Below, one piece after another: positions 1 to 64,000 of a stretch of 64,000 bases of DNA. Position numbers and translations under genes: made by a program. The stretch lies in assembly GCA_002269645.1 (NCBI GenBank), contig NIVC01001975.1, positions 152,820 through 216,819 of the forward strand. Direction: 5' to 3'. Below the pieces are notes generated by a model. That model had not been told where the DNA came from, did not search any database, and worked only from the letters and a program-made list of their open reading frames with translations. Source of the DNA: Macrostomum lignano (Eukaryota). Within the stretch, counting starts at the first letter, position 1. The number at the start of each line of letters is the position of its first letter.

Positions 1-175
1 CCAGCGTTTCCTGGCAACTCAGCAGTCACCATCTGCAGCGGCACAAGTTCCTCAGGAGACAGCGGCAGCGTCGGCAGCAGAGCCGGCGGCAGAGTCGGCG
101 GCAGCGACAGCCCAATCGCTGGGTGCAGTCAATCTAGATCGGCAAATCGGATTCAGTGTTGCAGAGCCGGACTTC

Positions 176-1983
176 ATGCGAGGACAGAGACAGCAGAGGC
201 CCTACAGAGACCTTGGTGAGTTTGGCTACCTGCCTTCTTCAAATCAGCATGCGGGTTTCGAGATAAGAGCGGAGGATCGAACAAGCTCTTCTGAATCAGT
301 AGACGAATGCAGGCTCGGCAACTCTTCGGAGCAAGAGCTGTCGAAGGATCTTGGAAGATGTTGCGTCGAGTTGAAATTCCTACCTTCTACGGGGAAAAAC
401 AGCAGTACGAGGCGTGGAAGGCAGCGTTCATGGCTTGCATCGATAGGGCTCCAGCAACACCAGAGTTCAAACTGCTGCAGTTGCGTCAGTATTTGCGTGG
501 ATCAGCGCTGAAGGTGATAGAGCACTTGGGTCATTCGGCTGCTGCCTATCAGGCGGCCAAGGAGAGATTGGAGCGTGAGTACGGCGGCAAGCGACGACAG
601 TTGGCGCACTACTTGGAAGAGCTAGATAGTTTTCCACCCGTGAAGCAGAATAGTGCCGAGGAGCTGAAGAAATTCGCAAACATCCTCGATGTGGCTGTAA
701 TTAATTTGGAAGAAGCTGGTAAGAACTCCGAACTTAGTGATGGACTGCTTTATGCTAGATTGCAAAAAAAGTTACCAGAGCCGATGGTCGCAGCATTTCG
801 ACGATGGATCTTCGAGAAGGCGAAAGCAGAAGGCGTTAGGACCCTTCGAGAGTGGGTTTTGCGTGAGGCAGAGTTCCGAACTGAGGCAGCAGAAATTGTG
901 TACGGGGTGGCCGCATCGAGTCAGGAGCAACCAAGAAAGGACAGCAAGCAGAAGGCCTTCCATGTAGCGCAGCTAAGCAAGAGCTCAAGCAAGGGGAGCT
1001 ACTCCTGTGTAGTCTGCAAGGAGGCGCACGATCTATGGAAGTGTCCCGCATTCGGGAAACTGTCGTCTGAGAACAGATGGAAGGCTGCTCAGGAAGCCAA
1101 AGCCTGTTTCCGCTGTCTTGGCCATGGTCACACCGGTATGAACTGCCGACGAGGTCGAAAGTGCGGCGTTGATGGATGCACCAAATCCCACCATCGTCTG
1201 CTGCATTCGACAGCAAGGTCGGAATCGAAAGAGAAGTCAGAAGTCAAAGCCGGTGCTGAGCAAGAAATGCAGTCGAAGCCGAAAGCTGCAACCGTGACAA
1301 TGGTCGCTAGAGAAGCCAGTGCGGTTTCACTTCGAACGGTTCCGGTCATTCTTAAGGCGAATAGGCGAGCGGTGAAGGTCAATGCCTTACTTGATGACGC
1401 CAGCACAAAGACCTATTTGAATACGGCGATAGCATCCAAGCTTGGCCTGCACGGCAAACAGGAATCAATGCAGGTAAACGTGTTGAACGGACAGGTGGAA
1501 ACCTTCATAACAGCACCAGTGTCATGCACCTTGGAGAGTACTGACGGCCAAATAAGCAAGGAGATTACTGCGCTGACGGTAGATAGAGTGACAGGGAACA
1601 TGGAAGTAGTAGATTGGCAAGAATTGGCGTCGAAATGGTCGCACTTAGCAAACATTCCGTTTCCAAGAATGCAAACGCCAGCGGAGGTTGACTTGCTGAT
1701 CGGAGTCGATCACCCAGACTTGCATGCATCACAGTTGGAAGTGACCGGCGACCCCGGAGATCCGCAAGCGCGGCTGACACCTTTAGGTTGGACTTGTATC
1801 GGTAGAGTTGATGGAGCTTCGGAGCACGCGTTGTTTGCAAACACGTTCTTCAGCCGAGGCGGGTCTGAGAATCTAGCGCCACTGTTACGCCAGTTTTGGG
1901 AAGTAGAAGAGGTGAAAGCATCGAACCATCTTCATTTACTAATGCAGAGCAGCTCGCTTTGGAAAGAACTCGATCATCGCTAA
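176..1983 (+). CDS. gag: BEL/Pao Gag-protease region (5' partial; 1-nt frame break near 352; continues into pol near 1911)
   Basis: Knuckles CVVCKEAHDLWKC, CFRCLGHGHTGMNC and CGVDGCTKSHHRLLH; protease site ALLDDAS. ORFs 176-511 and 307-1983 join as ...KDL(W)KMLRRVEIP if one T is restored. Confidence 0.9.
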
Positions 1984-4900
1984 AGTTCGTCGATGGGCGA
2001 TACCAAGTTGGCATTCCGTGGAAACCGGATGTCACGTTTAATGATAGCAACTTTGAAATGGCTATCAGGCGGCTTGCAAATACCGAGAAGAGGCTCCGCA
2101 AAGATCCGGATCTAGCAAAGCAGTATCAGGACGTCATCAGTCGCTACGAAAATGTTGGCTACATCAGAAGAGTACCGGAGCATGAGCAACAACCAGCGAA
2201 CAGGTATCACCTTCCTCATTTCCCAGTGGTTCGAATGGATAAGGCAACTACCAAGGTGCGCATCGTCTTTGATGCTTCAGCTGGCGGTGAGGAGTCGTTG
2301 AATAGCCTGATGCTGGCAGGACCGAAGCTTCAGAAAGATCTGGTTGATGTGCTCCTGCGCTTCAGGAGGCATCCAGTGGCGGTTGCTTGCGACATTTCTG
2401 AAATGTACTTGCAAATCGCGATCGCACCAGAAGATCGGGCAGCGCACAGCTTTCTGTGGCGGGACATGGATCCGACAAAGGTACCACAGACATTCGAGTT
2501 CAACCGAGTGGTTTTTGGAGCAACGAGCTCACCATTTCTGGCGCAATTCGTGACTCAGGAGCACGCAAAGAAGCTGAAGCAGGAGTTTCCATCGGCCGCA
2601 GAAACAGTGCTCCAGTCAACTTACATGGATGACTGCCTGGATTCGAAGAAGACTGATTCAGAGGCTATTCAGTTGTATCAGGAGCTGAGCCAATTGTGGG
2701 AGCGAGCTGGTATGCACGCTAGGAAGTGGATTTCAAACTCGAGAGCATTGCTTGCGTGTGTAGCACCAGAGGATAGAGTCGCGGAGGTGAGCCTGGATGG
2801 TCAGCCGTTGCCAGTTTCGAAGACGCTTGGAGTAGTCTGGAAAAGTGAGGACGATGAATTCACCTTTGTTGCTGATAGCGAGCTGAGACCAGTCAAGTCA
2901 AAGAGGGATCTGCTAAAGAGATTGGCTTCAGTGTACGATCCTCTCGGACTGATAGCACCTTTCACTGCACAGGCAAAGATACTATTGCAGGAGCTCTGGT
3001 GCAGCGGCCTTGATTGGGATGAAGCGCCGGACGAGGCTCTGCAAAAGAGGATTCAAGCATGGTGTGCTGACCTGACGAAGCTGAACTGCTTTCGAGTTTA
3101 TCGCTGTCTGCAGTTCTCTTACGTACCTACGCAGTCTCAGCTTCACTGCTTTGTCGATGCTTCGGAGAAGGCCTACGGAGCAGTGTGTTATCTACGATGC
3201 AAGTACACCGACGCCTCGATATCCGTTCGGCTCATCGCTGCCAAGTCTCGAGTTGCACCCATAGCAACTATGAGCATTCCGAGGCTGGAGCTGATGGCAG
3301 CGGTCATTGGGCTGAATCTAGCGGTCAAGATTGCCAAGGCACTAGTGATGAACAACAAAGATGCGGTATTCTGGTCGGACAGCATGAACGTTCTGTTTTG
3401 GATTCGTGGAAGAGGACGCTTCTTTAAACCGTTCGTTGCGAATCGCATCGGAGAAATCCAGCAGACAACTGATCCGAACCAGTGGAGACACGTGCCAACG
3501 GCGTGCAATCCTGCTGATCTGCTGTCAAGAGGCGCAACGATAACTCAGCTGGCCGAGGATCAGAAATGGAAAAACGGTCCAGAGTTTTTACATCACGACG
3601 ACTACAAGTGGCCAAGTACCAGGTTGGAGCGACCAGCAGACCTGGAGACGAAAGGTTCGGCGAAAGATTCAGTCCCGTCTGAAGCGGTCATGTGTGCAAC
3701 AATGGTCACCAGCGAGCAAAGAAAGCATCAAGTAGAGCGGCTCGATCCGAGCAGGTTCTCCAGCTGGATGAAATTCCTGAGGGTAAATGCCTGGATTAGC
3801 AGATTTGCCAACAATTGTCGCTTCGAACCACAGTACCAAACTCGAGGAGAGCTGCAGGCGTCGGAGCTGGAAGACGCGGAGTTAAGAATCATCAAGGATG
3901 TGCAGCAAGATGCATTCAGCACGGAGCTTTCCGCCTTGAGGAAGAACAAGAGCGTTTCTGAGAGCAGCAAGCTGGCTAGAATGCATCCCAGACTCGATCC
4001 TAGCGGCGTTCTTCGCTCAGAGAGTGGTCTACAGTTGGCCGAAGCATTGCCGGTTAGTATCAGATCACCAATCATCTTGCCAAAGTGCCATCACGTGACA
4101 GAATTGATAATCAAGCACCATCACGAAAAAGCGTATCACGCGGGCACCAATCAAGTACTTGCTGCAGTGACTGCTCGATTTTGGATCCCAGCTGCCCGAG
4201 AGGCCATCCGAGCTTGGGAAGTCAAGTGTGCTGAGTGCAGGAGAAGAAAGGCACAGCCAGCTTCGCAGTTGATGGCACCACTGCCTCCCAGTCGGCTAGA
4301 ACCGATGAGAGCATTTACGAAAGTATCAATAGATTTCGGAGGTCCATTCCTGACGAAACAGGGTCGGGGACGTGTGCGTCAGAAGCGGTACCTTGCGCTC
4401 TTCACTTGTATGGCAACGCGTGCAGTTCATTTAGAAATGGCGTACGGCCTTGATGCAAGCAGCTTCCTAAACGCGTTGTTTCGCATGATCAATCGCCGAG
4501 GTCAAGTTCTGGAAATCTTCTCAGACAATGGAACTAATTTTGTTGGTGCGGATAGAGAACTAAAGGAGCTGTGCAAGTCGATGGACAAGAACGCATTGCA
4601 GTCACGCACATCTCATGTACCGATCAAGTGGCACTTTAATCCGCCCGCGGCTCCGCACTTCGGCGGCGTGCATGAGTCAATGATAAAATCAGCAAAGAGA
4701 GCGATAAACGCGATCCTGAGATCGGCAGAAGTCAGCGATGAGCAGCTTGTAACAGCATTTACCGGAGCAGAGTCGCTGCTGAACTCACGGCCTTTGACCT
4801 ACCAGTCGTCCCATCCTGGTGACGATCCGGTCCTGACACCAGCGCACTTCCTGTACGGGCACGTTGGCGGACAGCTGGCACCGGAGATCTCGGCTGACGA

Positions 4901-5210
4901 GGTGTTCAACCCAACCAAGCGGTGGCGCTACGTGCAGCAGCTGGTGCAGTCGTTTTGGCGGCGATGGCTCCGAGAGTGGCTGCCCGGCCTCGGTGCGAGA
5001 ACCAAATGGCGGCGAGAGCAGCCCGACCTCAAGCCCGGGGACGTCGTGCTGTATGTCTGTCCGGACAGCCCTCGGGGTCACTGGCCTCTGGCTCGAGTGC
5101 TGGAGGTGTACCCGGGTCGAGACGGCCATGTTCGAGTAGCAAAGGTGCAGCTGGCGGACAAGGTTCTGACGCGGCCAATCAACAGACTGTGCCCATTGAT
5201 TACTGATTGA
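1896..5210 (+). CDS. pol: BEL/Pao Pol: reverse transcriptase, RNase H, integrase
   Basis: RT STYMDD; RNase H LHCFVDASEKAYGAVCYLR; integrase HH..CC zinc motif and D(DFGGP)-D(SDNGTNF)-E(GGVHES); no in-frame stops over 1104 aa. Confidence 0.95.
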   Translation: MGSRRGESIEPSSFTNAEQLALERTRSSLKFVDGRYQVGIPWKPDVTFNDSNFEMAIRRLANTEKRLRKDPDLAKQYQDVISRYENVGYIRRVPEHEQQPANRYHLPHFPVVRMDKATTKVRIVFDASAGGEESLNSLMLAGPKLQKDLVDVLLRFRRHPVAVACDISEMYLQIAIAPEDRAAHSFLWRDMDPTKVPQTFEFNRVVFGATSSPFLAQFVTQEHAKKLKQEFPSAAETVLQSTYMDDCLDSKKTDSEAIQLYQELSQLWERAGMHARKWISNSRALLACVAPEDRVAEVSLDGQPLPVSKTLGVVWKSEDDEFTFVADSELRPVKSKRDLLKRLASVYDPLGLIAPFTAQAKILLQELWCSGLDWDEAPDEALQKRIQAWCADLTKLNCFRVYRCLQFSYVPTQSQLHCFVDASEKAYGAVCYLRCKYTDASISVRLIAAKSRVAPIATMSIPRLELMAAVIGLNLAVKIAKALVMNNKDAVFWSDSMNVLFWIRGRGRFFKPFVANRIGEIQQTTDPNQWRHVPTACNPADLLSRGATITQLAEDQKWKNGPEFLHHDDYKWPSTRLERPADLETKGSAKDSVPSEAVMCATMVTSEQRKHQVERLDPSRFSSWMKFLRVNAWISRFANNCRFEPQYQTRGELQASELEDAELRIIKDVQQDAFSTELSALRKNKSVSESSKLARMHPRLDPSGVLRSESGLQLAEALPVSIRSPIILPKCHHVTELIIKHHHEKAYHAGTNQVLAAVTARFWIPAAREAIRAWEVKCAECRRRKAQPASQLMAPLPPSRLEPMRAFTKVSIDFGGPFLTKQGRGRVRQKRYLALFTCMATRAVHLEMAYGLDASSFLNALFRMINRRGQVLEIFSDNGTNFVGADRELKELCKSMDKNALQSRTSHVPIKWHFNPPAAPHFGGVHESMIKSAKRAINAILRSAEVSDEQLVTAFTGAESLLNSRPLTYQSSHPGDDPVLTPAHFLYGHVGGQLAPEISADEVFNPTKRWRYVQQLVQSFWRRWLREWLPGLGARTKWRREQPDLKPGDVVLYVCPDSPRGHWPLARVLEVYPGRDGHVRVAKVQLADKVLTRPINRLCPLITD

Positions 5211-5820
5211 AGGCTGACTATGACTCACTGATCGATGGACTGTAACTGTTAATCCCCGTGTCGATTCGTATTTTCATTTTCGTCATTTTGTCATTATCAT
5301 TTTTGTCGCTTTCTAGACAGTGTTTTTTTTGGTGTGCGAATGATTACTTAGTTTTATTTTGTTTGTTTGTCAAATACGTTTATTTCGGTCATGTTTAAAT
5401 TTTGAGTTTGGTGTTTGCCTTCGTAATTTAGGTTTTTAATTTTTTGGATCGATTATTATTTATATCGTAATCCAAATTTAACCATGTTGCATCGCGATTT
5501 CACGTAGTCCTTTGTCTTGTAATCATATCACTCTCTGGTAATTGGTTGATTGTCTTAAAATCATTTTCCGTGAAATGCTATACAACTGCAGTTTATGTTT
5601 TCGAACTCAAGCGCGTTTCTTTTTTTTCTACATTTTTCGTTACTGTAACAGAGCCCACCAAGACAATTTTGTTTAGTCAAGTTTTGTACAAGTACGAATT
5701 GCGTAAGTTCTGCGTTATAACTTTTTCTGCATCTTTATCTCATAGGTTTTGCTTCCACTGCCACTCATTTTCAAAATTACATTTTTGCATCATTATTTTG
5801 TTTTTGCCATAGACATGTCA

Positions 5821-5832
5821 AGGTGGGGGGTA
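5821..5832 (+). promoter_or_regulatory. Polypurine tract of the BEL/Pao element
   Basis: AGGTGGGGGGTA immediately before TGTTCTGG. Confidence 0.8.
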
Positions 5833-6353
5833 TGTTCTGGAGCTGCCACTGTCTCGTGGTATTTCTTAAACTTTTCGTTTGCAATAGCTACATGTACGTT
5901 CAATTAGGCTAACATATTTATTTTGCTCATACGTACAGTCCCTAATTATTGATCGCACCACTTTCATTCTTCACTGATCGCCCCACCCCACATTACGCTC
6001 ACGTGTATTGTACGCTTTCACTCAGCTCATTAAATATATCGACCCAGAGCATCTCGCTCAAGAGCCCCTTTTCGTTTTTCATCGTTTCAATAGCGCAGCA
6101 TATAGTTTGTCTTTCATCTCGAGTTATTCTAGCAACCAATAATAAAGTCCTCAATGCGCTGCCACCTTGTCGCTAACCCCTTCACCCGAACTCTAGTCGA
6201 ATTTTATACGAAATCACGGGTTTGAAATCATGCTGAACGCATTGCAGCAGTTTAGAATTGCCGTGTCCCCGCTAGACAGGATGCTATGATAATAACAATA
6301 AAAACATTTGCTGCCTCTGTTTATTGCCTCCAACTGGTTCGCTCTGTGGAACA
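5833..6353 (+). repeat. 3' LTR (521 bp) of the BEL/Pao element
   Basis: Starts TGTTC right after the PPT and ends GAACA (inverted 5-mer); contains AATAAA signals. The partner LTR is outside the window, so the right boundary rests on the terminal motif only. Confidence 0.75.
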
Positions 6354-6511
6354 TTCTGACTCCAGTTGCTTGCTTGACGCTTAGGTGATCCTGTGACTCT
6401 TGACTATAAAATTCTGCTTGTCAACTATTGTGGGCTTTTCCAGTGTTTGTTTGATATTCAATTCTGGAGTTTAGTACATTTTGAAATTTAAATTCGCGCC
6501 AAAATTTGCAG

Positions 6512-7693
6512 ACCTATCGATTAATTCCGGAACTATGGCGGATTCTACAAATCGCCAATCGGCCCCCACGGAGGCGCTGGCCGAACAGCTACGGATTAAA
6601 GAGCTGATACCCATTGGCAAGCCGGACTCCATCCTGCTGTCATGGATCCGGCCGTCTCACGTGCTGCCAGACAAGTACATCATCACCTACGGCGCTCATG
6701 TTGCTAAGGAGAGGGTGGCTGGCGAAATCCCCGGCAACAGGGACACCTTCCAGATCATCAATCTGAGTGAGTGGGAGCTTGGTGATGGGATCTTGAGGAT
6801 CGAATCTCGATGATGGGATCTTGGTGGTGGGACCTTGATAATGGGGTCTTGATAATGGGATATATATTAACTGAATGACGGGATAGATGGGATCTAGATG
6901 ATGGGATAAATGAGATCTAGATGGTAGGATAGATGGGATCTAGATGACGGGATAGATGAGATCTAGATGATGAGATAGATGGGATCTAGATGACGGGATA
7001 GATGGGATCTAGATGATGGGATAGATGAGATCTAGATGACGGGATAGATGGGATCTAGATGATGGGATAAATGAGATCTAGATGGTAGGATAGATGGGAT
7101 CTAGATGACGGGATAGATGGGATCTAGATGATGGGATAGATGGGATCTAGATGATGGGATAGATGGGATCTAGATGATGGGATAGATGGGATCTAGATGA
7201 CGGGATAGATGGGATCTAGATGATGGGATAGATGGGATCTAGATGATGGGATAGATGGGATCTAGATGACGGGATAGATGGGATCTAGATGACGGGATGC
7301 ATGGGATCTGGATGGATGGGATCTAGATTATCAAATCTATGTGATGGGATGGATCTGCATGTACATGACGGGATATATGAGATAGATTTATATGTGTATA
7401 TACTGTATACACATATATCTAATACACTCATATATGCACATATATCTTATCGCAGCGGTGGCTCCTGCTGGTCGGCGGCTGGCCCTTTGCGGGTTCAGCT
7501 ATGACTCAGCCGGAAGGCCGAGTGAATGAATTGACCATTAGTAGGTTATAATAAGAGGAATCAGCGATCGCGCCTTGCGGGGAATGACTGGTCGCTTGCG
7601 TGAAGCAGTGGCAGGGTTTATATTGATAAAGATAATGCATAGAGGTTTACTAATTGTTTCTTAGAAAGAAAAGTTTAATTATTGCATGTACCT

Positions 7694-7742
<49 letters not shown>

Positions 7743-10700
7743 TTGGCATGCAGTTAGCAGTTGAGCTAAGGTAATATATGATTTCTCTTTGCTTAGTCAG
7801 CCGGTGTCGGACCGTCTGATCCCAATTTTGGATATCCCCTTTTTTTAGGAACTACTAGCGCCAGAGCAAGAATGAGCTTTATTAGAGACAGAGTCAGTCC
7901 CTGCTAAGCTAACAATGGCCTAGTTTACGATGGCCTCCCTTCTCGGCTCCCCAAATCCCAACCCAATATACCCCTTCCCTTGATATTGTCGGCAAATGTT
8001 CAAAAGCTCTAGACACTCTATAGCAGTGTTACCTGTGTACCTCTGTGTGTGTGTGCTGTTTGCCATGGGCCTTGCTCATTATTGATTGCTTGCTTTGTAT
8101 AGGGTTGGATTAGAATAGTTCCTAGCTTCTCCCTTTAGCGATAAAACCTTCTAGTCTTGAATTTTCATAGATGACATTTTGCATAACGACCTACATAAAC
8201 TGGTGCTTTTCAACTTTTCCATCTTTATAAAAGATTGCTGTTTATTGGATTTTCTTGAAAGCGCGCATTTTCTAGTTTTTTGATACAATTCTCTCCATAT
8301 GATTTGGAAGTTTTTTGGAGTTAGAAAGCTGACTCATCGGGTTGGTAATCTGGAGTTTCCGTGCTATACCAGATGCTGTATTTTAGAAGTCCATGACGGG
8401 GCCGCCATTAGTCTACATGCATCCGCGAGATTTTTATCTCTTCCTCGAGAAGAGAGTAGAGAGGGATAGGAGAAAGGAGAGGCGAGGGAATAAAGGAGAC
8501 GAGATTAGATGAGGGAAGAACAAGGAGAGAAGAGAAGAGAGAACTGAGAAGAGAGCTGAGGCGAAACACAAACCTTGATTTTAGATCAACTTTGGTACTA
8601 ACAAAGTCTCAACTTAATTCTTTAAGTTCAGTAGATTTAAAATATCAAAACTGTCTTTTTAATCGGGGCAAGGGGGGCTGTGTGCATCCATGGTGGCGCA
8701 CTTTAAGCGAGAGGCATTGCTTCCAATTCCGCCGACTCCCCTGAGCAGGCGCACAAGCGCGCGGATACGTACGCAGTCATACGCACAGGCACACCCTCAC
8801 ACAGGAGTGCACAGCGGCCCTGACTTTATTAATCATTCGGCATGTACACTTCACTGTGCCTTGGGGCCGTTGGGGGCTGGCTCTCAAGGCCGTTAATTGC
8901 ACGAGCAGAGCCAAGCCGAGATTCCAATTCAGCCCCAAATTAATGTGACTGCACTTGGAATCGAGCCTGGGTCGCTGGCTCACCAGAGCAGCTGCGCTAC
9001 CGCTGGGCTACGGCCCCCTAAGCTTGGGCATTGTGACGCAAATTGCAGTGAGAAATGAACACATATTTGTAGCTGATGAGCTAAGAAGAGGCTTGAAATA
9101 ACCCACTGTTATCTCACATCTCTCTCTGCATGATTACAATTCCCTCCTTCACACTCTGCCGCTACTGCATCCAGAGATCGAGCTGTCCAGATATAAAATT
9201 TACCCCCCCCCAGCTGTCTGTTGCCACGGAAGGAAAATACGCGCATAGTTTGCCTAGCTAGCAGTAATATTTGTAGTTTTGCTTTCCCTCTGACGATCTC
9301 TGTTCCTCTTGCTTGCTGCCGGGTGTCAGAAGGTTGACCTTAGCCTTGAAAAAGCGCAGCAGAAGAAATGCCACAAAAGCAGGCAGATTGCGCTGAGATT
9401 GTTGCAATTGTTGCTTTTCTTACCTGTCAGCTGTTGTGTGCCCGTCTGGCCGTGGCATTTCCTCCGACGCAGCTGATTAGGCTACACGGTTTAGGCGAGC
9501 ATATCTGATATTCAATTATGTTTGTTTTATCGAAGTGCCTGTTGAGGGCGTCTTTAGCTAAGGTGAATACACTATCAATATAAAATTGGAATATGATTTA
9601 TATGCCACTTAGCCTTTCTGCACCTTTTGCAAACGTAATATTCTGAATGCACTACTGACAAGCCGGTAATAAGTAGTAATATAAACATTTTATCTTTTTC
9701 AGAGCCCAACACTCGCTACTTCATCTGCATTACGGCACTGAAGGGCAATCTTCACTTTGAGACGCTTGTGGAAGCTCGGACCAGGGGCTCAAAAGGTTTG
9801 CCACTGTTTGTAGCTGTGAAAAGTTTCATTACGAGTACTAAGCTTGTTTACTTTTATCTAATTATGCGCCCACCGTTTCATATTTCAGATGATCCCAATA
9901 GTGAGTGGGTCTTGGCCATAGACTGCTGCGCTGTTAGGTTTTATGAGACTCTCCTACGACTGTTGGACTGATAGTTTGATTAATAGCAGTATCTATGTAA
10001 ATTGACATGTAGATTGATATGCAAATGCACATGTATACAGTCATGTAGACTGACAGGTAGATAGATAGTTTGATGGATAGATTATCGAATAGTAATATAT
10101 GTAAATAGACATGTAGATAGATACAAAGACAGACAGGTAGATAGGCATTTAAATATACAGGTAGACATGTAGACAGACAGGTAGATAGGCATGTAGATAG
10201 ACAGATCGACAGACAGGTAGACAAGCAAATAGACAGGCAGGTAGACTGATAGGTGGACAGACAGGTAAATAGACAGGTAGACAGGCAGCCAGGTAGATAG
10301 ACAGGTAGACAGTAGACAGACAGACAGGTAGACAGACAGAGAGACAGGTAGACAGACAGACAGACAGACAGACAGGTAGACAGGTAGACAGACCGCTTCT
10401 TTCCGGTTTTCCCTCAGCCGAACGCCCGCTGCCGCAGGTGCCAATGGCGTTGAAGGCCACGCAGGTGGGCAGCCGCAATGCGACAGTCTCCTGGACGGAT
10501 CAGCAGGCCGACCAGCCGTCTAGCGGCCGCCGAATCTACGAGGTTGAGTGGTCGCTGGAGACGGCCGAGCAGCAGCCGCAGCCGCAGACTCCGTCATCCT
10601 GGCGTTTGAACACCAGCGAGCTGAGCGCGAGACTTGTCGGCCTGCGGCCCAGCACCGCCTATTCGGTTCGGGTCCGCTGCCTGGCCCTGGCCTCGGACCA

Positions 10701-13700
10701 AACCGTCGTGCCGTCCAGCTTCAGCCTGAGGGCGAGCTTCTCAACAGAGCCCGAGGCGCCGGGGAGTCCGCCGCGCGACCTCAAGATCAGCCGGTCCACC
10801 CTGCCAATGTCCGTTATGCTGTCCTGGCTGCCGCCGCTCGAGCCCAATGGTAAAATTACAAAGTACACGGTGCTCTATCGGCCGGTTAGTTCGAATAGTG
10901 CCAAACCGGCCGGTTCCGAGCACGCTATGCCGACAGCAGAGACTCAGGTGGTCATCACCGGTTTGAGAACGTCTACGCACTATTATTTCCGGGTTCGAGC
11001 CGGAAATAGCGAAGGATTCGGGCCGGATAGCGACGCGATCGAGTTTATGATGCCGGACTGTGAGTGCCGTGGATTGTGTTTGATTCTTGTGAATCTGGTT
11101 GGGATTCTTGTGAATCTGGTTGGGATTCTTGTGAATCTGGTTCGGGATTCTTGTGAATCTGGTTGGGATTCTGGTGAATGTCGTTGGGATTCTTGTGAAT
11201 CTAGTTGGGATTCTGGTGAATCTGGTTAGGATTCTTGTGAATCTTGTCGGGATTCTTGTGAATCTGGTTGGGATTCTTGTGAATCTTGTCGGGATTCTTG
11301 TGAATCTGGTTGGGATTCTGGTGAATGTCGTTGGGATTCTTGTGAATCTGGTTGGGATTCTTGTGAATCTGGTTGGGATTCTTGTGAATCTGGTTGGGAT
11401 TCTTGTAAATCTTGTTGGGATTGATGTGACCCTAATACTTCAGCACTAATCACTCACTCCGCAGCGTCTGGTCAGGGCGGCGGCGTGGTTTACAACACGG
11501 ACTCCGTGCTGCAGCGTGGTGAGTCAACTGTCAACTTTTCAGAGTAGTAAGTTAAAATTTCCTTTTTAAACTCTTTGTTTCCCTAACTCCCCCCCCCCGA
11601 ACAAAGACTCATCGGACGGGGCCGAGTCGGACGGCCTGTCCAGCCGGCGCTGGTGGCTGCTGATTGGCGGCGTGTTCGGCCTGGCCCTGCTGCTGCTGGC
11701 CGTCTCCACAGCCGTGGTCTGCATGTGCCAGCAGCGCCGGCCGCGCCGCTCCGCCGACAGCCAACAGCGCGCCCGCGGCGCCAAAGAGAGCGCCAGCCTG
11801 ATCGGCGGCGGGCCCGAGCAGCAGCAGCAGCAGCATCCGCAGTCGCCTCCTCAGTCGCAGCAGTCGATGCAGCCGCCGCCGGGACCCGGCATGCTCAGTA
11901 CGGCGTCGCCTCTGTCGATGCCGCCAAGTTCCACGGCGGCCCTGCTGGCCAGCCACCAGCTGCAGCACCAGCTCCAGCAGCAGCAGCAGCATCACCATCG
12001 CCAGCTGCAGCACCAGCTCCAGCAGCAGCAGCACACACCGGATTTATGCCGTCACGCCGATTTCGAACTTCGAGCCATGCCCGCCGACTATGCCGGGGTT
12101 GGCGCTCGTCCGATGGTGTCGATGCAGCTGCCGCCGCCGCCGCCGCCGCAGATGCTGCTGGAATCGGGGCCGGTGCCGAACCCGTCAGTAGCCGGGCATT
12201 TCCGGAATCTGTCCAACTCAGGCAGCGGCTCCTATTCGCATCAGCAGGGCGGCCAGCGGCTGAACTCCGTTGCTTCGCCGCCTAGGGTCGACGCACCTGA
12301 CTTTTCCTCGCGTGAGTCGCCGTTTCGATTGGTCTGGGTAGTGTTGGGTAGAACAGTGGCAATGCTCTGAGTAGAGGGAGTGGCAATGCTCTGAGTAGAG
12401 GGAGTGCGAGTCTCTGAGTAGAGGGAGTTACAATGCTCTGAGTAGAGAGAGTGCGAGTCTCTGAGTAGAGGGAGTTACAATGCTCTGAGTAGAGAGAGTG
12501 CGAGTCTCTGAGTAGAGGGAGTTACAATGCTCTGAGTAGAGGGAGTGACAATGCTCTGGGTAGAGGGAGTGGCAATTATCTGAGTAGAGGGAGTGACAAT
12601 TCTCTGAGTAGAGGGAGTGACAATTCTCTGAGTAGAGGGAGTGACAATGCTCTGAGTAGAGGGAGTGGCAATGCTCTGAGTAGAGGGAGTGACAATGCTC
12701 TGGGTAGAGGGAGTGGCAATTATCTGAGTAGAGGGAGTGACAATTCTCTGAGTAGAGGGAGTGACAATTCTCTGAGTAGAGGGAGTGACAATGCTCTGAG
12801 TAGAGGGAGTGGCAATGCTCTGAGTAGAGGGAGTGGCAATGCTCTGAGTAGAGGGAGTGACAATGCTCTGGGTAGAGGGAGTGGCAATGCTCTGGGTAGA
12901 GGGAGTGGCAATGCTCTGAGTAGAGGGAGTGGCAATGCTCTGAGTAGAGGGAGTGACAATGCTCTGGGTAGAGGGAGTGGCAATGCTCTGAGTAGAGGGA
13001 GTGACAATTATCTGAGTAGAGGGAGTGACAATGCTCTGTGTAGAGGGAGTGGCAATGCTCTGAGTAGAGGGAGTGGCAATGCTCTGAGTAGAGGGAGTGG
13101 CAATGCTCTAAGTAGAGGGAGTGACAATGCTCTGGGTAGAGGGAGTGACAATTCTCTGAGTAGAGGGAGTGACAATGCTCTGAGTAGGGGGGTGGAGTGA
13201 CAATGCTCTGAGTAGGGGGGTGGAGTGACAATGCTCTGAGTAGGGGGGTGGAGTGACAATGCTCTGAGTAGGGGGGTGGAGTGACAATGCTCTGAGTAAG
13301 AGGGGGAGTGACATGTAAGAGTGACAATGCCCATGTAAGAGTGACAATGTCCATGTAAGAATGAAAATGCCCATGCAAGAGTGACAATGCCCATGTAAGA
13401 GTGACAATGTCCCGAACCCCGCCCACCTGCAGCCGGCAAGCTGTCTAGTCCCCATTCGAGTCTCAGCTCGTCCATCGGCTCGGCTTCAAAGCAGCGACAC
13501 GCAGCCGCTGCCGGCTCCCTGATGTCAACGTCGACGCATTCGAGGCCGTACCCTGCGCCGGACATTCTGAGCCCGGCGTCCGGTCAGAGGCAGCACCAGC
13601 AGCAGCACCCGCACCAGCAGCAGCAGCAGCTCAGGAACAGCCAAGCCACTGTAGGCAGCCTCACTCTGGAGAGTCAGAACTCTCGAAATGTAAGCTGGGG

Positions 13701-16348
13701 CTTACAAGCTAGGCCAAGCTAATCTCCCATTTGTTACGATGCACTGTTGCACTTTTCCGGTGCGCTCGTTCCGCTACTGGCGGCTGGTGCATCCAAACAC
13801 TTTGTGCATCGTTTAAGATAACGTTGATCTCCGCTCTGACATCCTTCGCTCGACTTTAACGTCCATCTGACACTGCATGGATCCATCTGACACTACATAA
13901 ATCCATTTGACATACATGGATCCCTCTGACACCCCATGGACCCCCTGACACCCCATGGAGTCTTCTGACACCCCATGAATCCCTCTGACACCCCATGAAT
14001 CCCTCTGACACCCCATGTATTCCTCTGACATCCCATAGATCCTTCTGACATATCATAGGTCCCTCTGACACCCATGGATCCCTCTGAGATATCATAGGTC
14101 CCTCTGACACCCCATGGATCCCTCTGAGATATCATAGGTCCCTCTGACACCCCATGGATCCCTCTGAGATATCATAGGTCCCTCTGACACCCCACGGATC
14201 CCTCTGACACCCCATGGATTCCTCTGACACCCCATGTATTCCTCTGACACCCCATAGATCCTTCTGACATATCATAGGTCCCTCTGACACCCCATGGATC
14301 CCTCTGAGATATCATAGGTCCCTCTGACACCCCATGGATCCCCTGACACCTTATGGATCCCTCTGAGATATCATAGGTCCCTCTGACACCCCATGGATCC
14401 CTCTGAGATATCATAGGTCCCTCTGACACCCCACGGATCCCTCTGACACCCCATGGATTCCTCTGACACCCCATGTATTCCTCTGACACCCCATAGATCC
14501 TTCTGACATATCATAGGTCCCTCTGACACCCCATGGATCCCTCTGAGATATCATAGGTCCCTCTGACACCCCATGGATCCCCTGACACCTTATGGATCCC
14601 TCTGAGATATCATAGGTCCCTCTGACACCCCATGGATCCCTCTGAGATATCATAGGTCCCTCTGACACCCCACGGATCCCTCTGACACCCCATGGATTCC
14701 TCTGACACCCCATGTATTCCTCTGACACCCCATAGATCCTTCTGACATATCATAGGTCCCTCTGACACCCCATGGATCCCTCTGAGATATCATAGGTCCC
14801 TCTGACACCCCACGGATCCCTCTGAGATATCATAGGTCCCTCTGACACCCCATGGATCCTTCTGACATATCATAGGTCCCTCTGACACCCCATGGATCCC
14901 CTGACACCTTATGGATCCCTCTGAGATATCATAGGTCCCTCTGACACCCCATGGATCCCTCTGAGATACTATAGGTCCCTCTGACACCCCATGGATCCCT
15001 CTGAGATATCATAGGTCCCTCTGACACCCCATGGATCCTTCTGACATATCATAGGTCCCTCTGACACCCCATGGATCCCCTGACACCTTATGGATCCCTC
15101 TGAGATATCATAGGTCCCTCTGACACCCCATGGATCCCTCTGAGATACTATAGGTCCCTCTGACACCCCATGGATCCCTCTGAGATATCATAGGTCCCTC
15201 TGACACCCCATGGATCCTTCTGACATATCATAGGTCCCTCTGACACCCCATGGATCCCCTGACACCTTATGGATCCCTCTGAGATATCATAGGTCCCTCT
15301 GACACCCCATGGATCCCTCTGAGATACTATAGGTCCCTCTGACACCCCATGGATCCCTCTGAGATATCATAGGTCCCTCTGACACCCCATGGATCCCTCT
15401 GACACCTCATGGATCCCCTGACGCCCCAAGGGTCCCTCTGACACCTCATGGATCCCCTGACGCCCCAAGGGTCCCTCTGACACCCCATGGATTCCTCTGA
15501 GATATCATAGGTCCCTCTGACACCCCACGGATCCCTCTGACACCCCATGGATTCCTCTGACACCCCATGTATTCCTCTGACACCCCATAGATCCTTCTGA
15601 CATATCATAGGTCCCTCTGACACCCCATGGATCCCTCTGAGATATCATAGGTCCCTCTGACACCCACGGATCCCTCTGAGATATCATAGGTCCCTCTGAC
15701 ACCCCATGGATCCTTCTGACATATCATAGGTCCCTCTGACACCCCATGGATCCCCTGACACCTTATGGATCCCTCTGAGATATCATAGGTCCCTCTGACA
15801 CCCCATGGATCCCTCTGAGATACTATAGGTCCCTCTGACACCCCATGGATCCCTCTGAGATATCATAGGTCCCTCTGACACCCCATGGATCCTTCTGACA
15901 TATCATAGGTCCCTCTGACACCCCATGGATCCCCTGACACCTTATGGATCCCTCTGAGATATCATAGGTCCCTCTGACACCCCATGGATCCCTCTGAGAT
16001 ACTATAGGTCCCTCTGACACCCCATGGATCCCTCTGAGATATCATAGGTCCCTCTGACACCCCATGGATCCCTCTGACACCTCATGGATCCCCTGACGCC
16101 CCAAGGGTCCCTCTGACACCCCATGGATTCCTCTGACATATCATGTCCCTCTGACACACACTGATCCATCTGATAACTTACGGATCCTGCTGACATCCCT
16201 ATGATAATCCAGATTGTAATTAATGCAAAGTTTCTCCCGCCCACAATTTCAGTTTAACCTGTCCACGGAGGACATGGACATGACAAAGACTCTGGACGGC
16301 CTCATTCAAGATCTGAAAGGCCTCACAACCCGCGAGTTCGAGTGCTGA
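6512..16348 (+). CDS. DCC: DCC/neogenin/frazzled-like netrin receptor, 3' part (exons 6512-6766, 9703-9795, 10418-11059, 11465-11518, 11607-12311, 13433-13689, 16253-16348)
   Basis: Phase-compatible GT-AG junctions traced by hand. Three FN3 domains; the last (SPPRDL...SWLPPLEPNGKITKYTVLY) resembles DCC FN6. Transmembrane segment WWLLIGGVFGLALLLLAVSTAVVCMC. Terminal exon MTKTLDGLIQDLKGLTTREFEC resembles the P3 motif of DCC/frazzled. Confidence 0.85.
6878..7330. repeat. Intronic minisatellite, about 23-bp unit GGGATAGATGGGATCTAGATGAY
   Basis: Direct tandem copies visible. Confidence 0.95.
8660..9018 (-). mobile_element. Putative tRNA-derived SINE in a DCC intron
   Basis: Minus strand begins GGGGCCGTAGCCCAGCGG (A box) and has GGCTCGATTCC (B box, one mismatch) about 50 nt downstream, then a non-tRNA body. 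3' boundary approximate. Confidence 0.55.
10101..10392. repeat. Degenerate (GACA/GATA/GGTA)n microsatellite
   Basis: Direct inspection; ends just before the splice acceptor at 10417. Confidence 0.9.
11084..11420. repeat. 21-bp minisatellite GGGATTCTTGTGAATCTGGTT
   Basis: Tandem copies starting about 25 nt after the donor at 11060. Confidence 0.95.
12360..13410. repeat. 24-bp minisatellite GTGRCAATGCTCTGAGTAGAGGGA grading into a 20-bp variant
   Basis: About 40 tandem copies filling the intron 12312-13432. Confidence 0.95.
13860..16150. repeat. About 20-bp minisatellite (CCCTCTGACACCCCATGGAT / CCCTCTGAGATATCATAGGT) with higher-order blocks
   Basis: Alternating unit variants; ORF-track peptides recur at 179-nt (14790/14969/15148) and 239-nt (14172/14411) spacing. 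Confidence 0.95.
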
Positions 16349-19126
16349 CTGGCTTACAAGAACAATTTTTCTGTACAAAGGCACGCAGCTGAGACAGACA
16401 GATCATCAGCCCCTTTCATTCTTTAGATAGTCTATATACAAAATTTACGTATCAGTTTTTTACCTGAGTGCTTATACTTTTTCTATACTTATTCTTACAT
16501 GTGTTTTATCGAGTCAGTTTAGTCCAATGACTATATTTTGGGCCACTGTTTTGTACCTGAGTACTAATTAACTAGTATTTCCTGCTCCAAGCAGCTCTTG
16601 ATTTTGACCGGTTGTTTGCGCGCGCGCGTCTCTTTTCGTTTCAATTACCTTTTTCCCCAGCTGCAACTCTCCTACTGCTTCTTTGCTTCTTTCATGCCTT
16701 TTTCGTTGTTACTACTTACTATACTACTTACTCTACGCGCACAGATCAAGTTGTTTTTATAAGGTTGTGTGTAACTGGCCTCTTTTTTTACGCGCAAATT
16801 TGAATAGTTTGGTTTCTAAACGGCGTTCCTGTTCGTTAGTTTATTTTTTGTGTGCACTTTGCATTTCTAGGAATAAAAATTGGGGGAGCGGCTTTTCTAG
16901 TCCAAGGGGCAAATCAAATAAACAGCAGTTTTTTTATCAATTCTCTTGCACTATTATAATAAAAGCTCAGCGAACTGTTGACTATTGTTGCAATTTCACG
17001 TCGTATGTCAATCGTATGTAACCTACATGTAAATTGATCTACTGTACATCCGAATCATAACTATAAATATACTCACTTTTTATCTGTCTTACCTGATTAA
17101 ATTTATACACCTTCTTCCGTTGTTTGTTCATCGATTTCGGTCACGTGACTTGGTCAAAGCTCAAACTGCAATAAATCACGGAGCGTATTTGCCTGCTTTT
17201 AATGGTATTCCAAATCTTGCAAGCATGAATGCTTAAAAACGACTGTGAATAAATAAATTTTTGATTGTTCAAAGACATTCAAAGACAAAGTTAACATGCG
17301 CACATACATATACATGTAAACCTTTGAATCAAATTAAAATGTATTCACTTTAAAATGCAGTTAACGAGATATGGGATTTTTAACCACAAAATTGTCTATT
17401 TCTTATCTTTGAACACCGAAGATCATGGGAAGCTGCCTACAAGCTTTATGGACTTTGGTCATGGAAATGTACTATTGGAAAACAGCTGAAAGTGTAACTA
17501 TTATTAATTGAGATTTATCAACAGATTATTCTCGTCCTACAATTTTAAGGATGGGATCAAAACCCTTTTTTGATGAACTAACTCTACGAAATTATGATCC
17601 GTATAGACGACACTTCAATTGCGCTTCTCTTGTTTTCTATATTGGCAACTGCACTTGTCTAATTGATCGGACTGGAATCAAACTGAAACTCAATTTTTAT
17701 AGTTGAAGAGTAAAGCTGCATAAATAAATTTTGTGACATTGCAAGTGTGTCATCCAACCTGATTAAATATAATTAAGCGAACCTGCATAAAAACGTTAGA
17801 GCGAAAACAGTTAAACAAAATATTCCACAAAAAACTTGCGAATATAGATTTCGTTGTAGAGTAAATTAAAAAGTAGCTTTAAAAACTCATTAAGGTGATA
17901 AAAGTTTCTTTTAGTTGAAATGTAAATTGCCCTCGAGTACAGGAGAACGTTTTTTCAAATTTTCGTGGTTTGCCAAACCGTGCTACGTGCTGCTGCAGTT
18001 ATTGGATTCAATAAAGTTTCAGGTAAGTTCGTAGATCATTTTTTACATGTACATCGATTAAAAATTAGTTGACTTCCAATTTTAGGTTCTTAAGTATTGA
18101 AAGAACTGTAGAAAAATTGTTCAACCGATTTCATTTTTTTACAATGCTAGCATGCAGTACTAGTGCTTTTTTGCATACAGTATTTTTTTAAATACTTAAG
18201 GAGTGCGATTAGTGAAGTATAGTCAGATGCTTGCAAATAACTTGCATCGTATGTGTTAAATTATATATTGGCAATAAGCTATAAAACAATAGTAAAACAG
18301 TATTCATATCAAAAGGTGACTATGACATTAACCAGAACATATAGATATTGAAAAAGCAAAAAAAACAGTATACATTGAGTACTTAAACTTAACCCATTGT
18401 ATTCTCAAATTATTTAAAACAGAAAATCAACTGTTTATAAATAGTTTTTTTAACGATTTTTACAATCAATGCTTTAACTAATTTTTATGATGATCCTTAC
18501 CACTCCTAGATTTCAGGGTAATAAAATAAAATTTTTTAATTTCTTAAATGCTGTTACTTTTTCTACGCTTATTCTGAACTTTTATTTTGGTCGATTTTTA
18601 CAATATAGTATTAAAATTCTTATATTTCACAATTTTTTTATTTAAGCCACCTGCCTTTATTGATAAATGTACAAACACAAATAAAATACATACTATTGCA
18701 ACTCAATAAATTTTATCTAATGCATTTGAAATGCATTTAAACTATTAAGCTTTGCAACTTCTTTGAAGTTATATTTTCTAAGGTATGCTGATAGTAAGAG
18801 GCTAGCTTAATCCACAATTAATGATCTATAAACTTTAATTTAAAAGTAAAATGCTGTTACTATTATTTGCTATTATTTGTTTTGAATAAAAAGTCACCAT
18901 TAAAAAGAAACTAATTAATCTCTAGCTCATAATAACTCATGACTCATTATTTGAAAACAAATAATAGAATGATGGAACCAGATGATGGAACAACCAATGA
19001 AATCTATAAGGATATTTATTTTAATCACGTATAAGTTAATGCCTTTTAAATTAAAAAATGCACCATTATGCCTTGTAGTTATAACTTTATTAAGCAACCT
19101 ATTCTTTCAGAACAATCAAGTTGCTA

Positions 19127-21384
19127 ATGGCAATGATGGAACAGCACAGCAGCACCTATCACGAGTTAGTCCCATGCAACCCGCAAGATTTCTCAGCGCA
19201 GGAAAGACCGACCGACTGCGTCACCGGGCCCGTTCTGCAGTGCGCCACCTGCGACAAGCCGTTCCTATTCGAGAGTCACATGCTGCAGCACCAGCGGGTC
19301 CATCTGCTATCCTTCCTGCGCCGGTCCTTGGCCAGGCGATCCAACGGTTTCCGCGTCGTCTGCACCCTCAGCCTGGAAGCGGCCACGATGCCGCTGTCCA
19401 GGATGGCCTCGGCCGAGCCGCTGCCGCTTGATCCGGTTCGAATCAGGGCTAGGGAGAAGTTCAACGACCAGCTCGATGTTCTGAGTTTGACTGGCGATAG
19501 GGCGCTCAATATCTGGCCGCGCAGGTGCGAGATCCCATTTGCTAGTGGCATAATCACATCAGTAGATGCACCAGAGAATTTAGCCTATTGAGCTTTGGTA
19601 ATGGGGGCCTATCGAGAAGCTCGCATAATATAAGGAGGCCTAACGCACCTGACTCAAAGACTACTCAAAGCAAAGTTGTTTTTTAACTACAATGATTTTA
19701 ACATTGAGAAAAATAAGACAATATTGACTTTTAGGCGTAGGCTTTTCATAAATATGGCCTATATTAGCCTAATATAATTAAACGCCTTCCATTCTACTTT
19801 ACTGAAGGCTCATTACTGTTTGTAAAGATTATAATTTATAAAATTATTACTTAATATTAGCTAAGCATGAAAAATAAGATTCTTAAAACGAATGAATCGA
19901 GTTGTGCAACATTTGTTTCCGGTAAAACCTAAATTCCTAAAATTTTCCGAGAAACTTTAGGAGTCCTTGGTCTGACACTATATATTGCACTGCAGACGAG
20001 CCTACGAGTGCCGCCTGTGCCGCCTGCAGTTCGGCCTCAAACGAGTGGCGCTCGATCACGCCGAGCAGCACTCGCAGTCGGCTAAGTGCAATTTCTGCGG
20101 CCTCGACTGTCAATCAGTGGAAGCAAAATTAGCTCACGAGCGGCGGCAGCACAAGGAGGACATTCGCAAAGCTGTGAAAGCCCGGCGCCAGTCCAAGGCT
20201 GCGAAGGTCAAGGCTGAGGGCGCCGCGGCAGATTCGAGCAGCGCTCAGGGTAGGGTGGATTCCAAGAGCTCAAATGCTGGGCAGAAGAAATGTCAAGTAG
20301 GGGATTCAAGGGTCTAGGCCTTGGGGAATTACCTGCGGGAGATTTTCTCGGGTAATTTCCCAGCTTCTCGGGGCGCCAGCTACAGAGGGGGCGCCAGCTA
20401 CAGAGGGGGCGCCAGCTATAGAGGGGGCGACAGATACAGAGGGGGTGCCAGCTACAGAGGGGGCGACAGCTACAGAGGGGGCGACAGCTACAGAGGGGGT
20501 GCCAGCTACAGAGGGGGCGACAGCTACAGAGGGGGTGCCAGCTACAGAGGGGGGGTGACAGATACAGAGGGTCAGGCGCATTTTTATTATAGTATAATCA
20601 CTTTTATTACTATCTCAACCTGTTCTCCGGCATCCTGCAGCCGCTCAAACTTTCTATCCGCATTTGGAAGCTCCGCTCGCTGGTTCCGCGTTCACCGAGC
20701 AGTATGGTTAGTACGGGTTCGGGTGGCTGTGCTACACTATATTCTGTTATTTTTATGGTTCAAGTTGAATAAAACAAGATTTTCACCCAGCGGGGGAGTC
20801 CGCTAGTCCACTATACTAGTTTTTCTTATCTTCACACTCCGCCCTGCCGATACTCCGCAGCCACCATACTGCAGTGCCAGAACTGTCACTACTGCTTCAC
20901 TAGTCTGGCCGCCCTCACCGATCACGTGACTAATTATCGCTGCCAGCCGGCGCAGCCAAGCGGAGATATCGACCCGTCTGGCGCCTTGGCCTTCGCCATC
21001 GGCAGCTCCGCCGGAGCGACAGACGGCAGCGACGGTCAACAGCAGTCGTCAGCGTCGTCGATGTTTGTCGACGCCGCGTCAGAGTCGCTCCGTCTGGTGT
21101 CCAGCAACGAGCTGCAGTGCATCCAGGGCCTGTACCATCTCAGGGGCGCCGTCGGCGAGGCCGCCCAGCCGCAGGACCAGCCGCAGCCAATCTACTATGT
21201 TGACAGCTCGGCCATCGATCCCCGGCTCTACATGCCGGTTAGCGAGGCCGGCTACCTGCCTGTAGAGAGCCTGGCCCAGCAGCAGCAGCAGTACTACTAT
21301 GCCTATCCGGCCCCGCCGATGCCTCAGCAGGAATTGCCGTCGCAGCCTGAGCCCGACGAGCAGTCAAATATTGGCGACTCCTGA
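19127..21384 (+). CDS. C2H2 zinc-finger protein (exons about 19127-19524, 19996-20296, 20947-21384)
   Basis: CATCDKPFLFESHMLQHQRVH, CRLCRLQF...HAEQH and CNFCGLDC...HERRQH; Q/P-rich acidic tail. The first junction is phase-consistent; the second donor is uncertain. Confidence 0.7.
20372..20575. repeat. 18-bp minisatellite AGCTACAGAGGGGGCGCC
   Basis: About 11 tandem copies in an intron of the zinc-finger gene. Confidence 0.9.
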
Positions 21385-22835
21385 GACTTCTCTCTCGCCC
21401 AGTCGATATATGCTACTGATGAGCAGTAGTTAGATCGTTTTGCTCAGAAAAAGCGAAAAAAAAATTTAACTAGCTTTGGTTTTCCTTTTGTTTTGAACTT
21501 ATTAGACCGGTTTACGTTTTGCTGAGTTTTGAAGAAATTTTTTAATATAGAAAATTATATAAAAAACACTTCATTTATTGTTTCTGTGTTTCCTGCTTAT
21601 CTGTTTTGACAATTCGCTGTCAGTTATTTGTTGTTAAATTACAATAAACCGATTTTCGTGGATGTTTACAACTGTTAATGGTTTATTTTTGTGTTTTTTC
21701 AGTTCTTTTTTCGTCTTCTGGCCATTCGGTATTGTTGCAGATGTTTACACAACGTTTTCTTGAGCTTTTGAGGCCATTTATAATTGTCAATTTCTGGTAA
21801 TAATAAAAATCTGCTAGACCTGCAACCACTCCAAAGTGGCTCATTGATATATTTTGTTCTTACTTTATTGCTTTAACGGTTTTCGGTTGGTTACAGTTAT
21901 AATCTGCTGGAGCTACTAAGATATCTTGTAGGCTGCAGTAGTTCTTGAGCACAAGCAGCGATGTCGCATGCGGTGCTGCTCAGATAAGACATTTATGACT
22001 TGTCCGTTATCGCGTTCCAAGGATTAAATGAGCTAAGCTTTCAATAAAATGAAGTCTGGCCATTGAGTACAAGTTAAGTCTGTAACTGGTCTGAGATCTG
22101 GCTTGGCAGCAGCCCCATTGTCACACTGTGTAGCCACTGCGACTGCTTCGGATTGTGCTCAAATTCCGATAAAGCAACCCTACAGAGTAAGATAACAGAC
22201 CCGAGTCAGTAGCTCTATAGGCGCAAATTTTATATTTGCTTGTTGTACAGACCTGCGCATTGGGTACGGTCGATGCTTTCAGTCATGTGGGCTCCAAGGG
22301 CACATGGCAGTTTAAATTTTATTTAACCAAATACCTATGCAATTCAATAGAAGTACGTAAATATGTATATATAAAATTTGTACTTTTACTGGATTATTTG
22401 CAATCAGAAATTTATATAGGAAATTATAGAATCACAGGCAAAAAATGGTGAAAACAGTAACAAGAGCGGCATTCTGGATAGCATAAGGCATGACACGGAT
22501 TAGTGAAAAGTTCAAGGTTTTTATGCTTCTCAAAAATAGTTCATCTCGAAGACTGGGGATATTTTTTACGAGCTATCTTTGCGAAATGATGTCGAGCAAG
22601 GAATATATTTTTTGTAATCTCGTTTGTGTTGTAATCTCGTTTTAATTTAGGCGAACCAGCAGAGTAACAGGGTTTTATTAAGCATCTGTCTCTGTCTACA
22701 GTTCATTTCAATCTTCATATTAAATTAATTCCCCCGATACTCCGGAGCCTCTTACCCGCAAACAACGATTTTTTTGTTTAAACGAAGCCAATTAAATTTG
22801 GCGCGAATTCAAAAATGGAAGAGTCAAATTCTCTG

Positions 22836-23473
22836 TTACATCCGTTGATAGGAGCGACCTGTTCGCCGTTTGTAGAACGTGAAGGCGAACAGGCCGAGGG
22901 CTACCAGGCCAGCGCCCAGGGCGATGCCGCCAACAAACGAGCCGGCGTCGAAGCCGCCAGACGGCGGAGCTGTCGTCGTCGGGGCCTTCGACGTTGTGCC
23001 GCTTGTCGTCGGCGCGGCGGTTGTGCCGGAGCTGTCTGGCGTGCTCTGCGGCTCGGCTGATGTTGAGTTGTCCGATGGGCCGGTCGTTGTGAAGCCGCTT
23101 GTAGATTCTGTTGAGCCAGTCGTCTGGTCGGTTGAGACCGTGGTGTTATTGTCTGCGCTCAGATCCCACTCCGAGTCGTCAAGCTGTGCCACTGAGTCGT
23201 CCAACTGAGGCAGGGGGCTGCCTGCTCAATGAAATTGAGAATAGTTTATCTGCTGGCAAAGCCTGACATAAAGTTACATAAAAATAATAAAAAATGTATA
23301 AAAATGAGTAGTTTTGTTTTATACTAAATGCAGACTCGCAACAGCGCCGAATATAAGCAGAAAACGCGTTGAAACAAACAGACTGCTAGTTGGCACTCAC
23401 AATGATGCACAGCAAAAGCAGCAAAAATTGAAGCAATCAGCAGCAGCGAAATCCTGCTGTTGTAGATCTTCAT
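22836..23473 (-). CDS. CD164/porimin-like sialomucin, paralogue A (exons 23401-23473 and about 22836-23249)
   Basis: Signal-peptide exon MKIYNSRISLLLIASIFAAFAVHH with GTGAGT donor; S/T-rich stalk; FDAGSFVGGIALG transmembrane signature; C-terminal YQRM (YxxPhi). Confidence 0.8.
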
Positions 23474-23969
23474 CCTGGCAAAACCAAAGTATTAAATGAG
23501 TAATAAAATTGCCACGGGGATTACGTAGATAGTTTTCAGACAGCTCTGGTAGATCTGAATACAGAATTCAAATTCTTAATTTAAATTTGCGCCAATAGCG
23601 CTTATCGCTAGCGATTAATTATAACAAGTTATACCGTTGAAAATAGCTTATCAACAATGACTAAAATAATGTGAAGCGTCCTCTTGTATGTTGCTTGTAA
23701 ATAAAGCTGTGAGTATGGCTTTGCTATTTCATTATTTCAACTGAGTCGTAAATTCTGATTAGGCGTTTTTTGCCGAAAGAAAATTTGTTTGCAACGCTAT
23801 ATTGAGGTTGGATTTAATATTAAATTATTATAAACAATAATATGTTGTCAGAAATTATTCATTACGTTTTTATTGCTAGTTTTCAATGTGCATTTTTTAT
23901 GCTTTTGTAACTTACATTGCACTAAGCAACTTAAAAGTGTCGCATGATGGAAAACACGTTCGACGTAGT

Positions 23970-24778
23970 AGCTCGCAAACTTCCACAAGCATCCTTTGGC
24001 TGGCAAACTTCCTCCACAAGCATCCTTTGGCTGGCAAACTTCCTGCACAAGCATCCCTTGGCTGGCAAACTTCCACAAGCATCCTTTGGCTGGCAAACTT
24101 CCTGCACAAGCATCCCTTGGCTGGCAAACTTCCACAAGCATCCTTTGGCTCGCAAACTTCCACAAGCATCCTTTGGCTGGCAAACTTTCACAAGCATCCT
24201 TTGGCTGGCAAACTTCCACAAGCATCCTTTGGCTGGCAAACTTTCACAAGCATCCTTTGGCTGGCAAACTTTCACAAGCATCCTTTGGCTGGCAAACTTC
24301 CACAAGCATCATTTGGCTGGCAAACTTCCACAAGCATCCTTTGGCTCGCAAACTTCCACAAGCATCCTTTGGCTGGCAAACTTTCACAAGCATCCTTTGG
24401 CTGGCAAACTTCCACAAGCATCATTTGGCTGGCAAACTTCCACAAGCATCCTTTGGCTGGCAAACTTCCACAAGCATAATTTGGCTGGCAAACTTCCACA
24501 AGCATCCTTTGGCTCGCAAACTTCCACAAGCATCCTTTGGCTGGCAAACTTTCACAAGCATCCTTTGGCTGGCAAACTTCCACAAGCATCATTTGGCTGG
24601 CAAACTTCCACAAGCATAATTTGGCTGGCAAACTTCCACAAGCATAATTTGGCTGGTAAACTTCCACAAGCATAATTTGGCTCGCAAACTTCCACAAGCA
24701 TAATTTGGCTGGCAAACTTCCACAAGCATAATTTGGCTCGCAAACTTCCACAAGCATCATTTGGCTAGCAAACTTCCG
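23970..24778. repeat. 28-bp minisatellite GGCTGGCAAACTTCCACAAGCATCCTTT
   Basis: About 28 tandem copies between the two sialomucin genes. Confidence 0.95.
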
Positions 24779-25778
24779 TGAAAGCAAACTTCAGCAAGCA
24801 AAATTGATTGAGAGTACAATTAGTACCTAAATTAAATTTTATAAGCTCCTTATTGCAGTCGAGATGAGGCGTCGCGTGGATATAACAATTGTTCATTGTT
24901 CATTGTAATTTTTACCTTTGATAGATATAATATCAATTCGAACATTTTTATCAATACTACTTAAAGTAGCACATATTGATGCATCACAAAATTGGATTAA
25001 ATTTGGAAATATTGCTAATACTGCATTGTTATTACTGTAAGTCTACCATCAATACATTTATTTTTGCCACGCAACTTCCATTGGCAAAGCGGGAATAAGT
25101 GCAGACAGATTCCAAGCTAAATCAGTGCTGCGGTCCAGTTAGACAGGGCCACAGATACAAGAATAACTTGATGGGCCACTCATCACCTTTGCATGTAAGC
25201 TACTTTCAGTTCAGTAGTAAGTTAAACTGAAGCATCTTAATGTATTTTTAAAGCCAAGGCTCATTTATTGGCTCTTGCCCCCCAGCTAAAACCCTCTAAT
25301 TGCGCCTTTTTGTACAATAATACGTACCCCCGCCGCGCCCCAATTTTTATTGCCTTTCTTGGAATTCCAGCCTAAATCTGCCATGTACATTTCACTGGAC
25401 TGGCAAATGTACATTATTGCTGAACCAATTAGCAAGTTGTTTACGTCTGCAAGCTTGGGCTTCTTTCTAAACTTATCAAATTCATTTCAGCTGCCTTTAT
25501 TTTTATAAATTGCAATTTATAAAAATAATAAAAATAAATTTATAAAATTGCTTATGTATTCTTCTTTGCTACTGAACTGAAAGTAGAAAGCTGTTTTACA
25601 AAGCATATGCCTGAGTGGCCCATCTAGTTATTCTAGACTCTGTGGGCAGGGTTAAAAAAAATTGGTAGCTATTTTCCGTTGTTTGTCAGAGCAGTTTGCC
25701 AAATTATCTTGAATAGCATCGCAATCATTTTACTGACACCTTAGTCAATATTCGCTGTTCTGATCGACGCCCGAGGGC

Positions 25779-28069
25779 CTAAGCTGTCGACCCGCCGAGT
25801 CGCCGATATCCAGCTGAACCGTAGCTTCTGTCCTGGCTGCTAGCGCTTCCGTCGTTTCGATGACGCTTCGCGCAGATGCACAACAGGTAGATAACGATAG
25901 CCAGTCCGGCGCCAAGGGCTGCTCCACCGACGAAGGAGCCGGCGTCAAAGCTTGACACTGGCGACGGCGTAGTGGTGCTTGAGGTTGTCATCGTTGTTGT
26001 GACTTCACCACTCTCGGTGGTGGTGAAGTTGCCGCCCTCCTCGGTGGTGGTGAAGTTGCCGCCCTCCTCGGTGGTGGTGAAGTTGCCGCCTTCCTCGGTG
26101 GTGGTGAAGTTGCCGCCCTCATTGGTGGTGGTGAAGTTGCCACCCTCATTGGTGGTGGTGAAGTTGCCACCCTCATTGGTGGTGGTGAAGTTGCCGCCCT
26201 CCTCGGTGGTGGTGAAGTTGCCACCCTCATTGGTGGTGGTGAAGTTGCCGCCCTCCACGGCGGTGGTGAAGTTGCCGCCCTCATTGGTGGTGGTGAAGTT
26301 GCTGCCCTCCTCAGCGGTGGTGAAGTTGCCGCCCTCCTCGGCGTTGGTGAAGTTGCCGCCCTCCTCGGCGTTGGTGAAGTTGCCGCCCTCCTCGGCGTTG
26401 GTGAAGTTGCCGCCCTCCTCGGCGTTGGTGAAGTTGCCGCCCTCCTCGGCGTTGGTGAAGTTGCCGCCCTCCTCGGCGGCGGTGAAGTTGCCGCCCTCCT
26501 CGGCGGTGGTGAAGTTGCCGCCCTCATTGGTGGTGGTGAAGTTGCTGCCCTCCTCAGCGGTGGTGAAGTTGCTGCCCTCCTCAGCGGTGGTGAAGTTGCC
26601 GCCCTCCTCGGCGGTGGTGAAGTTGCCGCCCTCCTCAGCGGTGGTGAAGTTGCTGCCCTCCTCAGCGGTGGTGAAGTTGCCGCCCTCCTCGGCGGTGGTG
26701 AAGTTGCCGCCCTCCTCGGCGTTGGTGAAGTTGCCGCCCTCCTCGGCGGCGGTGAAGTTGCCGCCCTCGGTGGTGAAGGCGGAGGTTTTTGATACGCTGC
26801 TGTCAAGAACTTGTCGCGATTCCGTACTTACTGAAAAAACAGTTTTAGTCATTTTTTATCCAACAATGAAATTTAAAATAGTGTTTCTGAACCGCTGCAT
26901 TCACTCTACACCTCTCTGCACAAAGCACAGCGTTATCCAACTAACTCACACAACCCTCCCCCATTATCCAACCATTTCATACCACAAAGACCCCCATTAT
27001 TCATGCCATCTCACACTAAAAGTTTTTTCTTGGAAACACTCAACGTTGTCGACTTGGCACAAAGTCAAAGTTGAAAATTGAATCTGCCACTTAAATGCTT
27101 CTTGTCATAATAAAGTACAACTTCAGGCTGTCTGGCATAGATAAATAAAAGTGTGGAATAGCGCTTAATGCGTTTATTTAGTGTATACAGATACTGAGAT
27201 GCTTTAGTCAGATGCAGAGACCGCGGTAAATCTTCACCAAATACTATATATATTTAGAACGTTCGCAACTACTCGTATCTTGCCATGCATTTGCCTCCAT
27301 GCGCAGCGATAGTGTGTGGGGCTTCAAGGTCATCTTTATAGTTTACTGCAGTGTGTAGTAGGTGTAGGTGTGCAGAATACTGCTTGGTTAGATATATAGA
27401 TATAATATTAACTTACTAAACACATTTCTTGCCAGATTGCATGTCGAAACAGCGAACTACGTACTTACCATCTGTGATAAAAAATCTGATGTGCCTCTCT
27501 ACTGTAGGCTTATTTTTATCTGCCCACAGAATTCGCTCAATTCTAAAACATTCTTGTCATCCGGATATTTCTGATTTATGCATTCGTGAATTATTTATAA
27601 AAAAATGTCTTATTCAGTTTTGAGAAGATTTTGTCATTTCGGATTTACTGGCATTGAAAATCGACTAACATCGGCCATTCATTCCTTACTGTTTATGTGT
27701 TTGAAACGGCTATGGTACATATTTTGAGCGGATTTTATTGGTTTTTCCCGACTGTTTTCGTACAAGTTTTAAAATATATTTACAACATTCACAGATGATG
27801 CTATTTAAATCAATTTTTGGCTTTCAAATTTTTCTCCGTCTCTAAGAGAATTAATAATTTAACTCAACAAAGCTGGTAATAAACACATACACAAATAACA
27901 CATAATAGCATCCTAGATCTGGAATGTCGTAAAATCTTATTAAGCTTTAAGAAACGTAAACCGGTAATCTTACGAGTGAAATCTTCATAGAATGATTACT
28001 GACTGACTTACCTTGGCTAAATGCGCAAAATAGAAGCGAAAAAACGGTTAAAGTGATTCGAATTTTCAT
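25779..28069 (-). CDS. CD164/porimin-like sialomucin, paralogue B with 9-aa repeat stalk (exons 28012-28069 and 25779-26830; about 369 aa)
   Basis: Signal exon MKIRITLTVFSLLFCAFSQ|GTAAGT joins in phase 1 to VSTESRQ...; about 28 copies of EEGGNFT(T/N/A)x; FDAGSFVGGAALG transmembrane signature; YRRL motif. Confidence 0.85.
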
Positions 28070-29144
28070 TTTCAAAGTGATTTATTGTTTTAGATTGAGG
28101 TTTAAAAGGAATGCAACTAAATCAAATCACGTTAAGGCATATGCGGTGCGGTTAAATTAGACAATTGTTTAAATATCATTTTTATTAATAATTATGGTCT
28201 AGAACATTCAAACAATATCACGAAACATTTTTAAAGTAGACAGATAATTTCATCCTTGGAAAAAAACTTACTGTCTTATAGTTTTTAAATAAATAATTTT
28301 GGTTTTTTATTGTTTAGAATATTTTGTCGATTAAAAATGTTTGTTTCATTTTGACATGCATAGTGCATCCGCTTTTTCCCGTAGCTCATTGGTGGTATTA
28401 ATTTCAAACAGTTAGTGGTTGTTTTATTCCATTTTTAATACTCAGATTTCTAACCTGCATGAATAAATATCTTCTGTATTTTTTTAAAGAAGAATTACGT
28501 CTACGAGCCTAATTTGCAAAATTTCTGCCAACCACAATATATTCAGCTTATTAATGTAACTCATTTAACTAATGTAATTTCCTTTATTGTTTCGAATGTA
28601 TCAGACTTTAACTCTTCTTTGTTTAGAATTAGATGAACAAATTATTTTTTCGTAGTTATTTAATCTGGCCACTATTATGGAGATGTCTATTGTTCTGATA
28701 GATTTATTTTAAATATTTCTCATTGTAATTCTAGTAAACTATTAGTCTGGTTCCAGCATATGCATATGTTAATTATAGATTTATTAATTAGCTACAGATA
28801 TGTTACCTGTTTTTTCCTGACCCAATCAGATTAAATTTTATTAAAATTAATTAGGTAATAGAAAGGTTATCAGTAATATTAGTACAAAGAAACAGTTAGA
28901 GACTAAACATTATAATAATATATGCCAAAAATCAAAAACGTTTTGGTCACATTGAAAACGTGCACTGCAGTTCAACTAGTATTTTTAGATAAAAACTCAA
29001 AAAGTAAATACTGTAACAAGGACATATATTCTTAAACTTAGGTCTGAATTTTTTTACTTTTAGGTCCATTTTATCATGTTGATCAATTTAAGATAAGTTT
29101 TAACAGCAATGTACTATATAACACTCGAACCCAACTCAACAGCC

Positions 29145-36423
<7,279 letters not shown>

Positions 36424-37424
36424 TTTCGAATTTTCCATGACGTTCCACGAGGCTTCGTTTTCGCGGAATAGCATTCAATAGGACTTTGTTTAACTTTATG
36501 TGTACTACTCAACATATCGGCGTTGGGTGAAGCTTTCTTAAAAAATTTCACTTATCGAACATTCCTGGCTGACTGGGCGGCTGTTTAAGCAATTTCGAAT
36601 TTTGATGTTGCTTTTCATGTAGTGTTTGTTTATTTATGTTTGCGTCGCTTCCCGATCATAGACGACAATATCGATGTACTTTTACAGTCGATATTCCTTG
36701 ATTTCGTATTAAATTATCTATTTACAACTTTTTAACAACTTTGTCATTACATTGCCGCCTTTCTAAATCAATTTTTGCGGACAATTTTTATTGATTATTT
36801 TCCTGACTCCTAATCACATTTTGATGTTTTAAGTGTGCAATAACGATTTCTGCTGATTTTCCATGACTTATCAGTGTGCTCTGCGCTTCCCGCTTTTTCC
36901 GTCTATCAGTTTACAAATATATTGGACAATCTTTGTACATTTTTATTGATTTTTTGCAACTCTGATTTACTTTGAAGTTCATTTTCACTGTAATTATACA
37001 CGTGTTATTGAAATTAATTACTTTATTAATAAAATTAGCTAATTAACATATCATTAGCCGCGGTCTCGAAAGCATTTAGCGATAGATTTTCAGCATATTT
37101 GCAACAAAAAATTTATGCATAAGATAATATTATTGCATTTTTGAAAACAATGGATTATAACGCATTTAATACGCAGTTTCTGACAGTTGGATATCTATCG
37201 AGGATTTTCCAGGGGACTCCTGAAGTTCTGAAATTCTGAGGCGAATTTTTTTGCGATTTAAATTTTAAAAAGCCTCTATGTGCGCACTTACATGTAACTA
37301 CTTAACCTGACGAGCGCGCGAGTAGTATCTGAATCGGGAACTCGATAAATGTTGTGCCTAAAAAGTTACTCTGATAGTTAAACAAAATTTCAGCGCGAAT
37401 TTGAATTGCAAATCTGGGGGAAGG

Positions 37425-37982
37425 CCCCTCGATCCCAAGAGCGTCTGTGTTTCTCAGAAAGAAGAATTTAGCCACCCGCTGGGGGAATCCCCTTCGATCC
37501 CAAGAGCGTCTGTGTTTCTCCGAAAGAAGAATTTAGCCACCCGCTGGGGGAATCCCCTTCGATCCCAGAGCGTCTGTGTTTCTCAGAAAGAAGAATTTAG
37601 CCACCCGCTGGGGGAATCCCCTTTGATCCCAAGAGCGTCTGTGTTTCTCAGAAAGAAGAATTTAGCCACCCGCTGGGGGAATCCCCTTTGATCCCAAGAG
37701 CGTCTGTGTTTCTCAGAAAGAAGAATTTAGCCACCCGCTGGGGGAATCCCCTTCGATCCCAGAGCGTCTGTGTTTCTCAGAAAGAAGAATTTAGCCACCC
37801 GCTGGGGGAATCCCCTTTGATCCCAGAGCGTCTGTGTTTCTCAGAAAGAAGAATTTAGCCACCCGCTGGGGGAATCCCCTTTGATCCCAGAGCGTCTGTG
37901 TTTCTCAGAAAGAAGAATTTAGCCACCCGCTGGGGGAATCCCCTTTGATCCCAGAGCGTCTGTGTTTCTCAGAAAGAAGAAT
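37425..37982. repeat. 64/65-bp tandem repeat, about 8.5 copies
   Basis: Unit GATCCCA(A)GAGCGTCTGTGTTTCTCAGAAAGAAGAATTTAGCCACCCGCTGGGGGAATCCCCTTY, head-to-tail with no spacers. Confidence 0.95.
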
Positions 37983-38080
37983 TCAACCGCAGAAAAAATA
38001 AATACAATCAAGCAGCAATGTTTTGGTTAAATATTTTTTGAGTTCGTCTTCCACTGCCGGGTTTGGCCTCCCACGGGTGC

Positions 38081-39358
38081 TCAGCTGCTCGACTCGCCGC
38101 CGCTGCCGCCGCCAACGCCCATGATCTTGGCGAACTCGCTGAAGCTCACCTGGCCATCTCGGTCAGTGTCCGCCTCGCCGATCATCGCCTCGACCTCCTC
38201 CATGGTGAGTCGCTCGCCCAGGTTCTGCATCACCTGGTGCAACTCGGTGGCGCTAAGGAAGCCGTCTCCGTCTGCGTCGAACAGGCGGAAAGCCCGACGC
38301 ACCTCCTCCTCGGAGTCTGCGCTGTTCATCTGCTTCTTCATCATCTCCAGGAACTCGTCGAACTCGATGCTGCCGGAGCCGTCCTGGTCCACCTCCTTGA
38401 TCATCTCCTGGGGTGCCCGGGGTGGTGACGGTGAAGAGTCTTGGCGAAATGAATTTTTCATGAAACCAAATGGATGAAGCAGCGAGAGGTTTTGGAAAGC
38501 AGAGAGAGGCTGGGAGCAATCCGGAAATGCAACTCCCCTGAATGTAATTTCGGGCTGCGATGAAAGCAGGATGCTGACCTGGAAATTGAAAATGGGCACA
38601 AGAAACAAAAGCACCCGGTGACCGACAACTTCAGGGAAATTGCAAGCTCGACAGGTTGTTAATTTATCATCCGGAGGAAATGCCATTGAAATGATTTTAA
38701 ATATTCAAATAGTGGCTGTCGCACTTGACTGTATGACCAATTCCCCAATAACCGATTCTATAATCGCCAATTCCCGAATGTCCCAAATGACCTATTCTTC
38801 AATGACCGATTCCCCAATGACCAAATTTCGGAATGACTATTCCCCAATGACCAATTCTATAATCGACAATTCCCGAATGACCAATTCTCAAATGACCAAT
38901 TCTTTAATGACCAATATCCCAATGACCAATTCTCCAATGACCGATTCCCTAAAGACCAAATTTCAAAATGAACAATTCCCCAATGACCAATTCTATAATG
39001 ACCAATTCCTCAATGACCAATTCTTTAATGACCAATACCCCAAGATGTATTTTTCCAATGACCAAATTCTCCAATGACCAATTCTTTAATGACCAATTCT
39101 TTAATGACCAATTTTCAATGATTCATTCTCCAATTACCCATCGCCTTTGGTGATACCTGATTCTCGAATCCCACATCTCAATCGCGCGCTCACCTTGAGC
39201 TCCTCCTGCGACGGATTCTGCCCCAGAGCCCGCATCACGGAGGCCAACTCTTTGTTCGTGATTGTGCCGTCGCCGTCTTTGTCAAACAGCGAGAACGCTT
39301 CTCTGAATTCTTCGATCTGCTCCTCCGTCAGGCCGTCCTCTGGCTTGTCCGTCGACAT
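38081..39358 (-). CDS. Calmodulin-like four-EF-hand protein (exons 39194-39358 and 38081-38407; 163 aa)
   Basis: EF loops [48 protein letters not shown]; phase-0 GT-AG intron. Too divergent to be canonical calmodulin. Confidence 0.92.
38730..39125. repeat. Degenerate 15-bp satellite CCAATGACCAATTCT in the calmodulin-like intron
   Basis: AATGACC core recurring at about 15-nt period. Confidence 0.85.
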
Positions 39359-40664
39359 CTGCTTTCAGGCGGAGCCGTGGAAATCTCTGCTATCTGGTCG
39401 GATGCTATCGGATCCCGGAAGGTAAGGTGTGCCGGCACACCTGGTTGACAACAAAATTCGACAAAGATAAGTTTCAGTCTGCTTCTAGAAGGCAGGGGGA
39501 AGGGGGTAAAATGATTGCGATTACTCACGATTGCCGAGCTCAGTCAAGATTGCAAATGCAGAAGAACGACCCGAAGGAACTTAGTTTTCCAGCTTCACCT
39601 TCCCTCCCTCTCTCTCTCTCTCTCCTTTACAAACACTTTCACTGTCTCTGCCTGACTGTCCTCCTCAGCTCGGGTGGGTGGCTGCCACAGGCAGGCGGGC
39701 GGAGCAGCGGCCCCGAACCAGCTGGATGCGGGAGGCCCGCTAGGTGATGAGGAATGAGAAGGAGAACGGCCTGGCTTGGAGGCTGAGCGGCGAGGCGGGC
39801 GGTCGGGTGGGGCAGAGGAAACGGCCGAGGAGCAGAGAGTGGGGGAGGGGGTTGTGGGGTGCGGGTTAGACAAGAGACTGAGACGAAGGCAGAATGCCGC
39901 TGGCTGCTGGGGGCAGGCATGGTGTTCTCTTCTCCATCTGGCAGTCCGCTCTCCCTGCCCCTCAGCCGGTATCTCAGCACTCGCTCGTCCAAAGTAATCT
40001 GGGGAGGGGGAGGCAACGGGATGCTTCGGATTGAGCGGCCCTCCCTCCTCACTCTCCCCCATCTCTGCCTCTGCCTGTGCGCTACTTTCATCCCAGCCAA
40101 CTCAAGGCCAACAAGCTCAAGCCATGGATTCTAGCTGATCCACCTTTGTGCGGCTTGTGCGCATCCCCAAACTAATCCGCTTCATCCCCCCCATCCCACT
40201 CCAGTCTCACTGTCTGCCGGTTTTTCCCCAGCTTCCTCCCTCCTGTTGATGGGGAAGGGAGATCCAACGGGGATGCGCCACATTCGATATGCAAGCCCCT
40301 CTCCCCCAGCTCTTCTCTCTTTCTCCTTGCCAAACTGGAAGTCTAAATAGCAAACAGATTCGCCAAACCCGAGTGCTAATAAGGTAGTGGATGCCGGGCA
40401 GGCCTGGCTGAGTCCGGAGACCTGGAGGGTGGCGGGTTGGTTGGGCAGAGACGGAGGAGATGATTTGCATCAGGTTTCTGTCGGGTCTGCTGTGTCCAGC
40501 TGCGCTAATTAGCCAGCAGGAGCTGTGCTGCTGTCAGAGCCTGCGGTCAGGAATGAGAACACTGTAGCTTAGTGGAGTTGCGAAGCGGGAGTCTGAGGGA
40601 CATGTTGACAAAGGATTAACTCGCTGAGTACTGGCTCGGGTGCTGAATAATTGTGTTGACCTCA

Positions 40665-41108
40665 TGAGTTCACGAGTTTATAAGTTTATGAGTTCACGAA
40701 TTCACGAGTTCACGAGTTCACGAGTTCACGAGTTCACGAGTTCACGAGTTCACGAGTTCACGAGTTCACGAGTTCACGAGTTCACGAGTTCACGAGTTCA
40801 CGAGTTCACGAGTTTATAAGTTTGTGAGTTCACGAGTTTACGAGTTCACGAGTTCACGAGTGAGTGAGTGAGTGAGTGAGTGAGTGAGTGAGTGAGTGAG
40901 TGAGTGAGTGAGTGAGTGAGTGAGTGAGTGAGTGAGTGAGTGAGTGAGTGAGTGAGTGAGTGAGTGAGTGAGTGAGTGAGTGAGTGAGTGAGTGAGTGAG
41001 TGAGTGAGTGAGTGAGTGAGTGAGTGAGTGAGTGAGTGAGTGAGTGAGTGAGTGAGTGAGTGAGTGAGTGAGTGAGTGAGTGAGTGAGTGAGTGAGTGAG
41101 TGAGTGAA
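40665..41108. repeat. (GAGTTCAC)n followed by (GAGT)n
   Basis: Direct inspection; the switch is at about 40860. Confidence 0.97.
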
Positions 41109-41524
41109 TAATTCCATAGCATAATTGATGAGTAGAAGCGCATGCAAACGAATATTGCAAACAAACTCTCTATGAGCATGAATTGTGGGGTCACGTGAGT
41201 CCCATGAGGACTGTCGGATGCAACAGCGCATGGCACCGCATAGGGCGACAGAGACGACGTTGCTAGTAACGAAACACGAAATGTGCCTCATGTGATGTCG
41301 GATGTGAATTCGGTGCTGCCGATCCCATCAAAAAGCTGATGATAGTTGAGGAACTCCGGCAGCGAATGTAAGGAATAATAGGTCTCTGGGGGATTTTAAT
41401 GTATTTACTATGGAACTGGCCTGGCGCTGATGTGTACTCTTGCCACATGTACAGTAAATGTACTTTACAAAATTTTAAAGTTGTTAAAAAACGATGAAAT
41501 TCCGTATAACGTCTTTAAACTCTT

Positions 41525-42575
41525 CAATGACCCACTCCAAAATGACCCACTTCACAATGACCCACTCCAAAATGACCCACTCCAAAATGACCCACTCCTA
41601 AATGACCCACTCCAAAATGACCCACTCCAAAATGACCCACTCCAAAATGACCCACTCCAAAATGACCCACTCCCCAATGACCCACTCCAAAATGACCCAC
41701 TCCAAAATGACCCACTCCCCAATGACCCACTCCCCAATGACCCACTCCCCAATGACCCACTCCAAAATGACCCACTCCAAAATGACCCACTCCTAAATGA
41801 CCCACTCCAAAATGACCCACTCCCCAATGACCCACTCCCCAATGACCCACTCACCAATGACCCACTCCAAAATGATCCACTCCAAAATGACCCACACTCC
41901 TAAATGACCCACTCCTAAATGACCCACTCCTAAATGACCCACTCCAAAATGACCCACTCCAAAATGACCCACTCCTAAATGACCCACTCCAAAATGACCC
42001 ACTCCAAAATGACCCACTCCAAAATGACCCACTCCCCAATGACCCACTCCAAAATGACCCACTCCAAAATGACCCACTCCAAAATGACCCACTCCAAAAT
42101 GACCCACTCCAAAATGACCCACTCCAAAATGACCCACTCCAAAATGACCCACTCCCCAATGACCCACTCCCCAATGAACCACTCACCAATGACGCACTCC
42201 CAAATGACCTACTCCACAATAACCCTCATCCCAATGACCCACTCCCCAATGACCCACTCCCCAATGACCCACTCCCCAATGACCCACTCCCCAATGACCC
42301 ACTCCCTAATGACCCACTCCCCAATGACCCACTCCCCAATGACCCACTCCCCAATGACCCACTCCCCAATGAACCACTCCCCAATGACCCACTCCCTAAT
42401 GACCCACTCCCCAATGACCCACTCCCCAATGACCCACTCCCCAATGACCCACTCCCCAATGAACCACTCCCCAATGACCCACTTCCCAATGACCCACTCC
42501 CCAATGACCCACATCCCTATTACCCACTCCCCAATGACCCACTCCCCAATGACTTACTCCCCAATGACCCACTCC
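41525..42575. repeat. 15-bp minisatellite AATGACCCACTCC(AA/CC)
   Basis: About 70 tandem copies. Confidence 0.97.
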
Positions 42576-43332
42576 CGTACAGTGGTCCTGACTTTTGCAT
42601 CGGCAGGACTTATAAATGTACTCGCTCACACGCAAAATCCAAATTTTTATTGCAAAATACTGCGAAACCCGTCCATATTGCAAATGTTTATTGCAAAATC
42701 CTGTGTCGACAGTACATAAAAATTTGTTAGAAAAATGGTTAGCTCTTTGGCTTTCCACTACCTCCTACTTGTTAGTAGAGTAAAGTGCGACTGATAATAC
42801 CAAATAGAATACTAAGTAGAAAAATACTATTTTACTTGAAGTTTTTTGTCCTGAAAATTCCAACATCAAGCAGAAACAAAAAGGGATGCCTGTTTGTGGG
42901 ATGAGATGGGAGTTGTTGGTAGGAAAAATATCATAGGGAGAGTTAGGGTTAGGGTTAGAGTAAGGCCATGGCTTAGGTGAGTTGCTGAGATGCTATGGCT
43001 CACGGGGAGGATTGCTGAGGCTCAAAGGGGTGCTGATGTCTTTCAGGGCTGACGCTCTTTTGCTTTTAACATCATAATCCCAAAGAAACTGTACCAGGCT
43101 TTCTACGAGTATTGTTAATCGAAAATTTCTATTTCATTTAAAGGGGGGCGATGATTGCTAGTAATGCTAGCAATGGTACTATAGCGATAATATGTTATTA
43201 TGCTCAAGAAGATTCTAAAAGCAATAGTTGCTTTTCGTCTTTGCATCTTAGGGGTAAAGAGAGAGAGAGAGAGAGAGACAGACAGAGGTGGGAACAACCA
43301 GATGGAAGCAAAAGCAAGGAAATTCTTCTCAC

Positions 43333-43543
43333 GCCAGCCAGTTCCCCGTAGCTGAGCTTCCACTCGAACAAGGCGTTGTCAACCGTAGCCTCCCACGCCT
43401 TTGTTTGCCTTCGCAATCGATTTTCCGTGTCCTGCTCGCCCTGCTCAGGCTGAGAACGGATGCGGCAGCAAGGATGAAGAATGAAAGCTCCGTAAGTCTG
43501 TCTCCGCAGCTCTCAACTTATTTGCACCGCCCTTGCTTCTCTT
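43333..43543 (-). CDS. Possible host exon (…LRRQTKAWEATVDNALFEWKLSYGELAG), gene unknown
   Basis: Protein-like frame ending at a GTGAGA donor; the acceptor and frame at the 5' side do not resolve cleanly. Confidence 0.3.
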
Positions 43544-43664
43544 CTAGAGGAAAATTGAAACTGGAGCTGTCTCGGAAAACCTAGCTGCCTTTCCTTTTCT
43601 CCATGGACTTTTAAAACAATAAGCACCTGGACAGGAGGTTATCCGATGCCCGCGGGTCGCTTTG

Positions 43665-44190
43665 CCAAGCTCAAAACTTCACAAAATGAAAAGTTCACAA
43701 AATCAAAAATTCCCTAAATCAAAACTTCCAGCTCAAAATCAAAACTCCACAAAATCAAAATTTCACAAAATCAAAACTCCGCAAAATCAAAACTCCACAA
43801 AATCAAAACTCAACAAAATCAAAACTTCACAAAATCAAAACTCCACAAAATCAAAACTCAACAAAATCAAAACTTCACAAAATCAAAACTTCACAAAATC
43901 ACAACTTCAAAAGCTCAAAACTTTACAAAATCAAAACTCAAGAAAATCAAAACTTCACAAAATCAAAACTTCACAAAATCACAACTTCAAAAGCTCAAAA
44001 CTTCACAAAATCAAAATTTCACAAAATCAAAACTTCACAAAATCAAAACTCCACAAAATCAAAACTTCACAAAATCAAAACTCCGCAAAATCAAAAATCA
44101 AAACTTCACAAAATCAAAACTTCAAAAGCTCAAAACTTCACAAAATCAAAACTCAACAAAATCAAAACTTCACAAAATTGAAAACTTAAA
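43665..44190. repeat. 16-bp A-rich minisatellite AAAATCAAAACTTCAC
   Basis: About 30 tandem copies ending about 90 bp left of the Maverick. Confidence 0.95.
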
Positions 44191-44279
44191 ATCAAGTTTT
44201 GATAATCAAATCAATACTTCACCAGTCCTTGACTCTTTGACTCAGATTCGCTTTCAGAACAACATTGGCCGAGCATGTT

Positions 44280-44470
44280 AGTAGTAGATAAAAATCGGAC
44301 ACGGAGGGTTTTTTTAAATACGAAAAATGTATGGTTGGTACATGGGCAATATACATGGGAGATAGCCGAAACTTCGGACAAATTTTCAACCCTCTCCCGA
44401 TAGCAACTGGGGCGCAATTTTCCTCTCTTCCACAAAGCGCAGACCTCCAGTTTTTCTTTCCCTCGCCGCC
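44280..44470 (+). repeat. Left terminal inverted repeat
   Basis: Reverse complement of 61543-61734; first 68 bp identical, then about 10 differences. Confidence 0.95.
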
Positions 44471-44521
44471 GACGCTAGTTGTTAAATTTCTAAAACAACT
44501 GTTCGTAAAGATAAATTGCCT

Positions 44522-44700
44522 CCAAATCGTTCCAAATCGAAATTCCAGGTAAAGCATGCCACAGAACACAATGTCCAATCAAAAGGTCAGGAAGATAAAA
44601 CTGACAACTTTTAAGTGAAACAGCTGGCCCCAAATCGCTCCAGATCGAAATGTCAGGGAAAGCAAGCCCCAGAACGCAATGTTCAATCAAAAGGTCAGGA
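44522..44700. repeat. Subterminal imperfect direct repeat (two ~71-bp copies, 108-bp period)
   Basis: CCAAATCG(T/C)TCCA(A/G)ATCGAAAT...CAATCAAAAGGTCAGGA at 44522 and 44630. Confidence 0.8.
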
Positions 44701-44862
44701 TGTTTGAACTTACAGCTTGATATGGCTTAAAAGCGTTTCGGGAGAAGTAAAGAATTCAGACGATTTGGGTGAACTATCCGGAAACCTTTTCAAAAAACAG
44801 TATATAAGGAAGTGGTGTTTTAGAATCTTCCGGAGCAGACCGAGGGAGACTAACCGACCATC

Positions 44863-46043
44863 ATGGCGTTTTTCGCTAAAGAAGAAGTCTTAAGCGCACA
44901 GCAGTTTGTTTCACCCGAGACGCGGCCTACAATCCATGTCGAGCCAGCTTCTTCGCCCAAGTTTGCCAACAACTGTCAGTTCCGCGCTCTCTCTTGGACT
45001 CCGGTGGGCGACAAGCACGAGAAACTACCGATTCTACTGCAGTCTCAACAGCCGATTCTACTCTTTCGCGGTTTGCACCGAACAGACAGCGGTGCGGGCA
45101 CAGAACACTCGGTCAACGAAGGACGAGAAGCTATCGCACTTGGTTTTCAAGCCAAGGGCATTTGCCCTCAGCTGGTTTCAACTTTGAGGTAAATACAATC
45201 CTATTCTTTGGTTTGTGAACCGCATCCCAGGTTAGAAATTAAAGTTTACTGCAATTTTCTTACGTTGCTATCTGTCATATTCTTTCCAGAGCGATCGAGA
45301 AGTCGATCGAGAAGGCACTTCACCAGCAATCTGACCGAATGGGGCTCATTAGACTCACTAAGAGTCCTGACGCGAGCGGTGCCAACCCAATTACCTGGAT
45401 CGGCATCAAGCCCAACTATCCATGCACAACATTCTCCACCAACGAGGGCAGCCGCACAATCCAAGAGGTTTCGCCCCGAGACTTCAGCGAGCGAAGCGGA
45501 CTCTACCAGATCACGGTGCAAATCACTTCGCTCTACCTTCCGAAGGGGGCGCCAGCCTGGCGACTTGCCGCCTGCATCCGATCTCTGGTGTGGCTGTCTG
45601 ATGGAAACACTACCGGCCTGATAGGGAACCTGCAGGGACCTCTGTCCGAGTATCGGATTGTGCATGAACATAGCAACGAGGAGAAAATTTCAAGTTTGCC
45701 TACTCCAAGTCTTCTCACTGCCACCGGCAAGAATCGAAGTGAGAGCAGCACCACGCCGAAGAAGAAGAGGAGAACCTCATCACCACCGCCGCCACCAAGC
45801 AAGAATTCGAAACGTCCAAGGCCTGCCGCGAGCGCTCCTAAGAACCAGCCTGCTTGCAAAGGTGGACCAGCAAGCGATCCCGACTGGGCTGAAGTACCGG
45901 CAGTCAAGAAGCTCGTAAGTTCGCCTACGGTTCAGCCGGGAAAGCGAGTCGCCTCTAAGGATCTCTCGTACGCCAAGCAGCTAGCTGGAGCTGAAGCCTC
46001 GAGCAACAGATCCTCCGATTCGGATTGCAGTCTGTTCGCTTAA
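44863..46043 (+). CDS. Spliced Maverick gene (exons 44863-45188 and 45290-46043; 359 aa), putative ssDNA-binding protein
   Basis: Donor AG|GTAAAT and acceptor TTTCCAG|A join ORFs 44863 and 45339 in frame across a 101-nt intron. The beta-strand pattern GLYQITVQITSLYL...WRLAACIRSLVW and disordered basic tail suggest an OB-fold SSB; the function is inference. Confidence 0.6.
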
Positions 46044-46471
46044 GCTCCAACTGGTGTCATTGCTGCGAGGGACTTTTTCAGCATGTCTGACGTCTCGCAC
46101 TATCATAAACTTTAACTATTTCTGGCAAATTTTTAGTAGCAAGGACGAGCACCTGAATATTCGTAAACATTTAAATAGATCGGCTCGCCTTGGATTCAAC
46201 TTCCTCACATGTTTTAAAGCATATAGCTCGGGTTTTCTAGCCTATCCTTTTAAACGCAAATTGTTATTTTCATTAGATGCTCTACGTCGTTTACATCGCT
46301 TTTCTTCTCGTCAATCTGCTGCTTGGCTTTTAGACTGCAAGGCTGGTTTACTCGCCTTAGTGCTTATCTTTAGCAATTCGCCTGCCTACCTACTGCTATC
46401 CGCGAGACATTTAGCCTGACTGCAATAGCGCTTTTGCTAACTACCCGACTTATTATTATTATAATAAACTG

Positions 46472-47076
46472 ATGACCAAGTTCTTTGTCTTACCACGACT
46501 TATTCAGACTTATTTCTGGTTTGAAATTTTCAGAGAATTGTTCAGAGTGTCGGGAGCGCACAACTGGATTTGAGCGGTTCCGATGGACTAGATTTATTTC
46601 AGCTTCAGCTAAAACTGCTAAAAAGCGGATTCAATTGCAAACTCTATTTTGGACGACCCTCTATGCTGAGAGTTGCTACGAGTGCTGGCTATACTATGCA
46701 AATCTATCCTGGTGGAAAAATTACAATTTTTCGATGTGCATCAAATCTCAAATTAATATCCACACTCCTGGCAATTCACAATTCTGTTTTTAAGCTGGAT
46801 TTTAATTCAATACGTATTCAAACCTCAACATATGTTGGTGAATATGAATTTTATAGCGCAACAGACAGATTTTTTATGCTAAAATTAAGAATTGGATGTT
46901 TCATTGGTTTCACTGTGAGCTACGATGCAGAAACTTTTCCTCAAGCCGTGCAATTGCGCTGCAGCTGGAATAAACGTTTGTTTGCAAATTTGTTTTGTTC
47001 AAAAAAGCTGGTCATAATGGGCCCAGCAAATGCCCAAGAACTCTCCTCATTTTATCATGTATTGAAACATACTTAA
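46472..47076 (+). CDS. TATA-binding protein (TBP)-like protein; ATG 46472 is in frame if one T is restored near 46530
   Basis: Two-repeat match to the TBP core: RIVQSVGSAQL / GLDLFQL / QIYPGGKITIFRCAS versus QLQNIVSTVNL / KLDLKTI / LIFSSGKMVCTGAKS, and IRIQTSTY / SYDAETFP / NLFCSKKLVIMGPAN versus FKIQNMVG / SYEPELFP / LIFVSGKVVLTGAKV. The frame is open from 46525. Confidence 0.75.
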
Positions 47077-47150
47077 AGCTTTCGATTCCTAATTCAACGC
47101 ATAATATCTTGCAGTCAATCGATCCTATATCCAACAACTAGTAATCTGAA

Positions 47151-47830
47151 ATGGCAAATATCGTTTTTGCACCGAGCGTCTTCATCCTTGAAGGACTGTT
47201 GGGAGCGGGCAAATCCACCGTACTGCATAATTTGGCACTACGATCAAGACTAGACAACTGGAGGAAGCGTGCTCATTTTCTGCCGGTGCAAATTTTTGCC
47301 GCAGCGAGGGTCCTTTTTGCGGCGCCCTGGAGAAGTTTTATTCTGGTGAACTGTCAGCATTTGCTTTTCAAACGTTGGTGTACCAAGAGCTGATGGGACG
47401 CGACATGGCCGCAGTTCAATTTGCGACAAACGAGGTGAAGGAGGGCCGCCAGCCGATTGATCTGATAGTGATGGACCGACACCTACGATCCGGAATTGCC
47501 TTTTCAAATCTGTTGTACAAACAGGATCGGTTGACTAACTTTGAACTGAATCTGATGATTCGGTTGTATGAAATGTTTACCAACTGCTTTCAATCTGATG
47601 CCACACTAATCTATCTGGACATCACACCCGAGCTTGCACTGGAGCGCATTCAACAGCGAAACCGAGGTGGGGAGCAGCACATTACACTGAGTTATCTTGA
47701 ACAACTACGGGAGGAGCTGCATGCACAGTTTGCTCTTTTCAAAACTGTGCACAAGATCCGAGTGCTGCCAGAGACTACTCTTGAGGATGTTGTGGACACA
47801 GTTTGCAAGATTATTAATCCTTCTGGCTGA
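47151..47830 (+). CDS. Deoxynucleoside kinase family protein (one -1 frame break between about 47232 and 47320)
   Basis: P-loop ILEGLLGAGKST; LEKFYSGELSAFAFQ; MDRH; IYLDITPELALERIQQRNRGGEQHITLSYL lid region. Confidence 0.9.
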
Positions 47831-48065
47831 GTGACTCGCGTTTTGACTCGCCTTAATTGCTACATGAAGACAATCTGAAATGTGATTTAATAAAACAGTT
47901 GGCCCTTGATTATTCGATTATTCCTTGACCAGCATCAAGGAACAAGTTGGGAATTCCCTACTTGTTGGCCATGCCATCAAAGCGCGTTCGTTCTTTTTTA
48001 ATTCCATACTGCATTTTAGTCCTAAAAATCATCAAAATTCTTGCATTATTTGTTTAATATTAACC

Positions 48066-48834
48066 ATGATAAAAGCACGTTTTTTAAAGAAAAAAAAATT
48101 GTTATTCCAGCCAAGAGCTCGCTGCCTGGTTTGTCGAAAGACCTTCCGCAATGTGGCTGCGCTGCATGCTCACTCGCATGGAGAATGCTTTGCGCCAGAT
48201 CGACTGTTGGAGGGGCCATTCGAGGAGCTTCAGGCGCACCCACCAGACGGTTGGTCTGTTCACCTGGAAGAAAGTGCGCATCAGGGGCGAGCCAACTTTC
48301 TGCAGTTTGTTCCTAATTCCGCTGAATCTCCATCGCAAACATCCGCCACCACCGACGACCTTCTACCTGCCGACAAGCTGAACCAGCTGCGCGCCCCAAT
48401 CTATTGGCTTTTCAATATGACTTTACAAAAAGGACTGATGTTGAGAACATGTCTGCATGTCAAGGTGAAGCTGTTTCGGATGCTGGCGGATTTGCGGCAA
48501 CACCCCGATCTCTCAACAGGCGCTTTAAATTCACCAGCAACTGAAATAATCTCTGCATATTTCAACAGTCACATGGTTACAATTTCACTGGATAAAGAGG
48601 GCACCGGTACTGGCGAACTGTCTGAGGAGAGTTTCAACGACTGGTTTATGCGTGCAATCACCGAAGTGACAAGCAAAATTGACAGCTTCCAGAAACGTGG
48701 CAGTGGTTGGAAGTATGACAGCATTGAACAGCTTGACCTGATGCTATGCCCCTATAGGAAGTCTCGTTCTCGGCCAAGCTACAACCCGGGCAGTAGGAAT
48801 TCCACAGCGGCAGAGCAACAGCTGGGCGGTGGTA

Positions 48835-48869
<35 letters not shown>

Positions 48870-51800
48870 GCCAGAACATTTAAAGTCCCGTTGTCGGTTG
48901 GATGCAAGAGAGGAGCCGTAATATTTTTGAAGCCAAACAATAATCGGCAGCCTAACTGCTTCAAGTATGCAATCGTAGCAAGCATCTTTTATGCCCAAGT
49001 GAAGCGTCCTCATTTGAAGAGCAGCTATACAGAACATTTGCGAGAATTGGATTTTGGAACTAAATTACAAGTCGGATCAGCGAGACATGCCAAATGCTCA
49101 TATATTAAATTTTTGAACAAAAATCCAGGGTTAAGTTTGCGTGTATTCGTTTGGGATTACGAAGCAAAGACTGCCGTGCATTACTTTTCGCGCCACTGTT
49201 CCCCGGAGACAGCCCGCTTCATGGCAAACTGTTTGTTCATCCCACCATATGGCAAATTCAAGCTGGGCCACTACATGCCTGTTCGTAATTTGAACTCACT
49301 TCTAAGCTGCCGAGGCAAACGACGGCGTGTCTGCCCAACTTGCCTGGCTCCGTTTTCGGAAAAAATATCATGGGACTTCATTCTGAACGAGCACCAATGC
49401 ATCGGAGGGTGCGAGAGCCAGTCCTCGCTCCGCTGGATGTCCGAGCCGCTGCCACAAATACGGGAGGTGCGCAGGCCGCCAATTGAGAAGATGCCTCTGC
49501 CGGAGAATGCTAGTCTTGAGTTTACCGAACATGCTGCAAGGCTGCCGGCGCTGTACGTAGTTTATGCCGACATGGAATGCCTATGTGCACCGCCGGACGC
49601 CAGCGCTCCACATGTGGGAGCCTCTCAAAAGATTCGCGAGATCCACAAACCGCTTTGCATCGGTTATCGGGTGGTGGCCTGTCCCGGAGTTGAAAGCCGG
49701 CTGCCTTCACTATATGGCGAAAGGTCCGCCTGTTCGGTTATCTATTCGCGGCCCAACGGTGGAGATGATTGCATTGGGCTGTTTTTGATCAAGCTCCGCC
49801 AGCTAGCAAGCGAGATCTACCGACACGCCAAGGATGAAACATATGTTCCTTTGCTTAAAAAATATCTTCATCTGACGGACCGTGTCGAGAAGCGGCGCCA
49901 CAAGCATTGTCAGCTATGTAATCGCGTTTTTGAGCTTGATGAACGCCAAGTCCTGGATCACGATCATCTTACTGGCCTGCCTAGGGGAGTTTTGTGTGTC
50001 AGCTGCAATCGCAAATTGAGCTTGAATCGCCACCGGCTGTTGGTCTATTTTCACAACCTGTCGGCATATGATGGCAAGTTTATTGTTCGCCAAGTTTACG
50101 AAACCTTTTCCGGTGAAGAAGTTAAACTTTATGTTTTGCCTGAAAATCGCGAGCGATTCAAAACGTTCTCTATCAAGTTCAAGCTGCCTGCTGCTGATGG
50201 GCAGCACCACGTTTGGTTTGAAATCTGCTTCAAGGACACTTTTGCGTATTTACCAACTAGCCTAGCAAGTCTAGCTGAACGCCTGCTCCCTTCTCAGCTG
50301 GTGCACACAAGCAAACTATTGGAGCAATACCCGAGACTACGACCGGAGACGTTGCAGCAGAAGGGAGTTTTTCCCTATTCGTTCCTTGATCGAATGGACA
50401 AATTGGACAGCGTAAAATCTCTGCCAGCAAAGGAGAGGTTTTTCAATAGACTAACAATGCAGCATTGCTCTGACGCCGACTACGCTCGAGCCAAGGCCAG
50501 CTGGGAGGAATTCGGCTGCCACACTCTGCGTGACTACACTACTGCCTACCTGCGATTGGATGTGCTTTTGCTCTGCGACGTGTTTGAAAATTTCAGAAAT
50601 AATGCAATCAAAGAGTATCAAATTGATCCCGCTCATTTTCTTGGCTCTCCAATGTACAGCCTGGCGGCGTGCTTGCTTCAACTTGCAGAGCCAATTCAAC
50701 TCTTCACTGATACAGCATGTATGCTGAAATTGAGAGCTCTGTGCGCGGCGGTTTCAGCTTTGGGACACGTCACGTAACCACAGCAAATAACTCGTTGGTT
50801 TCGCTCATTCGTCAAGATTTGGACAGGGACGAGGGCAACTTTGCGAGCCTGAGGGCAAATGCACCAGAAAACACCTTTTTGGTTTACTTGGATGCAAACT
50901 CGCTCTATTCTAGTTGCATGGTACAACCTCTACCATACAAGAACTTTCGTTGGCTTTCTGCTCGAGATGTGAATCGCATACCATGCGATAACACCCCCGG
51001 CGCAGGCTATTACCTCGAAAATCCGCAAGTGAAGAGTCAAATGCTAGACTGGCTGACGAAGTTTTGTTCTGAGGAGCGAGGAGCTTATTTCACAGTCGAT
51101 CTGCATTATCCCGAGTTTCTACACGATAGCACTGCTGACCTCCCACTGGCGATTGGGCACGAGATTGTGAGAGAAGATCGGCTGACGGATCAAATGCGGC
51201 AAGATTGGACAGCACTTCAACGACAACTGAACCCGAGCGATATGCCTCTGCCAGCTGTTACCAAGACGTGAAGGCATTCAAGAGCCCTGCGCGCAAGCTC
51301 ATCGGTTCTGTCGAGCACAAGCGCGAATATGTGTTGCACCACCGTGCATTGCGACTTTACCTCGAGTTGGGGATGCGAGTCACAAGGGTCTATCGCGTCA
51401 TCTGTTTCACCGAGAAGCCAATATTACGCTCTTACATTGAGCGCAACATTAGCCGACGAATAGAAGCCAAGACGGAATTTGAACGTGATCTGTTCAAGCT
51501 ACTCAACAATGCTTTGTTTGGCAAGTTTCTGCAACGTGTTCGTGACCGATTGTGCTTCAAGATGTGCACCGACGCTGCAAAGCTGGAGTCCTATGTCAGC
51601 ATGGAAAGCTTCCTAGATGTTATCATTTACAACGAGAATTTGGCGGGAGTTAGTCTATCTCCTCGTCAAGTTTTGCTTAACAAGCCAATTATCATTGGCG
51701 CGTCAATTCTGGACATTGCCAAAACTATGGTTTACAATTTTTATTACAACCATGTTCAGGCTCATCATTCGCTTTCATGTGCACGCGTTCTGGCAGGCGA

Positions 51801-52344
51801 CACCGACAGTCTGATGATGGCACTGGTGATGCGCAGACCTGGTGACACGCCCTATAATTCATTGTTCAAGGACCTGATCGCTCAAGGACTACTTGATACC
51901 AGCAACTATCCGCCGGATCATGCCCTTTATTCTACCCAACACAAGGGTCGGCTGCTTGCATGGAAAGACGAATTTGCTGGAGCGGTTCCAATCGAGTTGG
52001 TATTTTTACGACCAAAGAACTACTCTTTTCTCTACGTTACCGATACGATTCGGCAACTCTCTCGATGCAAAGGCGTGAGCAAGCAAGTGGCTCGCACGTT
52101 CAAGCACACGGCCTACCTCTCGGTCTTGGAGAAGAGAAGAGTGATGTATGCAAGCTTCGCTCGAATTGCTTCTAAGAAGAAAGTTGTTTTTCTCATGGAA
52201 CAGAAGAAGCTCGCGCTCGGATTTTTTGATACAAAGCGCGCTTGGACAACCCTCCTTGCTTCTCAACCATTCGGACATTGGCGGCTGCGAGCAGCATGCG
52301 AAACGCAGGCAAGAATTACTTTCTTGATACTGTTTAGCATCTAG
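48066..52344 (+). CDS. polB: Protein-primed family B DNA polymerase with N-terminal zinc finger, terminal protein, OTU-like domain and endonuclease VII insertion (-1 breaks near 50716 and 51262; start and last exon uncertain)
   Basis: ExoI YADME, ExoII HNLSAYDG, ExoIII YLRLDV; polymerase motifs YLDANSLY, KLLNNALFGK, AGDTDS; EndoVII CQLC...DHDHLTGLPRGVLCVSCN; NCFKYA and GHY of the OTU-like domain. Confidence 0.96.
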
Positions 52345-52673
52345 ATGATACAGTAGCATCTTTAGCTTAATATTTTTTCGTTTTTTTAATTTCAGGCAAC
52401 AATCGATTCGGAAAAGGAGGACTATTCGATGGATGAAAATTGACTTTTGCTTTGTACATTAACACCATATATGCCAGGCATCGTGTGTAGACTAGTCATC
52501 ATTTTAGCATGGTGTCCTATCTCTTGAGGTTCACTCATTTTCGTTGGCTGACACAGCGCTCTAGAATAAATGTGTATTGAATGACTAACGAACGTGATTG
52601 GTTTTTCGCTCCTTCTTTTGCAAGAGTATATAAGCCCAGATGTTGAGACTTTAGTTTAACTTTTGTCCGAAAA

Positions 52674-53543
52674 ATGCAGTCGTCCTCTTCGCCTAGCCAA
52701 CCGAGTTTAAGAAGTAGGAAAAGCCAATTATCGAAACTGTTCATTTCGCCATATACACAAACGAGTGGTTTGTGCAATTTCCCAGTCCCGCCACCAACTC
52801 CCACTCCCGAGAATGCAAACAAAAAATTTATTTTCAATGTTTCAGCCAGTACAATGCAGCGCCAGCAGCAAGAATCTCTAAATCCAAGTGACACTAGCAG
52901 CTGTAAAGACGCAGCGCCAGTTCCGCTACGCCTAAATCCCGATTGGTGTCAACAATACCTCGCAGGCTCACCACCGATCGAGAAAAATCTAATTGTCCGC
53001 CTTCTCAGCAATCATGCTGCGGTTCCGGCCAGACAGACAGAGGGCTCTATCGGGTATGATCTGACTGCAGCCGAGACCAAGACCGTCCCTGCGCAGGGAC
53101 GAGCGATTTTTGATATTGGGATTTCAGTCCGAGTACCGGCTGGCACCTATGGAAGAATCGCTGGGCGCTCTGGTCTGTCAGCGTTTCACGGAATCACGGT
53201 GGGCGGCGGAGTAATTGACCCAGACTACTGCGGACGAATTACGGTGATTCTCTTCAACCACGGCATACGAGACTATCATGTTCGCATCGGCGAAAGGATT
53301 GCGCAGCTGGTTCTGGAGAAGGCGGAAATCGCTCCGGTCAAGGTAGAGAACTACACTATCGCTCGCGGGAAGAAGCGTGAAGCGCTGGACAACCAGCGTC
53401 AGTTGTCAGCGTCAGCATCGTCAGTTGCGGAGACCGCCAAGGTTGATGAAGAAGAGAAGATGAAGAATCTGGCGGACGCAATCGTTCAACAAGAAGCTTG
53501 CAAGCAGCGGGGCGATTCAGGCTTTGGCAGCACGGGGATGTAA
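52674..53543 (+). CDS. dut: dUTPase with N-terminal extension and an insertion before motif V
   Basis: GSIGYDL, GRSG, GVIDPDYCGRI, GERIAQLV and RGDSGFGSTG: all five trimeric-dUTPase motifs. Confidence 0.95.
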   Translation: MQSSSSPSQPSLRSRKSQLSKLFISPYTQTSGLCNFPVPPPTPTPENANKKFIFNVSASTMQRQQQESLNPSDTSSCKDAAPVPLRLNPDWCQQYLAGSPPIEKNLIVRLLSNHAAVPARQTEGSIGYDLTAAETKTVPAQGRAIFDIGISVRVPAGTYGRIAGRSGLSAFHGITVGGGVIDPDYCGRITVILFNHGIRDYHVRIGERIAQLVLEKAEIAPVKVENYTIARGKKREALDNQRQLSASASSVAETAKVDEEEKMKNLADAIVQQEACKQRGDSGFGSTGM

Positions 53544-53609
53544 AGATTGCAGGTTTAAATTGCGCGCAAGAGCGGTAGTATCTGGAAATTACTGCAGTTC
53601 ATTCTTTTT

Positions 53610-53824
53610 TTCAAGAATAAACAATTCTGCATGCATATAAAGACTATAAGTTATGCTCCAAAATTGCAAGGAACAAATATATCTGTATCTGAATCCTTAA
53701 CGCATATAAGCTATCTTTTATTCAAGAATAAACAATTCTGCATGCATATAAAGACTATAAGTTATGCTCCAAAATTGCAAGGAACAAATATATCTGTATC
53801 TGAATCCTTAACGCATATAAGCTA
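53610..53824 (+). promoter_or_regulatory. Exact 104-bp tandem duplication (111-bp period) holding four TATAAG and two TATAAA motifs, upstream of the virion module
   Basis: Copies at 53610-53713 and 53721-53824; TATAAG at 53645, 53705, 53756 and 53816. The promoter role is inferred. Confidence 0.7.
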
Positions 53825-53875
53825 AACTAAATTATTTGCTATTGGTTTTCAAGTCTTTACTATTTAAGCAACAAA

Positions 53876-54369
53876 ATGTACGCATCAAAACGCAGAAAAG
53901 GTGTCTGCAAGCAAAAGAGGAAATCTGTCCCGAATCGGAAATCGCGCTCTAGCAAACGTGTTCAGAGAGGATCTGGGATTGTAAACTGGTTAATCAATCA
54001 CCTACCATTTGAGGTCCACCTCCCTGGTTACAATTTTTGTGGACCGTAAGTGAGCCAAACTTTTTCATGATTTAGTTTGACACTGTTCTAACTAGGAAGT
54101 ATTAAATTCGCTCTTAATTAAGGGGCACGCGGTTGCGAAAACGGCTTGCGGAAGGACAGCGAGGGAAAAACCGGTTGGATGATCTTTGCCTACTACATGA
54201 TGTTGCATACGAAAAGAGCTCGGACACAAACTCTCGTCTGGAAGCTGATCGGTTGTTAGAAGCCGGAGCTAGAGAGATTATAAGCGATCCGAATACTGGG
54301 TGGGGAGAACGCCTTGCTTCAAAATTCGTGGCTAAGGTGATGCACGCTAAGCAGCGATTGGCAGCCTGA
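53876..54369 (+). CDS. Spliced parvovirus-VP1u-like phospholipase A2 (exons 53876-54045 and 54123-54369; 138 aa)
   Basis: Splicing CC|GTAAGT...TTAAG|G rebuilds HLPGYNFCGPGTRL (Ca-binding loop) ahead of LDDLCLLHDVAY (catalytic HD); basic N-terminus. Confidence 0.92.
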
Positions 54370-54375
54370 ACACAA

Positions 54376-55083
54376 ATGGAAACTTTCAATCTGCAGTTGG
54401 CACACGATTCCTCAATCATCTTGGCCGGACCATCAAACTCTGGCAAAACTGAATGGGCGCTGCGTTTGCTGCGCGAACGAAATTTGTTATTTAAGCAAGC
54501 GCCAACGCGTCTCGTGTGGTGTCATGGCACGGACCTGAGTCCTGGTGAACAGCACCGCATTCGTTCAAGCTGGGAGGAGGGCGGGAGCGGGCAGCATAAT
54601 TTGATTCGAGGATTTCCGCTCGAGCTTATCTCTCAACTTCGCCCACACGATTTGCTGGTTGTCGATGATCTCCAGAGTGAAATGGCCAAGTCCCCCGAAT
54701 TTACAGCAATTTTTACAAAATATGCCCACCACACACCACTAACTTGTCTCTATTTATGTCAGAATCTCTTTCATCGTTCTGATGCTGAAGCGCGCTCGCG
54801 AAGCCTCTCTGCTAGCTACATCTGCCTGACCCGAAATATTCGCGATCGAACGGTTGTTCAAAGCCTAGGGAAGCAAATGTTTCCAAAGAGGAGCAACTTT
54901 CTAGTTCGTGTCTATGAAAACGCAACTGACAATAGGCCCTATTCATACCTGTTTATTGATCTGCGACAAGAAACTCCCGACTTTTTAAGGCTTCGTACTG
55001 GTATTTTCCCGGGTGACAAACAGCTTGCGTACACCTCTGGTAAAAGCAACTCTGTTTCACTTGATTTTATAAGCAATCCATAG
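54376..55083 (+). CDS. A32/FtsK-like genome-packaging ATPase
   Basis: Walker A GPSNSGKT, Walker B LLVVDD, LYLCQNLF motif. Confidence 0.95.
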   Translation: METFNLQLAHDSSIILAGPSNSGKTEWALRLLRERNLLFKQAPTRLVWCHGTDLSPGEQHRIRSSWEEGGSGQHNLIRGFPLELISQLRPHDLLVVDDLQSEMAKSPEFTAIFTKYAHHTPLTCLYLCQNLFHRSDAEARSRSLSASYICLTRNIRDRTVVQSLGKQMFPKRSNFLVRVYENATDNRPYSYLFIDLRQETPDFLRLRTGIFPGDKQLAYTSGKSNSVSLDFISNP

Positions 55084-55116
55084 ATTGCACTTTGCTCCTT
55101 TGTAGAAATTTTGAAA

Positions 55117-56106
55117 ATGAGTTTTTATGTGTTTTTGCCTTCGAATGACAAGAGTTATGCAGATAATTCACCCAGCGAGTTTCGAGTCCGGCTAAAGGAT
55201 CCACTGAATGTTGGAACGCGCTATGAAGTAGCACTGGTTGAGCTAATCTGCGGAGGGTTTCCTGCTTCGGCTGCAAAGGACTCTTCGTTAGATAAAAAGG
55301 AAATTGTCTACTATCAAAGAGACGTGCAAACGTATTTTTCTTCAACAGCACCTCGATTTGTGAAGTTGTGGTCCCAAGCAAACTTGGAGGCATATCTTTT
55401 GTGGAGGCAAGCGGAGGCGGGCTCGGGAGCAAAAATCACATATCAGTGGTTCCTGCGAAACGGTGGTAGCCGATCGGTTCATGTGGAAATTCCAATGACG
55501 TTTCTCAGTACATTTGCCCTAGACGAGTGGGTTGTGGTTCGAGCGGGGATAGGCAATGAAGAAGGTGAATGGAGTGAGGCTTCTCTACGGACTTTGGAAG
55601 AGGTTTCAGCGAAGATGGATAGATTGAACGATAAGTATACTATGATTTTTAATTTTGTTCTGGACCCATATCATGCTGTGAAATTTTTGGGCGATGGAGA
55701 ACGCATGAAATCTCTACAAAGTGGTTCAGTGGACGACGCTCTGAAAAAAAATGTTTGGAAGCTTGTGCACCCGTGGACATTTACCATACAATATTTGCCT
55801 GGTGAGCCGTCCGGTGCTGGGGACGACAATAGCAAGCAGTATATGCATTGCTACACTGACATCATCGACTATCAGCCCGTTGGAAGCACATCTGTTCCAC
55901 TGTTGCGCGTCGTGGATTTGCAGCGGAAGGGACACGAAGTAACGCATGAACATAGTTCCTTGACAAATCCTTACTATGTTGGAGTGAATCGTCAGGGCAT
56001 CAGCGAGATTTCAATTCGACTGACTGATCAGCGTGGCAAAGGAATACAATTTCAACCGGGCTCGCATACTGTGGCGGTGCTCCATTTTCGTCCTAGAATT
56101 GACTAG
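55117..56106 (+). CDS. Minor capsid (penton-like) protein
   Basis: N-terminal FYVFLPSN...NSPSEFRVRL...YEVALVEL and C-terminal CYTDIIDYQPVGSTSVPLLRVV, typical of Polinton minor capsid proteins. Confidence 0.85.
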   Translation: MSFYVFLPSNDKSYADNSPSEFRVRLKDPLNVGTRYEVALVELICGGFPASAAKDSSLDKKEIVYYQRDVQTYFSSTAPRFVKLWSQANLEAYLLWRQAEAGSGAKITYQWFLRNGGSRSVHVEIPMTFLSTFALDEWVVVRAGIGNEEGEWSEASLRTLEEVSAKMDRLNDKYTMIFNFVLDPYHAVKFLGDGERMKSLQSGSVDDALKKNVWKLVHPWTFTIQYLPGEPSGAGDDNSKQYMHCYTDIIDYQPVGSTSVPLLRVVDLQRKGHEVTHEHSSLTNPYYVGVNRQGISEISIRLTDQRGKGIQFQPGSHTVAVLHFRPRID

Positions 56107-56163
56107 GTGACTAATTTATAAGCAAACTTTGGGGTGTTGAGTATGATTTGACCAATAATTTAA

Positions 56164-56607
56164 ATGCCTTTATTAACAGAAAAAGCTAGGAAGAGCCTCT
56201 GCTCGCTTTCTAAGTGTGCCATTTTATTGCAGAGTGCGGCCCGCTTGAAAGATAAGCACCAACGCCGCCAATTTCTGCAAAGCTTGACTCTGACGGAAGT
56301 CCGCTGTCTACTTGAACTGTTGCTGAATATTGTCAAGCGGCGCGTGCCGATAAAAGCCTGCGATCAGCGCCGATTGCAAAAACACGCGCCTGTGATACGC
56401 AAGCTGCTGAACGGTGGAAAGAGTCTAGTTGAAAGGAAGAAAATTATTGTTCAAAACGGAGGCTTCCTTCCTTTCCTGGCGCCCATCATTGCTGGCATCA
56501 CCTCGGCCTTGCCTGCCATTGGAACAGCGCTAGGAATTACGTCCGGAATTGCGGGCACAGCAGCTGGAGCAGCAACTCTTGTGCGGAATATTCAAAACAA
56601 GAAATGA
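56164..56607 (+). CDS. Conserved Polinton virion protein with QNGG|FL cleavage-like motif and hydrophobic tail
   Basis: Basic helical N-half, then IVQNGGFLPFLAPIIAGITSALPAIG; this pattern recurs in Polinton small genes. Confidence 0.7.
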   Translation: MPLLTEKARKSLCSLSKCAILLQSAARLKDKHQRRQFLQSLTLTEVRCLLELLLNIVKRRVPIKACDQRRLQKHAPVIRKLLNGGKSLVERKKIIVQNGGFLPFLAPIIAGITSALPAIGTALGITSGIAGTAAGAATLVRNIQNKK

Positions 56608-57353
56608 GTCGGCACGACGGGCTTCAGCGGATGGTTCTACTTCCCGAGGCAACATACAATATGATGTGTGATAAAAAAACTCCCCCTACAAATGAAGCCA
56701 ATACCTCTCTGCCGGAGCACGAGGAACCTCGAACTAGCGTTTTGGACGGGCCACGCGAGGCACTAGGCAAAAATCTGGTTGGGATGCGACAACGGTTAGA
56801 TGAACTTGATGCGGCTGCTGCTTCTACTCAGCACCCGCCCAATACAAGCGCACACCTGCAGCGCTCACAGTTGGAAAGTCGGCTTCTTCACGCGCGTCGA
56901 GATTATTTTCAGCCTTTACCACCTGCGCCTCCGAGCAAAGTTAAAAAGGAATCTGCTGGAAGCTTCATTACTGTTGAAGAAACAAGCATTCCGAAAGCTT
57001 TGAGGGCCCGATATAAACGCCTTGCAGACAAGGTGTTTGAAGAGAGCGAGGAGGCTGCACTACCATCTGAACTTACTCAAGATGAGGTTAAAAATCTAAT
57101 GGAATATGTTGTGCGAGACAAGCCGCTTAAGCGCCACGTAGAGCGGCCACCGAGTGGACTATCAAATTTTATAGAATATCTGCAAAAGAGGAATTTAGAT
57201 CCCAGCATGATTGGGAAGCATCTTCGTGGAGATTTGCAAAATGGCGGACCAAATCTTGGAGACAAGGAGGCCGACAGTTCTGCTGAAATGCCACATGGCG
57301 AGAGAAAAGGCGTTGATATGGAAATGCTTGAAAACTATGAAACTCTAAATTGA
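56604..57353 (+). CDS. Polinton hypothetical protein (249 aa)
   Basis: ATG overlaps the preceding stop (ATGA); N-terminal RMVLLPEATY motif; located in the virion module. Confidence 0.7.
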   Translation: MSRHDGLQRMVLLPEATYNMMCDKKTPPTNEANTSLPEHEEPRTSVLDGPREALGKNLVGMRQRLDELDAAAASTQHPPNTSAHLQRSQLESRLLHARRDYFQPLPPAPPSKVKKESAGSFITVEETSIPKALRARYKRLADKVFEESEEAALPSELTQDEVKNLMEYVVRDKPLKRHVERPPSGLSNFIEYLQKRNLDPSMIGKHLRGDLQNGGPNLGDKEADSSAEMPHGERKGVDMEMLENYETLN

Positions 57354-57437
57354 GTATGCAATGCTGGTGGTTTGGTTAATCTATATGCAAACTTGTTTTT
57401 ATTCGAGATAAATATAAAACATTTGCGTGTGTATGTT

Positions 57438-57653
57438 ATGGCTTCTTTGGGCCAGCGATTTTTTCGTTTTCTGGTGGAAATCTTTCGCGTTTGCTTCCAT
57501 GGATCGCTTTGCGGTGAATTGATTCAAGATGAAGTAGACAATGTGACAGTAAACCTGCGGACAAATATCAAATGCTGCACTAAGCAGAGCAACACCATTT
57601 CGTTCGAGAATGTCGGAGCAGAGGACGAAACAGCGGTTGCGGGCGCGAACTAG
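57438..57653 (+). CDS. Possible small orphan protein (71 aa)
   Basis: Fills the gap before the integrase; TATAAA at 57413; no recognisable motif. Confidence 0.3.
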   Translation: MASLGQRFFRFLVEIFRVCFHGSLCGELIQDEVDNVTVNLRTNIKCCTKQSNTISFENVGAEDETAVAGAN

Positions 57654-58812
57654 TTTGAACGACGCGGCTGCAAATGAACAAGACGCGTGGAAATTTCTGA
57701 GCGAGAATTTTTTTGACTTGGAAAATCCAACTTCATTTGGAGGGAACAAGGCGGAGCTGGTTCGCGCTGTACGAAAGAAATTCGCAGGACTTACCTTTGC
57801 TGCTGCAAAAAAGTTTGTAGACAAATGGGCGCGGGGAACACGCGAATATAACTTATTTCGCAAGGCGCGCCTGCGATTTCCCACGCCCCGGATTAGCGTG
57901 CCTCCAACAGCAAAATTTCAATTTCAAATTGACCTTGCTGACTTGCAGCAGTACAAGGACATCAATAAAGGTTATCGCTTTGTTCTCGTTTTGATTGATT
58001 GTCTAACACGAGTTGTTCGTCTTCGACCGCTGTACACAAAAAAGCCCACAGAAGTTAGTCAAGTGTTGCGTGCGATTTTCAACACCGGTTTCAAACCAAA
58101 GTATTTGCAGGGGGATGCTGGGATGGAGTTTTTAGGACGTGCAACACAAACGATGCTGCGTGAAGAGGGAGTTCACTTTTTTGTAAGCCAAAGCACATAC
58201 AAGGCCGCAATGGCTGAACGAATCATTCGAACTCTGAAGGAGCGGTTGTCGCGCTATTTCAGGTCAATTAACTTGCCACAGTGGTATGACATTTTACCAA
58301 AGATGGAAAAAAATCTAAACCAAAGTGCGAACCGTTCATTGTATGGCCTAACGCCACAAGTGGTGCAAGCAGATCCCCATCTGCAGGGAATTCTGTGGGA
58401 TCAGATGTTTGGTGCAATACCGACTTCGCCTCGTTATGTGCCTGGCGATTGGGTTCGAATCGCGCGACGCAGAGGAACGTTTGAAAAGGGTTACTCGACT
58501 GTTTGGAGCAATGCTGTCTATCGAATAGGACGAGTCCGCGAAGGAACCCCGCCCATGTATGTGCTCGAGGATCCAGAAGATGACTTCGAACCGCTCAAGG
58601 GATTTTTTAATGAGGCAGAGCTTCAGCAAGTTGAGGGACCTGAAAACGACGTGAATGAAATAGAGAAAGTTCTTCGAGTGGAGAAGCTGCCGGGCGGGAA
58701 TCGACGCTATTTTGTAAAATGGAGAAATCTACCAGAATATCGGGCGCAGTGGCTGAAGAAACAAGAGCTGGACGAAGAGACCCAGAAACTGTTCAAACGT
58801 GTCTATAAGTAA
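57610..58812 (+). CDS. int: Retroviral-like (rve) integrase with C-terminal chromodomain
   Basis: DDE triad FQIDLAD / LQGDAGMEF / AERIIRTLK; chromodomain IEKVL...YFVKWRNLPEYRAQW. Confidence 0.96.
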   Translation: MSEQRTKQRLRARTSLNDAAANEQDAWKFLSENFFDLENPTSFGGNKAELVRAVRKKFAGLTFAAAKKFVDKWARGTREYNLFRKARLRFPTPRISVPPTAKFQFQIDLADLQQYKDINKGYRFVLVLIDCLTRVVRLRPLYTKKPTEVSQVLRAIFNTGFKPKYLQGDAGMEFLGRATQTMLREEGVHFFVSQSTYKAAMAERIIRTLKERLSRYFRSINLPQWYDILPKMEKNLNQSANRSLYGLTPQVVQADPHLQGILWDQMFGAIPTSPRYVPGDWVRIARRRGTFEKGYSTVWSNAVYRIGRVREGTPPMYVLEDPEDDFEPLKGFFNEAELQQVEGPENDVNEIEKVLRVEKLPGGNRRYFVKWRNLPEYRAQWLKKQELDEETQKLFKRVYK

Positions 58813-58851
58813 ATGTAAGCATGAACTTGCTAAATGTATGCCTGTATTCAA

Positions 58852-59330
58852 ATGGATCCCGTGTTTCGTTTCTACGCGGGCCCGAACCATGAACAGGTGG
58901 TGGACGCGGAAGTTCCTCTTCGCGCTCAATTCCCGTATACGAGGGCTACGGATTCTTGTCAAGCCTTGCGAATCGTTTGTTTTACCCTGTTCTGCGCAAT
59001 ACTGGCAAAGATCTGCTGCGACGAGGATTGACCTACCTTGCAGATAGCGATGAAGAATCCCGAAAGGCAAAGAAGAGAGGAGGGGGATTCGACTATGGAG
59101 TAATTGGGAACGAACCGGCTGCCTCTCCCCCAAAGAGAAGGAAACATGGGCGTTCGCGTACCAACAAGATGCCAGCTACTATAAGCAAGGCGGGGCGCGG
59201 ACGAGGAAAACTATCAAGGACAAGCAAGCAGAAGGGTCGTGTGTGTGCAATCAAGAACCGGCAGGAAAAAGCTTCGTGGCAAGCGGCACAAGAAACGAGG
59301 CAAAGCAAGCGCTTCAAAGAGTCTGTTTAG
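58852..59330 (+). CDS. Basic core (adenovirus pVII-like) protein; -1 break near 58944
   Basis: Restoring one G gives ...PYTRGYG|FLSSLANRLFYPVLRNTGKDLL, the Polinton RGxG-amphipathic helix pattern, followed by an R/K-rich tail. Confidence 0.7.
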
Positions 59331-59345
59331 TCTGTTTAATAAAGA

Positions 59346-60670
59346 ATGAACCAGCTGCTGGGACCGGATGTTGTCGCACTGAAGAGTGAATTGTCTCTTT
59401 TTGACCCCTCTCCGGTCCAGTTTAGTGTTTTGGAGAGTCAGTTTACGAACATTCAGCCGCAGCATGGCCTCGCTGCTGGTGCTCCAATTGAATTCGAAAT
59501 TCCTCCGGCTGGGGATTTGTATCTCGACTTGCATGAGACTGCGCTCAATGTGAGTTTTCGAGTGGTGGATTCGGAAAACAAAAGCATCGATGCTGCAAAA
59601 AACTTTGTGTGTCTGAACAACCTGCCGATTGCCTCGCTGTTTCAAGATGCGCAGCTTAGCATTGGAGACAGCGTTATCGAGGGCGGAAGCTTTCTCTATC
59701 CATACAAGAGTATGCTGCTGACGCTGCTTGAGTATGGAAGCATCGCTCAGAAGGCTGCATTGGTGCCCTGGGGATTTTACAAGGATACTGCGGGAGAAAT
59801 GGATTCTGCTACGGATGCAAATGTCGGACGCAAATCGCGCGTGGCGTTGATTGCTGGAGGGAGAACTTGCAGTCTCTCAGGACCGTTGTTCCTTGATTTG
59901 TTCCGTCAGCCACGTTTCTTGCTGTCAAAGACAAACTTGCGACTGAAGTTGATTCCCTCCGATCCGAAGTTTGTGCTCAGTGGAGCCGGCGTCGGTGCAG
60001 AACCGCTGAAGGACTATTTGGTGGTTATTGAGCGTGCAGAGCTGCGAGTTCATTATGTGCTGCCATCGCCTAGTGTTCTGGCTGCCCATGCACAGGGACT
60101 CAAGAAGCATAATGCGCTTTACCCGCTGAACAGCCTGCAAATGAGCACCTTCACAATTCCGCAAGGAACCTCCAGCTACACGCGCGAGAATATGTTCCAG
60201 GGAGGCGTGCCGAAACTGCTGCTGGTCGCTTTTGTGACCAACAAAGCTTTCAACGGTAGCATGGATACGAATCCGTTCAACTTTCGACATGCAAACGCTT
60301 CATGCATTGCTGTGTTTGTGAACGGAGAGTCAGTTCCTTCGCGCCCCTGCAAGTAAATCTGGCGAAGGAGAATGGTGAGGTGGAGTACAATTGGTTGCTA
60401 CAGCAACTGGGCCTGTATATGCAGAGCAGAGAAATTGGCTTTAGAATGGACGAGTATGCTCGAGGATATGGCATCTTTGCGTTCAATCTCTGCAGTGAGC
60501 TGGGAGTGGGTGTTGGAACACAGCTATACAAAGAGGGCAGCGTGCGCTTGGAACTGCGGTTTAGCACCGCTACTGCAAGTGTCTACAATGTAATTGTTGG
60601 AGGGCTCTTTGATAAGCAATTGCAGCTGACGGAGTTTCGTGACGTTGTGCCTGGCACCGCCTGGAAATGA
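59346..60670 (+). CDS. Major capsid protein (double jelly-roll); -1 break near 60346
   Basis: KSELSLF...PIEFEIP...YLDL N-terminus, NPFNFRH, VPSRP(L)QVNL across the break, GYGIFAFNL and GSVRLELRF C-terminus; about 441 aa when joined. Confidence 0.93.
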
Positions 60671-61215
60671 AAAGCGGCGTCCCGAGCGGATTGACAAACA
60701 TTTATCTGGCCGCAGTATCCCGCAAACTGCAACGCATCTACCGGCACGCCGTGTTTTTGGGAGTCTACTCTAGCAACTCTCTGCCTTTACTGCCCGCAAG
60801 AAACGGTGGCTTGCTTGACACTCAAAGTTATTTTTTAATTGCAAACACAGACACTAGTAACCTACCTGGCCGGCATTGGATTGCTATTTGGGTTGGACCT
60901 GGTCCGATTGGGGCCGCGGGGCGACGAGGAGAATTTTTTGACCCACTAGGACTGCAACCAATGCCTGAATTTTCGCAGTGGCTGAGCCGCGAGTGTGGAG
61001 GCACTTGGAGTTTTACTCGCTTTTCTGTTCAGCATCCCTCCACGGGACATTGTGGCGTGTGGGTTTTGTTTTATCTGTATTTTAAACTTGCTACTAGAGA
61101 ACCTCTGATACATTTTATCAACTTTGTTTTGCGCGGATATCGCCGTAGTTCTGTTTCGTTCCGCGCTGCTTTTCATGCTCTACGCAGTTTTCAGCTGAAA
61201 ATTCTTAATCCCTAA
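60667..61215 (+). CDS. Adenain-like cysteine maturation protease
   Basis: NTD...PGRHW, FFDPLG and QHPSTGHCG: His-Asp-Cys triad and oxyanion Gln intact. Confidence 0.95.
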   Translation: MKSGVPSGLTNIYLAAVSRKLQRIYRHAVFLGVYSSNSLPLLPARNGGLLDTQSYFLIANTDTSNLPGRHWIAIWVGPGPIGAAGRRGEFFDPLGLQPMPEFSQWLSRECGGTWSFTRFSVQHPSTGHCGVWVLFYLYFKLATREPLIHFINFVLRGYRRSSVSFRAAFHALRSFQLKILNP

Positions 61216-61542
61216 AGTGGTAATCTCTGACGTATCAGTTTTTTAACTCCTTGGATTATTGCCTGCTTTAAAACGCTTTTGCACGCTGTTATTTCAGTCT
61301 GTCTCGCGTTACTTGTTTATGCGGTGGCGAAATAAAATATCGTTTATGAAAAAATCTTTGCCGTTGTTGGTCTGATTTAAAAACCTCTCCGGTCGACGCA
61401 CCATGGAAAAACGGGCGGGTAATTAGAACAGAAAATTAGTCTGGCATCGAGAAAAAAGGCAGTGGCACTTTGGCCGACGGACGGAGGAAAAAGCAAAAAT
61501 CTGCTTTTGCACGGACCTAGCTACGATCATTTGCACCACTCT

Positions 61543-61734
61543 GGCGGCAAGGGAAAGAAAAACTGGAGGTCTGCGCTGCATGGAAGAGAGGAAAATTGCG
61601 CCCCAGTTGCTATCGGGAGAGGGATGAAAATTTAGCCGAAGTTTCGGCTATCTCCCATGTATTTCGGCCCATGTACCAACCATACATTTTTCGTATTTAA
61701 AAAAACCCTCCGTGTCCGATTTTTATCTACTACT
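61543..61734 (-). repeat. Right terminal inverted repeat
   Basis: Ends ...ATCTACTACT and is followed by the TSD CATGTT. Confidence 0.95.
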
Positions 61735-62154
61735 CATGTTCAGAACATTTATTGCGTGATTAGCCCTATATCGATTCGCAGATGAGAAGATAAAACATCA
61801 AATATGATTCTCAATACAATAAAATAAGCTCGCGAATAAAATAAAATGATTGCCAATAAATGAGCAAGTCTGCAGCGAAGGATCATTGATGGTTTCATAC
61901 AATCTGTTCTCTACTAGTAATAAATCATATAGGATTAGTGTACTAATCTAGCAGTTAAGCTCTGCGCGACTTGTTGAAAAAATGCAAATTAGCCAGAAAA
62001 TGAACATAAAATATCTGTTACAAAGCCGGGCTTCCAGAGATTCTCCTTGTACCATGCGGCGTCGCTGGTTGTCATGCCAACCAGTATTGTTCGCTTCCGT
62101 TCAGGCAATGAACAGTTGCCATAGGGTATCTGCGGGGTTGAAGCAACAGAGCAA

Positions 62155-62590
62155 TGCACTGTGCACACACAGGGAGCTGCATTGTACACACAGGGCACTG
62201 CATTGTACACACAGAGCACTGCATTGTACACACAGAGCACTGCATTGTACACACAGAGCACTGCATTGTACACACAGAGCACTGCATTTTACACACAGAG
62301 CACTGCATTGTACACACAGAGCACTGCATTGTACACACAGAGCACTGCATTGTACACACAGAGCACTGCATTGTACACACAGGGCACTGCATTGTACACA
62401 CAGAGCACTGCATTGTACACACAGGGCACTGCATTGTACACACAGAGCACTGCATTGTACACACAGAGCACTGCATTGTACACACAGAGCACTACATTTT
62501 ACACACAGAGCACTACATTTTACACACAGAGCACTACATTGTACACAGAGCACTGCATTGTACACACAGGGCACTGCATTGTATACACAG
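62155..62590. repeat. 21-bp minisatellite TGCATTGTACACACAGAGCAC
   Basis: About 20 tandem copies. Confidence 0.95.
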
Positions 62591-62611
62591 GTAGCAGCAC
62601 CCAGTTCTCAC

Positions 62612-62939
62612 ATGAACTGACGAAGCCCGAAAATGCAATCCATGCAGGCGGCCCTGCTTGGAGTTCGCCAGCCCCGCCGCCCTGGCCTCCTCGTCAAGCA
62701 TCAGCTCGCACAGCAGCAGCACGTTGTTGCGACGGTCAGACAGGCGGCCGCACGAGTCGCCAACAACGGGATACTCGCCGTGCATCTCCTGGTGCCGGCT
62801 GATCAGCAGCTCCTCGAGCGGGCTGCTGGTGGCGTCGCTGAATGGCAGCCGGCCGGAGTCTCCGACACTGCGGGGCACATGCGGAAATGGAGAGCAGGGG
62901 CTTTGGAGCAGGCTGGGTGAGACGAGGATGATGAGGTTA
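62612..62939 (-). CDS. Host coding exon of an unidentified gene
   Basis: GC-rich open frame (…PLEELLISRHQEMHGEYPVVGDSCGRL…) bounded by a TACAG acceptor and a GTGAGA donor on the minus strand. Confidence 0.6.
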
Positions 62940-63220
62940 CTGTACACCTGAGATGCAGGTAACTGTACACCTGAGATGCAGGTAACTGTACACCTGAGAT
63001 GTAGGTAACTGCACACCTGAGATGTAGGTAACTGTACACCTGAGATGCAGGTAACTGTACACCTGAGATGCAGGTAACTGTACACCTGAGATGTAGGTAA
63101 CTGTACACCTGAGATGCAGGTAACTGTACACCTGAGATGCAGGTAACTGTACACCTGAGATGCAGGTAACTGTACACCTGAGATGCAGGTAACTGTACAC
63201 CTGAGATGCAGGTAACTGTG
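62937..63220. repeat. 23-bp minisatellite GTAACTGTACACCTGAGATGCAG
   Basis: About 12 tandem copies abutting the minus-strand acceptor at 62940. Confidence 0.95.
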
Positions 63221-63759
63221 CAGCTGACCTCAGAGTCAATTTCTTATTTTAGATACAAGCACATTTGAAGGACATTAGAAATGCATTACTACGCTCGTAC
63301 AGCACTAAAAAGCCCTGAGGACACCCAATTTGCATTGAAATAGAACCCTGGCCAGCAACTGTGTTCCAGATCGATGCCTATTCCTCAGCTCAAACTGCAA
63401 GAACTCCACCCAGTGGTTGCTACAGCTGATCTTCCCTGTCCCCTACTGGGCCAAAAACATGATTCCAAAAACTTCTATCCAGATGAGGCAAAAAGATTGG
63501 ATGGTGAGAGAGAATAGCTGGGCGCTATTAAAATCTGATAGGCTTTTGGCTGAGCCACGAGTACAGGGGAGCTGGTGGATACAAAATATCTCTATAACGA
63601 AAGTGGGAAAACGATTGAAATAAATCAGGGTAGGAATTCAATTTGGCTTCTTTTGTGGAACCTTCCTATAGATCGAACTAGCCAATTCAATGCATTTTTG
63701 CACCACTCTGGGGAAATTAGCTTGCTTACAATATGTTACTCCATCTCATATCTAGTCAC

Positions 63760-64000
63760 TCCTCTAGTGTATTGTCTCGTGTATTGTCACTCTGTTGTGC
63801 ATTGTCACTCGTGTCTGGTCACTCACTATCTAACGTATTGTCACTCTCTCTTGTCTGGTCATTATTGTCTAGTCACGAATGTTATTCTCTTTTCTAGTCA
63901 CTCTCTCTTGTTTGGTCACTCTCTCTTGTCTGGTCACTCTCTCTTATCTGGTCACTCTCTCTTGTCTGGTCACTCTCTCTTGTCTGGTCACTCTCTCTTT
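63760..64000. repeat. 18-bp repeat TCACTCTCTCTTGTCTGG (runs off the window)
   Basis: Degenerate copies becoming regular towards the end. Confidence 0.85.

Follow-up and report, generated by a model that had tools for sequence, protein, structure and literature searches.

Maverick/Polinton elements are 15-20 kb long and are recognized by terminal inverted repeats (TIRs), AGT-rich ends and a 6-bp target duplication. For vertebrate Mavericks, the available portions of PMC8097293 list eight core genes, none of which encodes a TATA-binding protein (TBP), and report no introns. A TBP-like gene has nevertheless been labelled in an element with an adintovirus-like PolB (Starrett et al. 2021, PMC8502044, Fig. 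5 legend); this legend belongs to a section on non-animal datasets, and the accessible text of that paper gives no residues, promoter or splicing for it. An earlier note on the DNA analysed here had placed TBP outside the standard Polinton gene set. That view holds against the vertebrate core genes, as far as the accessible text of PMC8097293 goes, but not against the label in PMC8502044, and a Maverick-borne TBP gene is therefore not in itself new. The accessible text of PMC12220804, PMC10675990 and 10.1101/2022.07.28.501842 holds no Polinton TBP. Neither a matched late box nor splicing of the TBP exon was found in the open full-text literature searched. Among viruses, TBP mimics are encoded by beta/gamma-herpesviruses: in the portions of PMC12529657 available, KSHV ORF24 is a 752-aa protein that acts in a six-protein complex, binds a variant TATT box (TATTWAA), and is also polar at L114 and L205. 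Viral TBPs of this group (ORF24/BcRF1/UL87) carry an N-terminal domain that binds Pol II.

The window, i.e. the whole 64,000-nucleotide stretch of Macrostomum lignano DNA that was analysed, contains a complete element of 17,455 bp with TIRs, AGTAGT ends and a 6-bp target duplication. Together with a protein-primed family B DNA polymerase (pPolB, PF03175, E 1.7e-11) and an integrase (rve, E 2.4e-4), these ends agree with the Maverick/Polinton context proposed in the earlier note. The element is organized as follows:

44274..44279, plus strand: target-site duplication CATGTT, 6 bp (second copy at 61735-61740)
44280..44470, plus strand: left terminal inverted repeat, beginning AGTAGT
44863..45188, plus strand: orfA, exon 1 of the first gene (identical spliced protein P0155 in UniRef)
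45189..45289, plus strand: intron 1, GT..AG (joint in contigs of runs X5 and X8)
45290..46043, plus strand: orfB, exon 2 (beta-rich domain, basic/Pro-rich linker, acidic tail)
46534..47076, plus strand: TBP-fold coding exon with no ATG of its own (window copy frame-broken near 47048)
47151..47830, plus strand: deoxynucleoside kinase (PF01712), frame-broken in the window copy
48111..52344, plus strand: protein-primed family B DNA polymerase (PF03175) with an endonuclease VII-like domain, frame-broken in the window copy
52674-53543, plus strand: dUTPase (PF00692)
54376-55083, plus strand: packaging ATPase (weak match, Pox_A32, E 0.0036)
55117-56106, plus strand: putative minor capsid/penton ORF, labelled from size and position
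56164-56607, plus strand: Adeno_PX-like ORF (PF05829, E 1.7e-5)
57610..58812, plus strand: retroviral-type integrase with chromodomain (rve, E 2.4e-4)
59346-60670, plus strand: putative major capsid ORF, labelled from size and position
60667..61215, plus strand: adenovirus-type cysteine protease (weak match, Peptidase_C5, E 0.038)
61543..61734, minus strand: right terminal inverted repeat

Neither the ORF at 55117-56106 nor that at 59346-60670 has a database match. Reading the polymerase breaks as introns was rejected, since run contigs show short length changes there relative to the window. Elsewhere in the window, a BEL/Pao-type retrotransposon with gag-protease and RT-integrase frames occupies positions 307-5210.

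The first gene is spliced: intron 1 is supported by the contigs of X5 and X8, which we guess to be RNA runs, and UniRef models from three lineages contain it as well. For these three lineages UniRef lists the spliced orfA-orfB product among host gene models (P0153-P0157), whose names (YDG, OTU, PTB, FYR, HORMA domain) lack Pfam support. No relationship between orfA and orfB was detectable. The orfB domain has no match in Pfam, PHROG or PDB; it resembles NCLDV/giant-virus DUF5871/DUF2738 proteins (10-29% of cluster members), which we take to be ssDNA-binding proteins. Such a function is possible for orfB and is offered as a lead only, its structure model being poor (pLDDT 45, best Z 3.2).

The frame downstream of orfB runs from stop to stop over 46525-47076 (plus strand, 183 aa), with no ATG before 46663. 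In single-sequence searches the window protein alone has no Pfam and no PDB match, and its top matches in the ESM Atlas are all TBP clusters (0.96). When the window protein is aligned with 15 relatives (alignment A1), 13 of the 16 family members match PF00352 (best E 2.4e-8), and of the 37 PDB matches of the family profile, the best 35 are TBPs without exception (the best at E 2.5e-9; the first unrelated entry at E 0.66). Structurally, an AlphaFold2 model (pLDDT 84) was built for L003, a near-identical sibling copy, from alignment A1, which contains no cellular TBP. This model matches TBP both in Foldseek (E 6e-9, TM 0.71-0.75) and in VIA-align, where 168 residues align at Z 16.6 and rmsd 2.9 and the best non-TBP reaches Z 8.3. 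The TBP fold of this frame is settled, and the two-repeat saddle first proposed from the letters alone is borne out by profile and model alike. A predicted complex of this domain and a fragment of host TFIIB (L050) scored 0.00 and speaks neither for nor against an interaction.

Both ends of the gene required correction. The start formerly assigned to the ATG at 46473 was rejected, being out of frame with the TBP fold; the coding exon opens instead at the acceptor at 46532-46533. Toward the 3' end, the window copy shares the frame of its five near-identical siblings only up to residue ~175 (near 47048); in the siblings this frame has 205 codons. The break is absent from siblings and run contigs, and because the contigs of X1 and X5 differ in length from the window both here and at the polymerase breaks, it is probably an assembly error.

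Residues were assigned by MAFFT alignment to host TBP. The C-terminal repeat keeps F190, P191 and F207, as well as the acidic stirrup (E186→D, E188 kept); E188 is invariant, and position 186 is D in ten genome copies and N in three library relatives. In the N-terminal repeat, the Phe positions have changed to P and Y (F99→P, F116→Y, with a register at F99 uncertain by 1-2 residues because HMMER sets the gap elsewhere). Two of the four intercalating Phe (F99/F116/F190/F207) are thus kept, with P and Y in all 13 clade members shown. Both central Asn are replaced (N69→Q and N159→T in the window protein, Q/L and T/S across the clade), as are T124 and T215. The C-terminal Phe pair with its stirrup, the Pro and Tyr of the N-terminal repeat and the loss of both Asn had all been noticed by eye in the earlier note and reappear in this alignment. 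In TBP, it is the N-terminal repeat that recognizes the 3' half of the box, and host cofactors use the basic helix H2; here H2 carries 1-3 K/R in four lineages versus six in host TBP.

Conservation is concentrated on the DNA-facing surface. Among the 17 DNA-facing TBP positions of PMC12529657 Table 1, 10 are invariant across seven divergent sequences, versus 13 of 166 other columns (Fisher p 1.5e-6). Three of the ten are identical to host TBP (F190, P191, F207), and the other seven are unlike it (F99P, A101M, L114Q, F116Y, V122T, V161T and L205N). According to the portions of PMC12529657 available, P191 creates a preference for T at the first position of the box, in line with a C-terminal repeat that reads the 5' half. 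As judged from the alignment, the 5'-TA-reading half is kept, and the other half is rebuilt and more polar. Q114 might serve as an acceptor for the amino group when box position 6 is a G.

The genome search scored 71 matches among 80 candidates. Six Maverick lineages carry the TBP gene in this genome, at 35-39% identity to the window's lineage. Genomic neighborhoods are consistent: in 20 loci fetched with ~10 kb, the polymerase lies downstream in 20/20, orfB upstream in 17/20 and the kinase downstream in 14. The two closest lineages give dN/dS values of 0.17-0.18 in four pairs (L014/L016 versus L015/L018), other between-lineage pairs being near or at synonymous saturation, and a pair from within one lineage has a value of 0.61, based on 18 changes. 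At the level of these sequence comparisons, the gene is under purifying selection. A captured host TBP/TRF pseudogene or functionless passenger would account for the missing start codon and for the frame break near the 3' end of the window copy, but siblings and run contigs lack that break, and the family is only 18-21% identical to host TBP (L029) versus 35-39% between lineages (13-20% to a host TRF-like gene, L035). A joint clade with host TBP is moreover rejected at p-AU 0.00023 in a quick LG+G4 tree of 42 rows chosen from a larger set, and both the purifying selection and a DNA face with 10/17 invariant positions versus 13/166 elsewhere contradict loss of function. The captured pseudogene, which the earlier note had named as a possible undoing of its proposal, is accordingly extremely improbable.

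Of 150 library matches, about 40 are short TBP-like proteins that stand alone and have an RP motif at the F99 position (P0006, P0008, P0009, P0012-P0015 and others). In the quick tree they group with the Maverick family and not with cellular TBPs (SH-aLRT 97). The grouping of the family with short GRP-motif library proteins has an SH-aLRT of 97 in the 42-row tree and is weak in a 140-row quick tree, in which the split between viral-type and cellular TBPs reaches an SH-aLRT of 33 only; 14 library proteins that were duplicates or outside 150-260 aa were left out of the 140-row set. Outside this genome, no related loci were found in viral contigs (queries A1, A5 and A6) or in metagenome contigs (queries P0009 and A1).

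PF00352 has at least 150 matches in the genome (150/150 scored, of 330 candidates). A second, more numerous class of pPolB elements carries another TBP-like gene (L041-L044; G000:C100, C130, C414, C878), which has its own ATG and is convergent with the polymerase. This gene is 19-24% identical to the Maverick family and 25-27% to host TBP, also shows F99→P and F116→Y, and could share one origin with the Maverick family (p-AU 0.24). TATAAAC occurs in 3/4 of the short L041-L044 loci, and a Pox_A32 search to place the class gave no match. Within the Maverick family, one lineage (L022:3840-5246, L023:3872-5290) has a TBP frame that runs stop-free into the kinase over 469-473 codons, with the kinase ATG kept. 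A high-copy lineage (L007, L008, L009, L012, L013, L017; >20 copies score alike) has lost most of the polymerase and has no kinase, and retains the TBP exon and the TATAAGC boxes.

Two kinds of TATA-like box are found in the element:

44801..44808, plus strand: canonical-type TATA TATATAAG, 62 nt before the first gene, candidate early promoter
52629..52635, plus strand: TATAAGC, 45 nt before the dUTPase
53705, plus strand: TATAAGC, duplicate in a local repeat
53816..53822, plus strand: TATAAGC, 60 nt before a small basic ORF at 53876 (also in L009 and L048)
54279..54285, plus strand: TATAAGC, 97 nt before the packaging ATPase
55068..55074, plus strand: TATAAGC, 49 nt before the putative penton ORF (55117-56106)
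56117..56123, plus strand: TATAAGC, 47 nt before the Adeno_PX-like ORF (56164-56607)
59180..59186, plus strand: TATAAGC, 166 nt before the putative major capsid ORF (59346-60670)

A canonical TATA (TATAAAA, TATAAAT or TATATAAG) precedes the first gene in 6/6 loci with an orfA match, TATAAAA/TATAAAT being the form in three other lineages. TATAAGC is the top 7-mer after GGC repeats. Its seven copies in the element all lie on the coding strand, with none opposite (0.63 in shuffles, maximum 5 in 300), and all are downstream of the polymerase, none falling within 44280-52400. The motif was chosen after inspecting the window, and over the whole 64 kb its excess is marginal (10 versus 5.6 expected, with 5/100 shuffles reaching 10). 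Upstream of the small basic ORF lies a 111-nt local duplication (53620-53830) that carries TATAAAG, TATAAGT and TATAAGC.

Other lineages show the same arrangement. In L009, TATAAGC stands at three matching places. For four newly fetched lineages, the box was predicted in advance before the protein X-like and penton-like genes; it was present at 8/8 sites, 41-88 nt before the ATG, and at one further site before the small basic ORF. These lineages have nine copies on the coding strand and none opposite (shuffle mean 0.34, maximum 3 in 1000). L046 and L047 are closely related in the late region, so that the replication amounts to about three independent lineages in addition to L009 and the window. 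Spacer DNA around the boxes is unrelated between lineages, in a search that gave 87 matches, not all of them in Mavericks, versus 12 in a reversed control. The 14 loci that cover the early cassette hold two coding-strand TATAAGC copies, both well upstream of the first gene. The box is missing at the ATPase in 3/4 other lineages with a placed start and does not occur before the integrase; it is present before the dUTPase, usually an early gene. The altered specificity for the 3' half of the box that the earlier note had suggested thereby gains independent support at the sequence level, TATAAGC preceding late genes in five to six lineages.

The reading favored here, to which we assign a probability of about 0.65, is that of a viral late-promoter factor whose TBP fold would recognize TATAAGC and call in host TFIIB/Pol II to transcribe the packaging and structural genes. 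The remodelled TBP and TATAAGC together suggest a built-in early-to-late expression switch. Host TBP might itself use TATAAGC, because wild-type TBP has been crystallised on the G(-26) and C(-25) TATA variants (PDB entry titles 1qn5 and 1qn3). The viral TBP fold could then be a repressor or decoy, acting by autorepression of the early promoter or by titrating TFIIB, TAFs or Mot1 to dampen host or element transcription. This tolerance of single 3'-half variants, the loss of half of the intercalating Phe and of both central Asn, and the few basic residues of H2 (1-3 K/R in four lineages versus six in host TBP) speak for such a role. A pure decoy, however, does not need a frozen, non-host DNA face, and an invariant late TATAAGC versus a canonical early promoter fits two different readers; repression or titration is for these reasons considered unlikely.

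How the exon acquires its start is a separate question, on which three further features bear:

45915..45920, plus strand: phase-0 donor GTAAGT inside orfB, at the codon junction between L and VS
46463..46468, plus strand: AATAAA, 71 nt upstream of the acceptor, candidate poly(A) signal for the orfA-orfB mRNA
46520..46533, plus strand: polypyrimidine tract and phase-0 acceptor TTTTCAG, in all six lineages

In every lineage, a pyrimidine tract and a phase-0 YAG precede the first conserved TBP codon. Because one lineage has TAG at this acceptor, the TBP frame cannot extend upstream, and a gene that has no start codon must be spliced at its 5' end. In the host, according to the accessible portions of PMC8629364, GT[G/A]AG is the top donor motif, 30% of genes are leader-spliced, 15% are in operons, and the leader ends in ATG; a leader ATG can act as a start codon in flatworms (PMC12582326, as far as accessible). 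The orfB donor GT[AG]AG is found in 11/11 loci, versus 0/17 other orfB Val-Ser pairs and 3/12 in other genes, a conservation with a chance probability of about 1e-3 to 2e-4 for five lineages. The contigs of four runs, which drop rare forms, show neither a joint nor a loose end at 46533. A weak search among 7997 longer-protein candidates found no fused orfB-TBP protein, and in five database proteins orfA-orfB appears in its unfused form only. The polymerase varies at its own 5' end: at the first conserved codon (window 48104-48113, L009-L028), two lineages have a genomic ATG before it, three others have a phase-0 TTCCAG acceptor, and in one further lineage the acceptor lies a few codons upstream; in the window copy the codon follows a phase-0 acceptor. 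This swap between ATG and CAG would fit start-codon donation by a spliced leader.

Origin of the TBP N-terminus from the host spliced leader, which would give a stand-alone protein of ~200 aa, has a little under an even chance. Cis-splicing from the orfB donor, which would give a ~520-aa fusion, is only slightly less likely, and the use of both routes is rather unlikely. A fusion would also open a role in replication or integration, with the TBP fold as the DNA-bending C-terminal domain of a protein whose other part is the putative ssDNA-binding protein, the late box being unrelated. The in-phase orfB donor in 11/11 loci fits this, as do the position of the TBP gene among replication genes and the resemblance of orfB to DUF2738/DUF5871 proteins. 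However, the acidic TFIIB stirrup is kept, the related library proteins stand alone at 165-197 aa, the ATG/CAG swap at the polymerase makes leader-type starts plausible in the element, and the orfB model is poor (pLDDT 45, best Z 3.2), all of which makes a replication role improbable.

As a viral late-promoter factor, the protein could operate as follows. Early transcription would begin with host TBP at the canonical TATA box that precedes the first gene, and the transcript would cover an early cassette of orfA-orfB, the TBP exon, the kinase and the polymerase. Splicing, seen at intron 1 and presumed for the rest, would resolve the cassette, and the TBP exon would gain its N-terminus from the spliced-leader AUG, the orfB donor, or both. 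In the protein, the C-terminal Phe pair and Pro would kink the DNA and recognize its 5' TA, with the acidic stirrup serving TFIIB. With its rebuilt polar N-terminal half (F99P, A101M, L114Q, F116Y, V122T; also V161T and L205N), the viral TBP would be expected to bind TATAAGC, whose 3' half differs from that of the canonical box. Once bound, it would draw in host TFIIB/Pol II at the packaging and structural genes. What has been observed is the fold, the synteny, the selection and the position of the boxes; binding, recruitment and timing are predictions.

A TBP variant with a matching late box would offer a testable mechanism for the timing of capsid genes without an RNA polymerase of the element's own or a helper virus, and TATAAGC provides a sequence handle for recognizing late genes. 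The protein would also be a natural TBP specificity mutant, in which an altered N-terminal repeat is paired with an altered 3' half of the box, and would allow the model of TATA recognition to be tested. An exon lacking a start codon would make this a virus-like element dependent on a host spliced-leader AUG or on alternative splicing. More speculatively, and less likely than not, animal Mavericks may be viruses that time their own transcription: a widespread and so far undescribed TBP-fold family with GRP in place of F99 would redirect host Pol II toward a late box specific to each lineage, and in this host RNA processing would switch the factor on, either by a spliced-leader start codon or by fusion to a ssDNA-binding protein that ties late transcription to replicating genomes.

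Compared with cellular TBP/TRF (PF00352; 1ytb, 5fur, 1mp9), the Maverick protein shares the two-repeat saddle (Z 15-17), F190-P191-F207, the acidic stirrup (D/E186 and E188) and a basic pI. It differs in its ~20% identity, in F99→P and F116→Y, in the replacement of both Asn and of T124/T215, in the invariant L114→Q and L205→N, and in having no start codon of its own. With the herpesvirus mimics, as described in the accessible portions of PMC12529657, it shares a viral TBP fold whose DNA face is more polar and, in comparison with KSHV ORF24, a variant TATA box before late genes (by position only in the Maverick) and presumably host Pol II. The two proteins are opposites in what they retain, since ORF24 keeps four Phe and both Asn and lacks the acidic TFIIB residues. 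No partner genes were recognized in the Maverick element, and the likeness to herpesviruses is a works-like comparison only. The TBP-like genes of giant viruses and of MELD/adintovirus-like elements share the viral TBP fold, with BFVD matches at 6-17% identity. Finally, the element shares with the vertebrate Mavericks of PMC8097293, as far as that text is accessible, the integrase, pPolB, TIRs and, as weak matches or putative labels, the ATPase, protease and capsid genes, to which it adds a spliced first gene, a kinase, a dUTPase and the TBP exon.
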